In this document: positions 1 to 64,000 of the stretch, one piece after another
How the letters are laid out: each line of letters begins with the position of its first letter
How positions within the stretch are numbered: position 1 is the stretch's first letter
Assembly: GCA_965249595.1 (NCBI GenBank)
Contig: OZ252242.1
Span: 1,718,158-1,782,157, forward strand
DNA: 64,000 nucleotides
Reading direction: 5' to 3'
From: Chloroflexota bacterium
GTDB lineage: Bacteria; Chloroflexota; UBA11872; VXNJ01
Position numbers and translations under genes: made by a program
The notes under the pieces: generated by a model
Told to the model about the DNA's origin: nothing
The model's database searches: none
The model's input: the letters and a program-made list of their open reading frames with translations, nothing else

Positions 1-1440
1 CGCAGATCCCGGCAATCGGTAATCTGCACAGACTGCGGCGTCTCGACTACCGTCCCGTTCCGGCCCAGACCGGGCCGCCCGGTTTACTGCGCGGAGTGCT
101 TTGAAAACCGCCGCTCCGCGCCGGAAAAACTTTCCCCGCGCGATGTGCCCGACAAGGGCTCATCCGCCAATCCCTCTGCCGCCGCCTCGACATCGTTCGC
201 CGAGATGGACCTGAGTCCATCGACACGCTCGGCCCTCAAGCGGATGGATATCACGGATCCGACACCGATCCAGGAGCAGGCGATTCCCTTGCTGCTGGCC
301 GGTCGCGACGTAATCGCGCAGGCACGCACCGGATCCGGCAAGACTCTGGCGTTCGCCCTTCCCATCGTCGAACGCTGCGATCCGTCGGAACGGGGTGTGC
401 AGGCCTTGGTTCTCACGCCCACCCGCGAGCTGGCGATCCAGGTCGGCCACGTCATCGACATGGTCGCCCTGCCGCGCCGACTGCGCTCGACGCTGCTCTA
501 CGGGGGTCGCTCCGGCCGCCCGGAATATAACGCCCTGAAAAAAGGGCCGCAGATCGTGGTCGGCACCCCGGGCCGCACCCTGGACCACCTCCGTCAGGGG
601 ACGCTGGACCTTCGAGGGGTCCGATTCTTCGTGCTTGACGAGGCCGACGAAATGCTGGACCAGGGGTTTGCCCGCGATGTTGAGGCGATCATGAGCCGCA
701 CACCGGCCCACCGCCAGACCGCGCTCTACTCGGCGACCATGCCGGATTGGGTGTCAAGAACGGCAGCCAAGCACCTCGACGACCCGGTTACGGTCAAAGT
801 CGACGCCGACCTGAAGGCGTTGCCCAGTGTGACCCACTTGATCTACACGATCCATCGGGATGAAAAGATCGAGGCCCTGCGAACCCTGTTGGACGAACGC
901 GACGGCGAATCGGTAATAGTGTTTGGCCGGACGAAGCATGGCATCAAGAAACTTGCCCGCCAACTCGACGCGCTGGATTACCCGGTCGGTGCCCTGCAGG
1001 GAAACCTGAGTCAGAACGCGCGCGAGCGGGTGATGGTCAATTTCCGATCCGGGCAAACGCCGATTCTGCTGGCCACCAATGTCGCCGCTCGGGGCTTGGA
1101 TTTTGACGGTATCGGCCAGGTGATCAACTACGACCTGCCGGATTCGGCGAAGCTCTTTACGCACCGCGTGGGGCGAACCGGGCGGATGGGTTGTGAAGGC
1201 GAGGCCATAACCTTCGTCACGCGCGACGATGAGGTAAAGTGGCGGGAAATCGATCGCCGCCTGGGAATCCGATTTCGTCGCCGGCCGTGGAGCTCACGCA
1301 ACTCGGGCGAATCGACTCAATCCGAGCGACCGCCCTCGCGCAACGGGCACAGCCATGACCACCTAACTGGAAATTCGCGCGGCCGCCGAGGGCGCCGACC
1401 TGCCCCGCACGCCTCCGCCGTTGACCGCTGGTTCAATTGA
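1..1440 (+). CDS. DEAD-box ATP-dependent RNA helicase; reading frame open from nt 1 (5-prime end may lie outside window), internal ATG at 145
   Basis: Q-motif PTPIQ, motif I AQARTGSGKT, Ia PTRELA, II VLDEADEMLD, III SAT, V ARGLD and VI HRVGRTGR, followed by a basic RG-rich C-tail. Frame 1 has no stop between nt 1 and 145 and encodes ICTDCGVSTTVPFRPRPGRPVYCAECF, a CxxC..CxxC zinc-ribbon-like motif. Confidence 0.85.
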   Translation, partial: RRSRQSVICTDCGVSTTVPFRPRPGRPVYCAECFENRRSAPEKLSPRDVPDKGSSANPSAAASTSFAEMDLSPSTRSALKRMDITDPTPIQEQAIPLLLAGRDVIAQARTGSGKTLAFALPIVERCDPSERGVQALVLTPTRELAIQVGHVIDMVALPRRLRSTLLYGGRSGRPEYNALKKGPQIVVGTPGRTLDHLRQGTLDLRGVRFFVLDEADEMLDQGFARDVEAIMSRTPAHRQTALYSATMPDWVSRTAAKHLDDPVTVKVDADLKALPSVTHLIYTIHRDEKIEALRTLLDERDGESVIVFGRTKHGIKKLARQLDALDYPVGALQGNLSQNARERVMVNFRSGQTPILLATNVAARGLDFDGIGQVINYDLPDSAKLFTHRVGRTGRMGCEGEAITFVTRDDEVKWREIDRRLGIRFRRRPWSSRNSGESTQSERPPSRNGHSHDHLTGNSRGRRGRRPAPHASAVDRWFN

Positions 1441-1630
1441 AAAGCTAGCGGAGCCGACTGAATGCTCGCAGCGCGGGCGATCCACGCTAGACCGGCGGCG
1501 GGATTCCAAGTCTTCGGGACGCAATGACCAACAGGCTGCAGCAGCCTAGCATTTAACTCCGCAGACGTCGCTGTCGGGCGAGTTCGCCCCGTCAATTTGA
1601 TTGGGCCAAGACCATCTGCTCCCGGTAGCC

Positions 1631-1636
1631 AAGGAG
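1631..1636 (+). promoter_or_regulatory. Shine-Dalgarno AAGGAG, 11 nt upstream of ATG 1648
   Basis: Sequence aaggagccttcaatttcATG read directly. Confidence 0.5.
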
Positions 1637-1647
1637 CCTTCAATTTC

Positions 1648-2616
1648 ATGCGCGTACTTGTAATTCCTGGCCTGACGCTTCCGCTGGTGACCGAGGCCCA
1701 GTTCAAGCAGATATGTGCGGCGGCCGGCAGCGAGAATGAGGTCGTCGTCGCCAGCAATTCCGCGAACGCAGCTGAACTGATCGGCGATGCCGAAGTACTC
1801 CTGGGCCAGCTCACGCCCGAGCTTTTCGCGGTGGCTGAAAAGCTCAGCTGGGTTCACGCAACGGCGTCGGGGGTCGACCACTATTTGTTCAATGAATTCA
1901 AAAACAGCGACATCCCGCTGACCGGTGAAAAGGGACTGGTGGGACCACATCTCGCCGATCACGCTTTCGCCCTGCTGCTGGCGCTGGCCCGTTCCCTCAA
2001 ACCGGCAATGGCGCTCAAAGGAGAGGCCTGGGGATCGAGAGTCCCAATGCGCCGCGCGGCCTTTGAGCTTTCCGGGTTGACGATGGGCATCGTTGGATTC
2101 GGCGGTACCGGGCGGGCCATCGCCGAACGTGCTCACGGTTTTGGGATGAAAATTCGCGCCGTGGACGCTTTCCCGGTCCAAAGTACGCCGATCGTTCCCG
2201 TCGTGCAGCAAATGGACAATTTAGGCTCGTTGCTGGCGCACTCGGATGTCGTGGCTGTCTGCACGCCGCTCACCCCCGAAACCCATCACCTGTTTGACCG
2301 CGAAACCTTCGCCCAAATGAAGCCGGGATCGGTGATCATCAACGTCACCCGCGGTGAAATCATCGACCTTGAAGCTGTCGTTGATGCAGTCGAATCAGGT
2401 CATCTGCGGGGCGCCGCCCTTGATGTCGTCGAAGGTGAGCCGCTGGTCTCTGACCACCGTGTTTTTTCAGTTGACAACATCGTGATGACGCCCCATACGG
2501 CCGGTGCATCACAGCTTCGAATCGGGCGCAATCTCGATCGTTTTTGCGAGAACCTACGACGCTATCGACAGAATTTCGATCTTGAGGGCCTAGTGGATAA
2601 GCAAGCAGGATTCTGA
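1648..2616 (+). CDS. D-isomer-specific 2-hydroxyacid dehydrogenase family, NAD-binding
   Basis: GIVGFGGTGRAIAERA Rossmann GxGxxG; NVTRGEIIDLEAVVDAVESGHLRGAALDVVEGEP catalytic-domain signature. ATG at 1648 with an SD is preferred over the ORF-track start at 1597. Confidence 0.8.
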   Translation: MRVLVIPGLTLPLVTEAQFKQICAAAGSENEVVVASNSANAAELIGDAEVLLGQLTPELFAVAEKLSWVHATASGVDHYLFNEFKNSDIPLTGEKGLVGPHLADHAFALLLALARSLKPAMALKGEAWGSRVPMRRAAFELSGLTMGIVGFGGTGRAIAERAHGFGMKIRAVDAFPVQSTPIVPVVQQMDNLGSLLAHSDVVAVCTPLTPETHHLFDRETFAQMKPGSVIINVTRGEIIDLEAVVDAVESGHLRGAALDVVEGEPLVSDHRVFSVDNIVMTPHTAGASQLRIGRNLDRFCENLRRYRQNFDLEGLVDKQAGF

Positions 2617-2740
2617 CGAAGTTATCCCACCCACCGGTCCCAAGAATTGATGGCGGTGCAATCTCGACGTCAGCCACCACGGCATAGGTGGAATTCCAGC
2701 GTCGGTCACCCCGCCGCGTGCGAGTCATGCGAGGCATGGT

Positions 2741-3853
2741 TTGACTTGGTCAGTTGACCGGACGGATCTGTTCCGAATGCGCAGCAACTCGCAATGTCTG
2801 GCGCGGCCCAGCTTGTCCGAAATCTCCGCAGTGGCATCAGCTTGCGGTGGCGTCCAGGCCCAGGACCGGTTGGGTGAACAGCTTGGGCTGGCCGCCCGCT
2901 CGACCGGCTTCACCGCCACCGCCGTCGATCAGGCTCGCACCATCGATCGCACGGTCGTGCGGACCTGGCTCATGCGGGGCACGCTCCATCTGGTTCCTTC
3001 GGCGGACCTACATTGGATGCTGGACCTCCTCGGGCCGGCCATGGACGCCGAGGCCCTAAAACACCGCGCCAGCCTCGATATAACCGCCGACGATCATGGG
3101 CGAGTCCTTGCCTTCCTCCGGGAGGAGCTGACCAATCGCGGCCCGATGACCCGCCGCGAGATTGGCGCCGCCCTGTGCTCGGCTGGGTTGCCCTGGCAGG
3201 GAGCAGCGACTCCGCATCTCTTGCGCACGGCTTCGTTGCATGGAGTCATGTGCTTTGGCCCCGATCGGGACGGGTAATCCACCCTTGTGTCGCTCGACGA
3301 TTGGCTCCCAAGCAGTGGCCCGCGACCGCCCGATCCGGCCGCAGAGCTGGCGCGGCGCTATTTTTCGGCCTTTGGTCCGGCGACTTCGGCTGACTTCCGC
3401 TGGTGGTCTGGATTGCCGCCCGCGCAAGCCCGCAGCGCGATCGAGAAGATTTCCGGTGAATTGGCAACGGTAAGTGTCGAGTACAAAAATATGTCGATGA
3501 TGGCCGGGGCAGCCGAGCGGATTGAAGAGGTGCTTACCGGGCCGCGAGGCGTCCTGCGCGTGCTGGGGCCGTTCGACCCGTATCTACTCGGATACGCCAA
3601 GCGCGACCTGGGCGTTGCGGATGGACTGCTCAAACGCGTCAACGCCGGCGGCGGGATGATTCGATCGTGCGTAATGGTCGACGGCCGACTTGTGGGCACC
3701 TGGGATCGAAAGCGTCGGACCCGTGGGTTGACCGTTACCGTGAAAACCTTCGAGCCGTTGTCCGGCGACGAACGGGCGCAAGTTGATAGGCAATTTTTGG
3801 AAATCGCCAGGTTCCTCGATACCGACATCAAATGGCGCGAGCAACCCGACTGA
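2741..3853 (+). pseudogene. YcaQ/AlkZ-like winged-helix DNA glycosylase family gene interrupted by in-frame TAA at 3275-3277
   Basis: ORFs 2741-3277 and 3287-3853 are in the same frame (both coordinates are 2 mod 3) and separated only by TAA plus 3 codons. Both halves carry family-like segments (RTWLMRGTLHLVP..., LRVLGPFDPYLLGYAKRDLGV, GGGMIRSCVMVDGRLVGTWDRKR). Confidence 0.6.
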
Positions 3854-3915
3854 CTACTTGTCCAAATTCCGTTGCTTCTAGCGCTCGCTGGCTGCGAGCG
3901 TGGAGTCTCAATTGA

Positions 3916-5391
3916 TTGAAGTTGAGCGAAGCCGAGATTAGGCTTACCTTGTGGGGTAGAGAGCGACCATATCGAGGTGACAGCGTGCGGGAGAGCGACG
4001 CCGGACTTTTGGCGCACTTGATGCGCCGTGCGGGCTTCGGGGCGACCAGGTGCGAACTGGAGGAATTGGCCACAAAGGGTTACGCGGCCGTGGTCGAGGA
4101 TCTCGTCAACCCGGAACGGTCTCCAGAGGTTGAGGATGATGTCCTCGAGCGGTACTACACCGGCCTAAATGCATCGGAACCGATCGATGTCTACGCCGCC
4201 GGTTGGATCTACTGGATGGTCAACACCAGGCGCCCCTTGCAGGAGAAGATGGTGCTCTTCTGGCACCACGTGTTCGCGACAGGGTGGCACAAGAACGAGA
4301 ACGTCCCTGCCGCGGTCGGTCAGATCGCCACATTTCGACGCAATTGCCTCGGCCACTTCCGCGACATCCTGCTGGATCTGTCGCGGGATCCAGCCATGAT
4401 CGATTGGCTGGACAACCAGGAAAACCACAAAGGCGCGATCAACGAAAACTACGGACGCGAACTGTTGGAACTGTTCTCGATGGGCGTGGGCAATTACACT
4501 GAGACGGACATCAAGGAGGCCGCCCGCGCGTTTACCGGATGGTCGTTCGAACAGCCGATCCCGCTTTACCCTTGTGGGTACTTTCCGGCGTATTTTCGTT
4601 ACCGGGAGGATGACCACGACGATGGGGAAAAGATCTTCCTCGGCCACAGCGGACGATTAAACGGACAGGACATCATCGACATCGTTGTCGAGCAACCGGC
4701 CACGGCCAGATTCATCTCCAGACACCTGTACAACTTCTTTGTTGCGGATGAGCCACAGGTGCCGGCGTGGCAGACAGTGCCTCCGCAGGATCCGGACGCA
4801 ATCGATACCCTGGTCAATGCGTTCGCCGAATCTGACGGTGATATCCGGGCGGTGATGCGAGTTCTCTTCAACTCTGATTTCTTCAAAGACGCCCGCTATA
4901 AAAAAGTCAAAAGCCCGGCCGAATTCGTAGTCGGCGCGACGAGGATGTCGGGGGCCCACCAGTTCCCTGAACCGGGGTTGGGCGATCTGGTGGTCGCCGC
5001 CTCGGCCATGGGTCAGTATCTCTACAACCCGCCTACCGTCGAGGGCTGGCACACCGGCAAGGAATGGATCGATGGGGGCACCCTCAACGAAAGGGTAAAT
5101 TTCGCCGTCGATCTCGTCGGCGACACGTCGCAGCCCGGTATCCGCGAGATCATCGGTAGCGTGTGCAATGGCTCTTCGAATTCGGGTGCGCTGACTCCAG
5201 CGGAATTCGTAGACAAATGCCTCGACGCGGCCGGCGCCCTAGAGCTGAACGCCGAAACCAGAGCGGCACTGATCAGACACGCCGAGGCCGACGGGGGATT
5301 CCATCCGAATGGTGATAACGGGCAGGTCGAAGCCCGGGTGATCAGGATGTTGCAGCTAATTGTTTCGTCAACGGAGTACCAGTTCGCTTAG
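3916..5391 (+). CDS. DUF1800 family protein (alternative GTG start at 3985 with GAGGTGA SD)
   Basis: HLMRRAGFGAT, LFWHHVF and DWLDNQ match DUF1800 hallmarks. It lies immediately upstream of a DUF1501 gene, the canonical pairing. Confidence 0.8.
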   Translation: MKLSEAEIRLTLWGRERPYRGDSVRESDAGLLAHLMRRAGFGATRCELEELATKGYAAVVEDLVNPERSPEVEDDVLERYYTGLNASEPIDVYAAGWIYWMVNTRRPLQEKMVLFWHHVFATGWHKNENVPAAVGQIATFRRNCLGHFRDILLDLSRDPAMIDWLDNQENHKGAINENYGRELLELFSMGVGNYTETDIKEAARAFTGWSFEQPIPLYPCGYFPAYFRYREDDHDDGEKIFLGHSGRLNGQDIIDIVVEQPATARFISRHLYNFFVADEPQVPAWQTVPPQDPDAIDTLVNAFAESDGDIRAVMRVLFNSDFFKDARYKKVKSPAEFVVGATRMSGAHQFPEPGLGDLVVAASAMGQYLYNPPTVEGWHTGKEWIDGGTLNERVNFAVDLVGDTSQPGIREIIGSVCNGSSNSGALTPAEFVDKCLDAAGALELNAETRAALIRHAEADGGFHPNGDNGQVEARVIRMLQLIVSSTEYQFA

Positions 5392-5488
5392 GGGAGGCGG
5401 TCATTTGGACCGACTCTTCATGCAAACGGTTGATTCCACATGAGAAAGAACCAACAACGTCACTTAAATGACAAGGGAGTAGGGAGCC

Positions 5489-6658
5489 GTGGCAGGTAGC
5501 GCAAAACCACCGGTCTTAGTCGTATTGCAGCTCACGGGGGGCAACGACTTCATGAACTCGGTCGTACCCTACACGAATCCGGTCTATTACGACGCTCGGC
5601 AACGCCTCGCCATCCCCGAGGATGAAGTTCTGCCCATCGATGGCGCCCTGGGTTTCAACCCAAACCTGGCGCCGCTCAAGGAACTTTACGACCAAGGCAT
5701 GGTAGCCATCGTACAGGGCGTCGGGTACCACAATTCGTCCCGATCTCATTTCCGGGCGATGGACGTCATGCACACCTGCGAGCCCGACAAGGTGGGGATA
5801 AATGGCTGGTTGGCCCTGGCCACTCGCCAGTTGGACCCCGGCCATGATTCAGTGCTAACGACGGTCAATATCGGCCGCGGTATGCCCCGGGCCCTGGCTA
5901 GCTCCGGCGTGCCTATTACCTCGGTCGGTGATCTGGACCACTACGGCCTGATGTCCGGGATCGCTGCGGCGGAGCAACGGACCGAGGCTCTCAAGTGGTT
6001 CCAGGAAATGTACGCGCCGGCCATTGGTAGCGGCGCGGTCGTCGACTACATCGCCCAGACCGGTATGGACGTTATCAAGAGCGCGGAGTTGCTCAAAAAA
6101 GCCCCAATGATCTACGAGTCCCGCGTGGAATATGCCGACAACGCAGTCGCCCAGAGCCTCCGCGATGTGGCGCGCGTGCACCTGGCCGATCTGGGGACGC
6201 GAATCTTCTATGCTCAACACGGCGGTTACGATACCCACGCAATTCAAAATCCGACGCACCCGAGGTTGCTAAGAGAGCTTTCAGGCGCGATCAATTCCTT
6301 CTTTAAGGACCTGCGTGAACACGATTCCGACAATGAGGTCGTCATGCTGGTGTTCACCGAATTCGGTCGCCGGATGAAGGGCAACGGCAGTGGCACCGAC
6401 CATGGATCGGGTGGAGGAGCATTCATCATCGGCAAGCGCGTGAAGGGTGGGCTCTACTGCGAGTACCCGTCTCTTGAACCCGAGCAATGGCTCAACGGCG
6501 AGGACCTACAACACACCGTCGATTTCCGAAGCGTTTACGCCACGATGTTGGAGGGGTGGATGGGCATTGATTCCGCCGATATAGTTGGTGGTCAATACGA
6601 ACAATTCCAACCATTTATGCACGCTGCTTCGTCGGCTCCTTCATTTGGAACCCACTAG
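5489..6658 (+). CDS. DUF1501 family protein (sulfatase/alkaline-phosphatase-like fold)
   Basis: VLVVLQLTGGNDFMN near the N-terminus and TEFGRRMKGNGSGTDHGSGG near the C-terminus are typical DUF1501 motifs. GTG start with AAGGGAG upstream; no Tat signal visible. Confidence 0.8.
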   Translation: MAGSAKPPVLVVLQLTGGNDFMNSVVPYTNPVYYDARQRLAIPEDEVLPIDGALGFNPNLAPLKELYDQGMVAIVQGVGYHNSSRSHFRAMDVMHTCEPDKVGINGWLALATRQLDPGHDSVLTTVNIGRGMPRALASSGVPITSVGDLDHYGLMSGIAAAEQRTEALKWFQEMYAPAIGSGAVVDYIAQTGMDVIKSAELLKKAPMIYESRVEYADNAVAQSLRDVARVHLADLGTRIFYAQHGGYDTHAIQNPTHPRLLRELSGAINSFFKDLREHDSDNEVVMLVFTEFGRRMKGNGSGTDHGSGGGAFIIGKRVKGGLYCEYPSLEPEQWLNGEDLQHTVDFRSVYATMLEGWMGIDSADIVGGQYEQFQPFMHAASSAPSFGTH

Positions 6659-6684
6659 CGGTTAACGTCCTCGAGAGGTACAAC

Positions 6685-7698
6685 ATGGGACGTCCATACG
6701 CCTTACTGCGAACAGGTTTTCCTTACGTCAAAACAATCGGCATGAGGCGAATCACCAGCTATCCCATGCAAGTGGTGGTCACTGATGACGACCGGTTGTT
6801 TGTGCTGTGCCGCGGTGAAGGAACAGTCAACATCCGCAGAACCAACCAAGACGACATAGATCTCGGTTCCATCGGCGGTATCGGCACCGGCGATGGCCAA
6901 TTTATTTGGGCGGCTTCATTGGCGATGGACGGTGACGAGAAGTTGTACGTCTCCGACGAAGCCCTCAATCGCATTTCGGTCTTTAACGTCGATGGCGAAT
7001 TCCTGGGTAAATGGGGCGAACCCGGCGACGGCGATGGCCAACTGGACCGGCCGTCAGGGATCGCATTTGACTCCGACGAGAACCTTTACGTTGCCGACAC
7101 GCTAAATCACCGCATTCAGAAATTCACCAAGGACGGCGTTTTCCTGAAGAATTGGGGCGAGTTTGGGGAGAACGAGGGTCAATTCAACATGCCCTGGGGC
7201 ATTTGCGTGGATGAATTGGGCGAAGTGTACGTCTCCGATTGGCGCAATGACCGCATTCAAAAATTCACCGCCGATGGTGAGTTTGTAATGTCGATAGGTG
7301 GATCGGGCAACGGCAAGGGCGAATTCAACCGGCCGACGGGCGTTGCCGTGGACGGTGACGGTGACATCTACGTGTCCGATTGGGGCAACGACCGCGTCCA
7401 GCAATTTGCTGCCGATGGTCGGTACCTGGAATCCTTCAGAGGCGACGCTTCGTTTTCCAAATCAGCGACCGAATACTTGATGGCGAATCCCAAAACGATG
7501 CGGTTGCGGGAGATGACTTCACTCGAACCGCAAAAACGGTTCCGCCATCCCACTTCCGTAACCGTTGACGGCCAGGGTCGGATGTTTGTCACCGATTTCG
7601 GTTCTTTCCGCATCCAGATGTATCAAAAACAAGCAATTGCTTTGACGTCTGATCAGATCTCGCCCGAGCAACGGGCGCCGACTCTTTATCTCGCATAG
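6685..7698 (+). CDS. NHL-repeat beta-propeller protein
   Basis: Six repeats of the form LYV(S/A)D..N.RIQ.F..DG.F...(W/G)G..G.G.G.F..P.G(I/V)A.D. Confidence 0.8.
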   Translation: MGRPYALLRTGFPYVKTIGMRRITSYPMQVVVTDDDRLFVLCRGEGTVNIRRTNQDDIDLGSIGGIGTGDGQFIWAASLAMDGDEKLYVSDEALNRISVFNVDGEFLGKWGEPGDGDGQLDRPSGIAFDSDENLYVADTLNHRIQKFTKDGVFLKNWGEFGENEGQFNMPWGICVDELGEVYVSDWRNDRIQKFTADGEFVMSIGGSGNGKGEFNRPTGVAVDGDGDIYVSDWGNDRVQQFAADGRYLESFRGDASFSKSATEYLMANPKTMRLREMTSLEPQKRFRHPTSVTVDGQGRMFVTDFGSFRIQMYQKQAIALTSDQISPEQRAPTLYLA

Positions 7699-8002
7699 TT
7701 TTTCTTCTTGCGTGCGGAGCAGCCCGAACACAAGACCCGGGAAGAGACCACGGACCCAAGCACCGATAATCCGCCGCGCACCGCCGCGGCCACGATTTAA
7801 ACGCGATCAGTAATCGGGACACCTGTTCTGTCCGCTCCGGGCATTCCAAGCTCCAAATCGGGCGTTGCTCGCAAGACTGATCCGACGCTTACTAAAGCAT
7901 TGCGTAGATATAACACCCATTATGTCTAGTATCTTGGGTACTAAGTATTGGGATGCCAAAACCCGCTAACGCCAATCCCTAAATTTCGCGATTTGCTTTG
8001 AG

Positions 8003-8587
8003 ATGACATTACCGTTTCGAGAGGACGAAACATTGGACCACGAGACGTCGATCAACGGCGACCGCATGGCAGATGTCTACGACGAAATCCACGAGAAATT
8101 GAGCACTCCTGAAGCCGTGGCCCCGATCGCTAATGTGCTCGCTGACCTCGCGGGCGACGGCCGCGCACTGGAGCTTGGAATCGGCACCGGTCGAATCGCC
8201 ATCCCTCTTGCCAAGCGTGGCGTCGATGTCCACGGCCTCGATGCCTCCGAGGCAATGGTGGCAAAGCTCCGCGAAAAACCCGGCGGCGGTGACATCCCTG
8301 TAACCATCGGCGATTTCGAACAGGTGGATGTCGAAGGGCCCTACAACCTTGTTTATATCGTTTTCAACACGCTTTTCGCTCTCCGTTCGCAGGACGCCCA
8401 GACCAACTGTTTCCGCAGCGTCGCAAGCCATCTCACCGACGAAGGAGTGATCCTGCTGGAAGCTTTCGTGCCCGACCCCACGCGCTTTGACCACGGCCAA
8501 CGCATCAATACCGGCATCGTGGCGAACGACCGAGTTTCCATCGACCTCAGCCGGCACGACCCGGCCACCCAGACCGTAGTCTCCTGA
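8003..8587 (+). CDS. Class I SAM-dependent methyltransferase
   Basis: LELGIGTGRIAIPLAKRGVDVHGLDASEAMV (motif I/II glycine-rich loop plus acidic residue). Confidence 0.75.
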   Translation: MTLPFREDETLDHETSINGDRMADVYDEIHEKLSTPEAVAPIANVLADLAGDGRALELGIGTGRIAIPLAKRGVDVHGLDASEAMVAKLREKPGGGDIPVTIGDFEQVDVEGPYNLVYIVFNTLFALRSQDAQTNCFRSVASHLTDEGVILLEAFVPDPTRFDHGQRINTGIVANDRVSIDLSRHDPATQTVVS

Positions 8588-9097
8588 CACCTTATATATA
8601 TCGCCGGAAGGCGTCCGCATCTACCCTGTTTCAATTCGCTATGCTTGGCCAGCCGAGCTCGACCTGATGGTGAAACTCGCTGGCCTCCGCCTCCGCTCCC
8701 GCTGGGCCGACTGGCAGCGCAACCCCTTAACTCCCGCCAGCACAAACCATGTCTCCGTCTACACCCCAGAGTAAGCGAGGACGCTCACTTGTGGGGATTC
8801 CCGGGCACCAAAAATTGAAAAGAAATCTGCTTGTCTCCAGGCGACTCAAGTCCGCCAACGGGCTCGCAATATGGTCGACCCCGCTTGGCAACAGGCCGCT
8901 CACCGTATTCCGTAACCGAGGGGATTGGTTGAACGACGACCTAAGGTCTGCCTCCGAGTATTTGCGCCTTCGAATACCCGCACTGGTATTGGCGGGTGTC
9001 ACGGATGGCCTTCATTCGATCCTTACGACCGCGCAGGAAAAACGTCGATGGACCGGGGTCGTAACCACCTACCTCGTGGGCAGGATAAACTCGGCAC

Positions 9098-9517
9098 ATG
9101 CTTGAAATGAAACCCAATAAACCGGCAGTTTTGGTAGTCCGCGAAAACGAGCGGGAGGTCGAATTGCAGTCCGGCCCGATGACCCGCATGGCGGGAGTTT
9201 CAGAATCGCTAACCGGGTCTAGCGGAATCCATTTGGCCGAAGCGGTTCTGCCCCCCGGTCGTTGCTCGACTGCGCATTACCACTCCAATTGCGAATCAGC
9301 AATATACGTCGCCTCAGGCATCGGAGTCATGCTTTCCGGAGAAGACCTTGCAACAGAAGCCGCCATCGGCCCCGGGGACATGATTTATATCCCGCCAGGC
9401 GCCGCCCACCAACCGGTAAATACGAGTGAGACGGAATTATTGCGCCTGATCGTTGCTCGCAACACCCCGGTCGAATTAGTAGTCGATATGGATGGTATGG
9501 GTCGCACCGACTGCTAA
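9098..9517 (+). CDS. Cupin-domain protein
   Basis: H..H..E and GDMIYIPPGAAH cupin motifs. Confidence 0.7.
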   Translation: MLEMKPNKPAVLVVRENEREVELQSGPMTRMAGVSESLTGSSGIHLAEAVLPPGRCSTAHYHSNCESAIYVASGIGVMLSGEDLATEAAIGPGDMIYIPPGAAHQPVNTSETELLRLIVARNTPVELVVDMDGMGRTDC

Positions 9518-9857
9518 TTGGCCGCTTGGTTTTGCAAAATTTGTGAAATGCTGATCACGCCCTAGTGCCATTTGATCAAGATAAACTGTGGCGAATTTGC
9601 CGGCCTCAAATTTGACTAACACGAATCTAAGGCAGGCGTGGCCCGCTACCCGTTGATCTTGACGCCCGAGATTCTCAACCGGCGGGATCCAGATCCTCAA
9701 GAATCCAACACTGCCAGCGACGGCCCGCCTGTTGCGCGCTTGGCGTGCAGGGTAACCGCCGCACGCATAGGGCTCGCGCCAATGCCGGAGCCCGCACATC
9801 CCGGAGTTCGAATCAGTTAGTTCTTGCCACCATCAAAAGCAACGGTGCCAATTGACC

Positions 9858-11222
9858 TCACATTGATCGAAGTGCATCCTGGGCGGCCGCGATCGTCTTT
9901 TCGATGTCCGCGTCGGTGTGAGTGGAAGCTAGATGCCACCGACCGTTGGATGAAATGCGGATACCGCGATCGAGCATCCCTACACGAAATTTCTGGTACT
10001 TGTCTTCGTCGCAGTAGCGAACGTGCTCACGATAGTCGCTAATTTCCGCGCGGTCTGTAAACGCCGTTGCGAAGACCGAACCGAGTCCATTTACTCTCAG
10101 ATCACTCTCGGATTTCTCGGCGACGTTCCGGAGGCCGGCGATCAGTTTCTCACCGCGCCTGTTCAGTTCGCCATAGAAGCGATCACTATCAGCCATGATG
10201 TGGCTGAGCGAAGCGTGCGCGGCTTCAACGGACGCAACGTTCGAGTTAAAACTTCCGCCATGGTTTACTTTTCCATCTCCCAGCACCTGCATCACGTCAG
10301 GACGGCCGAGCAGCATGGCGATCGGAAACCCACCAGCTAAGGATTTTGCATAAGTCGCAAGGTCCGGAACCACACCGGTCAGCTCCTGGGCGCCACCGAG
10401 TGCCACGCGGAAGCCGGTGATGACTTCATCAAATATCAGGAGGGCGCTATTTTTGTCACAAAGATCCTTGGCGGCCTCAAGATAGCCTTCGCGGGCCGCG
10501 ATGAAGTTCGTATTGATGAGTATTGGCTCCATGATGACACCGGAGATTTGGTCTGGATGTCGCCTGAAGGCACCTGCGAGCGAATCAATGTCGTTCCATT
10601 GGCAGAGGACGATGTTCTCCCTGCCGGCAGGATCCATACCCTCGGACTCGCCAAAAGGCACGGGTGCATCCGCCGGTCCCGCTTGATCTAGAGGCGGGTG
10701 AAAGCTGTAACTAACGGAATCAGTCCAGCCGTGATAATGACCCTCGAACTTGATGAACTTTGGCCGTCCGGTATATCCGCGTGCCAGGCGGATGACGAGT
10801 TGGTCGATTTCAGTTCCCGAGCTGGCGAAACGCACATTCCCTTTCAGCGGAACCGCGTTCCGAACCATTCGCGAGACCTCCAATTCCCGCTCGAACTGGC
10901 CGGTATAGACAAGACCGCTGCGGATCGCTTTGGCCACCGCATCGTTTAAGAAATCGGGGGCGTGACCAAAAAGATTAGGTCCCATACCCTGTACGTAATC
11001 GACGTATTCGTTGCCGTCTACATCCCACATGCGGCCGTGTTTGGCTTTAGCGAAGAAAAGCGGAACCGGGTGCTCGTTTTGCCGAAGCTGACTGGAGATA
11101 CCGCCAGCGATTAGGCCTTGGGCGTCTCGGAACAATTGCCGGGAACGAGCGTATCGGTCTAGCTTCATGGAATCGCCTGGCCCCTCTTTCCGATTGACGC
11201 TCCATTTGGATGGTATCCGCAC
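9858..11222 (-). CDS. Class-III (PLP) aminotransferase, glutamate-1-semialdehyde aminomutase-like; likely start at ATG 11168
   Basis: FDEVITGFRVALGGAQ...TYAKSLAGGFPIAMLLG with the PLP-lysine region typical of class III. Confidence 0.8.
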   Translation of the reverse strand: MRIPSKWSVNRKEGPGDSMKLDRYARSRQLFRDAQGLIAGGISSQLRQNEHPVPLFFAKAKHGRMWDVDGNEYVDYVQGMGPNLFGHAPDFLNDAVAKAIRSGLVYTGQFERELEVSRMVRNAVPLKGNVRFASSGTEIDQLVIRLARGYTGRPKFIKFEGHYHGWTDSVSYSFHPPLDQAGPADAPVPFGESEGMDPAGRENIVLCQWNDIDSLAGAFRRHPDQISGVIMEPILINTNFIAAREGYLEAAKDLCDKNSALLIFDEVITGFRVALGGAQELTGVVPDLATYAKSLAGGFPIAMLLGRPDVMQVLGDGKVNHGGSFNSNVASVEAAHASLSHIMADSDRFYGELNRRGEKLIAGLRNVAEKSESDLRVNGLGSVFATAFTDRAEISDYREHVRYCDEDKYQKFRVGMLDRGIRISSNGRWHLASTHTDADIEKTIAAAQDALRSM

Positions 11223-11560
11223 GGTTTAAACGACGTGGCGCTCAATTGCCATCAGTTGGGATTGACGGTACCGGGTAATCGATCACGTATGGGTCGATAA
11301 CTTCCCTGCATTCCGTAGGTCATCGCAACGGACTATTGCCCGTTCGGACACGTCAGTTGCTGCGTCGTTAGGAATCGCAATTGGTGGCAGACTACACATT
11401 CATTGATGTTCGTCGGCGTGTCCGTATTTGAACCGATAGCGGCCAGCCGATTTCCACTTGTACTTCCGTTACGCCCATCGGATAGCAGCCCGGGCGCGCA
11501 AACAAACAGCCTGGGCGGGAGATGAATCGAGCCCGATCGGTGAACCAGGGCAAAGGGAAT

Positions 11561-13090
11561 CTACGGCGCGGGGTTGTATTTGGCGTCCGGCTCAAACGGG
11601 TAAAGGGGCCGACGACGACGACGATAAGTAAATGTGGATAAGTCGGCAGTCGTAACGCCGGGCGTACCGACCAAGATGATGCGTGAAGCTATCGGCTCAT
11701 AGGCGGGCCGGGGAGAGACAACGCCTTTGGCGACCACCACCCGATATCGTTCCGGCCAAACACCAACCGAATACATCTGCTGCCGCGAGGTGTTGCCATC
11801 CCGATTGCTCGTGAGGACCAGCGTGTGGTCATCGTCGGTCTCCAACACGGCGGTCGCACCGGCAGCAAAGAATCGATATCCGCCGTGCGTGGGACCGGTG
11901 TCCTCGTATTTGCCGTCCGCAAGCCTGACTACTCGGCCTTCCACGCGAATCGGTGTGCCGTGCATGTTGTCCGTCTTGGCGCCAACCAGAATATTCAGCG
12001 AACTGCCGATGCCAACTTCGACGCACTTTTGTACGGCTCCTGGGTCATAGAGGGTTTGCAGCAAACGGGGCATGCGCATCTGCTGCGCTTCGCGAAGAAT
12101 TACGGTTGAATCGGCCGATGACCCGCCGCCGATGTTGTCTCCGACATCCATCAGGACCACTGGCCCGTTCGTTGGATTGGCATCGTAGTGTTCAATCGCC
12201 AGTTCGAGCGCTTCTCTCGCACTTGGGACCTGCGAGTCCATTTCTGCTCGGCCCGCCCAAGCACGCTGCGCCATCCATTGGGACCGGCAGCGCGCCAAGC
12301 CGAGGTTCCCGTCGGCGACGACCAGGAATGACATGCCCATCTCTTGTACATCGGCGTAGGGATAACCCTCGGCAATCGAAGTGGAAAGAATCCCGGGCTC
12401 TGATTGGATTCGCAGCGAGTCAGCCGCAAGAGACTTCATTGGCTCTTCGCCGGTGAACTGTTTGACGATGTTGATTACCATCGGTGGCACTTCGAGCCAC
12501 TGCTTTGGAGCAATCTCGCCTTTTGCAGTACGAAAGATCAACTCGGCGCATTCGAATGCGCGCTGGCGGGCGTCCAAATGGGGATTGGTGCGGTAAATCG
12601 TTGCAACGGTCGAATGGTTGACCATTTCCCGGGAGAAATTGCCGTGCATATCCATTGCCATTCCGATCGGCACTGATGGGCCGACCAATTCCCGCACTCG
12701 CTTGGCTACCTCACCGTCGACATCCGGATATTCCTCAGAGACCGCGGCGCCATGGTTGGCCAGGAGTACACCATCCCAAGGCCCGTTATCCTGCAGAAGG
12801 CCGATCATTTCGCCGACGATCTGATCGAATGCTTCCTTGGTGATGATGCCGATGGGGCCGGCGCGGGCGTGGATCAGCGGAACAGCGTCAAATCCAATTT
12901 CATGGGACGCCTGTAGGAAACCTGCCACGCTGGCCTGGGAGCCTCCGAAGACTTCGATGATTTCGTCGCCGCGCAGTACCCCTTCTTCCTCGAATCTGGC
13001 GTAATCGGCGGGCACCGAAGAGAAGGTATTGGTCTCGTGCGAAATTCCGAGAACGGCGAATCTCATCTGGCGCCTAATCCGTGGCAGCAC
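11561..13090 (-). CDS. M81-family metallopeptidase / MlrC-like (microcystinase C family); likely start 13066
   Basis: N-terminal RFAVLGISHETNTFS is the MlrC N-domain signature. Confidence 0.75.
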   Translation of the reverse strand: MLPRIRRQMRFAVLGISHETNTFSSVPADYARFEEEGVLRGDEIIEVFGGSQASVAGFLQASHEIGFDAVPLIHARAGPIGIITKEAFDQIVGEMIGLLQDNGPWDGVLLANHGAAVSEEYPDVDGEVAKRVRELVGPSVPIGMAMDMHGNFSREMVNHSTVATIYRTNPHLDARQRAFECAELIFRTAKGEIAPKQWLEVPPMVINIVKQFTGEEPMKSLAADSLRIQSEPGILSTSIAEGYPYADVQEMGMSFLVVADGNLGLARCRSQWMAQRAWAGRAEMDSQVPSAREALELAIEHYDANPTNGPVVLMDVGDNIGGGSSADSTVILREAQQMRMPRLLQTLYDPGAVQKCVEVGIGSSLNILVGAKTDNMHGTPIRVEGRVVRLADGKYEDTGPTHGGYRFFAAGATAVLETDDDHTLVLTSNRDGNTSRQQMYSVGVWPERYRVVVAKGVVSPRPAYEPIASRIILVGTPGVTTADLSTFTYRRRRRPLYPFEPDAKYNPAP

Positions 13091-13249
13091 TGGCAGGGAT
13101 AGTGGTTACCGCGGATCGGTAACCTATTGGCGTGATTGCGATCAAATTGCACTATCTTTTCTGTATGCCTAGCACCACCGGCGACCATTCCGCCGTTTCC
13201 CGAACGGCAGGACATGGGTTTGCCCGGAGGCAATGGTCTAACTTCCAAT

Positions 13250-14845
13250 TCATTGTGCGTGGTTGAGCGTGGCGGTGTAGGTTCCGACATTGCCGGCGCT
13301 GTCATACGGGGTTCCAACTTCCATGTAGTACAACCCGGCCGGGAACTGATCCAATAGCAACTCCTGCGGTCCATTGCGGGCGTAGGCGAACAGATGCCCG
13401 TTGACATCCCAGACAAACCAGATGCCGACCCCGCTCGGGCCGTCGCGCACCGTCAGCTCGTAGAGCCCCTCATCTTCAATCTCGAATCGGAATACGTCGC
13501 GATCGTCTAGCATCTCGATGCCGCGGCGCGGACGCAGGGCGTTGTCGCCGCTGCCATAGAAGGGAGCCCAATCCCAGGGGTTCAGTCCCGGATCGTGGGG
13601 AGAAACATCCGAGTCGATATAGGCCTCGATCGATTGGCCGGGGCGCAGCGTGACCCCGCGATCGGTCCGATAGTCGTCGGCGTGGTCATCAAGCCTGATC
13701 GAGAGGGTGTAGTGTCCGGTCCCCCAACGGTCCTGATTCCCGGTTCCGACGGCAATCGCAAAACGTCCGTCGGCATCTGGCACAAAGAAGGCGCGGGCAA
13801 AGTTGTTGATGAATCCGCCGTAGTCGTGTTCCTTGAGAACTCTCTCTCCCTGCGCATTTACGATTTCCAGGATGCTCGGGTCGATCAGGTGGTCATCCAC
13901 GAACGCTACCCCGGCGCCGGGTCTGTGCTCTTCGACATCTTCAAATGCCATCCGCGAAACCAGCTCGATGATGTACGGCTGGCCGCCTTCGGCGCTAAAG
14001 ACGAACCAGTCCCGACCGCCGTCCTGGGCTGTCAGTTCGCCGTGCACGCGATTGGCAACACCCACCGAAATTGGGTCTATCGGCTCGACTCGGAAGATGC
14101 CCGAAAGGGCATAGAAGGGCGCCTGAGCGTCCCAGCGCAGACTTCGGCCCGAATCGAACTCGGCGCCGATTCCCGGCATCCCCACCCGAACATTAGTGCC
14201 GCCATCGACGTCGGCACCACCAAGCGGGAGAGGGGCGGAGGCACCATTTACTCGCGTCCCGGTGAAGATCTTGTCATCCTTTGAGAAGTCCAATTCCCGG
14301 CCGTCGCGCTTACGGCCGGGGTCGTAATGGTCCCAGCTGCTGTCGTAGAGGTCGCTGTTGTCATCGGCGACCTTGGGTCCCAGCAACCAATAGATGGGGA
14401 CTCCTGGACCATCGACGGCCGGATCGGTCGCGGTATTGGTCCGGGCGCTTACATCCTCGGTGCTGCCGAGCGCTCGAAAATGCCGCTTGTGTTCGAGCAG
14501 GTCGGAATGCCCGGCCGCAGCTTCGCCCATAACAAACGAGTTGTAATCGTCTATCTCATAAGCCATTGCATCGCGCGTTTCCGAAGTAACAAACAGCAGC
14601 CGAAATGAATCGCCGGGTCCGAGTTCCTCGGGAATGAGGCTCCAATTCCAGGGGACTAGGATCGCCTGATTAGGAGGCATCGGCGGCAAGCCACTACCAG
14701 GTTCCTGGGCATAAGCGGGACCCTTCGGCAGACTCAGCGCCAGCGCCAATCCGCAGAAAGCAGCTACAAAGGTGCGACCTCGGCGCCGCTTTGGCCGGGC
14801 CTGCGGACGAATTTTGAAAATTGACCCTGTTCCCTGCATCGCCAT
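13250..14845 (-). CDS. Secreted protein with two pre-peptidase C-terminal (PPC)-like domains
   Basis: N-terminal signal peptide (RRRGRTFVAAFCGLALALSLPKGPAYAQE). Two D(W/V)F.F..E..G.Y.(I/L).(L/V) PPC-like segments. Confidence 0.55.
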   Translation of the reverse strand: MAMQGTGSIFKIRPQARPKRRRGRTFVAAFCGLALALSLPKGPAYAQEPGSGLPPMPPNQAILVPWNWSLIPEELGPGDSFRLLFVTSETRDAMAYEIDDYNSFVMGEAAAGHSDLLEHKRHFRALGSTEDVSARTNTATDPAVDGPGVPIYWLLGPKVADDNSDLYDSSWDHYDPGRKRDGRELDFSKDDKIFTGTRVNGASAPLPLGGADVDGGTNVRVGMPGIGAEFDSGRSLRWDAQAPFYALSGIFRVEPIDPISVGVANRVHGELTAQDGGRDWFVFSAEGGQPYIIELVSRMAFEDVEEHRPGAGVAFVDDHLIDPSILEIVNAQGERVLKEHDYGGFINNFARAFFVPDADGRFAIAVGTGNQDRWGTGHYTLSIRLDDHADDYRTDRGVTLRPGQSIEAYIDSDVSPHDPGLNPWDWAPFYGSGDNALRPRRGIEMLDDRDVFRFEIEDEGLYELTVRDGPSGVGIWFVWDVNGHLFAYARNGPQELLLDQFPAGLYYMEVGTPYDSAGNVGTYTATLNHAQ

Positions 14846-15034
14846 ACCTCATCCCTGGCCTCAACATTTATTGATACGACATGCGGCCGCGAGCGGATTC
14901 GGAGGACTGAGCGATCAGCATTTGTACGCGGGCGCACTAGGATAGACCGTTTCTCGCTGCGGTTTTGAGGCCGGTTGATTGGTCGATAGACTGTCGGCAA
15001 CTTGACTGCGAACGTGAGTAATGAGGGGACCGCC

Positions 15035-16144
15035 ATGGCCGAACGCCGCACCGGATGGGTCTACCACGAGTCCTACCTGTGGCACGACACCGGCCGATGG
15101 CGCGGCGGTAGCCCTGAGTTGCGGGATTGGATCGAGGCCTGGGAGAGCTACGAGAACCCCGATACTAAGCGCCGCTTCAACAACCTACTCGAACTTTCGG
15201 GGTTTTCAGAACAACTGGTCCCGCTCAAACCGTGTCCAGCCACCCTTGAGCAGGTGCGGCGCTTCCACACTCCCGCCTACGTCGAAAGAATCCAAAAGCT
15301 CTCGGCCTCCGACGGTGGTGATGCCGGCCCGGGTGCGTCGTTCTCGCGCGGCGGCTTTGAGATCGCGTTGCTTTCCGCCGGTGGCACGATAGCGGCAGTA
15401 GACGCGGTGCTCGATGGCTCAGTTGACAACGCCTACGCGCTGGTTCGGCCCCCGGGCCATCATGCCGAGCGTGATCGCGGGATGGGGTTCTGCGTTTTTG
15501 GCAACGTCGCGATCGCAGCGATGCATGCGATTAAAGAGCGCGGAATCGGCAGGGTGGCAACCGTCGACTGGGATGTGCATCACGGCAACGGTACGCAACA
15601 GGCTTTCTACGACCGCAGCGATGTGCTCACGATTTCGATCCATCAGGACCGGTGCTTTCCGCCCGACAGCGGCCCGATGGAAGATCGTGGCGAAGGCGCG
15701 GGCGATGGTTACAACATCAACATTCCTTTGCCACCGGGCAGTGGTCATGGAGCCTACGTGGAGACCATTCGCCAGGTGGTGGTCCCGGCGTTGCAGGCAT
15801 TTGAGCCGGACCTGATCATCGTTCCATCCGGCTTCGACGCCAGCAACTTCGATCCGCTGGCGCGGATGATGGCCCACTCGGGAACCTATCGGGAAATGAC
15901 GCGATTGCTTCTGGAGGCAGCTGATGAGCTCTGCTCGGGTCGACTGGTGCTGAGTCATGAAGGCGGCTACAGCCCGATTTACGTACCGTTCTGCGGCCTC
16001 GCCGTCGTGGAGGAGCTGCGCGGCAAGAGGTCAATCGCCGGCGATCCGTATGAAGACAATCTCGCGGTGGCGGGTGGACAGGATCTGCAACCCCACCAGC
16101 AGGCAGTGCTTGGCGAGGCGAAGCTGCTGTTGGACCGACTCTAG
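15035..16144 (+). CDS. Histone deacetylase-family (acetoin utilisation AcuC / acetylpolyamine amidohydrolase-like) enzyme
   Basis: RPPGHHAE, DWDVHHGNGTQ and GFDASNFDPL zinc/active-site motifs. ATG 15035 preceded by GAGGGG SD. Confidence 0.85.
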   Translation: MAERRTGWVYHESYLWHDTGRWRGGSPELRDWIEAWESYENPDTKRRFNNLLELSGFSEQLVPLKPCPATLEQVRRFHTPAYVERIQKLSASDGGDAGPGASFSRGGFEIALLSAGGTIAAVDAVLDGSVDNAYALVRPPGHHAERDRGMGFCVFGNVAIAAMHAIKERGIGRVATVDWDVHHGNGTQQAFYDRSDVLTISIHQDRCFPPDSGPMEDRGEGAGDGYNINIPLPPGSGHGAYVETIRQVVVPALQAFEPDLIIVPSGFDASNFDPLARMMAHSGTYREMTRLLLEAADELCSGRLVLSHEGGYSPIYVPFCGLAVVEELRGKRSIAGDPYEDNLAVAGGQDLQPHQQAVLGEAKLLLDRL

Positions 16145-16264
16145 AAGTTGTAGGGCCTAAAGGCAACGCCCAACTCGCGTATCGGCGTTTGCCCAATCGG
16201 GATTACGGGATTATTTTCTTTGGCCGCAAGCCCTGCTTTGGCCAGGCCCCTGCCTGGCGCCGGG

Positions 16265-17266
16265 TCAAAATCCAAGCGCAACGACCCTGGCACATGCCTC
16301 TTCGACCATTCCGGGTATGGCTTGCTGGCGCCCGAGATCCGGGCGCTCCCACGTCCAGCCGATCGACATCAGGAGACGGATCAGCAGGAATAGCGGAATC
16401 AGGGAGAGTGCCTCGTCGCTGATCGGTCGTTCGGAACGGTATCCGGTGATCAGCGCATGAGTGAGCTCATGAAAAAACGGTTCATCCTCCACGTCATAGA
16501 GGGCCACGGCCAACTCAAATTGATGCCAGCCAAACCCGGCATCATCAAAGTCAATCACGTGTAGGGCGCCCGATTCGGCGATCACGATGTTTTTCGGGTG
16601 TAAATCGGCGTGAATCATTGAGAAGGTGTCGGGGCTTTGGCCGTAATCGCCAAGGATCTTCGCAATCCGATCGCGGGCGCGAATCATGATTTCTTTCTGC
16701 TCCGGCCGCGCCGACGGCACTTCCCAGAATCGACCCCAGTACGGGGCATCGCCAACGTACCCGGGCATATCGAAAGCATGACGGGTGAATCCGGGTGGCG
16801 GCTTCCACCCGCTGGACTGATTGTGTATCCGGCCGGCGATACGACCGATCTGTTCGAAGCTGGCCGCAATCCGCTTGAGATCGGATTCGTGCGCGATTTT
16901 TCGGCCCAGGATGGGGCCCTCGACCCAATCCACCAATCCGACGGCGCGCGAGGACTTCCCGTCGGGCGTTGGGATAGTGGCGTGACTGTCCCCGCTCAAG
17001 GTCCGCCGACCGACCGGGACCCGGATTCCGGCGTCGTTGAGCGCCTGCGTCCAGATGAGTTCTGATTCCAGTTCGGCCAGGGTGTGATAACCCGGTCGAT
17101 GGACCCGCAGCGAGTGGGCCCGCCCGGCGGGCTCGACCAGCCGAAAGGTACAGTTCTCAGCGTTGGAGATAAATTCAAGCCGGCCCGCTTTTATGCCCCA
17201 GTTGGGAAGAGCCCGCTCGGCGATTGCGCGCAGTTCTGCTTCGCTGAGATTGGTTGGTTGAGGCAA
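16265..17266 (-). CDS. APH-fold small-molecule kinase (homoserine kinase II / hydroxylysine-kinase-like phosphotransferase)
   Basis: Brenner motif IHADLHPKNIV and HVIDFDDAG. Confidence 0.75.
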   Translation of the reverse strand: MPQPTNLSEAELRAIAERALPNWGIKAGRLEFISNAENCTFRLVEPAGRAHSLRVHRPGYHTLAELESELIWTQALNDAGIRVPVGRRTLSGDSHATIPTPDGKSSRAVGLVDWVEGPILGRKIAHESDLKRIAASFEQIGRIAGRIHNQSSGWKPPPGFTRHAFDMPGYVGDAPYWGRFWEVPSARPEQKEIMIRARDRIAKILGDYGQSPDTFSMIHADLHPKNIVIAESGALHVIDFDDAGFGWHQFELAVALYDVEDEPFFHELTHALITGYRSERPISDEALSLIPLFLLIRLLMSIGWTWERPDLGRQQAIPGMVEEACARVVALGF

Positions 17267-17270
17267 ATAT

Positions 17271-18554
17271 CTAGGCCGGGATGCTCACGACCGACGCGAA
17301 TGCCTCCAGGAACAGATCGGCGTGTTCGCGCTTAAAAACCAGCGGCGGGCGAACTTTGAGCACGTTGCCGTGCTGCCCTGCCTTGCCCATCAGGAAACCG
17401 GCCTGCCGCAGCCTGTTCATGATCACTTCAGCCCCGTCTGGATCGGGCCCTCTACTGGCTCGATCCTTAACCCATTCAATGCCTATGAAAAGTCCGTGGC
17501 CCCGCACCTCGGCGATGGGTTCACAGCTTTGGCCGATCTCCTGCAGTTGATCTCGAAGGTACGATCCGACGGTCGCGACACTGTCGATCAGGTTTTCCCT
17601 TTCAATCACATCGATGACGGCTTGCCCCACGGCGGCTTGCAACGGGCTTGAAGCGAAGGTGTTGAAGTAACGCGTGCTGGAGCGAAAAGCGCCGACCAGC
17701 TCGGCCGATGCCACAACGCCGGCCAGCGGCAGGCCGTTGCCCATCGGTTTACCCAGCACGGCGATGTCGGGCACGAACCCGGAAGTCTCGTAACCCCACC
17801 AGCGGCCGGTGCGCGCGAAACCCGCCTGTACCTCGTCGCATATGAAAAGCCCGCCCGCGGCCCGCACCATCTGCGCCGCCCGGGCCATGAATCCCGGCGG
17901 AATATCGGGAAGCCCCTCGTTGGCCAGGATCGGGCAGAAAAGCACACCGGCAAATGGTATGCCGTCTGCGGCAAATCCATCGATCTTGTCCTGCAGCTGG
18001 CGAAGGTACGCCGCGGTGAGGGCGTCGCCATTTAGGCCCTCCTCGATCGGGCGATAGCTCTGCGGCATCGGGATCGAGCGGACCTCTTCAGAATCCTGGC
18101 CATGGACCCGGGTCAGCTTTCGCACCTCGGTCGAGTTGCCGTGATAGGCCGAGTCGGAGCAGATCAGACCACGCCCGCCGGTCGCGGCGCGGGCCATTTG
18201 GATGGCGACTTCATTGGCTTCCGTGCCGCTGCAAGTAAATACCGCAGTAGTGATCGAATCGGCGTGCAGGCCGGTGAGCCTCTCGGCATAGTCGAGGATC
18301 CCCTCGTGCAGATAGCGCGAGTGGACGTTTAGAGTCTCTGTCTGGCGCCGCATCGAATCGACGACATGGGAATTAGCGTGGCCAACGCAGGGCACATTGT
18401 TATATAGATCAAGGTAACGCTGGCCTTCAGCGTCGTAGAGCCAAACGCCCTCACCGCGTACGATGTGCACGGGGTCCTGGTAGAAGGTGGTAATTCCGGT
18501 GCCGAGCAACCGCTCGCGGCGGGCGATGAGTTCGGCAGTGGATAGCTTGCTCAT
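17271..18554 (-). CDS. Class-III aminotransferase-fold enzyme (aminotransferase or AGXT2L-type phospho-lyase)
   Basis: ICDEVQAGFARTGRWW, LGKPMGNGLPLAGV and SGTEANE class-III signatures. Ends 4 nt before the kinase start. Confidence 0.8.
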   Translation of the reverse strand: MSKLSTAELIARRERLLGTGITTFYQDPVHIVRGEGVWLYDAEGQRYLDLYNNVPCVGHANSHVVDSMRRQTETLNVHSRYLHEGILDYAERLTGLHADSITTAVFTCSGTEANEVAIQMARAATGGRGLICSDSAYHGNSTEVRKLTRVHGQDSEEVRSIPMPQSYRPIEEGLNGDALTAAYLRQLQDKIDGFAADGIPFAGVLFCPILANEGLPDIPPGFMARAAQMVRAAGGLFICDEVQAGFARTGRWWGYETSGFVPDIAVLGKPMGNGLPLAGVVASAELVGAFRSSTRYFNTFASSPLQAAVGQAVIDVIERENLIDSVATVGSYLRDQLQEIGQSCEPIAEVRGHGLFIGIEWVKDRASRGPDPDGAEVIMNRLRQAGFLMGKAGQHGNVLKVRPPLVFKREHADLFLEAFASVVSIPA

Positions 18555-18823
18555 GCTGAAATTGTCGGCGAAATGACGGTCTGCGGCAATCGCCGGCTTT
18601 TAGTGCACCGCGTCCTGGAAGCGTTGGTTTCGAAGTTTCATCATTGGGTTTTGGCAGATTCCACACCGGCCAAGCCCGTGCGCCCGAATGAAGGGCGCGG
18701 CAAGCTGACCAGCCGAGTCATCAATGCGGTGTCAACGCGCTGGCACGGCAATCTCTACACACCAGCTCATACTTTCGACGAGGACAGTTGCACGGTGATT
18801 GCATCGTGAAATGAATCCCCAGC

Positions 18824-19018
18824 ATGGCCAATCTTGTAGCCCACTGGCAATTGGCGTCCGGCGATGCCAAACGCTTGGGTAAGTTCCTATCTGACCCGTT
18901 CGTTTGGCCAATCGAAACGCTATCGCATCCCGTGCCCACACACTCAGCGTGGAAGACGACTCACGGCAGCACTTTAGACAAGAAATGTTTCGATAATTTT
19001 CATGCTGGGAAAAATTAG
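18824..19018 (+). pseudogene. Degenerate fragment of a VOC/glyoxalase-domain gene
   Basis: MANLVAHWQLASGDAKRLGKF parallels the N-terminus MANIVVHWELGSRHAEKLGNF of the downstream VOC gene and then diverges. Confidence 0.35.
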
Positions 19019-19054
19019 ACTTGGCGTTATTCGCGACGTGACAGGGGCATCATT

Positions 19055-19816
19055 GTGGCCAATATCGTAGTCCACTGGGAACTTGGTTCTCGGCACGCCG
19101 AAAAGTTGGGAAATTTCTACAAAAGCCTCTTTGGCTGGCGGGTAGAAAAGCAATCGTCGATGGACTATCGGGTCGTTTACACCGGCAACAAGCTGGGAAT
19201 TGACGGCGGCATCGTTCAGATTGACGGAGCAACGCCGCCGTATCTCACGTTCTACGTGATGGTCAATGACCTGCAGGCAACCCTGGATATGGCAGAAATT
19301 CAAGGCGCAAAAGTCGCATTTCCGCCCACTCCAATTGCGAATGTGGGAACGTTTGCCCAGATCAACGATCCGGAAGGTTTTCTAGTCGGGATCATTGAAC
19401 CGCCGCCTGATTGGGACGATCAAGCCGCCGGCCGCGAGCAAGAAGAAGACACCGGAAATCCAGTCCTTCACTGGGAGATAAATTCGGCGAACGCGGCGGA
19501 TCTGCAAGGTTTCTATACAACGCTTTTTGATTGGCGAATTGGCACCGACCTCCCGAACGATTACCCCATGGTGCTCACCGGTGGCGAAGGGGGAATTGGC
19601 GGTGGAATCTGTCAAATTGAGGACGATGGGCCCGCCTCCCTAACTCTTTATGTCGAGGTGGACGATGTCCAGGCCACTCTTGACAAGGCCCAAGGCCTCG
19701 GCGCCAAAGGCGTCGGGGAATTGATGCACGTCCCCGGCATTGGCACCTTCTCCCATATCAGCGATCCCGACGGGCACGTCCTCGGCGTAATGCGGGATGA
19801 ATCGGCCGAAGGCTAG
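19055..19816 (+). CDS. Tandem two-domain VOC (glyoxalase/bleomycin-resistance/dioxygenase) family protein
   Basis: Two internally homologous ~120-aa halves (VHWE..S...L..FY..LF(G/D)WR ... GGI.QI.D...L.YV.V.D(L/V)QATLD.A...GAK). Confidence 0.7.
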   Translation: MANIVVHWELGSRHAEKLGNFYKSLFGWRVEKQSSMDYRVVYTGNKLGIDGGIVQIDGATPPYLTFYVMVNDLQATLDMAEIQGAKVAFPPTPIANVGTFAQINDPEGFLVGIIEPPPDWDDQAAGREQEEDTGNPVLHWEINSANAADLQGFYTTLFDWRIGTDLPNDYPMVLTGGEGGIGGGICQIEDDGPASLTLYVEVDDVQATLDKAQGLGAKGVGELMHVPGIGTFSHISDPDGHVLGVMRDESAEG

Positions 19817-20147
19817 CTTAATAACTTAGATGAAATAACGTCGAAACGGCCGCAATCTGGAGCCGACGAATCGTGTGCCGATAGCCAATTGAGAGTTGTT
19901 GAATTTGCCAGCTGGCGCTGGCAACCTGCGTAGACAGCCGTCGGATGAGTCGATCGCAACCACATTCCAATCGGTCTGGAAGCGTCATCGGAAATCCGCA
20001 ATCATGGGGAGGCGACTCACAACGTGTTCTCTGGTTGTGGCGGACTGCCGCCCTCGCCGAAGATTGGGATAACTTTGGTCGGCGATATTGACTGTTTGAC
20101 ATGAGGCGAATGGACAAACAGACGCCACGGACTGCCTGGCTTGGGCC

Positions 20148-21398
20148 CTAAAGCGGCGACTTTGATCTTTGACCGTTCAGCAATACCCCCAATCGCGTGT
20201 AGCGGACCAAGTACCGGTAAGTCAACATGCCCAGGATGCATGTGGCGACGCAGGCCGCCAGGAATTTGGCTTCTGCGCCCCAGCTCAAGCCGGTCAGTTC
20301 CTGCAATCGACCTTGCCGGTCCAGGTGGGCCAGATAAAACGTGATGAAAGCCACCAGCGGTAAATGGATGATGTAAATCCAGTATGAGGAGTCCGCAAGC
20401 CAGCGGATCCAGACGCGCGGTGACGACAGCAAGCTCTCGAAGAGGCCCACCAACCCGATGCAAAACAAGGCCGCCGCGGAACCGTAGAAAACGGTTCTGA
20501 TCAGCCAAAGAAAGGCCACTGCCTCTTCACCCGCGTCCTGCCGAGTCGCATCGTCCACCGCCCCGCTCAGCACGACGTGCACCCAGAATGCAAATGCGGC
20601 CATGACCCACAGTGTGACCATCGTTTCCGGTCGTTTGATCCGGTCGATGAATTCGCGCCTGATGTAGAGTCCATACCCATAGAAAAAGAACAGGCCGGCA
20701 TAGAACACATCGACCAGGTTCAACGGCCAGACGGGTTTTGACTCATCGCCGGCCCGCAGGACCAGCAGTATGACCGCTCCCAGCATCAGCAACAGCGGAA
20801 TTCGCGTGTAGATGGCATTGCCCAACCGCCTGCCAATTGAAACTCGGTCCGCTGCTTGCAGGATTGCCCGCACCGGCCGTAACTTTGGCAGCGATCGGAT
20901 GGCAATAAGTGCCGCGTACATCAGCAGCAGGTAGTACAAAAACCATAGATGGGCTACGATATCGCCGCTGGAACCCAGGCTCTTCCGATCCCGCATTACA
21001 TCCTGAAATATTTCCCAAGACATAGCTCCGTACCAGCCATAGACCCATATCGTCGGGACCAAGATTGCCATCACGGCTCCAAAAAACACCAAAGGCAGGG
21101 CGATTCGCCTGAGCCGGTCGAAAATGAAGGCTGGAGTGGGGCGGCGATCCAAGACCAGGTGGGCGAAGAACCCTGCCATGAGAAAGAAAACCGGCATTCG
21201 CCAAGAGTGGATGAAGTCAAAAACTAACAAAAGAAAGATGGACTGGTCGTCGTCCGCGGGCCATATGGCTTCGATCCCGACGATGCGTGAGAAATACGGC
21301 AGCGATCCGTGGATGACGATGCCGAGCAACATCGCCGTCCCGCGCAGGCCATCGAGCCCGTGGTATCGCTGCATCCCTTGCCTGGCTAGAGAATCCAT
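20148..21398 (-). CDS. Acyltransferase family 3 integral membrane protein (start possibly 21374)
   Basis: HGLDGLRGTAMLLGIVIHG N-terminal motif and about 10 predicted TM segments. Confidence 0.75.
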   Translation of the reverse strand: MDSLARQGMQRYHGLDGLRGTAMLLGIVIHGSLPYFSRIVGIEAIWPADDDQSIFLLLVFDFIHSWRMPVFFLMAGFFAHLVLDRRPTPAFIFDRLRRIALPLVFFGAVMAILVPTIWVYGWYGAMSWEIFQDVMRDRKSLGSSGDIVAHLWFLYYLLLMYAALIAIRSLPKLRPVRAILQAADRVSIGRRLGNAIYTRIPLLLMLGAVILLVLRAGDESKPVWPLNLVDVFYAGLFFFYGYGLYIRREFIDRIKRPETMVTLWVMAAFAFWVHVVLSGAVDDATRQDAGEEAVAFLWLIRTVFYGSAAALFCIGLVGLFESLLSSPRVWIRWLADSSYWIYIIHLPLVAFITFYLAHLDRQGRLQELTGLSWGAEAKFLAACVATCILGMLTYRYLVRYTRLGVLLNGQRSKSPL

Positions 21399-21618
21399 AT
21401 CCTCGTCTGCTTAGTTGGGCGCCGCTGCGGTAGCTGGCGTCCAGATTCAGAACCCTTGGGCTCAGGAGTCGTTCAGCGTCGGACCGATTGAAACAAAATC
21501 CATTCAGTTTCGCGGTGCCAAACGTCCAGTCGAATTCCTTGACTGCCTAACGGCCGACGACCCCTGACCCGGATTGGACATCCAAATGTTCGTGGCGGTG
21601 CGGGCCAGATTGCTTCGG

Positions 21619-23022
21619 TTAAAGCGGTGGTCGCTGCCAGCCGCCCAGCGATTCCTCAATGCATTGTGCCAAGGCCAGCGCAATGTCTTCACGCCAAGGC
21701 TTGGCAACGACCTGCACGCCGATAGGCAAACCGGCGCCTGAGGTTCCGGCACGGACAACCGCCCCCGGCCAACCGGTCATGTTGTGGATCATCGCGTACA
21801 TGGACCCATCTTTGTACCTGGGGGTGTTGGATTGACCATGGGATATCGCTGCATGGGCGTGGGCCGGGCAAAGAATCGCGTCGTAACCCGATAGAAACGA
21901 GAGCATCTGCCGTCGGAATTCATCGACCCAGACCAGGATTTCAGCCAGTTCGGTCACTGACGGCCGGTGTTCGCGTTGAAATTCAATCGCCTGTTGCATG
22001 AGTTTGTGACGCCTACTGGTCCCGGCCCGGGCCAGGATGCGGCTCAATTGATCGCCACCCACTCCGGCATTGAAAGCGTGGAACTGGCTCCTGATTGATT
22101 CCAAGCAAAGGGGTCGATCCTCCACCACCGTGACCCCGGCATCAGTGAGCGCCGCCGCCGCGTTTCGGATTGCTTCGGCAGTCTTCGGTGTGACAGGAAC
22201 TTCTGGTATGTCCGTATGGAATGCAACTCTGAGCCCCGCCGGATCTACGTCTCTGGGATTGCGCAACGCGACCGGAGCCACAGTTGGATCTGCGCCATCT
22301 GGTCCGGCAAGTATCGGGAGAGCAAGGGCCAGATCTTTCACATATCGTGCCAATGGGCCCAATTGCCAGAGCTGCGAGAGGCCGCCGGCGAAAGCGGGGT
22401 AGTGTCCCGTGCCGGGAACGCGTCCGGAAGTTGGCTTGATGCCGGCAATACCGCAGAAATGAGCCGGTCCGCGAATGCTCCCGCCCACATCGCTGCCTAC
22501 GCCCAGCGGCGATTGCCCTGACGATATTGCGGCGCCTTCGCCGCCACTACTTCCACCAGGGTGGCGAGAAGGGTCGTAGGGGTTGTTGGTTCGGCCGTAA
22601 ACGAGATTGTCAGTTTCACCGGCAGCGGAAAGTTCTGGCAAGTTCGACTTGCCGATCACGATCGCCCCGGCGCGCTTGAGCCTGGCCACTACGGTGGCAT
22701 CCTTGACCGGAACATATTCGGCGCGCCCCAGGGTTCCGCCGGTTGTCGTCACGCCCGCCGTTTCAACAGCATCTTTTATCGTGATCGGAACCCCATGCAG
22801 CGGTCCGACTAAGGTGCCGCGGGATAACTCTCTATCCAATTGCCGGGCTCGGGCTAAGGCAGAGTCCGCCAGCACGATTACGACCGCGTTGAGGATTGGA
22901 GTCACCGCTTCGATGCGATCCAAGTGGGCTTGGACCACTTCGACTGACGAAACCTGCCGGTCCCGGATCATGCCAGCCAGAGAGGACGCGGATCTGAATA
23001 TCAACTCATCCATGGCGCACAA
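21619..23022 (-). CDS. Amidase (amidase-signature family)
   Basis: GGSSGGEGAAISSGQSPLGVGSDVGGSIRGPA amidase signature with the Ser-cisSer-Lys elements. Confidence 0.85.
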   Translation of the reverse strand: MCAMDELIFRSASSLAGMIRDRQVSSVEVVQAHLDRIEAVTPILNAVVIVLADSALARARQLDRELSRGTLVGPLHGVPITIKDAVETAGVTTTGGTLGRAEYVPVKDATVVARLKRAGAIVIGKSNLPELSAAGETDNLVYGRTNNPYDPSRHPGGSSGGEGAAISSGQSPLGVGSDVGGSIRGPAHFCGIAGIKPTSGRVPGTGHYPAFAGGLSQLWQLGPLARYVKDLALALPILAGPDGADPTVAPVALRNPRDVDPAGLRVAFHTDIPEVPVTPKTAEAIRNAAAALTDAGVTVVEDRPLCLESIRSQFHAFNAGVGGDQLSRILARAGTSRRHKLMQQAIEFQREHRPSVTELAEILVWVDEFRRQMLSFLSGYDAILCPAHAHAAISHGQSNTPRYKDGSMYAMIHNMTGWPGAVVRAGTSGAGLPIGVQVVAKPWREDIALALAQCIEESLGGWQRPPL

Positions 23023-23515
23023 CCCTTTAATGACGGCGGTGATTTATTACCGTCGCAACGACTCTTCCCGATAGGCGGCCGAACCCTGTCGTATTCTGAC
23101 CCGCACCTTCGCCGTCGCAGTCGATGGCCTTTAGAGATCATCATGGTTATCTTGTATCTTGGAGGCGTGGTCAAATGGCTGTTTCCATCCGCTAACCTGA
23201 CAGCTTCGACCGTAGGCATCATGCCGCGTTCAATCGCTAGCCCTTGCTGATACAGCTTCTTAGAGAAATAAATTGATATCGACTGTACTGGCCGGACTCC
23301 ACCGTGAGATTTACAGCTGTGCGTGACGGAGGTACCGCACGCGTCGCCGGCAAAGTTGATTGGAGTCAAGATCAGCACACGAAAAATCGGATTGCCCAGA
23401 TTCAAAAGGTTCTACTTGGCCAAGAACGAGATTGAAGCCGTGTTTGAATTACTGAAATACACTACCTATTTATACTTACAATTACGTAATGTCAGTGAGT
23501 GATAATCCGACGTGA

Positions 23516-23794
23516 GAATGGAACGGAAGCAAGGATGAGGCGAATTACCGTGCACACGGCTTTCGATTCCAATTGGCCGCACTCGTATTCGATGACCCAC
23601 TCGCCGCGACAGTGGAGGACCCCAATTCGCTCGAAACGCGTTGGCGCACGATGGGCGTTGTAGCGGGAGTGGTGTTGATGGTCGTCCACACGTGGCCCGA
23701 ATACGATTCCTTGATCGGAACCGATGTCGGGCGCATCAGCAGCGCTCGAAAAGCGACCCGGAGAGAAAGGGCCGAATATGAAGCTGGTTCCTAA
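23516..23794 (+). pseudogene. brnT: BrnT-like (DUF497, COG2929) type II toxin gene lacking a canonical start
   Basis: In-frame translation EWNGSKDEANYRAHGFRFQLAALVFDDPLA...VVLMVVHTWPEYDSLIGTDVGRISSARKATRRERAEYE matches the DUF497 consensus (EWD..K...N..KHG.SF.EA..VFDDP...HT...RIISARKAT..ER..YE). A TGA at 23513-15 directly precedes the homologous region, and the first in-frame start is TTG at 23573. Confidence 0.6.
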
Positions 23795-24128
23795 AAAGCG
23801 ATCTGCCGAGCAAGCGCCGGATATTACAGAAATTGCCAAGTTGCCTGATGACCAAATCGACACGTCGGATATCCCCGAAGTGCTTGATTGGTCTGATGCC
23901 AGGCGTGGCGTCTTTTATCGACCAATCAAAAAACAAGTAACTATTCGAATAGATGCCGATGTAATCGATTGGTTCAAGAAACAAACACAAGGTCGCCGCG
24001 GATATCAAACCGACATGAATCGAGCCCTGCGAGAACATGCTTTGCGGGGCCAATCGGGAGCCAGTTTGGCGGAATCTGTCCAAAGCAAATCCGACTCTAA
24101 CTCCCTCGGGAAACCGGGCAATAGATAA
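23778..24128 (+). CDS. brnA: BrnA-like (COG3514) antitoxin
   Basis: MKLVPKK...DTSDIPEVLDWSDARRGVFYRPIKKQVTIRIDADVIDWFKKQTQGRRGYQTDMNRALREH matches the BrnA pattern. Overlaps the brnT 3-prime end by 17 nt; AAGGG SD upstream. Confidence 0.7.
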   Translation: MKLVPKKRSAEQAPDITEIAKLPDDQIDTSDIPEVLDWSDARRGVFYRPIKKQVTIRIDADVIDWFKKQTQGRRGYQTDMNRALREHALRGQSGASLAESVQSKSDSNSLGKPGNR

Positions 24129-24316
24129 GGTCTGGGTCTCGCGCCATTGCCCATTAAATGGCGGGAATACCGGGTCTTTTTTTCCGATGTGTACCCGTCA
24201 CGCCTTAAAAGAACGATCACTCATCTGGGTGTGAAATCGGGGGAAATGTTCGTGACCGCAACAACGAGTTCAACATGGTAGTTGCTGTCGTGTTGAACTG
24301 ACAAATTTTTCGTACG

Positions 24317-26056
24317 ATGCCCCGGATCGGGGTCGGGCCAGATACGGTCCCAAAATCTCGCGCGAAGGCCATGCAACTAAATGCAATTAACACCTTCTCC
24401 GATTGCTTGTCAATAATTGTTCGGGCGTGTCACGAAACAGGCGCCATTCTTACGAAACATCGGATGAGAAATTCGGCGTCGGAAGAACATCACAGGAAAT
24501 TCAATGACGCAGTTGGGGCGATTACAAAGCACCACGAACTGCATCGAATCGCCGGTGCGCACGTAGTCGACCACCGCCGGCTGACTACCGACCAATTGCG
24601 TGAGGGGCTACTGAAGGTAAGGCCGCAATACCTCCACCAGGAAACCGTTTGTTCGAATTTCGAACAAGCGTTGTTTAAAGAAGAAAGTACCCAGCTACGA
24701 GTGCTTTCGCGGTTGATCCTCGTCGATGTGCTGTTAAATCAATTCGGATTCGAATTGCCGTTTGATGAGACCGAGGAAATGGTCATTGCATTTGAGCAAA
24801 CGGTCGTGGACCGATCCAATGAGATTGAGCTTCAAGATCTGGGGTGCGCCAGCAACACGTCGACACGATTCAAAAACCTAAAACTATACGAGTTCGTGTT
24901 GGAAGTGGCATGGCAAAACAACGACGATAAGTCGCCCGATGAAGTCAATTTGTTAAGAATGCTCCGCGAACGGTTAGGTATTTCGGAATCTGACAATCGC
25001 CTGATGGAAGCGAAGCTTGGTAAATATCCAAAGCTGGACAACGGGCTCCACGTGCGAGACGAGATCGATGAAGCGCGTAAGTCCCTGCAGGGACTTGGTT
25101 TGCTGTTTGCAATTCGCCGAGAAGACGGTGCCGACGTAGATCTGGTCCCCGCAGAGGTGGCCGAACTGATCAGAAATGTGGTTGGCACCCAAATGCGGGA
25201 TGAAGCCTACCGCATGATGATTCGTGAGCGGCCGGTTCGAAAAAAGGCGCACTTGACCAGCGTATTGGAAAAGAACGGCGTTGAGTACGGCAGATATGAC
25301 ACTTTGGAGACGCTGACAGACCTAGTCGTCAGCTATGTTCCACCGACCAACGCCATTAGCAGCAATTCACCACGGTACGGGCTGGCCAATAAAGAACTTG
25401 CGGCGTGGTGCCGAAATCTCGGCGATTCCAGCTCTGGGACTACCGACGAGATGGTGGACCGAATAATTCGCCATTTTGATCGGCGACGACCGGTTGTTGA
25501 ACACCTCGATGACGAAAGGGCAACGTGGTACGAATACTTCGAAGAGCTAGCAACCCGATATTACGATTTGCTCCGGTCTCAGGATGTCATTGCCAAAGAC
25601 TTGGAAATTGAGTCAAAGTTTGAAGAAGCAACCAACTACCTTTTTTCGGAAAAGCTGAAGCACACGCCGCTCAAGCAGCCCGGTTCAAACCACCCGGACG
25701 GGCTGCTTAGCCTGGGTTCCTACTACCTAATGTGGGACAACAAATCGAAAGAATCACCCGTTAGTCTTCGCGACCACGTAAAGCAATTCGACGGTTATAT
25801 GGAGGCAGCTGAGAAATCAGTCCCAATTTTCTTGGTTATCGGCCCCGCGTTTTCCGACGAGTCGGAGATTGAAGCAATTCGGTACCGGGCCGAGCACTTT
25901 GATCGCGCGATTACATTGATTACGGCCGCCGAACTTAGAGATTTGGCCGAGGAGTGGGCGAGCCCTGAGAACAAGCGTCGCGAAGAGCCGTTTCCTCTTG
26001 GGCTTTTGGGTGTCAACGGTCGATATTCGCGGAGCCAGTTGGGGAAAATTTCATAA
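24317..26056 (+). CDS. Hypothetical 579-aa protein: SAP/HeH-like DNA-binding helices plus C-terminal PD-(D/E)xK-like nuclease motif
   Basis: AT-richer codon usage than neighbours. HeH/SAP-like segments SPDEVNLLRMLRERLGISESDNRLMEAKL and KELAAWCRNLGDSSSGTTDEMVDRIIRHF. C-terminal FEEATNYLFSE...HPDGLLSLGSYYLMWDNKSK has E..PD..(13 residues)..D-N-K spacing. Alternative ATG at 24371. Confidence 0.6.
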   Translation: MPRIGVGPDTVPKSRAKAMQLNAINTFSDCLSIIVRACHETGAILTKHRMRNSASEEHHRKFNDAVGAITKHHELHRIAGAHVVDHRRLTTDQLREGLLKVRPQYLHQETVCSNFEQALFKEESTQLRVLSRLILVDVLLNQFGFELPFDETEEMVIAFEQTVVDRSNEIELQDLGCASNTSTRFKNLKLYEFVLEVAWQNNDDKSPDEVNLLRMLRERLGISESDNRLMEAKLGKYPKLDNGLHVRDEIDEARKSLQGLGLLFAIRREDGADVDLVPAEVAELIRNVVGTQMRDEAYRMMIRERPVRKKAHLTSVLEKNGVEYGRYDTLETLTDLVVSYVPPTNAISSNSPRYGLANKELAAWCRNLGDSSSGTTDEMVDRIIRHFDRRRPVVEHLDDERATWYEYFEELATRYYDLLRSQDVIAKDLEIESKFEEATNYLFSEKLKHTPLKQPGSNHPDGLLSLGSYYLMWDNKSKESPVSLRDHVKQFDGYMEAAEKSVPIFLVIGPAFSDESEIEAIRYRAEHFDRAITLITAAELRDLAEEWASPENKRREEPFPLGLLGVNGRYSRSQLGKIS

Positions 26057-26210
26057 CCCTGGTCGGCACTAGCGATAAACACCTTTATGGCTAGTGGTCG
26101 ATTTGCATCGATTCAGCTGTTGGCTGACAGATATTTCAAATTCAACGTCGATCAAGCCGGACCTGCGCAGCAGATGACCAACCGCCGGTGCATTAGGCAG
26201 TCCCAGCCCG

Positions 26211-27437
26211 TCATTTGATGCGACGGTTGGCCTTGTCATAGACGGAGACCACGGTCGGTTCGCCCTTTTGTACGCCCTCTATCGTGGCCACATGAGCGGA
26301 GCGCACATTGAACACCTGGGGCCTAAAAAAGAAGACGGCCGAATCCCCCTGCCGAACGCGTTGGCCAGCGGTCGGGTACAGCGAGGCGTAGTAGTCGATC
26401 CATCGCGAGTCGGGAATCCCCGCCCTCACTCGATTGCCCGCCACGGCGTCCGGTTGATTGCCTACGAATGCGGCAGAAACCGCCCACGGACCGTCCAGGC
26501 GGGCAGGGTAGAACCCACCCCCCAGGACCATCATCCGATTTCGGGCCTGATGGGAAACCTCCGCCAGATAGACCTGGCCAGGCCGACCGACATCATCGCC
26601 GAATAATTGCTGCGGGGCCATGCCCCAAAAGGCCGAGCCCGGCTCGGCGTCCGTTCCACCGTGGGCCGCGATCAAATCCATGGACGCACAGGAGGAGGCG
26701 CCGGGACAGTTGATTTGAGACATTTCGACATGCAATAAATCCTGTATTCGCTGCGCCGAATCGATAATCGTCGCCAAGTTAGGCAGTGCCTTTAGCCTGT
26801 TGGTGGCAGCGTCATAGGCAATGGTCGGGAATCCTGTGACCCCCACCATGCGAACCGCCGGCAGATCCCTGATCTTGCGGGCAACAGCGACAACGTGCTC
26901 GGAGAAAATTCCGCCCTCTTGCGCGGTGTAGGCAAAGTCCTCTGGCCCGGTGACCTTCAACAGCAAGTCCTGGATCAGGCCCGCCCCCATCGCCGCTTCG
27001 GAAATGGTTCTTGCGTTCTCATAGCCGTAAACCGTCCATACGTCGGGTCTCATGGACAGAACTTCGGGAATCCAGAAACGGGGAATCTGGGAAAGATGCC
27101 CTACGTGGGCTACGTCGAGCCCCTGAGCACTAATGGCTCTGGCACCCTCAATGTCGACGGCAACGAACTTTTTGACTCCGGCTGAGGAAAGTGCCTCAAG
27201 AATCGAGGGGTTGCGGTTGAACTGCTTTGTCATGGCATAGAGCCGCAGGCTTTTGGCTTCCGCCTGCTTGACCAGCAGGCGAGCGTTCTCCTTGACAACT
27301 TCCAGATCTACCACGTAGCAGTCCGGCGGTATTTCGCCACGTTGATGCAGGCGGCACGCGGCCTCAATCAGGGCAGGGTTGGTCCGCTCGACGATTTCCA
27401 GCATGATGCCAGGGAACCTTACCCGAACAGAGAGCAC
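26211..27437 (-). CDS. Alanine-racemase-domain (fold-type III PLP) protein, YhfX/DSD1-like; likely start 27404
   Basis: LYAMTKQFNRNP (candidate PLP-lysine) in an N-terminal TIM-barrel-like region. Family assignment is tentative. Confidence 0.5.
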   Translation of the reverse strand: MLSVRVRFPGIMLEIVERTNPALIEAACRLHQRGEIPPDCYVVDLEVVKENARLLVKQAEAKSLRLYAMTKQFNRNPSILEALSSAGVKKFVAVDIEGARAISAQGLDVAHVGHLSQIPRFWIPEVLSMRPDVWTVYGYENARTISEAAMGAGLIQDLLLKVTGPEDFAYTAQEGGIFSEHVVAVARKIRDLPAVRMVGVTGFPTIAYDAATNRLKALPNLATIIDSAQRIQDLLHVEMSQINCPGASSCASMDLIAAHGGTDAEPGSAFWGMAPQQLFGDDVGRPGQVYLAEVSHQARNRMMVLGGGFYPARLDGPWAVSAAFVGNQPDAVAGNRVRAGIPDSRWIDYYASLYPTAGQRVRQGDSAVFFFRPQVFNVRSAHVATIEGVQKGEPTVVSVYDKANRRIK

Positions 27438-27672
27438 AAACTACTGTCTACAGTTGCCGCGCACATACCCGCCCGATTTTCTCGTAGGCGGCGGTTGACC
27501 CCGCGTAGCTATTGGATCTTTCCTCCGGCCGATAAGGCTAGTCCCCAACCGGCCCCTGCCTGGTTGGGCATAGCCCCTGCCTTTGGCCGGAGCATTAAGT
27601 TCATAACGATTGAATGATTGTGCCCGAGCGCACAGTCCGGGCCGAAGCCTCTTGAAGCGGGAGTGAGCGAAG

Positions 27673-28119
27673 ATGCAGCGTGATCAGATAGTCGGGACCT
27701 GGAGACTCGTCAACTACGAGGCGCGCGGGAATGACGGGTCGATCAATTACCCGTTGGGACGCGACGCGGTTGGTTACCTGATTTACACCGAAGAAGGCTT
27801 CATGTCGGTGGCCATGATGGCCACCGGTCGGCAAAGCTATGCCAAGGAGGACCTGCTCGGCGGCAGCAACGCGGAAAGGCTCGCCGCAGCCGACGGTTTT
27901 TTCTCATATTGCGGTCGCTACGGGATTGAGGACGATTCGGTCCTCCATCACGTCGAAGTGGCATTCTTCCCCAACCGTGTTGGGACTTCCCAGCGCAGAT
28001 TCTTCCGCCTCGACGGAGATCGTTTGTTTCTGACTACGCCACCGATGTTGATCTCGGGCCGGGAAATGGTGGGGCACATTCTGTGGGGGCGCGCAAAATT
28101 ACGCCGGCCCGCTTTCTAG
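27673..28119 (+). CDS. Lipocalin-like domain protein
   Basis: IVGTWRLVNYEARGNDGS...GYLIYTEEGFMSVAMM matches the bacterial lipocalin-like domain pattern. Confidence 0.5.
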   Translation: MQRDQIVGTWRLVNYEARGNDGSINYPLGRDAVGYLIYTEEGFMSVAMMATGRQSYAKEDLLGGSNAERLAAADGFFSYCGRYGIEDDSVLHHVEVAFFPNRVGTSQRRFFRLDGDRLFLTTPPMLISGREMVGHILWGRAKLRRPAF

Positions 28120-28253
28120 GGTGGTCCAGACCATTCCCTCATAAAGTCTCAACCCGGCTGCAGACCAGAACGGGCGGCCGATCGCTTCTACCGTCGGTCA
28201 CAGGCACGTCTCATGCCGGGTTCGCAACTCGCCCGCGTTCGTGGACTCTCGTA

Positions 28254-29129
28254 ATGAAGATCAATATTCTTGCCGAAACCGGCCAGCTCGGCTCCAGGAT
28301 CGTCGAGGCGCTCCTGACGGAAGGCACTTGTTGCGGCGACTTGATCGTCAGTCGTCGGAACCCAGCGAAGGCGCGACATCTCGCGGATCGCGGGATAGAG
28401 GTTCGCCACGCGGACCTTGATCGCCCGAAAACCCTTCTGCCGGCATTTACCGGGACAGACGTCCTCATGCTGATTTCAAGCATGGCCGCGGTCGAACATC
28501 GAATCACGCAGCACGAGTGCGCCGTGACAAGCGCTGCTCTGGCCAATGTCGGCAGGGTCGTGATGGCCAGAGCCAGCGCCGCCCGGACAGACTCGCCGTT
28601 TCCCGTCGCCCCCTTCCTTCTCTACGCGGAATCGAAGCTCCGGCTAAGCGGTCTCGACTGGTCGATCCGGCGAAACGGACTGTACCTGGACCCGCTCGCA
28701 GACTGGGCCCCCCGCCCTGGTCAGGATGGGGCGGCTACCCTATCCCGTCCAAACGGGACGCGTCGCCTATATCTCTCGAGATGACCTGGCGCGAGCAAGC
28801 GCGGGCGCTTTGCACCAAGGCGGACATTCCCGGTGCGTGTACGAACTGACGGGGCCGGAAGCAATGTCGATGACATGCCTGGCCGTTTCACTGACCGCGG
28901 TCACCGGGGCGCCAATCACCTTTGATCCTGTCTCGGAGGCCGAATTCGCGGCAGTGTGCCGGACGGGATACGAGATGCCGAAATCACTATCCTCAACTCC
29001 CTGTATCGCGCCGTGGACAACGGGGAGTTCGAACAGGCGACCGGGCATGCGTAGCTGCTCACGGGGATGCCCGCGGACAGCGTGGAGACGTACCTGGCCC
29101 TCGCTGTCAGGCCGGTTCTCGCAGAATAG
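28254..29129 (+). pseudogene. NmrA/YtfG-like NAD(P)H-binding oxidoreductase pseudogene (two frameshifts plus in-frame TAG at 29052-54)
   Basis: Frame 0: MKINILAETGQLGSRIVEALL...LDWSIRRNGLY. Frame 1: GRVAYISRDDLARASAGALHQGGHSRCVYELTGPEAMSMT...FDPVSEAEFAAV. Frame 0 again: EITILNSLYRAVDNGEFEQATGHA, then TAG, then LLTGMPADSVETYLALAV. All three segments match the family in collinear order. Confidence 0.65.
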
Positions 29130-29309
29130 GGCCCGGAACAAGGGAGAAAATCCCGCAAGGGTCAGGCACCTTGCGAAGGGTTCGCGACCCGGTCAATCTT
29201 CCGGCGCACAGCCTCCACGCCTCGAACCGCTCCTCGAGAGGGCCCGGCCGGAGGCTTGCGCGATCCGGACGATCAGCCGCGAGATCACGTTCTCGAGCCG
29301 GATCGTCCG

Positions 29310-29423
29310 TCAGGCTGAAGCGTTCGGTGGCGGAGGCTCGGGCTCCTGGTAGAGCGTCGTGATTCCAGTGCCGAGCCCGCGTTCGGGGCGGACGACTAGC
29401 TCAGCGGTAGTTCACTCACTCAT
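29310..29423 (-). pseudogene. Remnant 5-prime end of a class-III aminotransferase paralogue
   Basis: Minus-strand ATG AGT GAG TGA ... TAELVVRPERGLGTGITTLYQ versus the N-terminus MSKLSTAELIARRERLLGTGITTFYQ of the gene at 18554 (17/21 identical); TGA at codon 4. Confidence 0.5.
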
Positions 29424-29493
29424 GCAGGATTTGTCAGCGAAGCGCTTTGTGGCGATCCTCGGAAGGCAATGCGGGCAAGCTGAGGCGGTCCCG

Positions 29494-31056
29494 CTAGCTT
29501 TCGCCACGAATTAATGCGGCGACGCGTTCCGCGATCATCATCGTCGACAAATTGGTGTTGGCCCTTACGCAATCTGGCATGATCGAGGCGTCGACGACGC
29601 GCAGCCCGGCGATTCCGTGCACCGAACCGTTGTGGTCGACAACCGCTTGGGGGTCTGAAGACGGACCCATCTTGCAAGTGCTTGACACGTGGTGACTGGT
29701 CCGGATGTTGCTTGACATCCAGGCATCCAACGCGCCGTCCGATACCAGGTCAGCACCGGTTGGATTCAATGGACTTTCGATGACGTCTGCATATGAATCC
29801 CACTCCCCCAAGCGGGCGCAAAGCCGCACGCCTTCGCGCAGGCGCCGCCGGTCGGATTCTTCGGCCAAATAGTTGTAGTCCAGCAGAGGGTGTTCGCGCG
29901 GATTCGACGAGCGGAGCTGCAGGTGGCCGCTGCCTTCGGCAAGGTATAGGGCGACAATCATCCCAACGCCTATCGGGTCGCCGCTAGTGGACAGGTAAAA
30001 ACTTCGATCGGTCACCAAGGAGTAGGCATGAATGAACATGTCGTTTCGCAATAGCGAGCCCGCGGCGGTGTATTGCAAACCAACCTGCATGCTCTGCACG
30101 GACTCGTCGAATTTGTGGCTTGGCCGGGCAAGCCAATCCAGCTGCACCTGGGGGTGATCGCGCAGGTTGCGGCCCACACCAGGTAGACCGTGACGAACTT
30201 TCAGTCCAATCGGTTCCAAGACATCGGCGGGCCCCACGCCGGATAGCAGCAGAATTTGCGGTGAGCCGATTGACCCGGCCGAGAGAATCACCTCCTCGGC
30301 ATGAACCTCAAACAACTCGCCGCCGCTCTCGACCAAGACTCCGTTGGCACGCCCGTCGGCAATAAGAACGCGGTGAACGTGGCAATCGGGTCTGATCGTG
30401 AGATTGAGGCGGTGTCGGGCCAGCGGCAGGTAGCCGACGGCGGTACTCCAACGGATTCCGTCCGGGTTGTTCATTGGGATCGGTCCAACCCCAGTGGAAT
30501 TGGGATCATTGAGGTCTGAGCTGTACGGGAAACCGATTTCGCGAACCGCCGTGTAAAACGCCTGCTGGTCTGCTAGCCACTCTTCCTGGGGCCAGCGCCT
30601 GGCAACGATGGGCCCATCATTGCCGTGGATATCGCCGCCGTGGTCCGAATCGGATTCGACCGCCTTAAAGTACGGCAAGATGTCCGCGTACGCCCAACCC
30701 GGATTGCCGGCCGCTGCCCAGCTGTCGAAGTCCTCGGGAATGCCGCGCAGGAATACCTGGGCATTTACGGCCGACGATCCCCCGACCAATTTGCCGCGCG
30801 GAATCATGATCGAAGGCAAATCATCGGTCGCCCGGGCTTCGTATTCCCAGTTAAAGGGGCTGTCGTAACCAAACGCTTTTGCCCAGAAGTTCTGGTTCCC
30901 GTAACCGAACTTGATCTCGTCCGGCATCTGCTCAAGGTCCGGATAGTCGGGACCGGCTTCAAGAAGTAGAACCGTTCGGTCGCGGTCCTCCGAGAGCCTG
31001 GTGGCGAGCACCGCGCCAGCGGAACCGGCGCCAACAATTACCGTGTCGTACCTAAT
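29494..31056 (-). CDS. GMC-family FAD oxidoreductase (choline-dehydrogenase-like); probable ATT start at 31056
   Basis: YDTVIVGAGSAGAVLATRLSED FAD-binding Rossmann motif and GMC signatures (GG.S.VN....RG, C-terminal HxxxTxxMG). The only in-frame ATG/GTG/TTG (GTG 31011) would delete GxGxxG. In-frame TAG then EEPE-ATT, with AGGAGG 8 nt upstream of ATT. Confidence 0.75.
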   Translation of the reverse strand: MRYDTVIVGAGSAGAVLATRLSEDRDRTVLLLEAGPDYPDLEQMPDEIKFGYGNQNFWAKAFGYDSPFNWEYEARATDDLPSIMIPRGKLVGGSSAVNAQVFLRGIPEDFDSWAAAGNPGWAYADILPYFKAVESDSDHGGDIHGNDGPIVARRWPQEEWLADQQAFYTAVREIGFPYSSDLNDPNSTGVGPIPMNNPDGIRWSTAVGYLPLARHRLNLTIRPDCHVHRVLIADGRANGVLVESGGELFEVHAEEVILSAGSIGSPQILLLSGVGPADVLEPIGLKVRHGLPGVGRNLRDHPQVQLDWLARPSHKFDESVQSMQVGLQYTAAGSLLRNDMFIHAYSLVTDRSFYLSTSGDPIGVGMIVALYLAEGSGHLQLRSSNPREHPLLDYNYLAEESDRRRLREGVRLCARLGEWDSYADVIESPLNPTGADLVSDGALDAWMSSNIRTSHHVSSTCKMGPSSDPQAVVDHNGSVHGIAGLRVVDASIMPDCVRANTNLSTMMIAERVAALIRGES

Positions 31057-31064
31057 CTCGGGTT

Positions 31065-31070
31065 CCTCCT
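31065..31070 (-). promoter_or_regulatory. Perfect AGGAGG Shine-Dalgarno 8 nt upstream of ATT 31056
   Basis: Minus strand reads tag-gaggaacccgag-ATT-agg-tac-gac (RYDTVIVGAG...). Confidence 0.45.
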
Positions 31071-31099
31071 ACCGGCACCATCCGTGATCGCCGCAATCG

Positions 31100-32600
31100 G
31101 TTGTAAGGGGGGGACTCTCTACCATTTGTCAAGCCGCTGCGGCATCACTCCGGAGCAGTTCTGGCTGATAAAGGGTCTGGTTACGCAGCATAGCGCAGAC
31201 CACCGCCAACAAACGGTCAGCTACCGATCGCAACGCCCTTGCATGCCGATGGCCTCGAAGGCGTAATGCGTCGTATTTGCGTCGGCTGACCGGATCATGC
31301 TGAACCGCCACCCGGGCCCAGTGGTACATGGCATTGGCGAGTCGACGATGGACGGCATGGCGTCGGACAACGATCATGCTCTTGCCCGATCGCTTGGTTA
31401 TCGGCGCAACTCCGCATAATGAGCGCAGGGCGCGATAGTCTCTCCGCATAAGAGGATCATGCGCCTCGGTGAGCAGTGTGGCGAGGACCGTCCTTCCGAC
31501 TCCGGGAAGAGATGAGAGGATGGCCACGTCGCGCTGCCCGCTCTCACCCAGTGCATCGTTGGCGATGGCATCGGTTAAGCGGTCGATCTGGGTGTTGACC
31601 TCGAGCAGTTGACGCTGGATGAGCTTTAGACGTTCGGCGACCAGGGTGATCGTCGCGACGGCAGCCTCGGTTGTGCCCGGAGACACCTTTATCGCTTCCT
31701 GGCGCAGCATCGAGAGCACGCCTGTCGCATCAATGCGACGGATGCGATGGCGTTTTAGCAACTGGGTTACCCGGCCTCGACTCAATCGCCGCCCCCTCTC
31801 CGGTGTGGGAGCCATCTGCCACAGATCCAGGATCCATGGCTCGGTGACGTTGTTGCTGATCTCCAGGACCTGCGGATAGTAGCGCCAGAGTTGTTGTCGC
31901 ACCCGGTTGCTAAGGCGGGTGCGCTCCTTGGTGAGCTCCTGAAGCCAAACGTGAGAACTCTCTTAGCTCCACGGTCAAGGGATCTGGCGATGCCAGCTGC
32001 CGCAGCACCTGCGGATCGGTGCGCAGGGCATCGGCCAGGACCCTGGCATCGCGGCGGTCGTCCTTGGCGCCGGCTGGGAAGAAGCGATCACGGAAGCGAT
32101 CGAGTTGCTTGGGGTTGATGGCATGCACTTTAAACCCGCGATCGAGCAGGCTCTCGACCACCGGTCCATGCGGCACCTCAATGGCGATGGCGATATCTTC
32201 GGGGTCGGTTCCGGTGCGGGACAGGATCCAGGCGGCCATGGCCGCCAATCCGGATCCACGATGCGGGAAATTACGCTGACCATGTTCGTTGCCGTCAGCG
32301 TCGATGATGCAGACCTGGTGCTCGGCGATGGCCCTTCTCGATCCGGCGTACCAGGAAGTGTGTTCTTTCACGGTCCTTCCCCATGTGTGGTGCGCGATGG
32401 TATTGATCGCATTGAAGGTCCGCCACGACACCTGCCAATCCCTGTACCGGCGTTCTAAGACGCAAACTCTCCACGGGGCATCTGCCGCGGCCAGCTGCAC
32501 CGGGGCACGGGTCCCCCCCACGGTGCTCAAAAGACACAAGGGGCGATTGGTTACTCCCGGCCGCTGACCTTGACGTCATCCAGGCTGAGCAGAGCATCGC
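31100..32600 (-). mobile_element. IS110-family insertion sequence (boundaries approximate)
   Basis: Contains the IS110 transposase coding region, N-domain and C-domain in collinear order; IS110 elements lack terminal inverted repeats, so ends cannot be fixed by eye. Confidence 0.65.
31129..32539 (-). pseudogene. IS110-family transposase, split by a frameshift between 31913 and 31962
   Basis: ORF 31910-32539 is the DEDD N-domain (VCIIDADGNEHG..., IAIAIEVPHGP...AINPKQLDRFRDRF). ORF 31129-31902 is the C-domain (LQELTKERTRLSNRVRQQLWRYYPQVLE..., LPGVGRTVLATLL..., GVAPITKRSGKS). End coordinates differ by 1 mod 3. Confidence 0.7.
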
Positions 32601-32960
32601 GCATGCCCAATTGCTTAGTCAGATGAAGCTACCTAAAGGTACAGGGGCTTTGATTTTGCCCGGAGATCGCCGCTTTTATACTCATGGCCCACGATACCGA
32701 ATTCCCCGGGCGGCTGCCGCCTGGGGCCGCGTCGCATCGCTGATTGAGACCTGCAAGATGAACGGCGTCGAGCCCTACGCCTGGTTCAAGAGCACGCTGG
32801 AGAAGATCGCCACCGGCCACCCGCAATCGAAGATCCACGAGCTGCTGCCCTGGAACTTCGGGCCCGCGACCGACGCCGACTGACGACGGCGCTCAATCCG
32901 CCCTTCGATAAATCCCCATAGTCAACCCGGATCCCGATATGGGGTCAGGCCACCGCTTAC
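32600..32960 (+). mobile_element. IS66-family 3-prime fragment (transposase C-terminus plus terminal inverted-repeat end)
   Basis: WGRVASLIETCKMNGVEPYAWFKSTLEKIATGHPQSKIHELLPWNF matches the IS66 TnpC C-terminus. About 70 nt downstream, ccaccgcttac is the complement of the canonical IS66 terminal GTAAGCG... Confidence 0.6.
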
Positions 32961-33526
32961 GAAAGACCTGGACGAGTGGATTCTTCATGGCCATGTCTCG
33001 ATCCCATCCAGAGAACAACCATAGCCCCAACGAGGATGGCGGGAACCGCGGCGTAGAGCACCCCGTTCCAGCCAAGCAGCTGCATGACTGCCCCCGCACT
33101 CAAGGAGGCAATGGCCGAGATACCCATAATGCTGAAATCGTTCAGCGCCTGGACACGGAAGCGTTCGGCTGGACGATAGGCTCGGGCCAGTAGCGTCGTT
33201 CCTCCAATATAGAGGAAATTCCAGCCGACTCCGAGCGCCACCATGGCCAGGCCGTAGTGCAGCATGTGGCGGCCCGCCAGGCCCGCAACCAGGGTGGCGC
33301 CAAGCAGCGCCCCTCCCACAATCATCACCCGCACGGCGCCGAAGCGTCCGATGAGAACACCACTGAACAATGAAGGAAGATACATCGCCAGCACATGGAC
33401 CTGGATGACCGCCGCCGTTGCCGCCAGGGAATACCCGTCGAAAACATGCAAAACGGCGACGCCGCTCTGCCATTGATCTTTGCAGTTATTCCGGCGATCG
33501 GCCTGACCTACTGCCGGCTGCGGCAC
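32957..33526 (-). pseudogene. MFS transporter C-terminal-half fragment
   Basis: Six TM helices of MFS C-domain type (GGALLGATLVAGLAG..., LGVGWNFLYIGGTTLL...). N-terminal half absent. The stop codon TAA lies inside the IS66 terminal repeat (revcomp of tta 32957-59), so the 3-prime end is truncated by the IS66 insertion. Confidence 0.55.
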
Positions 33527-34095
33527 TGGCGGTCGCCTTCATAAGCGCTTGATCATCGGCCGGACCAAATGGTGCCTGCATAAATCGTGGGGCAACTCGG
33601 CCCCATTCCCGCCTGGAGCTTTGGAATCGCCCATGCCCGGGTCGATCGTCAATCCTGTTTGTAACGCCGTTCCGTTTCCTCGATGGCAATATCGAGGTCG
33701 GTCCACATGCGCTCAACCATCGATTGCAGGCGCACGCCCATAAATGCTCCCTATCGGGCGAGAGCGTCGGGTCAGTGCGCCAAAAAAACACGCGTTTGAG
33801 CGTGCGAAGCAATCGATTTCAATGTTGTCAACTGGGCTATTTATGCACATTTTTATTCGCTCATTTGCCCTACACCCAATATCCGTAGTCAAAAGCACTG
33901 ATTTCATCTTTCGAAACGACCGGCAGCAATTCTTGGATCACCTTCCGGTCAACAATCGCGCCCTGCTTCATCGTTGATCGGATTTCTTCGTCGGCGATCC
34001 AGTCACTGTTCCAAATCAATGCAGTTTCACACCCAATCGAATTGCGTTTGGCGCCGTTCCTGCAATCGCGGTTTGCGAAAGACTTTCCCCGCGGG

Positions 34096-35880
34096 TTACC
34101 TGGGTATTACCGGCAGAACGATATACGAAGCGTAGGCCGACGAGTGATGGATTACCTGGTGGGCTATCTCGAGACGAGCGTCCTGACCGATCGGCGCGCC
34201 GGTGTTGAGGTTGCGGTCAAAGCGAGGGAAATTGCTGCTGGAAATCTCCACTCGAAGTCGGTGGCCAGCCTGGACGACATGGCTGGTTGCCCAAAGGTCG
34301 ATCGTGTATTCGTAGACCCGGCCCGGGGTGATGGGCGAGGGTTCGGATGCTGATGCCCGATATCGGGCCCGGACAATTCCATCCTGCAAGTTTTGGGCAT
34401 AGCCATCTGGTCTGACGTCCACAAGTTTGGCGGTGAAGTCAGTGTCTACCGCACTGGATGCAGCAAATAAGCTGACACTGATTGGACCGGTGATTTCCAT
34501 GTCGCTGTCCAGCGGCTCTGATGTATAGATCAGTACGTCCTGCCGCTCCTCCACCTCCCGTTGATCTGCGACACCGTAGGGAATGATCAAAGTGTTGCCC
34601 CCACGCGTCGGTGCCGGATCGTGAGGATCAAAGACATAGGAGTCCGGGGCCTCATCGCCCGGAGGATCGATAGAAAGGGACCCGGAGCCGTTAAGGGTGT
34701 TGGCCGCACCGTCGGAATGGAGATAGAACCGGGTGTAAATTGTGCGGGCCAGTGGCCACTCGTTCTCGTATCGCCAGCGGTTCTCGCCCATCACGAACAG
34801 ATATATCGGCGGATCGTCCAGTATGCCCGTGTCCTGGTCTTTCAGCCAAAAATCAAACCAGCGCAACAGGTATTCGTGGAGCTCTATGCGGGCGTCGTCA
34901 CCAAAGTCGATGTCCCCGGCGTCTCCGGAGCTTGACCCAGTGTACGGGCGCAGGTGTGCCCAGGGCCCAACTAGTAATTTCTGGTTTTTCCGCGCTAGTT
35001 GGCTTCCGCCTTTCTCTCGAATGCCGCTGTACGCGTTCAACGCCCCTTCCAGGAATATGTCGTACCAGGAAGTGACGTGAAACATCGGGATGGTGATGCC
35101 CGACAGATGTCGATTTAGGTTGATACGCCACCAGTAGGGGCCGTCTCCCTCGTTTGCAAGGTATTCCCGAAAGTACGGTGCCGTTTCTTCCAAAAGGTTC
35201 GCCCAATCGCTCAAGGGCAGGTGGCGAAACCATTCTTCGGTCAGCGGTCGGGCGAAGTTGTCAGCGGGCAGCAGGTACTCTTCGATCTTTTCCAATAGAT
35301 CGGTGCGGCCCAGGCGCTCCAAAGTGTTGCGCCCTTTATGGATGGCATAAGGAACCATCCAACCCCATTCCATTGCTCCGCCGGTGTGGTAAACCCAACT
35401 CTGGTGGAAATCGGAAGAAGCGGAGACCGGAGCCATTGCCTGGAGGTGCGGGGGCAGAGGGTTATTGGTGGCCAACGTGTACTGCGTTGCGCCCATATAC
35501 GATTGCCCGGTTGTGCCGACTCGTCCGTTGGACCATGGTTGGCTGGCGGTCCATTCGACGGTGTCGTAACCGTCCTGGACCTCCTGGAAAAGTGGGTCGT
35601 AGTCTTCCCCGTCTGATGCGAAGCGGGCGCGGCAGTCCTGGCTGACAACCACATAACCGCGGCCGGCGAAGTACCACACGGAATGGTCCGGATCATCGAC
35701 ATAAACGTCCTGACCATAGGGACTGCGGGTAATCAGGACCGGATATCTACCCGGAGCCTCAGGGCGGACTACATCGCATGCCAAACGAACCCCGTCCCGC
35801 ATCGGCACCATGACGTTTCGTTCGCGCACCACGCTAGAACTCTCCGCATATGAGGACACGTCGTGCTCCTGTTCGGCCAT
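34096..35880 (-). CDS. CocE/NonD-family (S15 X-Pro dipeptidyl-peptidase-like) alpha/beta hydrolase
   Basis: PVLITRSPYG, nucleophile elbow GQSYMG and a C-terminal PepX_C-like domain. Confidence 0.8.
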   Translation of the reverse strand: MAEQEHDVSSYAESSSVVRERNVMVPMRDGVRLACDVVRPEAPGRYPVLITRSPYGQDVYVDDPDHSVWYFAGRGYVVVSQDCRARFASDGEDYDPLFQEVQDGYDTVEWTASQPWSNGRVGTTGQSYMGATQYTLATNNPLPPHLQAMAPVSASSDFHQSWVYHTGGAMEWGWMVPYAIHKGRNTLERLGRTDLLEKIEEYLLPADNFARPLTEEWFRHLPLSDWANLLEETAPYFREYLANEGDGPYWWRINLNRHLSGITIPMFHVTSWYDIFLEGALNAYSGIREKGGSQLARKNQKLLVGPWAHLRPYTGSSSGDAGDIDFGDDARIELHEYLLRWFDFWLKDQDTGILDDPPIYLFVMGENRWRYENEWPLARTIYTRFYLHSDGAANTLNGSGSLSIDPPGDEAPDSYVFDPHDPAPTRGGNTLIIPYGVADQREVEERQDVLIYTSEPLDSDMEITGPISVSLFAASSAVDTDFTAKLVDVRPDGYAQNLQDGIVRARYRASASEPSPITPGRVYEYTIDLWATSHVVQAGHRLRVEISSSNFPRFDRNLNTGAPIGQDARLEIAHQVIHHSSAYASYIVLPVIPR

Positions 35881-36118
35881 TTATCTGGGCATTATTACGC
35901 AATTGTGCGCGGGCCTGGCCAGCCTCCGCGCGGCCGACCTGATCGGCTCCGGAATTGATGGCCGATACGAAGGTCAGTGCCGGTTTGAAAAAAACTCAAG
36001 GCGATCAATTTATTGCATATACGATCGAAAGTAAACGACCACTCTGATCGCTGGATGAGTGGTTCGGAGTATTCTTCATCTCAAATCGACGTCAGTTGAG
36101 TATTGGAAACAATTGCAT

Positions 36119-36490
36119 ATGGATCTTGGCGCTTTTTCAATCAGCCTCGCAGTTGCCGACCTTGAAGCTTCGCGAGAGTTTTATGAACAATTGGGGTTTG
36201 AAAAAGTCGGCGGAGACCCTTCCCAAAATTGGCTGATCGTGCGAAATGGTGACCACACCATCGGCCTATTCCAGGGAATGTTTGAAAAGAACATCCTCAC
36301 ATTCAATCCCGGGTGGGACAAATTCGGCAGTCAGCTCGAATCATTCACCGATGTTCGAGAGCTCCAGCGCCGATTGAAGGCCAATGGCATACACATCGCC
36401 GACGAAGCCGATGAAAACGGCGTTGGGCCAGCAAATTTCTTGGCAGTGGACCCAGACGGCAATCCGATCCTGGTCGACCAGCATTGTTGA
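36119..36490 (+). CDS. VOC/glyoxalase-family protein
   Basis: [30 protein letters not shown] glyoxalase betaalphabetabetabeta module. Confidence 0.65.
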
Positions 36491-36618
36491 CGGCGCTGTT
36501 AATCGCAGAGCAGTCGAATAATCAGGCAGCGATAGACCGCCCGAATTGATTCGGCAGGGCAAGCAAAGCCGCCATTGGAGCGAATACTGATCGCCCTACT
36601 ATTGGATGCCTCCAATCT

Positions 36619-37128
36619 TTACCCGCGAATTTTTTCCAAAGCCTCCTGGGCCAACTCTTTGAGATCCGGAATATTCTGGCGGACCCATTCGATTTTTGAA
36701 ACTGCCCTTGATTCGTGAAATTCGCCAAGCTGCCAAATCACGACGTAGGCATAGGAGGGATAGTGGGGTACCTTGGGCCCGAACACCGGATGGTAGTCGG
36801 CGGCATGGATCGTCTCGACCCGGGTAAGCAAATCCAGCAGGTGCATCCTAATTTCCTCTGTATCGGGAGATTCTTTCCAAACTACCCGTACGTAGGAAAG
36901 CCCTGAGGCAATTTCAGCCGTCAATATGGGGCCGATCGGGACCGGATCCTTTTCCGGAGTTCGAAATTGGTGATTTAGGCAATATGTGTAGCCGGGATCC
37001 TCGATTGCCTGATTTCGGATTTCGCAATAATGAGGGCCGCGCGGCACGCGTTCGGCATGCTCACCCTGATCACGATTGGCGCGATTTGACCAACACGTGG
37101 CGCAATTGTCGGATCCGCCATTGGGCAT
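36619..37128 (-). CDS. Hypothetical protein with N-terminal Cys/His cluster (C-x2-C...H-Y-C...C-L-N-H)
   Basis: Long ORF with codon bias like its neighbours; no recognisable family. Confidence 0.4.
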   Translation of the reverse strand: MPNGGSDNCATCWSNRANRDQGEHAERVPRGPHYCEIRNQAIEDPGYTYCLNHQFRTPEKDPVPIGPILTAEIASGLSYVRVVWKESPDTEEIRMHLLDLLTRVETIHAADYHPVFGPKVPHYPSYAYVVIWQLGEFHESRAVSKIEWVRQNIPDLKELAQEALEKIRG

Positions 37129-37395
37129 AAGTTACTTGGCCTCGCCGACGTAGCTCACCGGTTTTCGTTCAAATCTACGGCAATTAAGCGCAAGAATCGC
37201 CCCTACCGAAGGGAATTGGTCGGCCAAGCCGCGCCTTTTCTGTCGACGGGCAAATCACGCAGTTCGATTCTTGGAATATTCGTCCAAGCAGGCACTCCAT
37301 CTCTTGGTGGCGCAGGCAGAGTATTGATAACCCGAAATGTCTAGCGCTGGAAAAATACCTCGTACAGCCGCCAGTAAGGCGGCCACCGGAACTAC

Positions 37396-40300
37396 CTAGT
37401 CATTTACCGGAACGGGCACCAGATAAACATCGTAAGCGGCATCAGTTCCCAACGGCTCGGCGGCGTGAAACGGATCGTGATCGGCGAAATCGGGAACCAG
37501 TTGATCTCTGAGAATGTCACCCAACAGGGCGAGTTTTACCGGCAGCGGATCGCCTGGATGATATTCAAACACCGCCGCCTGGAAATACTGGCGGGTGAAT
37601 CCATAGGTCGTGCCCTCCGCGTGCAGTCTGCCGTCAAGACGCACATCAACCCTGGCATCGGTTTTGGGAAAGCCGAATGCACCCACTCCGCCCAGGTCGT
37701 AGAAGAAAGCTGCGAAGCCAACTTCGGCTCCTTCTATTGAGAAATCCGATACCTTGTGACCCCAGGGACCAAACGGCTCTCCCGGGTTGGGGTTTAAAAT
37801 CCCGGGCTCGGTACCCTGGTCCAAAGAGCCACCTACACCACCGCCGAGAGAGTCCCAGCCCAATCGGCGTTCCACCAGCCAGCCCTGACCGACGTTGTGG
37901 AAATCGACTACACCGCGCTGATAGAACTGGGTTAAGGTGCCGGTTTCCAAAACCAGGACCTCAGAGGTTGGATAACCCCAGCGATCCAATTTTCCGGTGG
38001 CTTCATAGTGCGCCAGGAAGTTAGCCTGCACGACAAGGCCATTGTCAAGCGTTACTGTCAGGTTTGGAATGTTGTGGAGCAGGTCGCTTTTGCCCGGTGC
38101 CTGCACCGAGAGGCTGACGGCCACTTCAACGGCGTGGGCAAATTCGGGAAGGATCGGATCCGGCGGGACGATCCGCCGCCCACCGCCGCCTCCACCGCCG
38201 CCGCTTCTGCTGACGCTGCGGCGCAGCGATGGTCTACCGGATTGAGAGGGCGACCAGGCGCCGACGCCAGAAGAGTTTTCGGCCCGGATCTGCAGCTCAT
38301 AGTCGCTGTCGTTGTCAAGTGCCGGGAGAATAACCTCTAGGCGACGATCGCCAATCGCCCAGATACTTGACATCAGCGTCCAGGAACCTGGAACATCGGG
38401 CGCGCTGGCGAATTTGTGGCGAAGGTCATAGGACTCGACCCGGGCGCCGCCGTCGGAGGATGGCGGCCGCCAAACGACGGTAAGGAACTGATCTCCCGCC
38501 GTCGCGCTGGTGATATTCGGTGCGGTTGGCCGCTGCACAATGGTGGTTCCGGTCACCGGCTCAGACCGTTCGCCGGCGCCGACCGAATTGCGCGCCCTTA
38601 ACTCCACGTTGTAGCTGATCCCGTCAGCCAGCCCGAGGAGCGAGTACTCAAGGCTGCCACCGGTCCAGATACTTCGAACTTCGGTCCAAGAGCTTGCTTG
38701 GTCCGGATCTTCATTTTTCTTATAGCGAAGGCCGTAAGCTGTTATCGCGCTCCCGCCAGGATCCGTAGGGCTCTGCCAGCTGATCATCAATGTGCGAATT
38801 CCACCGATTACCGATTGGATAGCGGGGGGCCCGGGGACGGATATCGGTGTTCCGTCGCCAGATTCCGACCAACCACCGGAGCCGGCGATGTTGACGGCGC
38901 TAATTTGTACGTCGTAACCAGTCCCGTTGGCTAGACCACCCAGGGAATAGGCGAGGCGTCTACCGGACCAGACATCTTGAATTTGCGTCCACGATCCGGA
39001 AACATCAGGGGCGAGGCTTCTCTTGTGGCGAAGGTGGTAGGTGGCTATCTCAGCCCCGCCGTCGTCAATCGGCCTTTGCCAGCTGACGATCAAAGTGCGG
39101 TTGCCAACTTCGACCGCACTAACGGTTGGAATGCCCGGTATTACTACCGGAGTTCCGGAACGCGTTGAGGACCATGGTCCGGGATCCAGCTGAGAATCGG
39201 CGCGCACCTGGAGATCGTAGGACGTGCCGTTGGCCAACCCGGACAGTGAATACTGTCGGTTCCCGCCGGACAAGATGCCGATAACTGTGGTCCACGAACT
39301 TGGGCGGTCCGGATTCCGGCTTCTCTTGTGGCGAAGATCGTAATTGGTAATTGGTGACCCGCCGTCGTCCGTAGGGCTGAGCCATTCGACGGTCAATTCC
39401 CTGTCGTCAGCGGAAATAGTTCGGATAACCGGTTTTCGTGCATTGTCATTGGGCACGCCGCTGCGAGGACTCGACCAGCTTCCGCCGCCCGCCGCATTTA
39501 CTGCTCTGACCTGCACGTCATAGGGTGTGTCATTGAGCAATCCGGATAGTGAGTATTCGAGATTGCCGCCGGACCAGATATCGAGCGCCTCTGTCCAGGA
39601 GCCTGGCTCATCCGGATCACTGCTCCGCTTTCGACGAAGATCATAGCCGGTTACGACAGCCCCGCCGGTGGCTGATGGGCGTTGCCAGCTAATGATGAGT
39701 CCCTGGAAATAAGAGACGACTTCAGTGACATTAGGGCGCCCCGGCACCGTCCTGGGGGTAGCGTCACTGGACGTTGACCAGACACCTTCGCCTTCGGCAT
39801 TTACCGCTCTGATTTGAATGTCGTAGGCAGTTCCATTGCTCAGCCCGGAAGAAATCGAAAAATTGAGATTGCCGCCGCTCCAAAAACCCGAAACCAGGGT
39901 CCAGGAACCGGGCACGTCGGGGTCAAGGCTTCTTTTGCGTTGCAGGTCGTAGCCGGTAATTTCAGCGCCGCCGTTATCGCTTGGCTGATTCCAGTACACC
40001 GACAATTCCCGCGGTCCGGGTTCGATTTGGCTGATCGTTGGTGACCCGGGAACCGTTCTCGGGATACCGTTAGCGGATGTCGACCAAGCGCTGGCGCCAG
40101 CGGAGTTGACCGCCCGGACTTGGACGTCATAGGTAATTCCGTTGTCTATCCCGGTGGAAATCAGGTAGCTACGTTCGCGGATCGGCCAGACCGCAATGAT
40201 TTCAGTCCAGTTTCGATTCAGATCGGGAGCGCTGCCGCGCTTGTGCCGAAGGTCATAGCCGGTAATTTCAGCGCCGCCGTTAGCACCCGGGGGATCCCAA

Positions 40301-43300
40301 AAAACCTTCAGTTTTAGCGGGCCAGGATCAATTTTGCTGATGTTGGGTTCACCCGGGACTGTCCTGGGGGTACCGGTCCGGGGCGCGGACCAGGCGCCGT
40401 CGCCGCCGGCATTGACGGCCCTGATTTGCACATCGTAGGCAATCGAATTTTCTAGTCCGGAGACGGTGTATTCAAATCGACCTCCGGCCGATATCCGATC
40501 AATTAGGGTCCACGAGCCTTCAACGTTTGGGTCGCTGCTTTTCTTGTGGCGGAGGTCAAAGCTGGTAATCGATGCGCCGCCGTTTTGCGAGGGACTTTGC
40601 CAGCTGACGGTCAGCAAATTAACACCGGCCTCAACGTCGACAATCACGGCCGCTCCGGGTACCGTCCTGGGTGTGCCGTTGCGTGAAAGAGACCAGACGC
40701 CGTAATTAACTGCCGTGGCCGCCCTGATTTGAATGTTATAACTGGTCCCGTTTTCCAACCCGTAGACGGTGGCCTCGAGATCACCGCTCGACCAGGTCCT
40801 CAACTCCTCGGTCCAGGAACTCCCCTGGTCTGGGTCGGCACTCTTCTTGTGGCGAATGTCATAGTGAGTGATCTCGCCACCACCAACGTCGGTTGGGCGT
40901 TCCCAGAAAACTTTTAATTGCCGTGGATCGGGATCGATTGCGCTGATAATTGGCGCCCCCGGCGGTTTTTGCGGCATAGCGCTAAACGAAGTCGACCATG
41001 CGCCAAAGCCGGCGGGATTGACCGCCCTAACCTGTAGGTCATAACCGGTCCCGTTATCCAAGCCGGCAACGATGGCTTCGAGGTCGCCGTTCGACCAGAT
41101 GCCGAGATCCTCAGTCCAGGAACTCTCCTGGTCCGGATCGGCGCTCTTCTTGTGGCGAAGGTCGTAACTGGTGACCGCAGCACCCCCATTAAAAGACGGT
41201 CGCCGCCAGCTGATCGTCAGCGTGCCGTCTCCCGGTTTTGCCTGCCTGATGGTCGGTGCTCCAGGGATAGTTCGCGGCGTACCGATTCGGCTGTCTGACC
41301 AATCACCGCGGCCGGCGGCATTGACCGCTAGTATCCCCACCCAATACGATTCGCCGTTTTCAAGGCCAGTCAATACCAGGGCGAGTTTTGCGTCGTCGCC
41401 GGCGGTCCAAGCAGCCTGCAGTTCCCGCCAAGATCCGGCGACATCGGGGTCAATGCCTTTCGATAGACGCAGGTCATATGAAGTTATCGGGGCGCCGCCA
41501 TCGTTTGCGGGCACCGACCAGATGACGGTCAATCTGCCGTCACCGGGCAGCAAGGGGGAAAGCACGGGCTCGCTCGGGTAGGTATACGGCGTGCCCGTCT
41601 TTGTCTCTGACCAGGGTCCCGGGCCAACCGAATTTACCCCTCGCACCTGAGCTTCATAGCTATCGCCGCCCGCCAGCGGAGCGACGATGTGATTCGACCG
41701 ATAGCCGGCAATATCCTTTTCAATTACCCAATCGGAATCTTGCCGACCGGAGAAAAGACTTCGACTCCGAACTTCCCAATAATCTACCGGCGCCGTATCT
41801 TCGTCGGAATATTCCCAACTGACCTCCAGCGAAGATTGAGCCGGGGCGACTTTAAATTCGATAGCGATTGATGGAGGATCGATCGGAACCCCTTGGTCTT
41901 CAATCCAAAGGCCCGCACCGGCAATGTTTAACGCCCTGATTTGGACGTCGTATTTGGTGCCGTAGTCCAGTCCAGCAATCTCGTATTTGAGATCGCCGCC
42001 GGCCCAAAAGTTAAAAACTTCAACCCAGGCGTCTGCCGGATTGGGATCTTCGTTGTCCCGATAACGCAGATCGTAACCGGAAACCGCCGAGCCGCCATTG
42101 TCAAGCGGGACGGTCCAGCTGAGTTGCAGCAGTTTGATGCCGGGCTTTATCGAGATGCTCGCCGGCAAGCCCGGGGTAGTGCGAGGGGTTCCTGATGTCG
42201 CGTCGGACCAGCGGCCAATTACAGCCCCGCTGACGGCACGTATTGACACATCGTATTCGTGTCCGTTGGTTAGTCCGGTGATGGCATATTCGGTGCTCCC
42301 AGAACTCCAAATCCCATTGCGCACGGACCAGGACCCGGTCAGGTCAGGGTCACTACTAAATTTGTGGCGCGAATCAAACCTGGTAACCGTGGGGCCACCC
42401 GCTCCCGGCGTCCATTGCACGGTCAAATTGCCGGCTCCGCCGGTTAACGAATCGATGGTTGGTGAACCGGGGGCATTTTTTGGAGTTCTGCTCAACGTGA
42501 ACGACCACCCGCCGCCGCCAGCGGCGTTTGCCGCCTGGAGTTGGACATCATAGGAAATGTCGTTGGTCAGATTGGATATGTCGTGCCTAAAGATTTTGGG
42601 GCGATGTCCCCGGCGTTGTCAACCGGAGTCCAGCGGGAATCCGCCTTGTCGGTGGCGTCACTGCGGATGTAACGCAGGTTGTAGGCGGTAATCGGCGATC
42701 CACCGGTGTCGGTGAGTTCGGCCCAGATCACCTCGATACTCTGATCAAAGCCACTGGCCGCGGTGATGCTAGGAGTTCCGGGCGCTCTTCGCGGCGATTC
42801 CCGTCTGACCAGGGACCAAAGCCCGGACCCATTGGTGTTTTGAGCGCGAATTTGGAAGTCGTATTCGATGCCATTGGTCAAACCGCTGCTGACGGTGTGG
42901 GTGAGGGCGCCGCTCGACCAAATCGATGCTTCAACGGTCCATTCGTCATCGGCCCGTTTTTCGGCATCGGCCCTTATGAATCGCAGGTCGTAGGTTGTAA
43001 CCGGCGATCCACCGGTAACCGTCGGGGCTTGCCAGGTCACGGTCAGCGATCCGTCGCCGGGCGTGGCCACAGTGATCGTCGGGGACCGCGGAACCGGCGC
43101 GGGGGTGCCCGTCTGAGACTCCGACCATGGACCGTCGCTGTTGAGATTGACCGCTCGAATTTGAACATCGTATTCGATGGTGTTGACAAGCCCGGTCAGT
43201 AGATAACGCCGCGCTCCAGAACTCCAGATAATGCTTCCCTCAGTCCAGTTGCCATCCACGCTCTCGTCGGCATCGGTCCGGATGTGGCGGATATCGTAGG

Positions 43301-46300
43301 TGAGGATTTCCGATTCATGGTCCAATGGCGAGGGGGTCCACTCGACACTCAGCGCGGTGTCAGTCGCGGCCACCGAGTTGATCGTGGGCGTTCCAAGCGC
43401 CCGTTGGTGTCCGCGGGCGATGATCGCCCAGGAATTGAGCTAGCCGACGGTCCCTCTCCGGTTGTCGGTTATGCGCAGCGTCCAGTCCCCGGTCGGGTCT
43501 TCGCCCAGGTGGCGCGAAGTTCCAAAGTGAAATCGTCCCGACCACGAATATCCGGGTGAATTCAAATAGGTGGAAAGAACGGATATTGTCCCCGACGGCG
43601 ACTCCAGCTCGATGCGCAAATCGCGCGCCGAGCCATGTGAAAAGTCGATCGGCACCTCGATGTGTTCGACGAATGAGATTCCGTCCGGAACGGTGAGGGT
43701 GCTGCCGAGCGTATTCGTGCCCCGGGATGTTCGATCGGGAATTCGCAGATCCAGGCCGCCCGATTTGGCCTCCGCTTTTTCCAGTGGCGGGAGTTTGGTC
43801 CAGCCGGCGGCCATTTCGACAGCCGCCGCCGCATCAACCACTCCGAACCCGTAGGCGTGGTTGAAGGAGTACTTTTCTGAATCCTGTCGATACTTCGGGG
43901 CCCCTGCCTCCCAGCCGGAGTTGCGCGGGTCATTCTTGCGGGCCGAACCGGCCAGTATCAATTTGACGTCGCGCCAGGTGAGATCGCTCTTGGCCTTGCG
44001 AATCAGGGCGGCCACTCCGGATACCATCGGCGTTGACGCCGACGTGCCGCCGAAGCTGTCGCGATAGCGATCGAAGTTGTCGATGGTCGTAATTCCCCGC
44101 GCGCCTACGCGCCGGGAATCATTGGACGGTGCGCAGACCCACAGGTTGGAACCGGATTCGGAATAGTTGACCTGTTTTCCCTGGTCGGTGACCGCACAGG
44201 CCGCTACGACTCCGTAGAAGCTCGCCGTCTCGTCCAGATTCGAATAGTCGCCTTCCCTCCGCCCATTGCCGCCGGCAAAGACGTAGACCGTACCCTTTCC
44301 GCCGGCACCGTCGGCCAACCCGGCTTCGACCCCCAATTTCCACGGCAGGGATTGGGTTTTCAAACCCGGCCTGTCACTTCCGCCCCAACTGTTGTTCGAC
44401 ACATCGGTAACCTCGCGCTCGGTCGACATCGCTATCCCCTTGTTCACGTCGGTGGCCGAAAGGAGCAAATTGAATCCGTAGATGGTAGCCCGTGGAGCTA
44501 CGCCGCGGACGCCTAAATCGTTGTCGCGGGCGGCTATGATGCCGGCGACTCCGGTGCCGTGATTTGCAGTATCCCGGTGGACATCATCGCGATTCCCAAA
44601 GTCAAGATTTCGGCTCGCTTCGACGTTATCGATCAGGTCTTCGTGGGAATGATCGAGTCCGTTGTCGACCACCGCCACCCGAATTCCTTCGCCCATGTTG
44701 GAACCCCACACGCCGGAGACATTTATGTCTTCACCTGCGGTTGCGCCGTCGCGGCCTTGGTTATTCAGGTGCCACTGGCAGCCGTAAAGGTCGTCATCGT
44801 AGGCGGTTGCGATTGCGCTGCAATCAGTGATAAAGGACTCGTAGGCGGTATTGCGCCGCAGGGTAAACGAATACTGAGTGTTAAACGTGACCAGCGTTGA
44901 GGGCCTGGCGACAATCAGCGAAGTGACCCGATAAAAATAGGTGCCCGGATCCAGTCGGTAGGCGAAACCATCTCCCGGGACCAGGTTCCCGCTTACGTCA
45001 AAAACTCTGTAGTCGAGCACGGGTAAGAAGTCACTGCCAATCGCGAACGCGACTTCGGAGGTCTGCGTCAGCGCGAATTCATATAAGTCGAAATCATCAA
45101 ATCCTGATATATCGGCGGAAACTTTTCGATTGAAACTGAGTGGAACCGCCGATCCAGACGGGTCAAAATTCTCCGGCGTGCGATCGAGGTGTAGCGTGTA
45201 ACTGCCGCCGCGCGAACCCGAAAGTTCAACTTTTATGTAATAGGTTCCCGGTGCCAAGTCGGCGCGGATATGGAAGTTGTTGGTAATGCGCTGAAAGCCC
45301 CAAGTATCGTTGCTGTCAATCCCGGTGCCGTCCTGCCTTTGCAGGGCACCGACGGTGTTCAAAACTCCTGTCGTGTAAGCGCGAATATCGGTTGCCTCGG
45401 TTAATTCAAACTCGAAGAAATCAATGTCGTCGCCATCGAAGGCGATTTCCTCAATCTCCTCACCGATCCCGATCGTGGTGGCAGTGGCGCGGCTGCCGCC
45501 GGCGTCAACGACGGTCTCGGCATGCAAGGTGTAGGGACCGCCGTTGCCGATCCTAGAAGTGGACTGATAGGCCGAAACGGCAACGTAGTAGATCCCGGCC
45601 GCAAGTGATCGCCGAATCAGGAAATTTAGCCCCTCGGACTCCAGCACGTGGTCATCGTTGGCTTCCAGCAAATCCTCGTCTTCAGCAAACAGGTGCCCGA
45701 CGGTGTCAGTTCGTCCGGTTGTGTAAATGAGCACATCGGTGGCGGACGGCAGCGTCAGTTGGTATGTGTCGACATCGGTACCGGGAAAGATCTGCTCGTC
45801 CACCGATCCATCAAGGGGCAGCGTGCCGGCGGTGGCGATGGTGTTGCCCGGCTCCGTCCACAGAGCGACACTCAGTTGATAGGACCCGGTCAGGGCATTT
45901 ACGCCATCGCGATAAGAGCGAACTTTGACGTAATAGGTTCCCGCGTCGAGTCGCGCGTTGATCTGGAAATTGAGTAAGCTGGCGAAGAAGTCGATGTCAT
46001 CGGACGCCGAAATCTCGTTGCCGTCACTGTCTTGCAGCTGCCCGACGGTGTCCAGGTTGCCGGTCGTGTAAATGTCAACGCTCGTTGGATCGCTAAGGAC
46101 AAGGCGGAAGAAATCTTCATCGGAACCAGGGTCGATGCTGCCGGCCAACGGCGTGCCCACGCTGATTGCCGTGGCCGTGGCCCGATCATTGCCGTGATCA
46201 TCGATGGTCAATTGACCAGTCGCGGCGCCGGAGGAGACGAGCAGGCCGGCAACTGCGGCAATCGCGGCCAGCAGACCACCAATATTGCGACGGTTACTTG

Positions 46301-46352
46301 AAATCGGCCACATTCCCGGGGTGGCCGGCATTCGAACGTGGTCAGTTGGCAA
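37396..46352 (-). pseudogene. Giant cell-surface S8 subtilase / PPC x4 / P-domain / ~18 FN3 / LGFP-like protein, broken by in-frame TAG (43440-42) and a frameshift (42570-42618)
   Basis: Signal/TM anchor, four PPC-like domains, catalytic triad D (VVDNGLDHSH), H (HGTGVAGII), S (GTSASTPMVSG), and a proprotein-convertase P-domain. ORFs 43440-46352 and 42567-43373 are in-frame, separated by TAG plus 22 sense codons (..GTPTINSVAATDTALSVEWTP). The 1699-aa ORF frame is open upstream to 42619 with FN3 sequence (..ISYDVQLQAANAAGGGGWS). The C-terminus has (L/W)G(F/Y)P...Q.(F/Y)Q.G repeats. Confidence 0.65.
37900..43400 (-). repeat. Tandem array of ~18 fibronectin type-III coding repeats (~285 nt period)
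   Basis: Recurrent SYDLRHK.S.DPD..SW......W..G.LEY...GL.NGT.YD.Q.RA.N..G.G.WS....GTPRTVPG.P.I. Confidence 0.7.
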
Positions 46353-46526
46353 TCTGGCTACCGAACCCGGCGTTTGACAACGTCAACCATCCATCGGCTG
46401 ATCAAGTCGTCGGCGGGCAAACAAAGCGTCGGCTAAGCCCCGCTCGATCCGGGCCAACGAATCGCCCATCTATGTCCCCGGCGATCTCGACGGTTGCATG
46501 GCCGGGGCGGAGTCGCGAGATGTCCT

Positions 46527-47309
46527 TCACTTAGTCTCAGCTTCGCTCAACCAATTGGGACTGGCGTTGACCACCCCGTTCTGCCCGGCCAGGGCATTGG
46601 CCAACTCGAGCGACGCGAATCCCGGCGCGGTGCTTACCAGGAAGCCGTTGTCGATAAAGTCAAGATCCGAAACTTGGCTTGCCTTTATCGCGTTGCTGGA
46701 AAAAAATCTGTTGACGCGGGCTCGGTCCCAAGCGGGGTTAAGAACGACCAGCACCCCGCCTGGCAGCGTCATCAGACCGCCGGAACTTGATCTAAACACC
46801 GGTTCGGGCTCGGGTTCTTCTTCATCGCTTTGGGTGTTGGCAGTCGACCGGGTACTGACAGCCGACCCGGGAAGGGAATCGCCGGGTGCGCTGATTTCCG
46901 GCTTGGCGCCAGGGTTTCCGAGATCGGTCTGTGCCTCCATGTCTTCCACCAACTCCACTTGGAGATCGCGATCTCCGTCCTGCCAGGTGTAGGTCTCATC
47001 CGAACGCCTGGCCACGGTCGTGGTCGGAACCTTTTCGATCGCCGGCGTGGCGGTCGGTTTGGGTGGATCGACCACGACCGTTGGCTCGGTTTCCGATGCC
47101 GGCTGATTGCGCGGGTCGGCAGGCGCAGGCGACAAAGCTGAATCTGCAGATTCAGCAAATTTCTCTCTGGCGACCACATCCGAGTCCACGCCGAAGGGAT
47201 TGATCAATGCCAATGAACCGACGGTCAATAGTCCCAATGCCGCAACGACGACCACCATCGCTGAAAACCAGCGGGTACCGGCACGCGAAAAGACGCTTTT
47301 TAATGTCAT
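46527..47309 (-). CDS. Membrane-anchored protein with C-terminal subtilisin-propeptide (inhibitor I9)-like domain (tentative)
   Basis: N-terminal TM (WFSAMVVVVAALGLLTVGSLAL) and a low-complexity Pro/Thr/Glu linker. C-terminal TYTWQDGDRDLQVELVE...GFLVSTAPGFASLELANALAGQNGVVNASPNW resembles the I9 pattern (YIV..K ... GFaa.ls.eal..L...p.V.yvepD). Sits 175 nt upstream of the S8 gene on the same strand. Confidence 0.45.
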   Translation of the reverse strand: MTLKSVFSRAGTRWFSAMVVVVAALGLLTVGSLALINPFGVDSDVVAREKFAESADSALSPAPADPRNQPASETEPTVVVDPPKPTATPAIEKVPTTTVARRSDETYTWQDGDRDLQVELVEDMEAQTDLGNPGAKPEISAPGDSLPGSAVSTRSTANTQSDEEEPEPEPVFRSSSGGLMTLPGGVLVVLNPAWDRARVNRFFSSNAIKASQVSDLDFIDNGFLVSTAPGFASLELANALAGQNGVVNASPNWLSEAETK

Positions 47310-47705
47310 GCTGTGAGCGATATTAGATGGTGGTTGCAGCGGGCGGTGGACGTCCGATCGCGGCCAAGGGTTCCCGCCGACCGCATCGGTGCAAACGATC
47401 GCCTGATGGACCCGAATGTAGCCGGTCAGATTTTATGGAATGACCGGCCGCGGCACGATTTTTTCAGCAACGATTGCCGCAAATTTGGCCCCAGATCGAG
47501 CGGGTAAAGCGGATCGCCCTAGAGAAAAGTGCGCCGGGGCGGTAATCAATCGATACGGTCGTGCCGGATCAACTTTTCGTCGCTGGTTTGCCGGCGAATT
47601 TCGGTGCCAGCCAAAAATCAGCCACGCGTCGACTGGCCCCGCAATTGCACGGAGCGGGCAAACATTTGTAAGCGCCGTCGATCCGGGATTGGATCGCAAT
47701 TACGT

Positions 47706-48506
47706 TCAGCTGGCCAGGAAGCCTTCGACCAATTGGGCAAATCTAGACGACTGTTCCAACGGCAGCATGTGGCCGGCGCCGGCAACAGTTTGCAGCTGGG
47801 CCCCATCGATCCGGCTGGCAATCTCGCGGCCGTGCTCTGGCGGCACCAGTTGGTCATGCCCGGCAACCACTACCAGTGCCGGACACTTGATGCGCCCCAA
47901 TCGCTTGACCAGGCCCTTATCCGGGATCGGCCACAAGAATTTGGCCACCGTTGAGAGTGACCTGACTCGCTCGACGGCTTGCATTTTGGCCTCGTCGCCT
48001 GACCTGGGGTCCGGCGTCCAGCGATGGGCAATTTCAGATTCCGGATCGCTGTAGAGAATTGATCGCAGTTGCGGTGGATTTGTGGCGAAGAAATCTACGC
48101 CGGGATGATCGTCAAGCCAGATCCCGGCCGGCGCAGCGAGCACCAAGCGACGCACTCGATGGCCGGCAATGGCCGCCAGCTCGGCGGCGATCATGGCGCC
48201 GAAGAAATGACCAACCACGTAGGGCTGATCCAATCCAAGTTCATCGAGCAGGTCCACATGATACAGGACCACCTCGAGCAGGGAGTCGATGTGCTCGATT
48301 CCCGGCAACTCCCCAAACCCCGGATGTAGCGGGGCGTACACGGTGTAGCGCTGGGCGAGCCTATCCAGAAATGGCGGCCATCCGGCATAGGCGAACGCTC
48401 CATGAAGGTATAGAAGTGGAGGGCCAGAACCGGCGATCCGAACGCTCACGGTCGCGCGCCCCACCTGCACGGTTTTTGGCAGCGGGCCGCCGTTGTGCCT
48501 ATTCAC
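47706..48506 (-). CDS. Alpha/beta-hydrolase fold protein
   Basis: LLYLHGAFAYAGW, nucleophile elbow VVGHFFGAM and C-terminal GAGHMLPLEQ. Confidence 0.75.
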   Translation of the reverse strand: MNRHNGGPLPKTVQVGRATVSVRIAGSGPPLLYLHGAFAYAGWPPFLDRLAQRYTVYAPLHPGFGELPGIEHIDSLLEVVLYHVDLLDELGLDQPYVVGHFFGAMIAAELAAIAGHRVRRLVLAAPAGIWLDDHPGVDFFATNPPQLRSILYSDPESEIAHRWTPDPRSGDEAKMQAVERVRSLSTVAKFLWPIPDKGLVKRLGRIKCPALVVVAGHDQLVPPEHGREIASRIDGAQLQTVAGAGHMLPLEQSSRFAQLVEGFLAS

Positions 48507-49730
48507 TTAGACGGCGACCGGATCAGGAACGCTGCGCTCGGCGATGGGGTTCGGCCACCAGTGATCTTCGTAATCCGACCACATGCCCTCAAAGTGCGGC
48601 ATTACCTCGCGGGCGAAGAGTTCGGTGTTCTTCATTGTCAGCGGCTTGGGCATGCTGCCGATCTGCAACAGGACCATCAGATGTCCAACGCGGAGGCCTT
48701 CGACCGCCTTCTTTAAATTGGTGACCACGGTCTCGGGACTGCCGGCAATCACGTAACCCTGCTCGACAAAGTCCTCCCACCGCATGTCTTTTCGCTTCTG
48801 GTTCTCCGACGCCCGGTGCGGATTGGGCATCACCTTTATGGTTTCGACGGAGCGATAACCGGGCGCGTCGGTAAACGCCTCGTGCACGTGCAGATTCTTC
48901 TTGTAGAAGTACTCGACGTGTGCCGCGTACTCCTCTTTGGCCTTTTCGTCGGTCTCCGATACGACGACCAGCTGCAAAAATCCGGCCCTATAAGGGTTGT
49001 CATCGACGCCCAGCTTTTCCATCTCTTTCCAGAAGCCGTCCATCACCCGGATGCCCCGCTTGTAGCCCGAGTAGCTCAAGTAGCAGTAGACGTATCCCAT
49101 CCGGCTGGTCCATTCCCAGGTCTCGATGCTGCCGCCGCCGGGAATCCATATCGGCGGATGCGGCTTCTGCAGCGGGCGGGGCCAGATGTTCACGTAGCGG
49201 ATCTGGGTGTATTTGCCGTTGAAGGCGAACGGTTCCGGCTCGGTCCAGGCTTTGATGACCAGGTCGTGGGCTTCGAAGTATTGATCGCGTAAGGTAGCCG
49301 GATTGGAACCGTAGGCGTAATTGGCGTCCTGTGATGTACCCACCGGGAATCCGGCGACCAATCGCCCACCGCTGGTCACGTCCAGCATTGCAAATTCCTC
49401 GGCCACCCGTATCGGCGGGTTGTAGAGGGCCAGGCTGTTGCCCATGACCACGATCGCCGCGTCGGAAGTCCGCCGGGTCAGGGAGGCCGCCATCAGGTTG
49501 GGCGAGGGCATGATCCCGTAGGCATTGTTGTGGTGTTCGTTCACGCACACCCCGTCGAATCCGACGGCGGCGGCGTGCTCGAGTTCGTCTAGGTACTCGT
49601 TGTAGAGAACGTGGGCTTTTTCGGGGTCGAAGAGATGGCTTGGCGGGTCGACCCAGACGCTGCGGTAGCGCTTCTCAAAATCATCCGGCAGGTGCCGATA
49701 GGGCATCAGATGGAACCAACAAATCTTCAC
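48507..49730 (-). CDS. LLM-class (luciferase-like) flavin-dependent oxidoreductase
   Basis: MKICWFHLMPY...VCVNEHHNNAYGIMPSPNLMAASL; abuts the upstream hydrolase gene (0-nt gap). Confidence 0.8.
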   Translation of the reverse strand: MKICWFHLMPYRHLPDDFEKRYRSVWVDPPSHLFDPEKAHVLYNEYLDELEHAAAVGFDGVCVNEHHNNAYGIMPSPNLMAASLTRRTSDAAIVVMGNSLALYNPPIRVAEEFAMLDVTSGGRLVAGFPVGTSQDANYAYGSNPATLRDQYFEAHDLVIKAWTEPEPFAFNGKYTQIRYVNIWPRPLQKPHPPIWIPGGGSIETWEWTSRMGYVYCYLSYSGYKRGIRVMDGFWKEMEKLGVDDNPYRAGFLQLVVVSETDEKAKEEYAAHVEYFYKKNLHVHEAFTDAPGYRSVETIKVMPNPHRASENQKRKDMRWEDFVEQGYVIAGSPETVVTNLKKAVEGLRVGHLMVLLQIGSMPKPLTMKNTELFAREVMPHFEGMWSDYEDHWWPNPIAERSVPDPVAV

Positions 49731-49968
49731 ACGCTACCCGTTCAACACCGCTACGAATTCAATCTGCGATTGTATGTTTGGGCTCCCCGCGGGAAGGGAA
49801 TTGGCGCCGGATCCGAATGTGGCGCCAAGATTCGGTTTATCGATTCTGCTGGCCGCCAATCCCGCTAACCTACGAAATGCCGGCAGCGATCAGCTGCGGG
49901 CCGGACGCCACATCCGGCTCAGCTTCGATCGGGCTCGGCGACCATCAATCTCGGTTAGGACGATCCCA

Positions 49969-51690
49969 ATGCTCACGTCTCCGCACGGGATAAATTTCGG
50001 GTCCAATCGACCGGTGGTGATGGGTCGCAGCGGAATGGTCTGCGCCGGCCATCCACTGGCCTCGCAAGCGGGAATATCCACCCTGCAGCGGGGCGGCAAT
50101 GCGGTGGATGCGGCGATCGCCGTGGCCGCGGCCCTAAATGTCGTCGAACCGATGATGAGTGGAATTGGCGGTGATGGAATGATCATGGTCTACTCGAAAG
50201 AGGACGACCGGATTTATTTCTGCAACGGAACCGGGGCGGCGCCGTTGCACTCGCACCGCGACCTGTTCCTGCGCGACGGGATCCCGTTTAAGGGCCTCAT
50301 GTCGGTTTCGGTGCCGGCCTTGCTCCACAGCTGGGCAGATGCCCACGATCGATTTGGCCAATTGCCGTTCGCCAAGGTGCTCGCACCGGCGATCGACCTG
50401 GCCGCCAATGGATTTCCGGTTAGCCATTACCTCTCGCGTGAGATTGCCCAGGACCAGCTGCTCTGCCAATTTCCAACCTCACAGGCGGTCTTTGCCCCGG
50501 GCGGCGTCCCGCTGCGGCCGGGCCAGATACTGCGGCAGGAAAACCTCGCGCGAACGCTATCAACCATCGCCAGCGAGGGCCGGGATGCGTTTTACCGGGG
50601 ATCGATTGCCGAGGCGATCACCCGGTTTGCCAGCGAGCAGGGTGGCCTGCTGTCGATGGAAGATCTGGCCAACTGCAGCTCCCGCTGGCAGGATCCGATT
50701 TCGACGACCTACCGCGATCACACCGTCTACGAGGGCCCGCCCAATTCGTCCGGACACGTATTGCTGCAAGAGCTCAACCTGATCGAGCAATTCGATTTGG
50801 GCCAGGCCGGTTGCAATTCGGCCGCGGCCGTGCACCTGATGGTGGAGGCCAAGAAATTGGCGTTTTTGGACCGCGAAGCCTATATGGCCGACCCGGATTA
50901 TGTCGACGTGCCGATTGATGGCCTGCTATCTAAGGAATACGCCCGCGAGCGCGGACGCCTGATCGATCCAGCCAGGGCGGCATCGGAGTTGACCGCCGGT
51001 GATCCCTGGGCCCACCAGGACCGACCGCACTCGGAAGCAACCGCGATGCGAAGCGGCGGCGCCATCGACGGCGAGGACACGACCTGCTTCGTAGTGGTTG
51101 ATGGCCAGGGCAATGCGGTGTGCCAACTGCAGAGCATCCAGAGCGGGTGGGGTTCTAGCATCATCGCCGGCGACACCGGCGTATTGCTAAACAACCGGAT
51201 GACCTACTGGCACCTGGACAAAGACCACGTCAATTGCCTCCAGCCAGGCAAACGGGTCCGCCACACCATGAACCCGGTGATGGTTTTTGGCCCTGGAGCC
51301 GGCTCTTTGGGACAAGACGCCCAGAGGCTCGAACTGGTCCTGGGAACCCCGGGCGCCGACACCCAGGTGCAGAGTAACCTTCAGGTCCTATCGCACATCC
51401 TGGACTTCGGCATGACGGTTGCCGAAGCGGTTGAAGCGCCGCGCTGGAAAGACAACCAAAGCCCGCTCGAATCGACGATTCCCCACACCTGCGAGGACGA
51501 ACTGCTAATGGAAGCGCGGTTTGCCGACGATGTGGGCGCCGATTTGACGGTGATGGGCCATCAGATTCGCAATATCGGGCCTTGGGACGGGCTCACCGGG
51601 CGCGAGATGGTAATTGCCATAGATGAAGATAGCGGGGCGCTACAAGGTGCTGCCGACCCACGGGCCGACGGCTACGCGATCGGATATTAG
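49969..51690 (+). CDS. Gamma-glutamyltransferase family protein
   Basis: HPLASQAGISTLQRGGNAVDAAIA, GIGGDGMIMVY, and autoprocessing/nucleophile Thr in GEDTTCFVVVD. ATG 49969 is preferred over the ORF-track start at 49774. Confidence 0.8.
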   Translation: MLTSPHGINFGSNRPVVMGRSGMVCAGHPLASQAGISTLQRGGNAVDAAIAVAAALNVVEPMMSGIGGDGMIMVYSKEDDRIYFCNGTGAAPLHSHRDLFLRDGIPFKGLMSVSVPALLHSWADAHDRFGQLPFAKVLAPAIDLAANGFPVSHYLSREIAQDQLLCQFPTSQAVFAPGGVPLRPGQILRQENLARTLSTIASEGRDAFYRGSIAEAITRFASEQGGLLSMEDLANCSSRWQDPISTTYRDHTVYEGPPNSSGHVLLQELNLIEQFDLGQAGCNSAAAVHLMVEAKKLAFLDREAYMADPDYVDVPIDGLLSKEYARERGRLIDPARAASELTAGDPWAHQDRPHSEATAMRSGGAIDGEDTTCFVVVDGQGNAVCQLQSIQSGWGSSIIAGDTGVLLNNRMTYWHLDKDHVNCLQPGKRVRHTMNPVMVFGPGAGSLGQDAQRLELVLGTPGADTQVQSNLQVLSHILDFGMTVAEAVEAPRWKDNQSPLESTIPHTCEDELLMEARFADDVGADLTVMGHQIRNIGPWDGLTGREMVIAIDEDSGALQGAADPRADGYAIGY

Positions 51691-51753
51691 TAACCCACGC
51701 TTAATCGGGCGGGTCGCACACCCACTTGGGGTATCACCACTGGTCGGGAGGCC

Positions 51754-51774
51754 GCCCTGCCAGCCAGGCAGGCC
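51754..51774. terminator. GC-rich hairpin between convergent GGT and GPP34 genes (possible bidirectional terminator)
   Basis: ccctgcc-agcca-ggcagg stem-loop; no clear U-tract. Confidence 0.2.
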
Positions 51775-52422
51775 TTAGTACATGTGCTGCATGGCAGCGG
51801 CGACCGAGTATTCGATATCGCGGATCGCCTGGGTCATCGCCCGACCGATGAGATCGAGCTTGCGGACCTGATCGATGCGAGGGGTCGCCGCGCCGAGTTC
51901 GCGGGTAGAGAGCAGTTCATGGAATATTCCGCAGGCATCGGCCAGGCAGATGATCATCACATCGCGCGGGTGCGGGATCTGTTCGCTGAATAGGACCTCC
52001 ATGATCCGCAGTTTCACCTCACGCTCGGCCTTACCGTCGATCAGCGGGTAGCGCCGAGACCTAAACACCCAGAGGAAGCGATCGTCCAGAGCTTCCAGGA
52101 TTCCGCCCGCCACCAGACGATTCAGTGCCGTTTCGCGGATTGAATCGGCGTTGTCGGCTGTTCGCTCGACCCAGAAGCGGGTGTCATGCTGGCCTCCGGC
52201 GGCAATATCGGCCAGCGTCGGGTCAAGCAGGTCATCGCCCACCGGTTCGTCATTGACCAAAACCAGATGCTCAAGGTCAGTATCGATGCGGTTTTCCAGG
52301 GCTAAGTCCATCAAGACACCGCCGGCGATGGCGTACTTGCGCGACAGGTCAGAAACATTGACAAACCGTCCGTCGTCGTCTCTAAGCAGAAGAAGAAGGA
52401 TTTCCTCAACGAATCTGAGCAT
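51775..52422 (-). CDS. GPP34/GOLPH3-family protein
   Basis: N-terminal EEILLLLLRDDDGRF...YAIAGGVLMDLALENRI pattern. Confidence 0.55.
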   Translation of the reverse strand: MLRFVEEILLLLLRDDDGRFVNVSDLSRKYAIAGGVLMDLALENRIDTDLEHLVLVNDEPVGDDLLDPTLADIAAGGQHDTRFWVERTADNADSIRETALNRLVAGGILEALDDRFLWVFRSRRYPLIDGKAEREVKLRIMEVLFSEQIPHPRDVMIICLADACGIFHELLSTRELGAATPRIDQVRKLDLIGRAMTQAIRDIEYSVAAAMQHMY

Positions 52423-52867
52423 GCCGTAAGCCTTTCCGTTGCTGCCCGCCAGCGAAGGAGCAGCGAATTGTCCGCAAAGTGAAATTATTGACCCCGGGCC
52501 CAGAATCGGTCGACTCGAAATTGGCTTCGGCGGCGGCGCTCAGCTCCCGGGTGCTGATGCATTATCAGGGCATGGATCAATTTGCGCCGCGAATGCAAGT
52601 CAAATTCAGGCGCCGGTGTTTTCGAAATCAAATTGAAGAGTTAGCGTAAGCGGAACGAACGCTGAGCAAACGGCACCTTTGCCAGCCCGGCGGAAATTTC
52701 GAAATTGGAAAGCGCTCCAGCGCCCGCGGCGGCAAAAGCTGGGCCCGCTGTTCGCGGCGAGGGCAACCGATTCCGACAATTCGCTCGGCGAACGCCCGCA
52801 GTCGGCGTCGTATTGAGCTCTATTGCCGAGGTTTGTCAAATAGGTCGAGCGCAAATCGCCCTATCAA

Positions 52868-53896
52868 TTACCAACCGATGTCGTAGCTGAGCAATTTGGC
52901 GTTGACGATCGTGATCAGGCCGATAACGATGAACAGGACAAACGAGAGCGCAGCGGCGAATCCCATCTTCAGGTTCAGAAATGCTTCCAGGTAGATGAGC
53001 ACGACGAGCGTAACCGTCGCATCGACCGGTCCGCCGCAGCTCCGTGTCAGGGAGTCGCCGCAGGTCATGATGAAAACTTGGACGAACATCTGTAGCGCGC
53101 CGATGAAGTAGACGATCACCACAAAGTAAGTCGTGGGCGCCAGCAGCGGTATAACAATCTTGAAGAACTTCGAAAGCCGGCCGGCCCCGTCGATATCGGC
53201 CGCCTCATAGAGATGCGGCGGGATTCCCTGCAATCCGGCCAGGTAAATGACCATATTCAGCCCCATGTTTTTCCAGATCGACATGAGGACGATCGCCAGC
53301 AGGGCGGTGTCTTGATTGAGCATCCACTTGATTGGCGGTTGATCAAGGACCCGCATGAATTCGCCGGTCAAGCCAATCTGGGGCTCGTAAATCCACAGAA
53401 AAATTATTGACACCGCCACGAATGAGGAGACCACCGGCATGTAGAACATCGCCCGGAAGAAATAAATCCCGCGGATCGCCCGATTGATCAATACGGACAG
53501 GAGAAGGGAAGTAAATACTCCGGCCGGAACCGTTCCCACGGCAAACAGCATGGTATTGCGAATCGCTGGCAAAAATCGCGGCTCGGCACCGATTTTGATG
53601 TAGTTGGAAAGCCCGTTCCACTCCGGCGCCGTGAGCAGGTCGTACTTGTTAAACGAGTAGTAAAGAGCGCTGATGATCGGGACAATTATGAAAATTGAAA
53701 TAAAAACGATTGACGGCAACACGAACAGATAAGCCGACAGGCCGCCACGGTAGGTAAATCCCATCCGGTGCCGCCAAGTCCTTGACGTACGTTTCGAAGT
53801 AACCGCCATTGCCCCACTCGCCATTAACGGGCCGCAACATCCAATTTCATTATGCGGTGGCCAGTTCCGTAATGCGTCATCGGATATTGAAATCAT
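52868..53896 (-). CDS. Carbohydrate ABC transporter permease, UgpA/MalF-type (paralogue 1)
   Basis: EAA loop EAADIDGAGRLSKFFKIVIPLLAPT, six TM helices, N-terminal YLFVLPSIVFISIF...YYSFNKYDLL. Confidence 0.8.
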   Translation of the reverse strand: MISISDDALRNWPPHNEIGCCGPLMASGAMAVTSKRTSRTWRHRMGFTYRGGLSAYLFVLPSIVFISIFIIVPIISALYYSFNKYDLLTAPEWNGLSNYIKIGAEPRFLPAIRNTMLFAVGTVPAGVFTSLLLSVLINRAIRGIYFFRAMFYMPVVSSFVAVSIIFLWIYEPQIGLTGEFMRVLDQPPIKWMLNQDTALLAIVLMSIWKNMGLNMVIYLAGLQGIPPHLYEAADIDGAGRLSKFFKIVIPLLAPTTYFVVIVYFIGALQMFVQVFIMTCGDSLTRSCGGPVDATVTLVVLIYLEAFLNLKMGFAAALSFVLFIVIGLITIVNAKLLSYDIGW

Positions 53897-54423
53897 CGAC
53901 TAGGGCACTTGCCAGGGTGTAGCCAACGCCATCGCCGCTGCCTGTGCTGATCGCGGCCGTACTTGCAGGCACGATTCAAAAACCGGACCATCACCGCCGT
54001 TGCGCCAAACAAGTAGATCCTGGCAATCCCGGTCGTTGTTGCTCCATGGCGGCGACGAACTCCTGCGGCCGCGGGCTTTCGATGTGCCCCCATAGCCCGC
54101 GGCGGCCTTGCCGCGACCGGGCGCGGTGGTCGGCCAATTGATCCTGACCGGTCCCCGATCCAGTGGCCGGAAAGCCGCTCAACCAGGTTAGGTCAGGCCC
54201 GTCCAAGCGTCGATGGTCTACCCGAAACTGAAAGACGCGCGGATCTGGTTACACGTCGCAGATCCAGTCGCTGCCGATCAGGTGATGGGCATTTGAATCA
54301 GGGCTCGGGCTAACTAATTCATTGGGGATTATCTACTTCACCTAGACACTTTGCTCGGCCCTGCGATAGTTGGTACTAGGGCTTAACCCCCTTTACCGTA
54401 TGTGGTATACAGGGGGCGGGCAA

Positions 54424-54588
54424 ATGCAGGATTCGTCAGGCGACGCCAAGAAGCAGTCGCGCCGCGCACGTAGCAGCGGCAAACCTTCGGCTAAGTTTCT
54501 TAGCGGCGCCAAGGAATTGGCGCGGGCGATCTTTCGCGATGCGGACCGGAAGCGGCGAAGGAAGCCGAAACGCAGCTCAGACAGTTAG
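54424..54588 (+). CDS. Small highly basic hypothetical protein (54 aa)
   Basis: ATG preceded by AGGGGG at 7 nt; Lys/Arg-rich (KKQSRRARSSGKP...RKRRRKPKRSS). Confidence 0.3.
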   Translation: MQDSSGDAKKQSRRARSSGKPSAKFLSGAKELARAIFRDADRKRRRKPKRSSDS

Positions 54589-54611
54589 CAACTTGGCGGG
54601 CCCCTTTTCCG

Positions 54612-56522
54612 CTAGCGTCGCCCGACAAGAACTTGCCGGTCGTCGTTATATCCAATCAGAACCGCGCGGGTGGTGCGTGAATTGACCGGTTGAACAGCGA
54701 CACCCAGTTTTGCCGGGCCCGTTGCATCACCAAAGCCTGTCGCACCCACAGCCACCTGGAACAACTCTTCAAGGTTGTCCCGGAGGTTCCGCCACCACTC
54801 CCGGTCCGATCTATGGTCCGGTACGAAGTGGACTGCGTATGCTCCGTCCTCCTCCACCATGAGCCGCCCAGCCAGAGTCACCACGCGGCCAAAGGGGATC
54901 GCTTCGAGAACCTGCGACGGGTCGCGTACGTTCACCCGCTGCACGTACTCGCCCCGATTCATCTCCACCACCAGATCGTAGGTGTCCTGGAACACGACCG
55001 TGCCACCGACCCTCACGCACTCATCGCGGAACACGTCGCCGGCCACCGCAATCTGCGCGTGCGTCGGGATCGCGGGAGAGTCCAAGGGACACGGTTTATC
55101 GCGAGGCGAGACCACATCGAGGCTGAACAGGACGACCAAGACCACCACCCCTACGCCTACCAGGCTTACCACCCATATGAAGCACCCGCGCAGGCCCCCG
55201 CCGCTCTTCGGTTCCTCAATCAGTCTTTCTCCCTTGTATTGTTGAAACCCGCCCGATGGTGGTGGTGGCGCACCTTCCCAAGAACTGTGCTGTGAATCCG
55301 GATCACGGGCTATGTCCTGGATTTCGTCGGCGGTCTCCCTGTGCACGGCCTTCCCGGTATCCGGCGACTCCAATTCAAGTAGCTCGAGCTCATGACCAAT
55401 CCCCGCGGCCGCTTTCGCCGCATCGCCCGACCTTCCGCTCAGGTACCACTCCGGCGCGTGCATGAAACCGTGATAGGCCGCGTCCAGGTCGGCGCCCTGC
55501 AGGGAGGATGCGCTGCCGGATCCAAACCACGGCGGAGCCGAGCCTGCCACGTCAAGCCATGGCTGGGCCACATTCAGCGCCACGGCATAGGGCAACATGG
55601 AAGCAGCTTGGTGCAGGGCATAGGGCGGGGCAGATCCGGCCAGCGTCTTTTTCCAGCCCAGCCACTGACTTATCTCATCCGCTCCCCTCTGCGTTGTCGG
55701 CACCATGCCGGTTCGTATCGACGGCGCCATCACCAAATATGCGAAACCTGTGAACGCGCCGATCAGGGCGTTCGCCCACCACTGGTCCAGCCACAGAGCC
55801 GCCCAAAGCCCGCTGCCAACGCCCATCAAGGCGCCGGCCAGCATCCCCCATCCGATTGCATCGTCGTCGTTTTCCCTCCTGACTCGCAACGGATTGTCAT
55901 GGAAAAGGCCGCGATGCTGCAGGTAGTCCCCTATCTGGTCGCCGATGGCATCCTCGCGCTTCTTTACCGCTTCATGGAGCGCATCAACAGTTGTGGCGCG
56001 CGACGGCATGCTTTCGCATATCGTCCGCTCCCAGTCATGCTGTACGGGAGCCTGCCTAGACAGCCGGTACAGGAAGCCGACCCTTGTTCCGACGGCTTCG
56101 ATTCGCAGCGTGCCGCGCTGGCACATCTCGATGATGGAGGCCAGCAGCGTCGGACTCCATATCATGTGGCCTTCCAGCGCAGATACCGCCGCCGCGGGCA
56201 TTGAACCGGGTTGTGGGGGGCCCGAGTCCCACGGGCGTCGATGCTCCTCGGACGCCTGCGGGGGCCGGAACTTGGGCCACAACCACAGCACGATGATGAG
56301 CAGCTGCGCTACGACTACGCCTATCGTGCGGAAGCCCCAGACCGCCAGCTGCTTCCAGTCCATCTCCCGGAATTCGGGAAAGCCGCTTTCGGCGATTACC
56401 CCGCCTGGGTCCATCGCGAAAAGCAAGCTGATGGCGGCAAGGGCCGCCACTGCTGTCACCGAACTCACAATGGCCTTCCTTCCTTCTCGGTTCGCACTGC
56501 TTGACTTGACTCCGCCGGACAA
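54612..56522 (-). CDS. DUF2207-like polytopic membrane protein with extra C-terminal TM plus extracytoplasmic domain (tentative)
   Basis: TLLASIIEMCQRGTLRIEAVG...FLYRLSRQ, LPYAVALNVAQPW and a Gly-rich PPSGGFQQ...GGGL region resemble the DUF2207 core. Additional TM FIWVVSLVGVGVVVLVVLFSL plus a 190-aa tail. Confidence 0.45.
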   Translation of the reverse strand: MSGGVKSSSANREGRKAIVSSVTAVAALAAISLLFAMDPGGVIAESGFPEFREMDWKQLAVWGFRTIGVVVAQLLIIVLWLWPKFRPPQASEEHRRPWDSGPPQPGSMPAAAVSALEGHMIWSPTLLASIIEMCQRGTLRIEAVGTRVGFLYRLSRQAPVQHDWERTICESMPSRATTVDALHEAVKKREDAIGDQIGDYLQHRGLFHDNPLRVRRENDDDAIGWGMLAGALMGVGSGLWAALWLDQWWANALIGAFTGFAYLVMAPSIRTGMVPTTQRGADEISQWLGWKKTLAGSAPPYALHQAASMLPYAVALNVAQPWLDVAGSAPPWFGSGSASSLQGADLDAAYHGFMHAPEWYLSGRSGDAAKAAAGIGHELELLELESPDTGKAVHRETADEIQDIARDPDSQHSSWEGAPPPPSGGFQQYKGERLIEEPKSGGGLRGCFIWVVSLVGVGVVVLVVLFSLDVVSPRDKPCPLDSPAIPTHAQIAVAGDVFRDECVRVGGTVVFQDTYDLVVEMNRGEYVQRVNVRDPSQVLEAIPFGRVVTLAGRLMVEEDGAYAVHFVPDHRSDREWWRNLRDNLEELFQVAVGATGFGDATGPAKLGVAVQPVNSRTTRAVLIGYNDDRQVLVGRR

Positions 56523-56894
56523 CCGCCTTTCAGACTACTTTTGGGAGAGCAGTTGTCGCCAGGCGATACGTGCGCACAGCAACGCTGTCGGCTGCGCGAT
56601 TGAATAGAAATCGGCAGCCCCCTTCCTTTATGGAAGACCCGTTACGATGTCGGCGTCAATTTCCGCTGGGAGCGAGTCTGGTCGATCGGCTGCGACTCGG
56701 CGCCGAAAATCATGTGTATGAGATCCGCCGGGCATTTTGAGATGCAGTCGGCGTAGGTCTAGTTACGTATATAAACGCCAATTCATTACTGCCGGTCGCT
56801 GCCCGAAGACAACTGCGATAAAGCTGCGTTGCTCATGCCGAGATACCGCGAAATTTGATTTCGTCAATATTGATTTCGGCCAAGGGACCCCTGG

Positions 56895-57845
56895 TCACCA
56901 GCCAATTTCATAGCTGAGCAACTTGGCATTTACGATCGTGACCAACGCGATAACGATGAACAGCGCGAATGACAGGGCGGCGGCAAATCCCATCTTCAGA
57001 GCCAGGAATGCCTCCAGATAGATGAGCATGACGATCGTGATCGTTGAATCGACCGGTCCGCCACATATCCTCGTGCCGTCATCGCAGGCCATTATGAAAA
57101 CCTGGGTGAACATCTGCAGGGCGCCGATGAAATAGACGATCACCACGAAATAGGTCGTAGGCGCCAGCAGCGGGATAACTATCTTGAAGAATTTGGATAT
57201 TCGACCGGCCCCGTCGATGTCGGCCGCCTCGTAGAGATGCGGCGGAATTCCCTGCAGGCCGGCCAGGTAGATGACCATGTTGAGGCCCATGTTCTTCCAG
57301 ACCGACATGAGGATGATTGCCAACAGCGCGGTGTCGGCGCTTTGCATCCAGCGAATTGGCGGCTGGTCGATGATCCGGAGGAGTTCACCGATCAAGCCGA
57401 AATGGGGTTCATAAATCCAAAGAAAGATAACCGAGACGGCCACGAAGGACGATACAACCGGCATGTAGAACAATGCCCGGAAGAAATAAATCCCGCGGAT
57501 CGCCCGATTGATCAATACGGCCAGCAGCAGCGAGGTGACCACCCCCGTCGGAACGGTTCCGAAGGCGAACAGCAAGGTGTTGCGGATCGACGGCGGGAAT
57601 CGCGGTTCGGTCGAGATTTTTAGGTAGTTGTCAATCCCGTTAAACACCGGCGCCGTGAGCAGGTCGTATTTGTTAAACGAGTAGTAAAGGGCGCCGATGA
57701 TCGGAACGATCACGAACAGCATGATCAATAGGATCGAAGGCAGCACGAACAGGTAGGCCGCCAATCCGCCGCGGTGTGATATCCCCAGCCGCTGCCGCAT
57801 AGTCCGGCGCGGCGGTTTACTTACTGCTGCCACCACACATCCCAA
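56895..57845 (-). CDS. Carbohydrate ABC transporter permease, UgpA/MalF-type (paralogue 2)
   Basis: About 80% aa identity to paralogue 1; same EAADIDGAGRISKFFKIVIPLLAPT motif. Confidence 0.8.
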   Translation of the reverse strand: MGCVVAAVSKPPRRTMRQRLGISHRGGLAAYLFVLPSILLIMLFVIVPIIGALYYSFNKYDLLTAPVFNGIDNYLKISTEPRFPPSIRNTLLFAFGTVPTGVVTSLLLAVLINRAIRGIYFFRALFYMPVVSSFVAVSVIFLWIYEPHFGLIGELLRIIDQPPIRWMQSADTALLAIILMSVWKNMGLNMVIYLAGLQGIPPHLYEAADIDGAGRISKFFKIVIPLLAPTTYFVVIVYFIGALQMFTQVFIMACDDGTRICGGPVDSTITIVMLIYLEAFLALKMGFAAALSFALFIVIALVTIVNAKLLSYEIGW

Positions 57846-57942
57846 TCAGGCCATCTGAACCTCTGAGTTGCGCCCGCGCCATTATCTCTTGCAAGGGTGA
57901 GCCGTCAACCAGGGTCAACGTTTCACATCTGATCAGTTTCGA

Positions 57943-58623
57943 TCAGCGCAATAAGCCCCGCGCAATTTTTCGCGCCACGATCCGGCGAACTTCGCCATCG
58001 AGGCTGCCATTCTCTTGCGCCAGTTCGGCCAGGCCGCCACCGGCCAGCAGAATCGCCCAGCGGTAAATGCCCTCCGCGTAAGCCGACCCGCCGTCCAAGA
58101 CCGGCGCGTCGGTTAGCACTTCGTCAAGCAACTCGATGACGACCCTGGCAATGCGCTCATGGAAGCGGACCGAAACGGCGTCGGCGTCGTCGCCCTGGTG
58201 GAGGGATTCCTGGAACCAGGCCATGCCGTTTAGGTGCCGGCTGCGGGTGCGCGGGTAGAAGGAGGCCATCAGGTTCCAGGGATCGGCGCCGGGCCGCATA
58301 TCTCCGCCATGACGAAAATCGGTCCGCAAGATCACTGCAGGAACATCCAGGGTCTTGGCGTACATGTACTCCACGACGGTGCCCGAATCAAGTTCCGAGC
58401 CATCGAAGTTAAACAGCGCCAGATCGCATTCCATCACCGCCTGCAGGTCGCGGTCGCGTATCAGCATCGGCGAGGATTTCCGCTGCTCAAAATCCTGCGG
58501 CAGGACGCACTTGTAGCGGCCCTCGGAGGTTTCATCAATCCGCGCTCCGAGCAGGGCGTTGCCGGCCAGGTCCTTGTGGTCCATCAGGGGCCCGGCGAAA
58601 TAAATGGTGTAGGGCTCGGTCAT
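57943..58623 (-). CDS. Nucleoside 2-deoxyribosyltransferase-like protein
   Basis: YTIYFAGPLMDHKD and DSGTVVEYMYAKTLDVPAVIL resemble NDT-family motifs (IYLAGPLF ... DSGTAFEIGYA..GKPV). Confidence 0.5.
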   Translation of the reverse strand: MTEPYTIYFAGPLMDHKDLAGNALLGARIDETSEGRYKCVLPQDFEQRKSSPMLIRDRDLQAVMECDLALFNFDGSELDSGTVVEYMYAKTLDVPAVILRTDFRHGGDMRPGADPWNLMASFYPRTRSRHLNGMAWFQESLHQGDDADAVSVRFHERIARVVIELLDEVLTDAPVLDGGSAYAEGIYRWAILLAGGGLAELAQENGSLDGEVRRIVARKIARGLLR

Positions 58624-58841
58624 GGGTTTTGTCGCCTGGAACGGATGTTCGCTTGCCCGTCGCTTTTATAAGCCCCGAAGATCTGTCGCCAGTAGGTCGG
58701 GCACGGTGCGATTGCCTTCCATTTTCCGACAACCCGGCGGTGCGATTTCATTTTCAAACCGGTTGCCAGCGGGGGCCGAGGCAATTTCCCAAGCCCGGCT
58801 GGAACTGCCCAAACGCTGCTCAGTCGAATATTTGGGGGCGA

Positions 58842-59885
58842 TCAGTAACCGATTTCATAGCTGAGCACCTTGGCGTTAACGAGCGTTATCAAAGCGATAA
58901 CCGCGAACAGGATCACCGAAATGGCCGCCGCGTAGCCCATTTTCAAGTTGATGAACGCCTGGGCATAGATGTGCATCACGATGGTGATCGTCGAATCGAG
59001 TGGTCCGCCGCAAATGCCCTGCCCGGTCAGGCAGGTCATGACGAATACCTGGGTGAACATCTGCAGGGCGCCGATGAAGTAGACGATCACCACAAAGTAG
59101 GTCGTGGGCGCCAGCAGCGGAACGACGATCTGGAAAAATTTTGACAATCGGCCGGCCCCGTCAATTTCGGCTGCCTCATAGAGATGCGGTGGGATCCCCT
59201 GCAATCCGGCCAGGTAGATGACCATGTTGAGGCCCATGTTCTTCCAGACCGACATCACGATGATGGAAATCAGTGCGGTATCCGGGCTGCGCAACCATTT
59301 GAGCCCAGGCAAGTCCATGGACCGCAGCGCCTGATTACCGATTCCAAATTGCGGTTCGTAGATCCAGAGAAAAATTACCGCCACCGCCACAAACGACGAG
59401 ACGACCGGCATGTAGAACATCGCCCTGTAGAAATAGATCCCGCGGATTGAGCGGTCGATCAGCACCGCCAGCAACAGCGACGAGACCACGCCGGCCGGTA
59501 CCGTTCCGGCGGCAAACAGCAAGGTGTTGCGCATGGCCGGCAAAAACCTAAGGTCTTTTCCAACCGCCGCGTAATTGCCAAGGCCGGTCAGTTCGGGCTG
59601 GGTTAGCAGGTCGTAATCGGTAAGCGAGTAATAGACCGCACCAAAAATGGGAACTATTACAAATAGACCGATAAAAATGATCGACGGAAGGACAAACCAG
59701 TAGGCGGTTAATCCACCGCGGCTGGTGAGCCCCAATTTGCGACGCCAGGTCATCCTGGGCGCATCGGCCAATGCGATCAATACATTTCTGCTGCTGCGGG
59801 CCCTGGCAATTATCCCGGTATTGCAAATCGCGCCTGCCCGCTTGGGTGCCGGCCCTCTTAATCCAGATGGGCCAACGCTGCCCAC
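58842..59885 (-). CDS. Carbohydrate ABC transporter permease, UgpA/MalF-type (paralogue 3)
   Basis: EAAEIDGAGRLSKFFQIVVPLLAPT; about 70-75% aa identity to paralogues 1 and 2. Confidence 0.8.
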   Translation of the reverse strand: MGSVGPSGLRGPAPKRAGAICNTGIIARARSSRNVLIALADAPRMTWRRKLGLTSRGGLTAYWFVLPSIIFIGLFVIVPIFGAVYYSLTDYDLLTQPELTGLGNYAAVGKDLRFLPAMRNTLLFAAGTVPAGVVSSLLLAVLIDRSIRGIYFYRAMFYMPVVSSFVAVAVIFLWIYEPQFGIGNQALRSMDLPGLKWLRSPDTALISIIVMSVWKNMGLNMVIYLAGLQGIPPHLYEAAEIDGAGRLSKFFQIVVPLLAPTTYFVVIVYFIGALQMFTQVFVMTCLTGQGICGGPLDSTITIVMHIYAQAFINLKMGYAAAISVILFAVIALITLVNAKVLSYEIGY

Positions 59886-60036
59886 TGGTAACCGCGAAGC
59901 AAGGGGCGTTGGCCAACCAATGGCGCCCGAATCGCCCTAAGGTCGGAAGATGTTTCAACAGGCGGCGATTCGCCCTTGGGCCAGGCCAGGAATTTTGTAA
60001 TTACCCTGAAATAAGCCGATTCGAAAGGCGAAGACG

Positions 60037-61218
60037 ATGGCCCGCCAACCGCAACTTCTCAATTACGAACGGGCCATGGCCAATCTGGCCAGCAACCGCT
60101 ATGACGTCCTGCTCGCCGGCGGGTATGTCAACTTCGGTTACCTGACCGATTTCTTCACCCACTTTGGTCGCGATTTTCCGGGTCCACTCTACAACGGGTT
60201 GCCGCTGGTCCGTTTCGCCGGCCTGCCCTCTGACCCTTCGCTGCCGCCGTTCTATGTAACCTGCCCCGACGAGGAGGAGGATGCGGTGCTGCAGGGAAGC
60301 TGGATAGCCGACGGGCAATTTGTGGGGCCGGCTTCGGAACTGCCGGGGCCGGGATCGGTCCCCAATACCATTGCCGAGCCCTACCTCGCCGTGGCCGAGG
60401 CTCTTCGCCAGCGCGGGTTGGCCGATGGGGTCATTGGAGTGGACTTGGCCGACATTTCGGCTCTGACCGCCGAGCGCCTGGGCGCCGCCCTGCCCAATGC
60501 CCGGATCGTCAATGCCAGCGCGGTCTTCGGAACCATTCGTCAGGTCAAAACGGCCAATGAAATTGAACGGCTGTGCGGTGCGGTGCGCGGCAGCGAACGG
60601 GGTCACGCGGCGGCGGCGGCGGCAATGCGGCCGGGCATAAGTGAACGCGAACTGGCGGGTTCTATACGTGCTGCGATCGCCGACGCCGACACCGCAAGCT
60701 ACATATTGCACCTTAGCGCCGGCGGTCTGACCGCCACCGTGCTGCCGCCGACCGACCGTCAGTTGGAGCAAAACAGCATCGTTGCGGTCGACGTCGGCTG
60801 CATTCACCGCAACTACACAGGCGACAAGTTTCACATCTACGCACTGGGCAGTCCGCCGCCGCAGGCCTATGAAATCCATGCCCGGCTGGATGAGGTCAAC
60901 GCCACATTGATCGAGTCGCTTCGGCCCGGGATAACCGGTGGGCAACTTTTCAATATCGGGCGCAAGGGGCTGGAAGATCGCGGTCTCGACCTGGCCGGCG
61001 CATTCGTCGGCCATGGGATCGGGATTGACATCCACGAGGACCCGTACCTCTCGCCGGGTGTCAACGACCGCCTCGAAGAAGGGATGGTCATCGTCCTGGA
61101 GGCCGGAACTCGAAACGAGCAATTGGGTCACTTTTGCTCGGAAATTACGTGCCTGATCACCCATGATGGTTGCCAATTGCTAACCCAGATGGGCCACTCG
61201 ATTACCAACGTCACTTAG
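60037..61218 (+). CDS. M24-family metallopeptidase (Xaa-Pro aminopeptidase/creatinase-like)
   Basis: Pita-bread fold motifs HGIGIDIHEDP, VLEAG and the D..D..H..E..E metal ligands. Confidence 0.8.
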   Translation: MARQPQLLNYERAMANLASNRYDVLLAGGYVNFGYLTDFFTHFGRDFPGPLYNGLPLVRFAGLPSDPSLPPFYVTCPDEEEDAVLQGSWIADGQFVGPASELPGPGSVPNTIAEPYLAVAEALRQRGLADGVIGVDLADISALTAERLGAALPNARIVNASAVFGTIRQVKTANEIERLCGAVRGSERGHAAAAAAMRPGISERELAGSIRAAIADADTASYILHLSAGGLTATVLPPTDRQLEQNSIVAVDVGCIHRNYTGDKFHIYALGSPPPQAYEIHARLDEVNATLIESLRPGITGGQLFNIGRKGLEDRGLDLAGAFVGHGIGIDIHEDPYLSPGVNDRLEEGMVIVLEAGTRNEQLGHFCSEITCLITHDGCQLLTQMGHSITNVT

Positions 61219-61401
61219 CCGGCTGGCGGTGCGGTTCTTAAGATTGCAGCCGCTCAAATGGGCCCAAACCGATTTGGAGGCCTTTAGGAGCCCGGGCAAC
61301 CAATTTCCGTCGCTGCCGGCGGCTTATGGGCTTTTCAATCACCCCTCGGCGGCCGGCTCCACGTTGGAAACCAGACGGCGGAATCGATTTACCGCCGGGT
61401 A

Positions 61402-62283
61402 CTAGTTGTAATCTCCGTGGGCCCCGGTTCCGCTGGGATCGACAAGTTCATCGGCCCCGCAGAGATAGCGCCACCAGCGGGCTCGCTCGCCCACCGCCCA
61501 GGCCGATTCACCGGTGAGCACATGGGTGTCTTTGGCGCTTAAGAAATGGCGTCGAATCTCCGGGCTGTCCCAGCCCTCGGTATTGAAAATTTTGCGCTGT
61601 TCTACCCGCGGGTTGTAACGGATCTTGAACATGTAGCGATAGCGGTCGGTCTCGTTGGTCTGGGCGCAGTGCCAGAGCCCTTCGTGCAGGAAACAAATCC
61701 GTCCGCCGCGGCCAGCGAGGCGGCGCTGCCCGACGATGTTCTTGTAACGCCCGGTGTCAGGGCCCATCATTGAGCGAAGGTGGGACCCGGGCAGGACCAG
61801 CGTGGGGCCCATTTCCACTGGTACGTCATGGGTGAAATAGGCGGTGAGGATATCGAACGAGTAGGGGTGGACGCCGGGCAGGCGGATCTGGCGTCTCCCG
61901 CCGGAGTCCACATGCCAGAGCTGGGCTTCCTGCTGGTAGGGATAGGTAACGTGCAGGGCGGAATGGTTTTGAGCGTAACCCGGACCCAGCAGGCTTTGCA
62001 GGGCTCCGCGAATTGCCGGCAGCTCGTGGATATCCTGCATCGCCGTTGAATAGTCGTAAAAACCATTCTTGTTGTCGGTGATGTGCCAGGCGAATTCACG
62101 CTTACGGCCGTCGTCATCCACCGCCGTCAGCTCGTCGGCGAGGGCTCGTTCATTGAGTTCGTCCGGGATCAGATCGTCAAATTCAAGGTATCCATCGATG
62201 ACGAAACGAGCCATCTGCTCAGCCGTTAGCAGGTGTTCGGGCCCCACCGCCGCGGCGGATTCGGCGATATCAACGGTTGCCAC
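61402..62283 (-). CDS. Phytanoyl-CoA dioxygenase (PhyH)-family Fe(II)/2OG oxygenase
   Basis: HVDSGG (H-x-D) facial triad region and family-wide similarity. Confidence 0.7.
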   Translation of the reverse strand: MATVDIAESAAAVGPEHLLTAEQMARFVIDGYLEFDDLIPDELNERALADELTAVDDDGRKREFAWHITDNKNGFYDYSTAMQDIHELPAIRGALQSLLGPGYAQNHSALHVTYPYQQEAQLWHVDSGGRRQIRLPGVHPYSFDILTAYFTHDVPVEMGPTLVLPGSHLRSMMGPDTGRYKNIVGQRRLAGRGGRICFLHEGLWHCAQTNETDRYRYMFKIRYNPRVEQRKIFNTEGWDSPEIRRHFLSAKDTHVLTGESAWAVGERARWWRYLCGADELVDPSGTGAHGDYN

Positions 62284-62317
62284 GAATCACCTCTTTTACG
62301 GGAATTGCCGGATTTGC

Positions 62318-62584
62318 CTAGTCGACCAATTTTTCCAGTATGTACTCGTTGGACAATCCGCCCAAGCCCTCGCCGACCCGACGTTCCGGGACCGGGCTGG
62401 CCTGGATCACGCGCCAGCCGTCGCGCATGGCGGCAATACCGGTGGGATAGGGTGGGACGTTTTCGCTGCCGGCCTGCATCTGAACTTCATCTTCCGATAG
62501 CGACCCATCGTAGAGCGCCCAGGCCATGATTTCAGAATTCAAGTCACCGTTGCGCAGGTTTAGGAACAAGAGTTTCTGGCGCAC
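62318..62584 (-). CDS. Small hypothetical protein (88 aa) co-oriented upstream of PhyH gene
   Basis: ORF only, 34 nt upstream of PhyH on the same strand. Confidence 0.35.
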   Translation of the reverse strand: MRQKLLFLNLRNGDLNSEIMAWALYDGSLSEDEVQMQAGSENVPPYPTGIAAMRDGWRVIQASPVPERRVGEGLGGLSNEYILEKLVD

Positions 62585-62777
62585 ATGTTCCCCGCAATCA
62601 ATCGTTGAAATTCGCCCACGAATACTAGGGCAATGTTAATTATTCGGTTGCCGGCGGCGCCGTCGAACCCTAGTGGCCACATTCGTCTTTCTGTTTTGAA
62701 CACAGCAGCCCAGATCAGTTACCTGAAAATTGCAGTTGAACATCGATTCAAAGACCCGACTTGGACTCAACAACGCG

Positions 62778-64000
62778 ATGGCCGGCAAATCCTTACCAGA
62801 CCTACTAGCAGCCCTGACCTTGGATGAAAAGGCCGCCCTGACCGCCGGTCGCGGCATATGGCACATGAATGGCGTTGCGCGGCTCGGCATCCCCGACATC
62901 AAGGTCACCGACGGGCCCAATGGCGCCCGTGGTGAAGGGGTGTTCGGTCTCTTAAATTCGGCGGCCTGTTTTCCATGCGGGACGGCGTTGGGGGCCACCT
63001 GGAACCCGGCCTTAGTTGAGCGGATCGGCGTCGCCCTGGGCGAGGAAGCCAAGACCAAGGCCTGCGCGGTGCTGCTGGCTCCCACCGTTAACCTGCATCG
63101 CTCGCCGCTTTTTGGGCGCAACTTCGAGTGTTTTTCCGAGGACCCGCTGCTCTCAGCCCGCCTGGCGGTGCCGTATGTAAAGGGCGTTCAGAGTCAACAG
63201 GTCGCCTGCGTGATCAAGCACTTTGTCGCCAATGACTCCGAATTCGAGCGCATGACGATCAATTCGGTGGTCGACGAACGAACGCTGCGCGAGCTCTACC
63301 TGGTCCCGTTCGAGGCGGCCGTCACTGAAGGAAACATCTGGGGCGTGATGACCGCCTACAACCGGCTCAATGGCACCTTTTGCACGGAAAACGACTGGCT
63401 GCTGCGCGACATCCTCAAAAGCGAGTGGGAATTCGACGGGATAGTAATGACCGACTGGTTCAGCCACGTCGACACCATCAATTCGCCCCGCGCCGGGCTC
63501 GACATCGAGATGCCCGGACCGGCCCGCATGTTCGGTCCGGCCCTGGCCGCCGCCGCCGCCGATGGGCAGGTCGATCCGGCCTGGGTAAATGAACAGGCCC
63601 AGCGCCTCCTTCGCTTTGTCGATCGCGTCCAGGGATTTGATTCGCCGATGGCCGATGTTGAAAGCGTCGTCGATCTACCCGAGCATCGGGCGGTCATGCG
63701 CGAGGCGGCGGGGCAATCGATCGTGCTGCTGAAAAACGACGATCAGGCACTGCCGATCGACACCTCCGCCATCGTCGCCCTGATCGGACACCAGGCCGGC
63801 CGCCTTCAGCTTTATGGCGGCGGATCGGCCCAACTGCAACCGCACTACCGCGACTGCCTGATCCAATGCTTGCAAGAGCGGTTGGATAGCGACGGGCGCG
63901 TCGATTACTCGCGCGGGGCCTGGGTCGGCAAGATCCATCCAACGATCGAGCCGCCGAATCTGCGCACACCCGACGGCCGCGACGGGATGTTGGTCGAATA
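62778..64000 (+). CDS. Glycoside hydrolase family 3 beta-glucosidase (3-prime partial, continues beyond window)
   Basis: GIPDIKVTDGPNGARG, LLAPTVNLHRSPLFGRNFECFSEDP and KHFVANDSE GH3 N-domain motifs; frame open to nt 64000. Confidence 0.85.
   Translation, partial: MAGKSLPDLLAALTLDEKAALTAGRGIWHMNGVARLGIPDIKVTDGPNGARGEGVFGLLNSAACFPCGTALGATWNPALVERIGVALGEEAKTKACAVLLAPTVNLHRSPLFGRNFECFSEDPLLSARLAVPYVKGVQSQQVACVIKHFVANDSEFERMTINSVVDERTLRELYLVPFEAAVTEGNIWGVMTAYNRLNGTFCTENDWLLRDILKSEWEFDGIVMTDWFSHVDTINSPRAGLDIEMPGPARMFGPALAAAAADGQVDPAWVNEQAQRLLRFVDRVQGFDSPMADVESVVDLPEHRAVMREAAGQSIVLLKNDDQALPIDTSAIVALIGHQAGRLQLYGGGSAQLQPHYRDCLIQCLQERLDSDGRVDYSRGAWVGKIHPTIEPPNLRTPDGRDGMLVE

What the first reader, a model, noticed from the sequence alone, without database searches (positions are those of the whole stretch)
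16265..18554. APH-fold kinase plus class-III aminotransferase-fold operon resembling a kinase/phospho-lyase catabolic module
The aminotransferase-fold gene ends 4 nt before an APH-family small-molecule kinase. In animals and some bacteria, APH-like kinases (hydroxylysine kinase, ethanolamine kinase) pair with class-III aminotransferase-fold phospho-lyases (AGXT2L1/2) to degrade amino-alcohols through O-phospho intermediates. This tight pair fits that logic. It sits next to an HDAC-like amidohydrolase, which could supply the amine substrate.
Basis: partly seen in the sequence, partly recalled or inferred. Interest (0 to 1): 0.5.

Follow-up and report, generated by a model that had tools for sequence, protein, structure and literature searches.

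The report
Amino-alcohol kinase plus phospho-lyase gene pair
Two tightly coupled genes in a Chloroflexota genome most likely break down a small amino alcohol, first phosphorylating it and then splitting off phosphate and ammonia to leave an aldehyde; this is a widespread, already described kind of pathway whose exact substrate here is unknown.

Summary
A 427-aa class-III aminotransferase-fold gene (17271-18554, minus strand) stops 4 nt before a 333-aa APH-family kinase gene (16265-17266, minus strand).

The core interpretation holds.
- **Lyase:** its best solved relatives are the two proven phosphoethanolamine phospho-lyases, A1RDF1 (2.4e-100) and human ETNPPL (6.3e-83). True transaminases score 1e-51 or worse. 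It groups with the lyases in 291 of 300 bootstraps. Both carboxylate-binding arginines of GabT are replaced (N140, K400), while the PLP-binding residues are kept.
- **Kinase:** its best solved relative is the Mycobacterium smegmatis aminopropanol kinase 6EF6 (1e-43). It is not homoserine kinase, and it is not the PRK06148/hydroxylysine-kinase-type domain.
- **Pairing:** the lyase-then-kinase order recurs in 31 of 34 related genome loci across five phyla, usually with a gap of -23 to +13 nt. Fused proteins also exist.

The HDAC-like neighbour is convergent and conserved only in close Chloroflexota relatives, so it is not part of the module.

The substrate is unresolved. Ethanolamine or 1-aminopropan-2-ol is most likely. 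The window's subclade differs from the characterised lyases at some conserved positions that may lie near the active site.

Verdict: an ordinary new member of a known kind.

The parts
17271..18554 (-). Class-III aminotransferase-fold, PLP-dependent enzyme (427 aa), predicted amino-alcohol-O-phosphate phospho-lyase of the AGXT2L/ETNPPL/A1RDF1 type. Schiff-base Lys is K269. PLP residues are G110, T111, Y137, H138, D240, Q243 and T299. N140 and K400 replace the two carboxylate-binding Arg of GabT.
   Evidence: PRK06148 C-terminal region, 407 bits; 5g4i 2.4e-100; 6tor 6.3e-83; next hit 1e-51; clade monophyletic in 291/300.
17267..17270 (-). 4-nt spacer (ATAT) between the lyase stop codon TAG and the kinase start codon TTG. 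This is consistent with co-transcription and translational coupling.
   Evidence: The same 4-nt spacer and TTG occur in L001, L007, L008, L037 and L038. Gaps of -23 to +13 nt occur in 28 loci.
16265..17266 (-). APH-family small-molecule kinase (333 aa, TTG start) of the aminopropanol-kinase subfamily, predicted amino-alcohol O-kinase. Catalytic loop is H219-x-D221-x4-N226. Mg-binding motif is D239-F-D241-D242. Subfamily motifs are LRVHRPGYH (53-61) and WGRFW (177-181).
   Evidence: 6ef6 1.1e-43; 6ef6 is aminopropanol kinase.
18555..19054 (-). 500-nt upstream intergenic region that presumably holds the promoter of the pair. No sigma-70-like promoter and no riboswitch was found. It also carries a 64-codon remnant of the neighbouring VOC gene on the other strand.

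Best explanation
The two genes form a self-contained catabolic module for a vicinal (1,2-) amino alcohol. The kinase uses ATP to phosphorylate the hydroxyl group. The PLP enzyme then forms an external aldimine with the amino group, eliminates phosphate (1,2-elimination) and releases ammonia and the corresponding aldehyde. A general aldehyde dehydrogenase encoded elsewhere would oxidise that aldehyde. The most likely substrates are ethanolamine (giving acetaldehyde) or 1-aminopropan-2-ol (giving propionaldehyde).

Shown here: family membership of both proteins, retention of catalytic residues, loss of the transaminase carboxylate-binding arginines, and conserved, tightly spaced gene order with occasional fusion.

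Inferred: the chemistry, from characterised homologues.

Not resolved: the identity of the substrate.
For: Lyase:
- The top PDB relatives are the two experimentally verified phosphoethanolamine phospho-lyases: 5g4i/A1RDF1 at 340 bits and 6tor/ETNPPL at 282 bits. Every other class-III enzyme scores 180 bits or less.
- The best NCBIfam match is the C-terminal region of the kinase-lyase fusion models PRK06148/PRK06149.
- The clade containing the window protein, A1RDF1 and ETNPPL is monophyletic in 291 of 300 bootstraps against GabT, an omega-transaminase, the RMM AT-fold enzyme and a GSA-aminomutase-like outgroup.
- Clade motifs are kept: YNNV, HSRYL, GTEAN, YHGN, DEVQ, GKPMGNG, FNTF, NVLKxRPP.
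- GabT R141 and R398 are replaced by N140 and K400, while PLP-binding residues are conserved.

Kinase:
- The best PDB relative is 6ef6 at 1.1e-43. A paper in the library identifies 6ef6 as aminopropanol kinase (PMC7314540).
- The catalytic motifs are intact.

Coupling:
- The lyase-then-kinase order recurs in 31 of 34 loci from Chloroflexota, Gamma- and Alphaproteobacteria, Actinomycetota and Myxococcota. The gap is -23 to +13 nt in 28 of them.
- P0368 is a single protein fusing this kinase type to this lyase type.
- A1RDF1 itself sits beside a kinase of the same subfamily, together with a permease, an SDR and an aldehyde dehydrogenase.
Against: - No enzyme of the window's own subclade (clade I) has been characterised.
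- Clade I differs from the characterised lyases at conserved positions that may lie near the active site. C56 is invariant in 121/121 close homologues where A1RDF1, ETNPPL and clade II have His. L275 replaces His. A301-S302-S303 replaces Gly-Gly-Asn.
- No aldehyde dehydrogenase, transporter or regulator is linked to the pair in the window. Neighbours in distant loci are heterogeneous.
- The partner of the characterised aminopropanol kinase in M. smegmatis is an AT-fold enzyme from a different lineage, 25-26% identical to the window protein. The kinase subfamily therefore does not fix the lyase type or the substrate.
- The kinase tree is poorly resolved, with clade I recovered in 109 of 300 bootstraps.
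Confidence: 0.8

Rival explanations
1. The module is specific for 5-hydroxy-L-lysine, as in the animal HYKK plus PHYKPL pair. It could, for example, use hydroxylysine released from host collagen by a sponge-associated bacterium.
For: The lyase belongs to the same clade as the vertebrate AGXT2L enzymes. The closest relatives come from MAGs whose record titles or bin names match sponge-symbiont sets as I recall them (Chloroflexi bin125, Gammaproteobacteria bin55, COS bins, Candidatus Poriferisodalis, Poribacteria). The window also encodes many peptidases and a 1699-aa fibronectin-III repeat protein.
Against: The kinase is not of the PRK06148/HYKK-type subfamily (42 bits against 285 bits). No lysine or aminoadipate-semialdehyde catabolic genes are linked. 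No carboxylate-binding Arg is evident at the two canonical positions.
Confidence: 0.08
2. The pair acts on a different, still unknown phosphorylated amine, or the PLP enzyme performs different chemistry on the phospho-intermediate. This would follow from the window's subclade having a remodelled active site.
For: Clade I is well separated (299/300 bootstraps). It has invariant C56 and conserved L275 and A301-S302-S303 where all characterised members have His, His and Gly-Gly-Asn. Flanks in distant loci include amine oxidases, FAD oxidoreductases and solute symporters rather than one fixed pathway. In Rhizobiaceae and Paenarthrobacter, related pairs sit beside homoprotocatechuate and phenylacetaldehyde genes, which suggests aromatic amino alcohols such as octopamine for those clades.
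Against: All PLP-binding and clade-signature residues are otherwise kept, including K400. The obligate pairing with an amino-alcohol-type kinase is retained. It is not shown that positions 56, 275 and 301-303 contact the substrate.
Confidence: 0.1
3. The AT-fold protein is a genuine aminotransferase, and the APH protein is an unrelated antibiotic or protein kinase that merely happens to lie next to it.
For: Public annotations call these proteins 'aspartate aminotransferase family protein', '4-aminobutyrate aminotransferase-like' and 'phosphotransferase' or 'Ser/Thr kinase RdoA'.
Against: There is a score gap of 340/282 bits against 180 bits or less to true transaminases. Both carboxylate-binding arginines are lost. 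The pair is conserved across phyla with overlapping or near-abutting genes. Fused proteins exist. The kinase scores far below the cut-offs for SrkA, homoserine kinase and thiamine kinase.
Confidence: 0.02

Closest known systems
A1RDF1 (AAur_pTC20101), the phosphoethanolamine phospho-lyase of Paenarthrobacter aurescens TC1, PDB 5G4I/5G4J, together with its neighbouring APH-family kinase AAur_pTC20099
   Same: It has the same lyase clade (2.4e-100; 39.8% identity) and the same signature motifs, including Lys in place of the GabT R398 arginine. Its neighbouring kinase is of the same aminopropanol-kinase subfamily.
   Different: In P. aurescens the kinase is divergently transcribed. The locus also holds a permease, an SDR, a TetR regulator and an aldehyde dehydrogenase, next to aromatic-catabolism genes. 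The window has only the two genes. A1RDF1 has His, His and Gly-Gly-Asn where the window protein has C56, L275 and A301-S302-S303.
Vertebrate ETNPPL (AGXT2L1, PDB 6TOR) and PHYKPL (AGXT2L2) with hydroxylysine kinase HYKK (AGPHD1). Veiga-da-Cunha et al. 2012, J Biol Chem 287:7246, is cited from my own knowledge because the paper was not held in the library.
   Same: The lyase family is the same (6.3e-83; 36.5% identity). The logic is the same: phosphorylate the hydroxyl, then eliminate phosphate and ammonia with PLP.
   Different: The window kinase is not of the PRK06148 N-terminal type to which HYKK is reported to be related (42 bits against 285 bits for a genuine member). In animals the genes are unlinked. 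PHYKPL and HYKK sequences could not be compared directly here.
(S)-1-amino-2-propanol kinase of Mycobacterium smegmatis (PDB 6EF6) and the RMM/aminoacetone-utilisation microcompartment locus. Mallette and Kimber 2018, J Biol Chem 293:19909. Its identity with 6EF6 is confirmed through PMC7314540; the rest is from my own knowledge.
   Same: It is the closest solved kinase (1.1e-43; 30-34% identity). The kinase is genomically associated with an AT-fold candidate phospho-lyase. As I recall, that paper already reported that this kinase family is widespread and is commonly linked to a candidate phospho-lyase.
   Different: The RMM AT-fold enzyme belongs to a different class-III lineage that is putrescine-aminotransferase-like. 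It is 25-26% identical to the window protein (24.9% in the multiple alignment; 26% by BLASTP) and has Gln at the GabT R398 position. The RMM locus also has BMC shell genes, an aldehyde dehydrogenase, an SDR, a permease and GntR. None of these accompany the window pair.
PRK06148/PRK06149 bi- or tri-functional kinase-lyase fusion proteins of Proteobacteria, and unfused versions such as the E. coli plasmid locus L044
   Same: The window lyase matches the C-terminal region of these models best (407 and 352 bits). The partnership of a kinase with a lyase is the same.
   Different: These proteins use a different APH kinase subfamily. The L044 kinase is 20-22% identical to the window kinase and scores 285 bits on PRK06148. 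The gene order is kinase first, then lyase.

Membership tests
AGXT2L/ETNPPL/A1RDF1-type phospho-lyases (class-III aminotransferase fold) | Fold-type I, class-III PLP enzyme with the Schiff-base Lys and PLP-binding residues intact | tested here: met
   Aminotran_3 at 1.7e-73. K269, D240, Q243, G110-T111, Y137-H138 and T299 align with GabT K268, D239, Q242, G111-S112, Y138-H139 and T297.
AGXT2L/ETNPPL/A1RDF1-type phospho-lyases (class-III aminotransferase fold) | Groups with the experimentally proven lyases rather than with transaminases, racemases or decarboxylases of class III | tested here: met
   5g4i scores 340 bits and 6tor 282 bits, against 180 bits or less for all others. The clade is monophyletic in 291/300 NJ bootstraps with four outgroup lineages.
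AGXT2L/ETNPPL/A1RDF1-type phospho-lyases (class-III aminotransferase fold) | Absence of the carboxylate-binding arginines used by class-III transaminases (GabT R141 and R398). The roles of these residues are from my own knowledge of GabT and OAT structures. | tested here: met
   N140 and K400 in the window protein. Lys at the R398 position in all 22 clade members examined.
AGXT2L/ETNPPL/A1RDF1-type phospho-lyases (class-III aminotransferase fold) | Residues shared by all characterised members at window positions 56 (His), 275 (His) and 301-303 (Gly-Gly-Asn/Ser) | tested here: inconclusive
   The window protein and its subclade have C56 (121/121), L275 (106/121) and A-S-S. It is not known whether these residues are required for lyase activity or only tune specificity.
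AGXT2L/ETNPPL/A1RDF1-type phospho-lyases (class-III aminotransferase fold) | Catalyses release of phosphate, ammonia and an aldehyde from an O-phospho amino alcohol, with no transamination | not testable with these tools
   This needs an enzyme assay.
Aminopropanol-kinase (6EF6) subfamily of APH-fold kinases | APH fold with an intact catalytic loop (HxDxxxxN) and metal-binding DFD motif | tested here: met
   APH at 2e-23. H219-A-D221-L-H-P-K-N226 and I-D239-F-D241-D242 are present.
Aminopropanol-kinase (6EF6) subfamily of APH-fold kinases | Closest characterised relative is M. smegmatis aminopropanol kinase, sharing subfamily motifs (LRxHRPGYH, WGRFW) | tested here: met
   6ef6 scores 1.1e-43; the next PDB hit, amicoumacin kinase, scores 3e-16. 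The motifs are aligned. 6ef6 is identified as aminopropanol kinase.
Aminopropanol-kinase (6EF6) subfamily of APH-fold kinases | Phosphorylates (S)-1-amino-2-propanol preferentially | not testable with these tools
   Identity to 6EF6 is only 30-34%, so substrate preference cannot be transferred.
Hydroxylysine-kinase / PRK06148 N-terminal-type kinases | Strong match to the N-terminal kinase region of PRK06148/PRK06149 | tested here: not met
   The window kinase scores 42 and 32 bits. The genuine member L044 scores 285 and 194 bits. The two are 22% identical by BLASTP. HYKK itself was not available for comparison.
Homoserine kinase type II (ThrB_alt) | Reaches the NCBIfam cut-off for TIGR00938 or PRK05231 | tested here: not met
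   29 bits against cut-offs of 256 and 271.
RMM/aminoacetone-utilisation bacterial microcompartment locus | BMC shell genes, an aldehyde dehydrogenase and an SDR in the same gene cluster as the kinase and the AT-fold enzyme | tested here: not met
   The pair is bounded by a convergent HDAC-like gene 120 nt downstream and a 500-nt intergenic region upstream. None of the Pfam-scanned ORFs of 200 aa or more in the window is a BMC, Aldedh or SDR protein. Shell proteins can be shorter than 200 aa, and small ORFs elsewhere in the window were not scanned. Compare L045.

The most novel reading that the evidence does not exclude
The window pair represents an uncharacterised, well-separated subclade of kinase/phospho-lyase modules. 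Clade I has invariant Cys56 and Leu275/Ala-Ser-Ser in place of the His/His/Gly-Gly-Asn found in every characterised phospho-lyase. It seems frequent in MAGs that appear to be sponge-associated (Chloroflexota, Gammaproteobacteria, Acidimicrobiia). Its physiological substrate might not be ethanolamine or aminopropanol but another, possibly host-derived, amino alcohol such as 5-hydroxylysine from collagen.
Probability: 0.2. Interest if true: 0.45.

Novelty: new member of a known kind. Interest (0 to 1): 0.25.

Why it matters
Public records label these genes only as 'aspartate aminotransferase family protein' and 'phosphotransferase'. Recognising the pair as an amino-alcohol kinase/phospho-lyase module gives a B12-independent route for using ethanolamine-like compounds as carbon and nitrogen sources in uncultured Chloroflexota, and it corrects the annotation for thousands of homologues. 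The biochemical logic has been known since the 1970s in Pseudomonas and Erwinia, and at gene level since 2012-2018. The value here is therefore annotation and ecology rather than new mechanism. The one open point of wider interest is the substrate specificity of the uncharacterised clade I.

Tried and rejected
1. **Key papers not held.** I tried to read Veiga-da-Cunha 2012 and Mallette and Kimber 2018, but neither is in the library. Their content is cited from memory, apart from the identity of 6EF6, which one search confirms.
2. **RMM enzyme as orthologue: rejected.** I expected the M. smegmatis RMM AT-fold enzyme to be the orthologue of the window lyase. It is only 26% identical by BLASTP and is putrescine-aminotransferase-like.
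3. **L033 fusion: rejected.** Its 765-aa 'AT-kinase' ORF looked like a fusion. The AT C-terminus continues in another frame, so this is a frameshift, either a sequencing error or a pseudogene. Apparently genuine fusions were found instead in P0368 and P0280.
4. **HDAC-like gene as part of the module: rejected.** It is convergent, and it is conserved next to the pair only in close relatives.
5. **Substrate clues from neighbours: none found.** In 20 distant loci (123 ORFs), no family recurs in more than 6 ORFs.
6. **Regulatory elements: none found.** There is no riboswitch or other Rfam match of note (one weak CcsR1 hit, E = 0.085, well below its gathering score). There is no sigma-70-like promoter, and terminator-like sites occur at the chance level.
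7. **Kinase-lyase co-phylogeny: weak.** The point-estimate trees look alike, but the kinase clades have low bootstrap support. I do not use this as evidence.
8. **Exact-sequence look-up:** the window lyase itself was not found on any contig in the collection.
Full report
**Observation**

The window carries two adjacent minus-strand ORFs at exactly the stated coordinates. One is a 427-aa ORF (17271..18554, ATG start). The other is a 333-aa ORF (16265..17266, TTG start). The sequence reads ...GCC TAG ATAT TTG CCT..., so the first gene's stop codon is separated from the second gene's start codon by 4 nt. Pfam assigns Aminotran_3 (1.7e-73) and APH (2e-23).

The TTG is the only start codon that gives an N-terminus matching homologues. 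The same TTG and 4-nt spacer are found in the closest Chloroflexota relatives.

The HDAC-like gene is real (15002..16144, plus strand; Hist_deacetyl 8.6e-85). It is convergent with the pair and ends 120 nt from the kinase stop codon.

**The PLP enzyme**

Against all PDB sequences, the two best hits are the two structurally characterised phosphoethanolamine phospho-lyases. These are A1RDF1 of Paenarthrobacter aurescens (5g4i; 2.4e-100; 340 bits) and human ETNPPL (6tor; 6.3e-83; 282 bits). The next hits are aminotransferase-like proteins, dialkylglycine decarboxylase, racemases and GABA or ornithine transaminases, all at 180 bits or less.

In NCBIfam the best matches are the C-terminal regions of PRK06148 and PRK06149, the roughly 1000-residue kinase-lyase fusion models (407 and 352 bits). 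The PbfA ammonia-lyase model is far below its cut-off.

I built a neighbour-joining tree with E. coli GabT, an omega-transaminase paralogue, the mycobacterial RMM AT-fold enzyme and the window's own GSA-aminomutase-like protein as outgroups. The window protein, its relatives, A1RDF1 and ETNPPL form one clade in 291 of 300 bootstraps.

The clade motifs are all present (YNNV, H(S/T)RYL, G(T/S)EAN, YHGN, DEVQ, GKPMGNG, FNTF, NxxKxRPP). Mapped on E. coli GabT (fetched):
- The PLP-binding residues are conserved: G110/T111, Y137/H138, D240, Q243, K269, T299.
- The two arginines are replaced by N140 and K400. To my knowledge these bind the substrate and 2-oxoacid carboxylates in GabT (R141, R398; the latter equivalent to OAT R413).
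- The gating Glu (E211) is replaced by N212.

This is what one expects of an enzyme that neither binds a dicarboxylic co-substrate nor transaminates.

**The kinase**

The best PDB relative is 6ef6 (1.1e-43), far ahead of amicoumacin kinase (3e-16). A paper in the library identifies 6ef6 as aminopropanol kinase (PMC7314540). From my own knowledge, this is the (S)-1-amino-2-propanol kinase of the M. smegmatis RMM microcompartment (Mallette and Kimber 2018).

The catalytic loop (H219-x-D221-x4-N226) and the metal-binding IDFDD motif are intact. The subfamily motifs LRVHRPGYH and WGRFW are also present.

Matches to homoserine kinase, SrkA and thiamine kinase models are far below their cut-offs.

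The match to the N-terminal kinase region of PRK06148 is only 42 bits. A genuine member of that type, the kinase of an E. coli plasmid locus (L044), scores 285 bits and is 22% identical to the window kinase by BLASTP. So at least two APH subfamilies partner AGXT2L-type lyases, and the window uses the aminopropanol-kinase type.

An exhaustive HMMER search finds 466 50%-identity cluster representatives of this kinase type at E of 1e-30 or better.

**Coupling of the two genes**

A genome scan returned 35 loci, of which 34 hold an orthologue (46-84% identity). They come from Chloroflexota/Dehalococcoidia, Gamma- and Alphaproteobacteria, Actinomycetota and Myxococcota.
- In 31 loci a kinase homologue lies immediately downstream on the same strand.
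- In 28 of those, the predicted gap is -23 to +13 nt.
- One further locus ends at a contig edge, and two Woeseiaceae loci lack the kinase.
- Everything else around the pair varies.

Fused proteins exist:
- P0368 joins an aminopropanol-kinase-type domain to an AGXT2L-type lyase domain that is 37% identical to the window protein.
- P0280 joins an RMM-type AT-fold domain to the same kinase type.
- P0324 joins the kinase to a short-chain dehydrogenase.

A1RDF1 itself lies beside a kinase of the same subfamily, with a permease, an SDR and an aldehyde dehydrogenase. Rhizobiaceae plasmids carry the pair in an operon with a second aminotransferase and a divergent permease plus aldehyde dehydrogenase, next to homoprotocatechuate genes.

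**What it most likely does**

The kinase phosphorylates the hydroxyl of a 1,2-amino alcohol. The PLP enzyme eliminates phosphate and releases ammonia and an aldehyde. This is inferred from the characterised homologues and not shown here.

Ethanolamine or 1-aminopropan-2-ol are the most likely substrates, because those are the substrates of the characterised relatives on each side.

**What remains open**

The window protein belongs to a well-supported subclade (clade I; 299/300 bootstraps) that contains no characterised enzyme. This subclade has:
- invariant C56 (121/121 close homologues) where A1RDF1, ETNPPL and clade II have His;
- L275 in place of His;
- A301-S302-S303 in place of Gly-Gly-Asn.

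I could not determine whether these positions contact the substrate.

The mycobacterial aminopropanol kinase works with an AT-fold enzyme of a different lineage, 25-26% identical to the window protein and putrescine-aminotransferase-like. Kinase subfamily alone therefore does not predict the substrate.

A hydroxylysine-specific role cannot be excluded, but it lacks positive support.

**The HDAC-like neighbour**

It is an HDAH/DmhA-type amidohydrolase (best PDB hits are dimethoate hydrolase, propanil hydrolase and HDAH). It is convergent with the pair. It is found next to the pair only in Chloroflexota relatives whose lyase is at least 77% identical (L001, L007, L008, L037). It is absent in the 74-76%-identical Dehalococcoidia loci and in all others. 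This is local synteny, not a conserved functional link.

**Source and novelty**

The nearest relatives are uncultured Chloroflexota/Dehalococcoidia MAGs. Several relatives carry names or bin labels that I associate with sponge symbionts.

The pairing logic was published in 2012 for the vertebrate enzymes. As I recall, it was extended in 2018 to the aminopropanol-kinase family, described as 'very commonly associated with a candidate phospho-lyase'. The finding is therefore a correct reading of an ordinary, widespread module: a new member of a known kind, with an unresolved substrate.

Noticed in passing
window 18824-19018 (+): A 64-codon ORF in the intergenic region upstream of the lyase gene. 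Its first 34 residues resemble the N-terminus of the adjacent VOC/glyoxalase-fold gene at 19055-19816 (MANLVAHWQL... against MANIVVHWEL...; local BLOSUM62 score 87). It is probably a remnant of a partial duplication.
   Followed up: partly
window 9858-11222 (-) and 11561-13090 (-): A second class-III aminotransferase-fold gene. Its best NCBIfam match is the guanitoxin transaminase GntE model, then glutamate-1-semialdehyde aminomutase models, all below their cut-offs. It lies next to an M81/MlrC-like metallopeptidase. It is unrelated to the flagged pair (19.6% identity).
   Followed up: partly
window 37396-42495 (-), 42567-43373 (-), 43440-46352 (-): A 1699-aa protein with at least 11 fibronectin type III repeats, followed by a smaller fn3 protein and a 970-aa S8 subtilase with PPC and P-domains. 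An NHL-repeat protein lies at 6685-7698. These are eukaryote-like repeat proteins of the sort reported in host-associated bacteria.
   Followed up: no
window 31129-32539 (-): An IS110-family transposase split into two ORFs: DEDD_Tnp_IS110 at 31910-32539 and Transposase_20 at 31129-31902. This suggests a frameshifted or two-part insertion sequence.
   Followed up: no
window 13250-14845 (-) and 24317-26056 (+): Two large ORFs (531 and 579 aa) with no Pfam or NCBIfam match. The first has an N-terminal signal-peptide-like segment.
   Followed up: no
L038:6001-7771: In one Chloroflexota MAG the lyase gene has an internal deletion: residues 173-335 are missing and the ORF is 254 aa. The downstream kinase is intact and 71% identical to the window kinase. 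The module may be decaying there.
   Followed up: partly
L033:2279-4576: An apparent 765-aa lyase-kinase fusion in a long-read Proteobacteria MAG is a frameshift. The lyase C-terminus (...NLVKVRPPLVL...) continues in another reading frame.
   Followed up: yes
L041:1-17269, L042:1-17266, L043:1-19230: In Rhizobiaceae plasmids and on Paenarthrobacter pTC2 (the A1RDF1 locus), the kinase/lyase genes sit directly beside homoprotocatechuate meta-cleavage and phenylacetaldehyde dehydrogenase genes. This suggests that those clades degrade aromatic beta-hydroxy-amines such as octopamine. As I recall, the association with aromatic pathways in Rhizobia was already noted by Mallette and Kimber 2018.
   Followed up: partly
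P0280, P0324 (metagenomic proteins): The aminopropanol-kinase-type domain also occurs fused to an RMM-type (putrescine-aminotransferase-like) AT-fold domain (P0280) and to a short-chain dehydrogenase (P0324). The same kinase type has therefore been recruited to at least two unrelated AT-fold lineages.
   Followed up: partly

What the first reader, a model, noticed from the sequence alone, without database searches (positions are those of the whole stretch)
23513..24128. BrnT/BrnA toxin-antitoxin pair in which the toxin has lost its start codon
The antitoxin (BrnA, COG3514) is intact, with an SD and the typical 17-nt overlap with the toxin stop. The toxin-homologous region begins immediately after an in-frame TGA (23513-15). 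The only ATG (23518) is in the wrong frame and terminates after 6 codons. The first in-frame start is TTG at 23573, which would remove about 20 N-terminal residues that include the conserved EWD..K..N..KHG segment. This looks like an attenuated or inactivated toxin with a retained antitoxin. Such orphan antitoxins are thought to provide anti-addiction immunity.
Basis: partly seen in the sequence, partly recalled or inferred. Interest (0 to 1): 0.5.

Follow-up and report, generated by a model that had tools for sequence, protein, structure and literature searches.

The report
BrnT toxin gene killed by nonsense mutation
This is an ordinary two-gene toxin-antitoxin module in which one base change (TGG to TGA at codon 9) has recently cut short the toxin gene in this strain while the antitoxin gene is still whole, a common way for such modules to decay.

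Summary
A BrnT/BrnA module is present, and the toxin reading frame is broken at TGA 23513-15. An in-frame ATG at 23489 lies eight codons upstream of the TGA. The peptide MSVSDNPT encoded there is identical to the N-terminus of intact 101-aa orthologues. In three related contigs the same codon is TGG: two strains about 99% identical to the window and one sister lineage about 89-94% identical. Trp occupies this column in 119 of 120 homologues. The lesion is therefore a single G>A nonsense mutation (W9*) with no indel. It is specific to this strain and recent. A further strain carries an independent +1 insertion that stops brnT at codon 15. brnA is intact in all five genomes. Two missense changes, D12N (the equivalent of RNase-critical Asp6 in Brucella BrnT) and I84S (Ser is never seen at this position), are shared with the intact strains and so predate the stop. 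TGA is a normal stop codon here, and no recoding signal was found. Toxin-first erosion of chromosomal TA modules is well documented. The anti-addiction idea is untested, and the recency of the mutation is enough to explain why brnA is retained. A single-base assembly error cannot be excluded. Interest is low.

The parts
23489..23794 (+). brnT pseudogene (W9* allele): an ancestral 101-codon ORF running from ATG 23489 to TAA 23792-94
   Evidence: Translation gives MSVSDNPT*EWNGSKDEANYRAHGF.... Pfam PF04365 scores 68.2 bits. The sequence is 92% identical to the intact 101-aa P0001. It is identical to the intact BrnT of strains L162 and L164 except for the stop.
23513..23515 (+). Premature TGA stop at codon 9, ancestrally TGG (Trp9). 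The G>A change is at 23515.
   Evidence: L001, L162, L163 and L164 all have TGG here. The column is Trp in 119 of 120 homologues. With L001 as outgroup, the change is derived in the window lineage.
23489..23491 (+).
   Evidence: It is in frame with the toxin and conserved in all four related loci. Gene callers used it for the intact 101-aa products.
23573..23575 (+). TTG, the first in-frame start after the stop. Any product would be 73 aa and would begin inside helix alpha2.
   Evidence: ORF list. The AF2 model of the orthologue has beta1 at 8-11, alpha1 at 13-23 and alpha2 at 27-35. The product would lack W9, W11, D12, K15, N19, H23 and F27, which are columns at least 90% conserved. These include the equivalents of Asp6 and Lys9 of B. 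abortus BrnT.
23522..23524 (+). AAC (Asn12), where the sister lineage and 108 of 120 homologues have Asp. The change is shared with the intact strains and so is older than the stop.
   Evidence: The position maps to Asp6 of B. abortus BrnT in the profile alignment to 3U97. Asp6 is listed among the residues important for RNase activity (PMC5086665).
23738..23740 (+). AGC (Ser84), where 117 of 120 homologues have Ile and none has Ser. The change is shared with the intact strains.
   Evidence: The residue lies in the long beta-strand 78-88 of the model.
23778..24128 (+). brnA antitoxin gene, an intact 116-codon ORF
   Evidence: Pfam PF14384 scores 55.6 bits. It is 99% identical to P0121 of strain L162, with a single M16I difference. 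All 15 invariant columns of a 101-sequence alignment are kept.
23778..23794 (+). 17-nt overlap between the 3' end of brnT and the start of brnA
   Evidence: Read directly from the sequence. The same overlap occurs in L001 and L162. It is the modal value in the survey.
24127..24184 (+). Terminator-like hairpin followed by a T7 run just after the brnA stop, which probably marks the end of the operon
   Evidence: Fold of -23.6 kcal/mol, z -2.0. The consensus terminator scan did not call it.

Best explanation
The locus is a chromosomal type II BrnT/BrnA module: a ribonuclease toxin gene first, then an overlapping antitoxin gene. It sits in a small low-GC islet. In this strain a single G>A transition at 23515 changed Trp9 (TGG) of brnT to TGA. 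Translation from the conserved ATG 23489 therefore ends after eight residues and no functional toxin is made.

The only in-frame restart is TTG 23573. Its product would lack strand beta1, helix alpha1 and part of alpha2, which carry several catalytic and conserved residues, so it is expected to be inert (inferred). brnA keeps its own SD-like site and an intact, conserved ORF.

The event is recent and strain-specific. It fits the usual toxin-first erosion of chromosomal TA modules. It may be a late step, after older missense changes (D12N, I84S) that may already have weakened the toxin (inferred). The retained antitoxin needs no special explanation, because it has had almost no time to decay.
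For: - Family assignment: Pfam matches for both genes. The closest solved homologue by sequence is the toxin 7vd7 at 1.8e-19.
- Ancestral gene structure: an in-frame ATG plus MSVSDNPT lies upstream of the TGA. The orthologue P0001 is MSVSDNPTWEWD..., 101 aa.
- Synteny: the loci L001, L162, L163 and L164 share the gene order amidase, brnT, brnA, 520-aa ORF, YhfX-like.
- The lesion: ungapped DNA alignments show TGG in every relative against TGA in the window. The column is Trp in 119 of 120 homologues.
- Relatedness: the window is 99.07% identical to L162 over 17.3 kb.
- Evidence of real divergence rather than error noise: of 63 window-derived substitutions over 12.5 kb, 30 are synonymous, 22 nonsynonymous and 11 intergenic. 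The window's two indels relative to L162 are both intergenic.
- Independent second lesion: strain L163 has a +1 T insertion giving MSVSDNPTWEWNGS*. brnA is intact in all five genomes.
- Timing: toxin dN/dS against L001 is 0.15, so the gene was under constraint until recently.
- Genetic code: TGA ends 13 of 34 long ORFs in the window.
- Literature: toxin pseudogenisation preceding antitoxin loss is frequent (PMC13617665; PMC2654758).
Against: - Reads cannot be inspected, so a single-base consensus error at 23515 cannot be excluded. The window lineage also carries more derived changes than L162 (63 against 27).
- UGA is a leaky stop that Trp-tRNA decodes. This is about 2-4% in an E. coli K-12 reporter (PMC10570021). 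Some full-length, native-sequence BrnT could still be made, so 'null' is not shown.
- Nothing about expression, toxicity or BrnA function was tested.
- Two disabling hits among four strains is not significantly more than neutral expectation (expected 0.39, P = 0.06). No claim of selection for toxin loss can be made.
Confidence: 0.8

Rival explanations
1. Assembly or consensus error. The real genome has TGG at 23513-15 and brnT is intact, as in strains L162 and L164.
For: Only one base differs. The related public contigs are metagenome assemblies with coverage tags in their names (6x to 36x). The window appears to come from the same kind of data: P0365 is 100% identical to the window's protein and lies on a 2.1-Mb NCBI/ENA contig. 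The window branch carries 2.3 times more derived changes than L162.
Against: Window-derived differences are enriched for synonymous sites (30 synonymous, 22 nonsynonymous; among G>A and C>T changes, 15 synonymous and 6 nonsynonymous). There are no coding indels. Random errors would be about 75% nonsynonymous. The G>A sites share no sequence motif. An independent disruption of the same gene exists in another strain.
Confidence: 0.12
2. Leaky-stop hypomorph. UGA9 is read through by Trp-tRNA at a low rate, which recreates exactly the native protein. The allele would then be a down-tuned toxin whose output might depend on stress, not a dead one.
For: The ancestral residue is Trp, the amino acid inserted at UGA by near-cognate tRNA-Trp. 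Readthrough of 2-4% has been measured in E. coli, rising with chloramphenicol (PMC10570021). A stable hairpin starts 6 nt after the stop (-19.2 kcal/mol, z -3.0). The rest of the ORF is undamaged.
Against: The mutation is too recent for an undamaged ORF to mean anything. The hairpin sequence is also present in strains with TGG, so it did not evolve for readthrough. It is not a general feature of 136 homologues (median z about 0). The base after the stop is G, and whether that favours readthrough was not tested. There is no Rfam hit. A second strain simply frameshifts the gene, which fits plain decay.
Confidence: 0.07
3. The start codon was lost, possibly through a 1-nt indel in an ancestral ATG-GAA-TGG, and a TTG-initiated N-terminally truncated toxin is made.
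For: TTG 23573 is the first in-frame start after the stop, and its product still matches Pfam BrnT at 46 bits.
Against: ATG 23489 is in frame and conserved. There is no indel relative to four related loci. The ancestral N-terminus is MSVSDNPTWEW. No homologue starts at the TTG-equivalent position. The truncated product would lack beta1, alpha1 and half of alpha2, including the Asp6 and Lys9 equivalents.
Confidence: 0.01
4. Programmed recoding. The TGA encodes selenocysteine, or the organism reads TGA as Trp.
For: An in-frame TGA sits at a conserved Trp position and a hairpin lies downstream.
Against: TGA terminates 13 of 34 long ORFs in the window. Closely related strains use TGG at this site. 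Cys occupies this column in only 1 of 120 homologues. No Rfam family, SECIS included, matches. No tRNA gene lies in the window.
Confidence: 0.005

Closest known systems
[quoted passage not shown] 2012, as summarised in PMC5086665)
   Same: The gene order is toxin first, with an overlapping antitoxin. Both Pfam families match above threshold. A profile alignment to 3U97 maps K15, R51 and E93 onto Lys9, Arg41 and Glu78. The predicted fold has an N-terminal strand, two helices and an antiparallel sheet.
   Different: The toxin ORF is cut at codon 9. The Asp6 equivalent is Asn and the Glu7 equivalent is Gly. The N-terminus is 6 residues longer than in most homologues. BrnA carries a C-terminal tail of about 20 residues that most homologues lack. 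Sequence similarity to the Brucella protein is remote (E 0.003, and only with a profile).
Toxin-first erosion of chromosomal TA modules (ccdO157 decay in E. coli, Mine et al. 2009, cited in PMC2654758; Photorhabdus survey, PMC13617665)
   Same: The toxin is disabled by a point mutation or a small indel while the antitoxin ORF stays intact. Lesions are independent in closely related genomes. The module lies in a small variable islet.
   Different: This is a different TA family and an uncultured lineage. There is no experimental validation, and only five genomes were available.
Anti-addiction modules (chromosomal ccd of Erwinia chrysanthemi acting against F-plasmid ccd; Saavedra De Bast et al. 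2008, cited in PMC2654758)
   Same: A chromosomal antitoxin that could in principle neutralise an incoming homologous toxin.
   Different: No cognate plasmid or phage BrnT was identified. No second BrnT or BrnA lies in the 64-kb window. Nothing indicates selection on the orphan brnA.

Membership tests
BrnT toxin (PF04365 / DUF497) | Sequence match to the family profile above the curated threshold | tested here: met
   68.2 bits against a cut-off of 34.5, E 8e-19, covering the full profile 1-77. There are 315 homologues, the best at 92% identity.
BrnT toxin (PF04365 / DUF497) | Uninterrupted ORF of about 95-101 codons starting 2-8 residues before the W-x-W-D motif | tested here: not met
   TGA at codon 9. 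The locus is therefore filed as a pseudogene of a family member, not as a functional member.
BrnT toxin (PF04365 / DUF497) | Residues reported as important for RNase activity in B. abortus BrnT (Asp6, Glu7, Lys9, Arg41, Glu78) | tested here: inconclusive
   K15, R51 and E93 are present. The Asp6 equivalent is Asn, which 7 of 120 homologues also have. The Glu7 equivalent is Gly and is not conserved in this clade.
BrnT toxin (PF04365 / DUF497) | Ribonuclease activity and growth inhibition that the partner neutralises | not testable with these tools
   Requires a kill/rescue assay and an RNase assay.
BrnA antitoxin (PF14384 / DUF4415) | Profile match above threshold, an intact ORF and the conserved columns retained | tested here: met
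   55.6 bits against a cut-off of 26.1. The ORF is 116 codons. All 15 invariant columns of a 101-sequence alignment are present.
BrnA antitoxin (PF14384 / DUF4415) | Gene immediately downstream of brnT and overlapping it | tested here: met
   17-nt overlap, which is the modal value in related loci.
Anti-addiction / orphan-antitoxin immunity | Antitoxin expressed without its toxin, and neutralising a homologous toxin carried by a mobile element | not testable with these tools
   No second BrnT in the window. Expression and cross-neutralisation are unknown.
Selenocysteine or UGA=Trp recoding | A SECIS element with Cys or Sec homologues at the site, or genome-wide absence of TGA as a stop codon | tested here: not met
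   No Rfam hit. The column is Trp in 119 of 120 homologues and Cys in 1. TGA ends 13 of 34 long ORFs.

The most novel reading that the evidence does not exclude
The W9(UGA) allele is not dead but a translational-fidelity-gated hypomorph. Near-cognate Trp-tRNA readthrough would regenerate exactly the native BrnT at about a percent of normal output, and more when readthrough rises under stress. The toxin:antitoxin ratio would then be set by stop-codon leakiness instead of by antitoxin proteolysis.
Probability: 0.05. Interest if true: 0.5.

Novelty: already known. Interest (0 to 1): 0.15.

Why it matters
The main value is for annotation. The locus should be labelled a brnT pseudogene (nonsense at codon 9) next to an intact brnA. 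It should not be labelled a start-less toxin or a 73-aa toxin starting at TTG.

Taken with the four related genomes, it also gives a small, clean picture of TA erosion within one species: older missense changes at a catalytic position and at a nearly invariant Ile, then independent early-ORF knock-outs in two of four strains, with the antitoxin untouched. This agrees with the published toxin-first decay model and does not extend it.

Tried and rejected
- Closer relatives: scans of GTDB genome contigs and JGI metagenome contigs with the toxin found only homologues at 62% identity or less. The informative relatives came from the BrnA and neighbour-gene protein searches plus contig look-ups.
- The window's own BrnA is not in the protein collection. 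The contig that seems to hold the window (via P0365) could not be retrieved.
- NCBIfam and PADLOC gave no hits for either TA protein.
- No inverted or direct repeats (candidate operators) were reported upstream of brnT. No sigma-70-like promoter was called.
- The hairpin after the stop was tested as a general feature of brnT 5' regions and rejected. The median z is about 0 in 136 homologues, although 10% have z below -2 against 2% of control segments.
- The Heaton et al. 2012 paper (PMC3320955) is not held. Residue roles are taken from the review PMC5086665.
- My first impression was that W9*, D12N and I84S were all window-specific hits at conserved sites, which would have suggested selection for inactivation. 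I dropped this once L162 showed that D12N and I84S also occur in strains with an intact ORF.
- Enrichment of disabling hits is not significant (P about 0.06).

Full report
**What is in the sequence**

The + strand of 23489-24128 holds two overlapping reading frames. The downstream one (ATG 23778 to TAA 24126-28, 116 codons) matches Pfam BrnA_antitoxin (55.6 bits, cut-off 26.1). The upstream frame matches BrnT_toxin over the whole profile (68.2 bits, cut-off 34.5).

The toxin frame contains TGA at 23513-15.
- ATG 23518 is out of frame and gives MERKQG*.
- TTG 23573 is the first in-frame start after the TGA.
- brnA overlaps the toxin stop (TAA 23792-94) by 17 nt.
- A purine-rich SD-like tract (23760-23771) precedes brnA.

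In a crude survey of homologous loci, 17 nt was the commonest overlap (26 of 81 scorable loci).

Translating upstream of the TGA in the same frame gives ATG 23489, then MSVSDNPT, then TGA, then EWNGSKDEANYRAHGF.... The best database homologue, P0001 (101 aa, 92% identity), reads MSVSDNPTWEWDGSKDEANYRAHGF.... Homology therefore does not begin after the TGA. It runs through it, and the TGA occupies a Trp position.

In an alignment of 120 homologues this column is Trp in 119. Most homologues start only two residues before it (MRWTWD...). None starts at the equivalent of the TTG.

**Related genomes**

Contig look-ups recovered four syntenic loci with the order amidase, brnT, brnA, 520-aa ORF, YhfX-like racemase:

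| Locus | Identity to the window | brnT | brnA |
|---|---|---|---|
| L001 | about 89-94% | intact (TGG) | intact |
| L162 | 99.07% over 17.3 kb | intact (TGG) | intact |
| L163 | 98.6% | +1 T insertion after codon 14 | intact |
| L164 | 98.7% | intact (TGG) | intact |

Ungapped DNA alignments show TGG at the window's TGA in all four, and no indel near 23516-23521. The lesion is therefore a single G>A transition at 23515 (W9*), derived in the window lineage.

The proposed 1-nt indel restoring 'ATG-GAA-TGG' is not supported. 'Lost start codon' is the wrong description, because ATG 23489 is conserved everywhere.

**Real mutation or error?**

Reads are not available. Indirect evidence favours a real difference:
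- Using L001 as outgroup over 12.5 kb, the window carries 63 derived substitutions: 30 synonymous, 22 nonsynonymous and 11 intergenic.
- Its two indels relative to L162 are both intergenic.
- This spectrum is typical of strain divergence under purifying selection, not of random consensus errors.
- No motif is shared among the G>A sites.

The window seems to come from a 2.1-Mb NCBI/ENA contig, because P0365 is 100% identical to the neighbouring protein. That contig could not be fetched. I give about 0.12 to a single-base error.

**Context within the species**

Strain L163 carries an independent lesion, a +1 T insertion after codon 14 that gives MSVSDNPTWEWNGS*. Its only other indel relative to L162 is partly supported by the window sequence, so L163 is not obviously error-ridden, although its coverage tag is 6x. 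L162 and L164 have identical intact brnT genes. brnA is intact in all five genomes. The window's brnA differs from that of the other three strains only by M16I.

Two disabling hits among four strains is not significantly above a neutral expectation computed from the regional rates (expected 0.39, P(>=2) = 0.06). This fits relaxed selection on the toxin and does not demonstrate selection for its loss.

**Older changes**

Relative to L001 and to the family as a whole, all four strains share two substitutions:
- D12N. The column is Asp in 108 of 120 homologues and Asn in 7.
- I84S. The column is Ile in 117 of 120 homologues and Ser in none.

A profile alignment to B. abortus BrnT (3U97) maps W11 to Trp5, D12 to Asp6, K15 to Lys9, R51 to Arg41 and E93 to Glu78. 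A review of the Heaton et al. work lists Asp6, Glu7, Lys9, Arg41 and Glu78 as important for RNase activity (PMC5086665).

The toxin of this species may therefore already have been weakened before the stop arose. This is an inference. Overall dN/dS against L001 is 0.15 (13 synonymous and 7 nonsynonymous changes), so the gene was constrained for most of that time.

**Consequences (inferred)**

Translation from ATG 23489 ends after eight residues. The AF2 model of the orthologue (pLDDT 91.6) places beta1 at 8-11, alpha1 at 13-23, alpha2 at 27-35 and a long strand at 78-88.

A TTG-initiated product would begin inside alpha2. It would lack seven columns that are at least 90% conserved, including the Asp6 and Lys9 equivalents, so it is unlikely to fold or to be toxic.

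brnA has its own SD-like site. However, loss of upstream translation could reduce its expression through lost translational coupling or through polarity. This was not testable. A hairpin followed by a T7 run after brnA (24127-24184, -23.6 kcal/mol) looks like the operon terminator.

**Recoding rivals**

- TGA ends 13 of 34 long ORFs in the window.
- There is no tRNA gene in the window and no Rfam match in 23000-24400.
- Sister strains use TGG at this site.
- A hairpin starts 6 nt after the stop (-19.2 kcal/mol, z -3.0). Strains with TGG have the same hairpin sequence, and it is not a general feature of 136 homologous 5' regions.

Passive UGA leakiness by Trp-tRNA is well documented in E. coli, at about 2-4% in a reporter (PMC10570021). 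It would recreate the native residue, so a trace of full-length protein cannot be excluded. I treat a functional 'hypomorph' as a low-probability novel reading.

**The anti-addiction idea**

No second BrnT or BrnA homologue exists in the window, and no mobile-element toxin was identified. The stop is private to one strain. Over that short branch (about 0.5% derived changes) a 351-nt gene is expected to collect only one or two substitutions even if it evolves neutrally, and one was observed. Retention of brnA therefore carries no information about selection.

Toxin-first pseudogenisation is the commonly reported route of chromosomal TA decay. In the Photorhabdus survey there were 185 toxin-only pseudogenised copies against 8 antitoxin-only copies (PMC13617665). 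The ccdO157 decay is cited in PMC2654758.

**Verdict**

The locus is a recent W9* nonsense pseudogene of brnT beside an intact brnA. This kind of event is already known, and its interest is low.

Noticed in passing
window 24317-26056 (+); the likely true start is 24494, giving 520 aa: The gene next to brnA belongs to a widespread, strongly conserved family of about 520 aa, annotated only as 'hypothetical' (209 homologues at 51-82% identity, from several phyla). It has an invariant PDG...WDNKS motif (PD-(D/E)XK-like), sub-threshold Pfam matches to the FokI cleavage domain, and a SAP domain. The AF2 model has pLDDT 86.5. Its best PDB fold matches are FokI (E 1e-5), Nt.BspD6I and EcoT38I. No methyltransferase gene is adjacent in the window. 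Neighbours in other genomes vary: a 968-aa N6_Mtase-like gene, HicAB, or AAA_15+DUF4276. In strain L164 the gene is split by a +1 C insertion. It is a possible solitary type IIS-like nuclease or defence gene.
   Followed up: partly
window about 23000-26100: A low-GC islet (about 47-53% GC against 56-63% in the flanks) holds exactly brnT*, brnA and the FokI-like gene, between an amidase gene and a YhfX-like racemase gene. The islet is shared with the sister lineage L001, so it was acquired before that split.
   Followed up: partly
window 31113-32643: An IS110-family insertion that is absent from strain L162. Its transposase is split into two ORFs in different frames (31910-32539, DEDD_Tnp_IS110; 31129-31902, Transposase_20). 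This is either a frameshifted, inactive copy or an assembly indel.
   Followed up: no
window 23482-23491: A window-specific G>A at 23484, 5 nt before the brnT ATG, turns ATTGCGTAAT into a perfect 10-bp palindrome, ATTACGTAAT, that overlaps the start codon. Its significance is unknown. It might affect an operator or the translation initiation region.
   Followed up: no
window 23519-23571: A stable hairpin lies inside the brnT coding region just after the premature stop (-19.2 kcal/mol, z -3.0). The D12N change (G>A at 23522) converts a G-U pair into an A-U pair in this stem. Among 136 homologues, 10% of the equivalent segments have z below -2, against 2% of control segments, but the median is about 0.
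   Followed up: partly
window 24096-24125 (BrnA residues 107-116) and the intergenic region 24129-24190: The C-terminal tail of BrnA, absent from most homologues, differs from L001 at 9 of 30 nt, by my count from the alignment. This is about the same rate as the flanking intergenic DNA and well above the gene's average. The tail appears to be unconstrained.
   Followed up: no

What the first reader, a model, noticed from the sequence alone, without database searches (positions are those of the whole stretch)
24317..26056. Orphan 579-aa protein: tandem SAP/HeH-like DNA-binding motifs plus a C-terminal PD-(D/E)xK-like nuclease core, with no partner methyltransferase
Inside the AT-rich islet and directly downstream of the toxin-antitoxin pair, a large protein has no recognisable global family by eye. 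It shows two helix-extended-helix segments that resemble SAP motifs (LLRMLRERLGISESDNRL; ELAAWCRNLGDSSSGTTDEMVDRIIRHF). A C-terminal segment fits a restriction-endonuclease-like PD-(D/E)xK core: E-x9-...HPDG-x10-WDNKSK, followed by a beta-strand and helix. No methyltransferase, ATPase or other companion is present in the window. This is consistent with a single-gene DNA-targeting defence or abortive-infection-like function, and it is the most plausible candidate for a previously undescribed system here.
Basis: inference. Interest (0 to 1): 0.8.

Follow-up and report, generated by a model that had tools for sequence, protein, structure and literature searches.

The report
Solitary FokI-type nuclease, new DNA-binding module
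This gene encodes a member of an unnamed, rare but widespread family of stand-alone DNA-cutting enzymes that join a FokI-like cutting domain to a previously undescribed DNA-binding region, most likely a single-gene restriction-type defence that works without a protective methyltransferase.

Summary

The protein is not an orphan. It belongs to a ~520-aa family, all annotated hypothetical: 405 clusters at 50% identity, and 155 loci among 185,579 species genomes. The family is scattered over many bacterial phyla and some archaea, with distant relatives in a haloarchaeal virus and on a megaplasmid. No gene, and no methyltransferase, is a conserved neighbour. Several copies lie beside Gabija, GmrSD, toxin-antitoxin genes, integrases or transposases.

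Best reading: a solitary, modular, restriction-type endonuclease, possibly modification-dependent. The architecture is well supported. The defence role and the target are inferred. It is a new variant of a known kind, of moderate interest.

The parts
24317..26056 (+). Whole ORF (579 aa plus stop) encoding the solitary FokI-type endonuclease family member
   Evidence: ORF list. 209 homologues in the word-indexed search. 405 clusters at 50% identity in the exhaustive search.
24317..24493 (+). Residues 1-59: lineage-specific N-terminal extension not shared with the family. In-frame ATGs at 24317, 24371 and 24464.
   Evidence: Homologues start at the position of residue 60. pLDDT is below 50. The family start codon position reads AGG at 24494-24496.
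24494..24931 (+). Residues 60-205: conserved all-helical domain with no detected structural or sequence relative. Candidate specificity or sensor domain.
24932..25192 (+). Residues 206-292: winged-helix domain (helices 207-220, 224-233, 247-259; wing hairpin 264-267/273-276; helix 279-289).
25193..25381 (+). Residues 293-355: helical segment with a SAP-like helix-extended-helix (about 306-342). The least conserved part of the protein.
   Evidence: Model helices 310-319 and 330-340. A SAP_new25 match at the corresponding place in relative P0137. 35% mean pairwise identity.
25382..25492 (+). Residues 356-392: SAP motif, a non-specific duplex-DNA binding helix-extended-helix
   Evidence: Translation. 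Pfam SAP_new25 E 1.2e-3 in the window protein, SAP in 8 of 37 members, and above the cut-off in distant relatives.
25493..25603 (+). Residues 393-429: low-confidence linker between the DNA-binding module and the nuclease
   Evidence: pLDDT 45-53, with segments 395-401 and 414-429 below 50.
25604..25960 (+). Residues 430-548: FokI-type PD-(D/E)xK cleavage domain. E436 (25622-25624), D461 (25697-25699), D474 (25736-25738), K476 (25742-25744).
25961..26056 (+). Residues 549-579 plus stop: C-terminal tail with conserved F559, L561, G562 and G568
   Evidence: Alignments.

Best explanation
The gene encodes a stand-alone, modular DNA endonuclease of an unnamed family.

Shown:
- An N-terminal DNA-binding module of about 330 residues. 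It comprises a new helical domain, a winged helix, a SAP-like helix pair and a canonical SAP motif.
- A poorly ordered linker that joins this module to a C-terminal FokI-type PD-(D/E)xK cleavage domain. The acidic and lysine residues of that domain (E436, D461, D474, K476) are conserved throughout the family.
- The gene travels alone, with no conserved neighbour and no cognate methyltransferase.
- The family is rare and patchily scattered across bacteria and archaea, with distant relatives in an archaeal virus and on a megaplasmid.
- The gene tends to sit in variable, lower-GC or mobile regions, sometimes next to known defence systems.

Inferred, by analogy with FokI and with modular NTP-independent restriction enzymes:
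- The N-terminal module docks on a DNA feature. The SAP and winged-helix parts grip the duplex, and the helical domain and/or the winged helix supply specificity.
- The tethered cleavage domain then pairs with that of a second molecule and cuts both strands at a distance from the bound site.
- No protective methyltransferase accompanies the gene, and the DNA-binding module is alignable end to end across phyla. The recognised feature is therefore most likely something the host genome lacks, such as a base or backbone modification of foreign DNA (Type IV-like logic), rather than a diversifying short sequence.
- The biological role is then single-gene restriction of phages or other mobile DNA.
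For: Architecture:
- AlphaFold models: full length pLDDT 78; N-terminal module alone pLDDT 92, pTM 0.88.
- The sensible Foldseek hits are all PD-(D/E)xK nucleases.
- The catalytic residues map onto FokI D450/D467/K469.
- They are conserved in 79 species-level members and in relatives of about 20% identity.
- Relatives pass the Pfam cut-offs for FokI_cleav_dom and SAP.

Solitary status:
- Clustering of flanking ORFs in 85 loci gives no partner. The best cluster is a generic ABC ATPase in 15 loci; integrases occur in 10.
- Among 150 nearest neighbours no methyltransferase family recurs.
- No methyltransferase motif ORF was found in the 64-kb window.

Mobility and defence flavour:
- 155 loci among 185,579 species genomes, across many phyla plus Thorarchaeota and Nitrososphaera.
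- 2-3 diverged paralogues in some genomes, with unrelated flanks.
- The gene's GC is 7 points below the window's.
- Known defence neighbours: Gabija next to the L087 copy, a GmrSD-type Type IV enzyme in L001, and PDC-M31A/B in L002.
- BrnTA lies upstream here.
- Distant relatives occur in Halorubrum virus Humcor1 and on Natrinema plasmid pNVE500 beside an integrase.

Precedents for the logic 'solitary modular nuclease means modification-dependent': PMC11037411 and PMC12191111.

In FAN1 the SAP domain contacts DNA phosphates non-specifically (PMC4201288).
Against: - No biochemical or phage data exist for any member.
- Defence association is anecdotal. Many copies have purely metabolic neighbours (L003, L005, this window apart from BrnTA), and no enrichment statistic was computed.
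- No recognised modification-reader domain was found. The winged helix is generic.
- Two loci have a methyltransferase within 3-4 kb (L001, L004), and the Natrinema copy is 5.4 kb from a large N-6 methylase. Unlinked protection is therefore not excluded.
- The sequence match of the window protein itself to FokI_cleav_dom is below threshold (12.2 bits, E 0.12; hhalign E 0.17). The assignment rests on structure prediction, motif conservation and transitive homology.
- The C-terminal domain model is only of moderate confidence (pLDDT 60-87).
- In this window the family's start codon is lost, so expression of this copy depends on upstream ATGs.
Confidence: 0.55

Rival explanations
1. It is a conventional sequence-specific Type IIS restriction endonuclease. 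It recognises a short asymmetric site and cuts nearby, like FokI. Its protective methyltransferase is encoded elsewhere in the genome or has been lost.
For: - FokI and N.BspD6I are the best structural matches, and Foldseek aligns N.BspD6I over nearly the full length at weak significance.
- The N-terminal DNA-binding module of about 330 residues is similar in size to FokI's recognition domain.
- Methyltransferases lie within a few kb in L001, L004 and the Natrinema plasmid.
- The DNA-binding region is somewhat less conserved than the nuclease: 35-46% against 60% mean pairwise identity for most segments.
- Diverged paralogues coexist in one genome, as expected if they differ in specificity.
Against: - No methyltransferase is a recurrent neighbour in 85 loci or among 150 nearest neighbours, and none was detected in this 64-kb window.
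- Type II systems normally keep the two genes adjacent.
- The N-terminal module did not retrieve FokI's recognition domain.
- The module is alignable end to end, with many conserved residues, from Chloroflexota to Clostridia. That is unusual for recognition domains that have diversified.
Confidence: 0.17
2. It is a structure-specific DNA repair or recombination nuclease. It would work like FAN1, which also combines a SAP domain, a helical domain and a C-terminal PD-(D/E)xK nuclease, acting on the host's own damaged or branched DNA.
For: - SAP plus helical domains plus a C-terminal PD-(D/E)xK nuclease is the FAN1 layout, and bacterial FAN1 exists (PMC4201288).
- The whole protein is highly conserved.
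- Many copies have housekeeping-type neighbours.
- Holliday-junction resolvase Hjc and NucS appear among the weaker fold hits.
Against: - The nuclease domain is closest to FokI, BspD6I, Mrr-like and HindIII restriction enzymes, not to VRR-nuc. There is no Pfam VRR_nuc hit.
- Its presence in only 155 loci among 185,579 species genomes, with phylum-hopping, multi-copy genomes, virus and plasmid carriage and lower-GC islets, does not fit a core repair function.
- There is no conserved linkage to repair genes.
Confidence: 0.13
3. It is a selfish or addiction-type nuclease of mobile elements. It would be a toxin-like or homing-like enzyme that promotes maintenance or spread of the DNA segment carrying it, rather than protecting the host.
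For: - Patchy distribution, and association with integrases (10 of 85 loci), transposases, a temperate archaeal virus and a megaplasmid.
- It sits next to a toxin-antitoxin pair here.
- Several copies occur per genome.
Against: - Copies within a genome are 70-80% identical with unrelated flanks, so there is no sign of a repeated element or a homing site.
- There is no conserved antitoxin or immunity gene next to it.
- It is not embedded in introns or inteins, and the closely related strain keeps the same chromosomal position.
Confidence: 0.1
4. This particular copy is decaying and non-functional, whatever the family does.
For: - The family's ATG start is AGG here.
- The neighbouring BrnT reading frame is preceded by a stop codon and lacks a start for its first ~20 conserved residues.
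- An IS110 element has inserted 5 kb downstream relative to a 99%-identical strain.
Against: - The 579-codon frame is fully open, with all conserved catalytic and structural residues intact.
- In-frame ATGs exist 30, 123 and 177 nt upstream of the lost start.
- In the 97%-identical relative the frame is open upstream of its retained canonical ATG too, and the gene caller there chose the upstream ATG (561 aa).
Confidence: 0.05

Closest known systems
FokI, and the FokI-like Type IIS enzymes N.BspD6I / R.BspD6I small subunit
   Same: - The overall plan matches: a large N-terminal DNA-binding region that includes a winged helix, then a linker, then the cleavage domain.
   Different: - The N-terminal module is unrelated to FokI's D1-D3 as far as the searches can tell. 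It contains SAP motifs and a new helical domain.
- There is no cognate methyltransferase.
- The PD-to-DxK spacing is 13 residues rather than 17.
- The window protein's sequence similarity to Pfam FokI_cleav_dom is below threshold.
Modular NTP-independent modification-dependent (Type IV) enzymes, such as winged-helix-nuclease fusions of the DpnI/HhiV4I kind (PMC11037411) and MspJI
   Same: A stand-alone gene without a methyltransferase. Separate DNA-sensing and cleavage domains. A winged helix is present. Cleavage at a distance by paired nuclease domains is the expected mode.
   Different: No demonstrated or recognisable modification-reading pocket. The winged helix matches only generic family members. 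The domain composition (helical domain, SAP, FokI-type nuclease) is not among the fusions described in that paper.
END nucleases (PMC12191111)
   Same: A single-gene defence built from a Type IIS-like nuclease domain without a methyltransferase, plus a sensor domain. These were also missed by PADLOC and DefenseFinder.
   Different: END uses a PLD-superfamily (BfiI-like) nuclease and an inactivated EndoIII sensor. Here the nuclease is PD-(D/E)xK of the FokI type, and no EndoIII-like domain was detected.
FAN1 (SAP, TPR and VRR-nuc)
   Same: It combines a SAP motif, a helical domain and a C-terminal PD-(D/E)xK nuclease. In FAN1 the SAP domain binds duplex phosphates non-specifically, which is a likely role here too.
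   Different: The domain order differs. The nuclease subtype differs (VRR-nuc with a six-helix insert against the FokI type). FAN1 acts as a conserved repair factor, whereas this family is patchy and mobile.
Mrr-type Type IV enzymes (winged helix plus Mrr_cat)
   Different: There is no Pfam Mrr_cat or Mrr_N hit. The motif is D...DxK of the FokI type rather than D...QxK. The N-terminal module is much larger.

Membership tests
FokI-type cleavage domain (Pfam PF09254 FokI_cleav_dom) | PD...(D/E)xK catalytic residues at the positions of FokI D450, D467 and K469 | tested here: met
   hhalign aligns D461/D474/K476 to FokI D450/D467/K469. The FokI sequence was verified against 1FOK/2FOK. The residues are at least 95% conserved in 79 members and kept in relatives of about 20% identity.
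FokI-type cleavage domain (Pfam PF09254 FokI_cleav_dom) | Same three-dimensional fold as the FokI cleavage domain | tested here: met
   [not shown]
FokI-type cleavage domain (Pfam PF09254 FokI_cleav_dom) | Sequence score above Pfam's gathering threshold (25 bits) | tested here: inconclusive
   The window protein scores 12.2 bits, E 0.12. Nine of 37 close homologues hit at E down to 4.7e-4. Distant family member P0266 scores 28.1 bits, above the cut-off. Membership therefore holds by transitive homology only.
FokI-type cleavage domain (Pfam PF09254 FokI_cleav_dom) | Double-strand cleavage requires dimerisation of two cleavage domains | not testable with these tools
   No multimer modelling or biochemistry was available.
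Type IIS restriction-modification system | A cognate DNA methyltransferase encoded with the endonuclease | tested here: not met
   None was detected in the window. There is no recurrent methyltransferase among the flanking ORFs of 85 loci or among 150 nearest neighbours. Only occasional methyltransferases lie 3-5 kb away.
Type IIS restriction-modification system | Recognition of a short asymmetric unmodified sequence, with cleavage at a fixed offset | not testable with these tools
   Requires cleavage assays.
Type IV / modification-dependent restriction enzymes | A stand-alone nuclease with no protecting methyltransferase | tested here: met
Type IV / modification-dependent restriction enzymes | A recognisable modified-base or modified-backbone reader domain (SRA, YTH/EVE/ASCH, DpnI-type winged helix, SBD, iEndoIII) | tested here: inconclusive
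   [not shown]
Type IV / modification-dependent restriction enzymes | Cleavage depends on DNA modification | not testable with these tools
   Requires assays on modified and unmodified substrates.
SAP domain (Pfam PF02037 / PF18953) | A helix-extended-helix motif matching the SAP profile | tested here: met
Residues 356-392: SAP_new25 E 1.2e-3 in the window protein, below the cut-off. SAP hits 8 of 37 homologues (best 2e-6) and scores 30-38 bits in distant relatives, above the 23.9-bit cut-off. The model shows helices 358-367 and 376-388.
FAN1 / VRR-nuc repair nucleases | A VRR-nuc catalytic domain with a six-helix insert and a TPR domain | tested here: not met
   [not shown]
Any defence system catalogued in PADLOC-DB v2.0.0 | A match to a PADLOC protein model | tested here: not met
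   No hit at E up to 1.
BrnT/BrnA toxin-antitoxin module as a functional companion | Conserved co-occurrence with the nuclease gene | tested here: not met
   BrnT and BrnA domains lie upstream in this window. No such cluster recurs in the other loci.

The most novel reading that the evidence does not exclude
The family is a previously undescribed single-gene, methyltransferase-independent immune nuclease. It is shared by bacteria and archaea, with distant relatives in an archaeal virus and on a megaplasmid. In this reading the new N-terminal helical domain, together with the winged helix and SAP motifs, senses a chemical or structural mark of foreign DNA, such as a modification or hypermodification, and licenses a FokI-type cleavage domain. 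That would add a new sensor fold to the repertoire of modification-dependent restriction. It would also supply a natural FokI-like cleavage module with a different DNA-binding partner.
Probability: 0.35. Interest if true: 0.65.

Novelty: new variant of a known kind. Interest (0 to 1): 0.45.

Why it matters
- If the function is confirmed, this would be a new family of stand-alone restriction-type nucleases. It is absent from current defence catalogues (PADLOC), and every homologue named by a source is called a hypothetical protein.
- The family is found in hard-to-study lineages such as SAR202 and other Chloroflexota, gut Clostridia, Izemoplasmatales and Asgard-related and ammonia-oxidising archaea. 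Distant relatives occur in a haloarchaeal virus and on a megaplasmid.
- It pairs the biotechnologically important FokI-type cleavage domain with a DNA-binding module of unknown specificity that includes a fold with no detected relative. Working out what that module reads could give a new reagent, for example a modification-dependent cutter.
- It would also extend the emerging picture that many solitary Type IIS-like nucleases are sensors of unusual phage DNA.
- If the protein instead proves to be a repair nuclease, or a conventional Type IIS enzyme with a distant methyltransferase, the finding is an ordinary addition to known families.

Tried and rejected
1. Single-sequence and profile HMM searches of the PDB gave nothing meaningful. 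Sequence alone does not reach FokI.
2. PADLOC, NCBIfam and PHROGs gave no family for the protein.
3. hhalign of the family profile against a single FokI sequence was not significant (E 0.17). It was used only for residue correspondence.
4. The weak recurring Pfam hits GMP_PDE_delta, ENT and DUF4760 are all well below their cut-offs, have no structural support, and were rejected.
5. Foldseek full-length hits to membrane transporters and GPCRs have TM-scores of about 0.1 and were rejected as noise.
6. Search for a conserved partner gene: ORF clustering over 85 loci found only generic ABC ATPases, integrases, kinases and aminotransferases. A two-gene system is therefore rejected.
7. BrnTA as a companion was rejected, because the association is not conserved.
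8. Repeated-element hypothesis for multi-copy genomes: the flanks share no similarity, so it was rejected.
9. Islet boundaries by comparison with the nearest relative: L086 is the same locus at 99% identity, so no boundary information came from it. No tRNA genes occur in the window. The promoter and terminator scans were at background level.
11. Literature searches found no description of this architecture.
Full report
**1. The observation**

An ORF of 579 codons occupies 24317-26056 on the + strand. It lies in a 3-kb stretch of 51% GC, inside a window of 58.6% GC. It is directly downstream of two ORFs carrying BrnT (E 6e-12) and BrnA (E 1e-14) toxin-antitoxin domains.

It is preceded by a helix containing F435-E436. 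The second SAP-like segment is residues 356-392.

On its own the protein matches nothing above threshold. In Pfam there are only sub-threshold hits to SAP_new25 (359-389, E 1.2e-3) and FokI_cleav_dom (433-485, E 0.12). PADLOC, NCBIfam and the PDB sequence search gave nothing meaningful, and PHROGs gave only one marginal hit over the SAP segment.

**2. A real, conserved family**

- The word-indexed protein search found 209 homologues. Nearly all are about 520 aa, and every one that carries a name is "hypothetical protein".
- The exhaustive profile search found 405 clusters at 50% identity among 1.84 billion representatives, 111 of them below E 1e-30.
- Homologues begin at the position of residue 60 (MKF...). 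In this window that codon is AGG (24494-24496). The first 59 residues are therefore a lineage-specific extension reached from upstream ATGs, and they are modelled with pLDDT below 50.
- Among 79 full-length species-level members of 36-76% identity, 74 positions are at least 95% conserved. These include E436, D461, G462 and W473-D474-N475-K476-S477-K478.
- The same E...DG...WD(N/S)K signature survives in relatives of about 20% identity.

**3. What the domains are**

An AlphaFold model built on a 37-sequence alignment has mean pLDDT 78. Residues 60-390 are above 90, a linker at 393-429 is poorly ordered, and an alpha/beta domain at 430-579 scores 60-87.

The C-terminal nuclease:
- Foldseek's sensible hits are likewise N.BspD6I, the R.BspD6I small subunit, the Cap4 nuclease domain, McrC and Hjc, at weak E-values.
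- A profile-to-sequence alignment with the FokI cleavage domain is not significant (E 0.17). It does place D461, D474 and K476 on FokI D450, D467 and K469. The FokI sequence I supplied was verified as identical to 1FOK/2FOK.
- Distant family members pass Pfam's curated cut-offs. P0266 scores 28.1 bits on FokI_cleav_dom (cut-off 25). P0137, P0141, P0250 and P0237 score 30-38 bits on SAP (cut-off 23.9).
- The C-terminal nuclease and the 356-392 SAP motif are therefore well supported, by structure prediction, motif conservation and transitive homology.

The N-terminal module:
- Modelled alone, it is very confident (pLDDT 92, pTM 0.88).
- It has helices at 207-220, 224-233 and 247-259, followed by a beta-hairpin at 264-276. 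That is winged-helix topology.
- A further SAP-like helix pair lies at about 306-342, by correspondence with a SAP_new25 hit in P0137.
- In the most distant relatives this first ~170-residue region is replaced by unrelated sequence, while the rest is kept. That is the behaviour expected of a swappable specificity or sensor domain.

**4. Context and distribution**

Distribution:
- A scan of one genome per species found 155 loci among 185,579 species genomes.
- They fall in Chloroflexota/SAR202/Dehalococcoidia, Armatimonadota, Myxococcota, a Proteobacteria-labelled MAG, many Clostridia, Syntrophomonadaceae, Izemoplasmatales/Acholeplasmataceae, Aegiribacteria, Brocadiia and Victivallales. They also occur in Thorarchaeota and Nitrososphaera.
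- Some genomes hold two or three copies. Where measured, these are 70-80% identical with unrelated flanks, so they are not copies of a repeat element.

Neighbours:
- Clustering of about 1,350 flanking ORFs from 85 loci found no conserved neighbour. The most frequent clusters are generic ABC ATPases (15 loci) and tyrosine integrases (10 loci), at variable distance and orientation.
- A bulk scan of the 150 nearest neighbours found no recurrent methyltransferase.
- That scan found scattered defence genes: a Type IIG enzyme, DrmMI, AbiEii, AriA, mad genes, a DRT and PDC candidates. It also found integrases and resolvases. The remaining recurrent families were mostly metabolic or housekeeping.
- Individually inspected loci contain a complete Gabija pair 1.4 kb away (GajA 654 bits, GajB 519 bits), a GmrSD-type Type IV enzyme, the candidate system PDC-M31A/B, a Type II/III methyltransferase with transposases, and a HicB antitoxin. 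One locus has nothing defence-like.

This window:
- The flanking genes are metabolic: an amidase, an acyltransferase, a YhfX-like racemase and a GMC oxidoreductase.
- A six-frame motif scan found no credible methyltransferase in 64 kb.

Mobile carriers:
- Distant relatives are encoded in the accessory region of the temperate Halorubrum virus Humcor1.
- Another is on Natrinema plasmid pNVE500, beside an integrase and 5.4 kb from a large N-6 methylase.

**5. Mechanism**

Shown: a stand-alone protein with a multi-part DNA-binding module tethered to a FokI-type catalytic domain that keeps all its catalytic residues.

Inferred from established knowledge of FokI and related modular enzymes: the N-terminal module binds DNA, the tethered nuclease pairs with a second copy, and it cuts at a distance.

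SAP motifs bind the duplex backbone without sequence specificity in FAN1 (PMC4201288). Specificity here therefore more likely resides in the winged helix and/or the new helical domain.

Two observations bear on the target:
- The gene is solitary.
- Its DNA-binding module is alignable end to end across phyla. Mean pairwise identity is 35-55% per segment, against 60% for the nuclease.

The most economical reading is a conserved target that host DNA lacks. That is the logic of modification-dependent enzymes (PMC11037411). It is also the logic of the recently described END nucleases, which are solitary Type IIS-like nucleases that attack hypermodified phage DNA and were also invisible to PADLOC and DefenseFinder (PMC12191111). 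This last step is inference only.

**6. Rivals**

- A conventional Type IIS enzyme with an unlinked methyltransferase is not excluded. A few loci have a methyltransferase within 3-5 kb, and paralogues could differ in specificity. It conflicts with the general absence of a linked methyltransferase.
- A FAN1-like repair nuclease fits the SAP-plus-nuclease composition. It does not fit the FokI-type catalytic domain or the rare, patchy, mobile distribution.
- A selfish addiction or homing role lacks any conserved immunity partner or element boundaries.
- Decay of this particular copy is suggested by the lost start codon and a damaged BrnT neighbour. Against that, the frame is intact and conserved.

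**7. Comparison, novelty and verdict**

The cleavage domain is a member of the FokI type by fold and catalytic residues. The window protein fails the Pfam sequence threshold, but relatives pass it. The protein is not a member of a Type IIS R-M system as defined, because there is no methyltransferase and the recognition module is unrelated. It is not in any PADLOC family, and it is not a FAN1/VRR-nuc protein.

It works most like a modular NTP-independent restriction enzyme. I rate it a new variant of a known kind: a known cutting domain, with a new and unnamed DNA-binding architecture and a solitary lifestyle.

The functional claim (defence) is plausible but unproven, and the 0.8 interest score was generous. 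I score it 0.45.

Noticed in passing
window 24494-24496 (and ATGs at 24317, 24371, 24464): The family's conserved ATG start codon (MKF...) reads AGG in this window. The frame stays open 59 codons further upstream. The 97%-identical relative P0001 keeps the ATG but also has the open upstream frame.
   Followed up: partly
window 23513-23794: The BrnT toxin frame has a TGA (23513-23515) immediately before its conserved N-terminal sequence EWNGSKDEANYRAHGF. The first in-frame start is TTG at 23573, and the Pfam match covers only model positions 20-77. The toxin may be truncated or decayed, while BrnA (23724-24128) looks intact.
   Followed up: partly
window 31112-32644: A ~1.5-kb segment absent from the 99%-identical locus L086 carries an IS110-family transposase on the minus strand. 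The transposase is split into two ORFs: 31910-32539 with the DEDD_Tnp_IS110 domain, and 31129-31902 with the Transposase_20 domain. This looks like a recent insertion, possibly with a disrupted transposase.
   Followed up: partly
window 37396-46352: Large minus-strand genes for a 1699-aa protein with at least 14 fibronectin type III repeats, a 268-aa fn3 protein, and a 970-aa S8 subtilase with PPC and P-domain. This is a probable secreted or cell-surface protein cluster.
   Followed up: no
L007, L008, L011 (contig OZ242304.1); L048/L049; L051/L052: Single genomes carry two or three copies of the nuclease family. In the two sets that could be measured (L007/L008/L011 and L048/L049) the paralogues are 70-80% identical. 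All sets sit at unrelated positions. Whether the paralogues differ in DNA specificity is unknown.
   Followed up: partly
L087 6932-7768 and L089 (Humcor1) 6602-7432: A ~277-aa ion-transport-family (PF00520) gene lies next to the nuclease homologue in a Chloroflexota locus, and two genes away from the distant homologue in Halorubrum virus Humcor1. This is probably coincidence. It did not recur in the 85-locus clustering, which predates the retrieval of these two loci.
   Followed up: no
L004/L007 and L087 (downstream of the nuclease gene); window 34096-35880: Two Chloroflexota loci share the same downstream genes: an unknown 535-631-aa protein, a 241-aa protein and a Peptidase_S15/PepX gene. 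Their upstream content differs completely: a methyltransferase with transposases in one, Gabija in the other. That suggests a variable integration hotspot. A Peptidase_S15/PepX gene also lies about 8 kb downstream of the nuclease in the window.
   Followed up: no
P0135, P0137, P0140, P0141: A subgroup of the family is about 594-611 aa, with an extra N-terminal extension of about 100 residues. P0135 shows a weak zinc-ribbon hit at residues 3-23.
   Followed up: no

Follow-up and report, generated by a model that had tools for sequence, protein, structure and literature searches.

Our analysis demonstrates that three permease genes on the minus strand of a 64-kb stretch of Chloroflexota DNA (64,000 nucleotides, hereafter the window) represent one locus of a large, lineage-specific expansion of a MalF/UgpA/SugA-type family. 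The ABC importers of the maltose/sugar class are textbook heterodimers, with adjacent genes for the two membrane subunits. In 13 Chloroflexota MAGs other than the window's own genome, however, we have identified 101 full-length family genes at 74 loci, and about 90 of the 101 have no partner gene beside them. The results suggest interchangeable subunits rather than broken operons. We propose, with about an even chance in our own judgment, that the solitary copies serve as alternative first subunits, each joining in trans a MalG-type subunit, a shared ATPase and binding proteins encoded elsewhere. The three genes of the window would be functional members of this multi-copy family.

The three open reading frames, at 52868-53896, 56895-57845 and 58842-59885, exist as a first-pass annotation of the window had described them. 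In the source assembly, paralogue 1 is called at 52868..53764 (298 aa; another possible start lies at 53824), paralogue 2 at 56895..57800 (301 aa, identical to P0001) and paralogue 3 at 58842..59780 (312 aa). Like MalF, SugA, AlgM1 and UgpA, these proteins are about 300 aa long and have a single BPD_transp_1 domain (37.4, 42.9 and 43.7 bits, against a Pfam gathering score of 26.4), six predicted helices and an EAA loop, and their last helix is preceded by a GGP motif. A fused two-domain permease, a possibility raised in the first-pass annotation, is rejected because each protein carries one domain in 298-312 aa, where about 550 aa or more would be expected. Among the NCBIfam models, UgpA is the top match of all three (140-149 bits), followed by GlcT (96-113 bits) and MalF (63-68 bits), while the UgpE and MalG models give no match at E<=0.01 and GlcU matches one copy only, at 16.4 bits. 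The UgpA scores are far below the cut-off of 335 bits for the equivalog NF007852, so that the proteins are UgpA-like but not UgpA. The relatives of a window permease with solved structures at E<=1e-3 are first subunits only (AlgM1, 4tqu_M; SugA, 7cad_A and 8ja7_A; MalF, 2r6g_F), and a MalG-type HMM gives about 20 bits for family members versus 100-140 bits for true MalG-type genes. On these sequence grounds the window permeases are first subunits of the CUT1 class, as had been claimed for them.

Protein identity is 81% between paralogues 1 and 2 and 72% between paralogue 3 and either of the others, which is close to the 70-80% of the first-pass annotation. The DNA similarity that it had noted near the 3' ends is also real and far beyond chance, but its range of 80-85% was slightly too high, since identity in the ungapped repeat blocks of the 3' halves is 71-82%; the overall figure for DNA is 72-80%. 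The dN/dS ratios are 0.13-0.17 between the window copies at dS of 0.85-1.3, indicating that the duplications are old and that the copies are still under constraint. Ratios against orthologues are 0.07-0.14, and over all comparisons they are 0.06-0.17. Each of the three copies has orthologues in other genomes; those of paralogue 2 are found in at least four other genomes, are 80-83% identical and carry the same outer loop.

None of the usual partner genes was detected around these permeases, in agreement with their earlier description as orphans. A six-frame scan of the whole 64-kb window (phmmer --max) found no other BPD_transp-like segment, and no Walker A GxxGxGK[ST] or LSGGQ motif occurs in any frame of the window. 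A binding-protein query from the clade gave no tblastn match below E=0.1 anywhere in the window, which bears out the claim that no solute-binding protein is adjacent, and tblastn searches of the window with a canonical binding protein and a permease pair of the CUT1 class matched the three paralogues alone. The immediate neighbours of the paralogues carry Pfam domains other than those of binding proteins, and in the remainder of the window the 25 commonest Pfam families on the list do not include SBP_bac_1/8. As stated in the first-pass annotation, each gene is followed by non-coding DNA instead of a second permease, and beyond this DNA comes a gene that is unrelated. The downstream gap of paralogue 1 (52423..52867, 445 bp) ends at a GPP34 gene, that of paralogue 2 (56523..56894, 372 bp) at a DUF2207_C membrane-protein gene (54612..56468, minus strand, 618 aa as called, with an ORF to 56522), and that of paralogue 3 (58624..58841, 218 bp) at a nucleoside 2-deoxyribosyltransferase-like gene (Nuc_deoxyrib_tr, 57943..58623, minus strand). 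The Pfam matches agree with the earlier assignment of the last two genes, which lie between paralogues 2 and 1 and between paralogues 3 and 2, respectively.

One explanation put forward for such an arrangement is that the genes are remnants of three degraded CUT1 operons, which are pseudogenising after loss of the binding protein and the second permease. The missing partners and the non-coding gaps of 218-715 bp around the genes would fit this explanation, as would a truncated family copy that lies beside transposase genes elsewhere in the same genome. However, the three reading frames are intact, they have diverged long ago and yet remain constrained, and their orthologues are kept in other genomes. 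The solitary state also recurs in relatives that are only 61-65% identical. Moreover, the flanks hold no trace of lost partners. Using the canonical binding protein, MalF-type and MalG-type permeases of the same clade (from L062) together with the three window permeases as queries, we carried out the TBLASTN check for decayed SBP/UgpE genes suggested in the first-pass annotation, and obtained no match below E=0.1 in the six flanks, a search space of about 2 kb. Downstream of paralogue 1, the gap resembles neither permeases of the MalG or MalF type nor binding proteins, and the gaps downstream of paralogues 2 and 3 and the 715-bp gap upstream of paralogue 1 (53897..54611) are likewise free of partner remnants. 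Small ORFs in the flanks have no Pfam match at E<=1, and the flanks of the three paralogues show no DNA similarity to one another. The orphan state is therefore upheld, whereas its explanation by operon decay, also in view of the many partner-less relatives, appears very improbable. Nor do the gaps contain a recognizable RNA element, as no Rfam match was obtained at E<=1, and the frequency of promoter-like and terminator-like sites in them does not exceed that in shuffled sequence.

The neighbours of the three permeases provide further clues to the history of the locus. Paralogue 3 adjoins a divergent gene for an M24 (creatinase/prolidase-like) peptidase (60037..61218, plus strand), which is the only neighbour that is conserved beside family members elsewhere, being 62-71% identical in L008/L014, L010, L011, L013 and L022. 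By contrast, the deoxyribosyltransferase-like gene is never found beside family members elsewhere and so represents lineage-specific intervening DNA. This gene, the DUF2207-like gene and the GPP34 gene were considered as functional partners and rejected, since in no other genome do they lie beside family members. We suggest that the window locus would be a loosely spaced tandem array, split by two lineage-specific genes, in a conserved hot spot by the M24 peptidase gene.

In most of the MAGs sampled, which come from marine and sponge-associated Chloroflexota, the family is present in at least 7-13 copies per genome, and these are mostly partner-less. A MalG/UgpE-type gene is adjacent in only 11 of the 101 family members, with at most one such case per genome, except for two in one genome. 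Tandem arrays of two to four copies, with position-wise orthologues across genomes, occur in 17 loci, and the remaining partner-less copies are solitary. Among 123 immediate neighbours surveyed with Pfam, BPD_transp_1 occurs in the 11 partnered cases only; SBP_bac_1/8 and ABC_tran are absent among the 25 commonest of the 75 families matched. Neighbours of the partner-less copies are heterogeneous and include M24 peptidases, sulfatases, hydantoinases and panBC, among others, and a sulfatase gene directly adjoins 15 of the 63 partner-less loci. A second family locus, in the sister strain L097, has amidase, aminotransferase and APH genes upstream; it was considered as a rearranged piece of the window and rejected, as blastn gave no match.

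The partnered members belong to an operon that is conserved in relatives of the window's genome. It encodes a binding protein, a MalG-type permease and a family member, has sulfatase genes beside it, and is syntenic in at least nine species representatives and many metagenome contigs. Among solved structures, the relatives of its MalG-type gene are the CUT1 second subunits SugB, MalG and AlgM2, together with two much weaker matches to molybdate/sulfate ModB-type permease chains. In contrast to the family member, this gene shows no expansion: homologues at >=80% identity form three clusters, after which identity drops to <=65%. It is the most conserved gene of the partnered locus (94-96%, versus 84-86% for the family member). 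This provides weak evidence, because a canonical operon shows some difference in the same direction (68% for the MalG-type subunit, versus 62% for the MalF-type subunit). These observations point to a family that would have originated from a conventionally partnered member, still kept once per genome in the operon near the sulfatase genes. Each partner-less copy would pair in the membrane with a MalG/UgpE-type subunit encoded elsewhere, most likely the single, very conserved one of the partnered operon. The first-pass annotation had listed borrowed partners among its candidate explanations, and this is now the best-supported one, given the partnered operon in relatives and a canonical CUT1 operon about 470 kb from the window locus in the same genome (on a 728-kb contig of a second assembly with the same locus). 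Cluster listings and look-ups of two MalG-type variants led to other samples only and did not locate the partnered operon in the genome of the window.

In such complexes the power would come from an ATPase encoded elsewhere. The EAA loop is the ATPase docking site of type I ABC importers, and paralogue 2 contains such a loop, resembling the form EAA-x3-G-x9-I-x-LP, between TM4 and TM5 (EAADIDGAGRISKFFKIVIPLLAP). Its core EAADIDGAG (57204..57230, minus strand; residues 191-199) is the predicted docking site. In 100 family sequences, EAAxIDGAG and the cytoplasmic region around it show little or no variation and are the most conserved parts of the family, so that ATPase coupling appears to be retained in the paralogues. 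The canonical CUT1 operons of the clade, including that of the window's genome, have no adjacent ATPase gene, indicating that ATPase sharing is already the rule in this clade. MsiK in Streptomyces and MsmK in streptococci are known as shared, multitask ATPases of CUT1 systems, in which many transporters depend on one component whose gene lies outside their operons, and we suggest that an MsiK-like ATPase would be shared by all copies here. What differs is that our proposal extends sharing or exchange to a membrane subunit. To our knowledge, the sharing of one membrane subunit among several partners is not an established mechanism in the CUT1 class, and a literature search for MalF-type permeases that occur alone or as orphans, or for unequal numbers of COG1175 and COG0395, returned nothing relevant and no precedent for subunit sharing.

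The conservation of the EAA loop and of the whole cytoplasmic face also bears on the idea that the copies act outside ABC import, as a scaffold, regulator or sensor, or are kept for another reason. The lack of a linked partner of any kind and the heterogeneous neighbourhoods would agree with such a role, but a conserved coupling face is hard to explain without an ATPase partner, and the frequent sulfatase neighbours fit substrate uptake. We consider a role outside import improbable.

Another feature of the family is an inserted loop, Cys-X6-10-Cys, before the GGP motif, which distinguishes it from MalF, SugA, AlgM1 and UgpA, as do its copy number and the lack of an encoded MalG-type partner, binding protein and ATPase. 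The loop reads C-GDSLTRS-C-GGP in paralogue 1, C-DDGTRI-C-GGP in paralogue 2 and C-LTGQGI-C-GGP in paralogue 3; it is hypervariable among paralogues and identical among orthologues. In paralogue 2 it spans Cys239-X6-Cys246-GGP (57054..57086, minus strand) between predicted TM5 and TM6, and would therefore be extracytoplasmic, a placement based on secondary structure only, as the three-dimensional model is of low confidence. The AlphaFold2 model, made from a shallow alignment, shows six long helices and two short coupling helices with a mean pLDDT of 52 and a pTM of 0.31, and an end-to-end alignment of residues 15-294 of a window permease with residues 24-292 of SugA supports the six-helix core fold. 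The loop is probably disulfide-stapled, and it may set specificity, by helping each paralogue's complex to choose its binding protein, which would be encoded at an unlinked site, or its substrate.

The loop is found in the partner-less subclade only; the partnered members lack it. This distribution can also be read in another way, namely that partner-less permeases form the pore alone, as homodimers or as dimers of family paralogues powered by a shared ATPase, with the Cys-Cys loop replacing the function of MalG. The loop lies at a position pseudo-symmetric to the 'scoop' loop of MalG, family genes outnumber adjacent MalG-type genes by about nine to one, and the position-wise orthology within arrays of two to four copies would suit paralogues that work together. 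Homodimeric membrane domains of type I importers, such as MetI2, ModB2 and ArtM2, are well established, so a single permease gene can suffice for a pore, which would explain solitary genes. These examples, however, belong to other ABC importer families, whereas all solved CUT1 transporters matched in our searches are MalF-type/MalG-type heterodimers, and the partnered family member starts 6 bp after its MalG-type gene. Because many copies stand entirely alone, obligate paralogue pairs cannot be general. In loci with full gene calls, the coupling of paired family genes is not tight (374 bp separate two copies in L097), and whole genes intervene between the copies of the window. We regard a pore made by the family alone as less likely than assembly in trans, but as a serious rival to it.

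Returning to assembly in trans, its fullest form would be a combinatorial importer, in which one MalG-type hub and one shared ATPase serve about a dozen interchangeable MalF-type subunits, and the stapled hypervariable loop of each picks a binding protein or substrate. We offer this model only tentatively. Genome annotation and transporter censuses presume side-by-side membrane subunits, but where 7-13 or more first subunits are selectively maintained in a genome and essentially one second subunit is linked to them, it follows either that membrane subunits are swapped or that a MalF-type subunit works without MalG. Neither has, as far as we know, been established for the CUT1 class. Either reading would alter the way in which metagenomes are used to infer the uptake capacity of marine and sponge-associated Chloroflexota, which are abundant, and the family would offer a tractable system for studying how type I importers choose their partners and substrates. 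Should the copies do no more than work in trans with known partners, their specificity being unaltered, our findings would amount to a modest annotation note.

The combinatorial importer, if true, would be the transporter counterpart of the enzyme paralogue expansions thought to allow feeding on diverse marine and sponge-derived organic matter, including sulfated compounds. SAR202 and sponge-associated Chloroflexota have been found to carry expanded flavin monooxygenases, enolase superfamily proteins, sulfatases and MFS transporters, and an expansion of a single ABC permease subunit is not reported in those studies (PMC6306507, PMC10444878). The family described here resembles those expansions in the kind of organism that carries it, in its many diverged paralogues and in its association with sulfatases, the host of the window being recorded just as 'Chloroflexota bacterium'.

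The three permease genes of the window are all on the minus strand, in ORFs 52868-53896, 56895-57845 and 58842-59885 (paralogues 1, 2 and 3; 298, 301 and 312 aa as called in the source assembly). Each has one BPD_transp_1 domain over the Pfam gathering score; with a single domain in 298-312 aa, they are not fused two-domain permeases. Their top NCBIfam match is UgpA at 140-149 bits, far short of the UgpA equivalog cut-off of 335 bits, followed by GlcT and MalF, and paralogue 2 matches only first subunits among solved structures (AlgM1, SugA and MalF), which agrees with the first-permease (UgpA/MalF) type assigned in the first-pass annotation. Pairwise, the proteins are 81%, 72% and 72% identical and the genes 72-80%, so the annotated protein identity of 70-80% holds for two pairs and is slightly exceeded by the third; ungapped DNA repeat blocks among the three genes are 71-82% identical, slightly under the value of about 80-85% annotated near the 3-prime ends. 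Genes between or beside the paralogues encode GPP34, DUF2207_C, Nuc_deoxyrib_tr and M24 peptidase proteins. A sigma-70-like site matching at 10 of 12 positions (TTGACG, 16 nt, GATAAT; 57881-57908, minus) is predicted about 80 bp upstream of the paralogue 2 start and is consistent with an independent transcription unit, in a permease region where the count of such sites is not above shuffled expectation.

The fold of these permeases is ordinary; the unusual part is their genomic architecture and the complex assembly that it implies. Six-frame scans of the whole 64 kb window reveal no further BPD_transp-like segment and no Walker A (GxxGxGK[ST]) or LSGGQ motif, confirming the orphan state that had been described. 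Searches of the six gaps flanking the paralogues with the binding protein and the MalF-type and MalG-type permeases that form a canonical CUT1 trio in a related genome, L062, gave no match below E=0.1, the small ORFs of the gaps have no Pfam match and the gaps no Rfam match, so there are no decayed partners in these flanks. No mutual resemblance among the six gaps was found either, and this dissimilarity, together with the lack of partner traces, indicates that the duplicated unit was essentially the gene body. Among paralogues 1-3 dN/dS is 0.13-0.17, at dS 0.85-1.3, and it is 0.07-0.14 between the window copies and orthologues of another closed genome. A neighbour-joining tree was built from 100 unique sequences of the family, which comprises the lineage-specific MalF/UgpA/SugA-type first-subunit permeases and includes the paralogues; each window copy groups there with orthologues from other genomes. 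Judged from these comparisons, the window copies are old, constrained duplicates. The low dN/dS, the kept orthologues and the gaps without partner traces all speak against remnants of three degraded CUT1 operons, an origin put forward earlier and now effectively excluded. Family-wide, the cytoplasmic face shows no or almost no variation, EAAxIDGAG included, and the window permeases look still able to dock an ABC ATPase; a non-transport role of the copies is hard to square with such an invariant coupling loop, and we consider it improbable.

Exact and near matches of the window permeases come from marine and sponge metagenomes, in records named 'Chloroflexota bacterium'. A scan of species-representative genomes yielded 74 loci in 13 MAGs (best 80 of 116 matches). 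The queries against the six-frame translations of these loci were the window proteins and an HMM for MalG-type permeases, derived from 120 homologues; full-length family genes score 340-560 bits in phmmer and ordinary MalF-type genes at most 190. These loci hold at least 101 full-length family genes, 11 of which adjoin a MalG-type gene, with tandem arrays of two to four at 17 of the 74 loci. Most MAGs sampled carry at least 7-13 copies, counts that are lower bounds because the scan kept its best 80 matches out of 116, and at most one copy per genome adjoins a MalG-type gene, save in one genome with two. The 123 immediate neighbours of family genes include 18 sulfatases, 11 BPD_transp_1 proteins, which are the MalG-type ones, and 10 PD40 proteins in the Pfam census, the rest being scattered; SBP_bac_1/8 and ABC_tran are not among the 25 commonest families. 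Distant members on other contigs (61-65% identical) are likewise solitary. The genome of the window carries five copies or more, of which three lie inside the window. At its second locus, around 1.06 Mb, a further copy adjoins a truncated one (L096:9048-9626, 192 aa) beside DDE transposase and PIN genes; in a sister strain both copies are intact, at 315 aa (compare L097:8679-9626), and the truncation is apparently a strain-level loss via an insertion sequence. At another locus, a family gene is intact in one long-read assembly (260 aa, L008:7665-8447) and split into pieces of 85, 77 and 50 aa in a second (L009:6970-8503), through either homopolymer/frameshift assembly error or real pseudogenisation, which calls for caution in copy-number censuses of the family. 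In SAR202 and sponge-associated Chloroflexota, monooxygenases, enolases, sulfatases and MFS transporters are described as expanded paralogue families (PMC6306507, PMC10444878); these two papers report no permease-subunit expansion, and a literature search for solitary MalF-type permeases gave no relevant match.

At least nine genomes each have one family member directly behind a MalG-type gene, with a 6-bp gap, in a syntenic block that comprises ornithine decarboxylase and NHL protein genes (opposite strand), the binding protein, MalG-type permease and family permease, a PD40/Tricorn-like protein (opposite strand), two sulfatases and an SDR, VKOR and DsbA (opposite strand), and two further sulfatases. 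The MalG-type protein of this operon matches the solved structures of SugB, MalG and AlgM2, with two far weaker matches to molybdate/sulfate (ModB-type) permease chains and none to first subunits. Its gene is unexpanded: three homologue clusters share at least 80% identity, and beyond them identity drops to 65% or less. Within the block the MalG-type protein is 94-96% conserved, the binding protein 88-92%, the family member 84-86% and the neighbours 63-88%; an ordinary operon taken as control shows the same trend (MalG-type 68% versus MalF-type partner 62%), so the extra conservation is weak support. The nearest relatives, with 83%-identical orthologues (contigs of 2,318,408 and 2,393,548 bp), have this operon; cluster listings and two look-ups, which led to other samples, did not locate it in the window's own genome. 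A canonical operon (binding protein, MalF-type and MalG-type) lies about 470 kb from the window locus on the second-assembly contig carrying both, likewise without an adjoining ATPase, and its MalF-type gene is outside the family. The family fits a set of alternative first subunits without private partners. The solitary copies would then pair in trans with a MalG-type subunit and use a shared ATPase together with unlinked binding proteins. We give this reading about an even chance and favour it because the partnered member of the family is itself a conventional subunit of a heterodimer, because there is a single, highly conserved MalG-type gene, and because ATPase sharing is already the rule in the clade. 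A second pair of MalG-type and family genes, unlike the first, occurs in the MAG CAJWLF (Tara ERR599156 bin; L033:9064-9930, L067:19473-20564), its MalG-type gene being only 35% identical to the core one, and this MAG has a separate ordinary pair besides; the family thus shows more than one kind of linkage to a MalG-type gene.

All members of the window genes' subclade have Cys-X6-10-Cys directly ahead of a conserved GGP, and none of them adjoins a MalG-type gene; these cysteines are absent from the partnered members and from the other clades. The residues between the cysteines (DDGTRI, GDSLTRS and LTGQGI in the window; PHTQIN, NDPAGS, QDAQGN, DYETNI and others elsewhere) vary among paralogues and are identical in orthologues only 80-83% identical overall. 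From a low-confidence model secondary structure and from where it stands with respect to the cytoplasmic EAA loop, the Cys-Cys loop is predicted to lie on the outer face between TM5 and TM6; by the pseudo-symmetry of MalF and MalG in MalFGK2, we take it to be the counterpart of the MalG 'scoop' loop. A subclade-specific loop placed where MalG would supply its scoop speaks for homodimers or paralogue dimers of the partner-less permeases, which we regard as a serious though less likely alternative. VKOR and DsbA/thioredoxin-like proteins are machinery for extracytoplasmic disulfide formation, and their genes lie inside the sulfatase cluster beside the partnered operon (L086-L095, about 16696-17864; in L093 at 16696-17145 and 17142-17864, minus). 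The pair fits the outer loop of the partner-less permeases, and is possibly tied to sulfatase maturation or export.

Six genomes keep an M24 peptidase gene in divergent orientation to a family member, with two or three family genes at the locus in differing combinations, and no NDT-like, DUF2207-like or GPP34 gene was found at this locus in other genomes. The window locus is thus a family hot spot whose array was split by lineage-specific genes. Just upstream of the hot spot, several relatives encode a full peptide ABC system of the Dpp/Opp type (SBP_bac_5, two permeases and two ATPases; L008:1-5910, also L010, L014 and L022). The matching part of the window has no such system; the M24-linked copies could conceivably have a peptide-related role. 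Sulfatase genes abut 15 of 63 partner-less loci within 500 bp (L012, L015, L016, L018, L020, L031, L041, L050, L051, L053, L066, L073, L075, L077 and L081), often at the end of a tandem array and in convergent orientation to it, and occur within about 10 kb in 28 of 63, with none in the 64 kb window; this adjacency suggests that some paralogues handle sulfated substrates. A PhyH dioxygenase gene (61402-62283, minus) and an 88-aa ORF with no Pfam match (62318-62584, minus) lie near a family member, and the pair recurs beside distant members (L004-L007 by Pfam context; counterparts in L067 46% and 38% identical). The Pfam census places an IS110-family transposase within 1-49730 of the window. 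Two very large minus-strand ORFs, 37396-42495 (1699 aa) and 43440-46352 (970 aa), may encode large secreted or surface proteins, and the strong window matches to fn3, purple-acid-phosphatase-N, NHL and subtilase probably belong to them.
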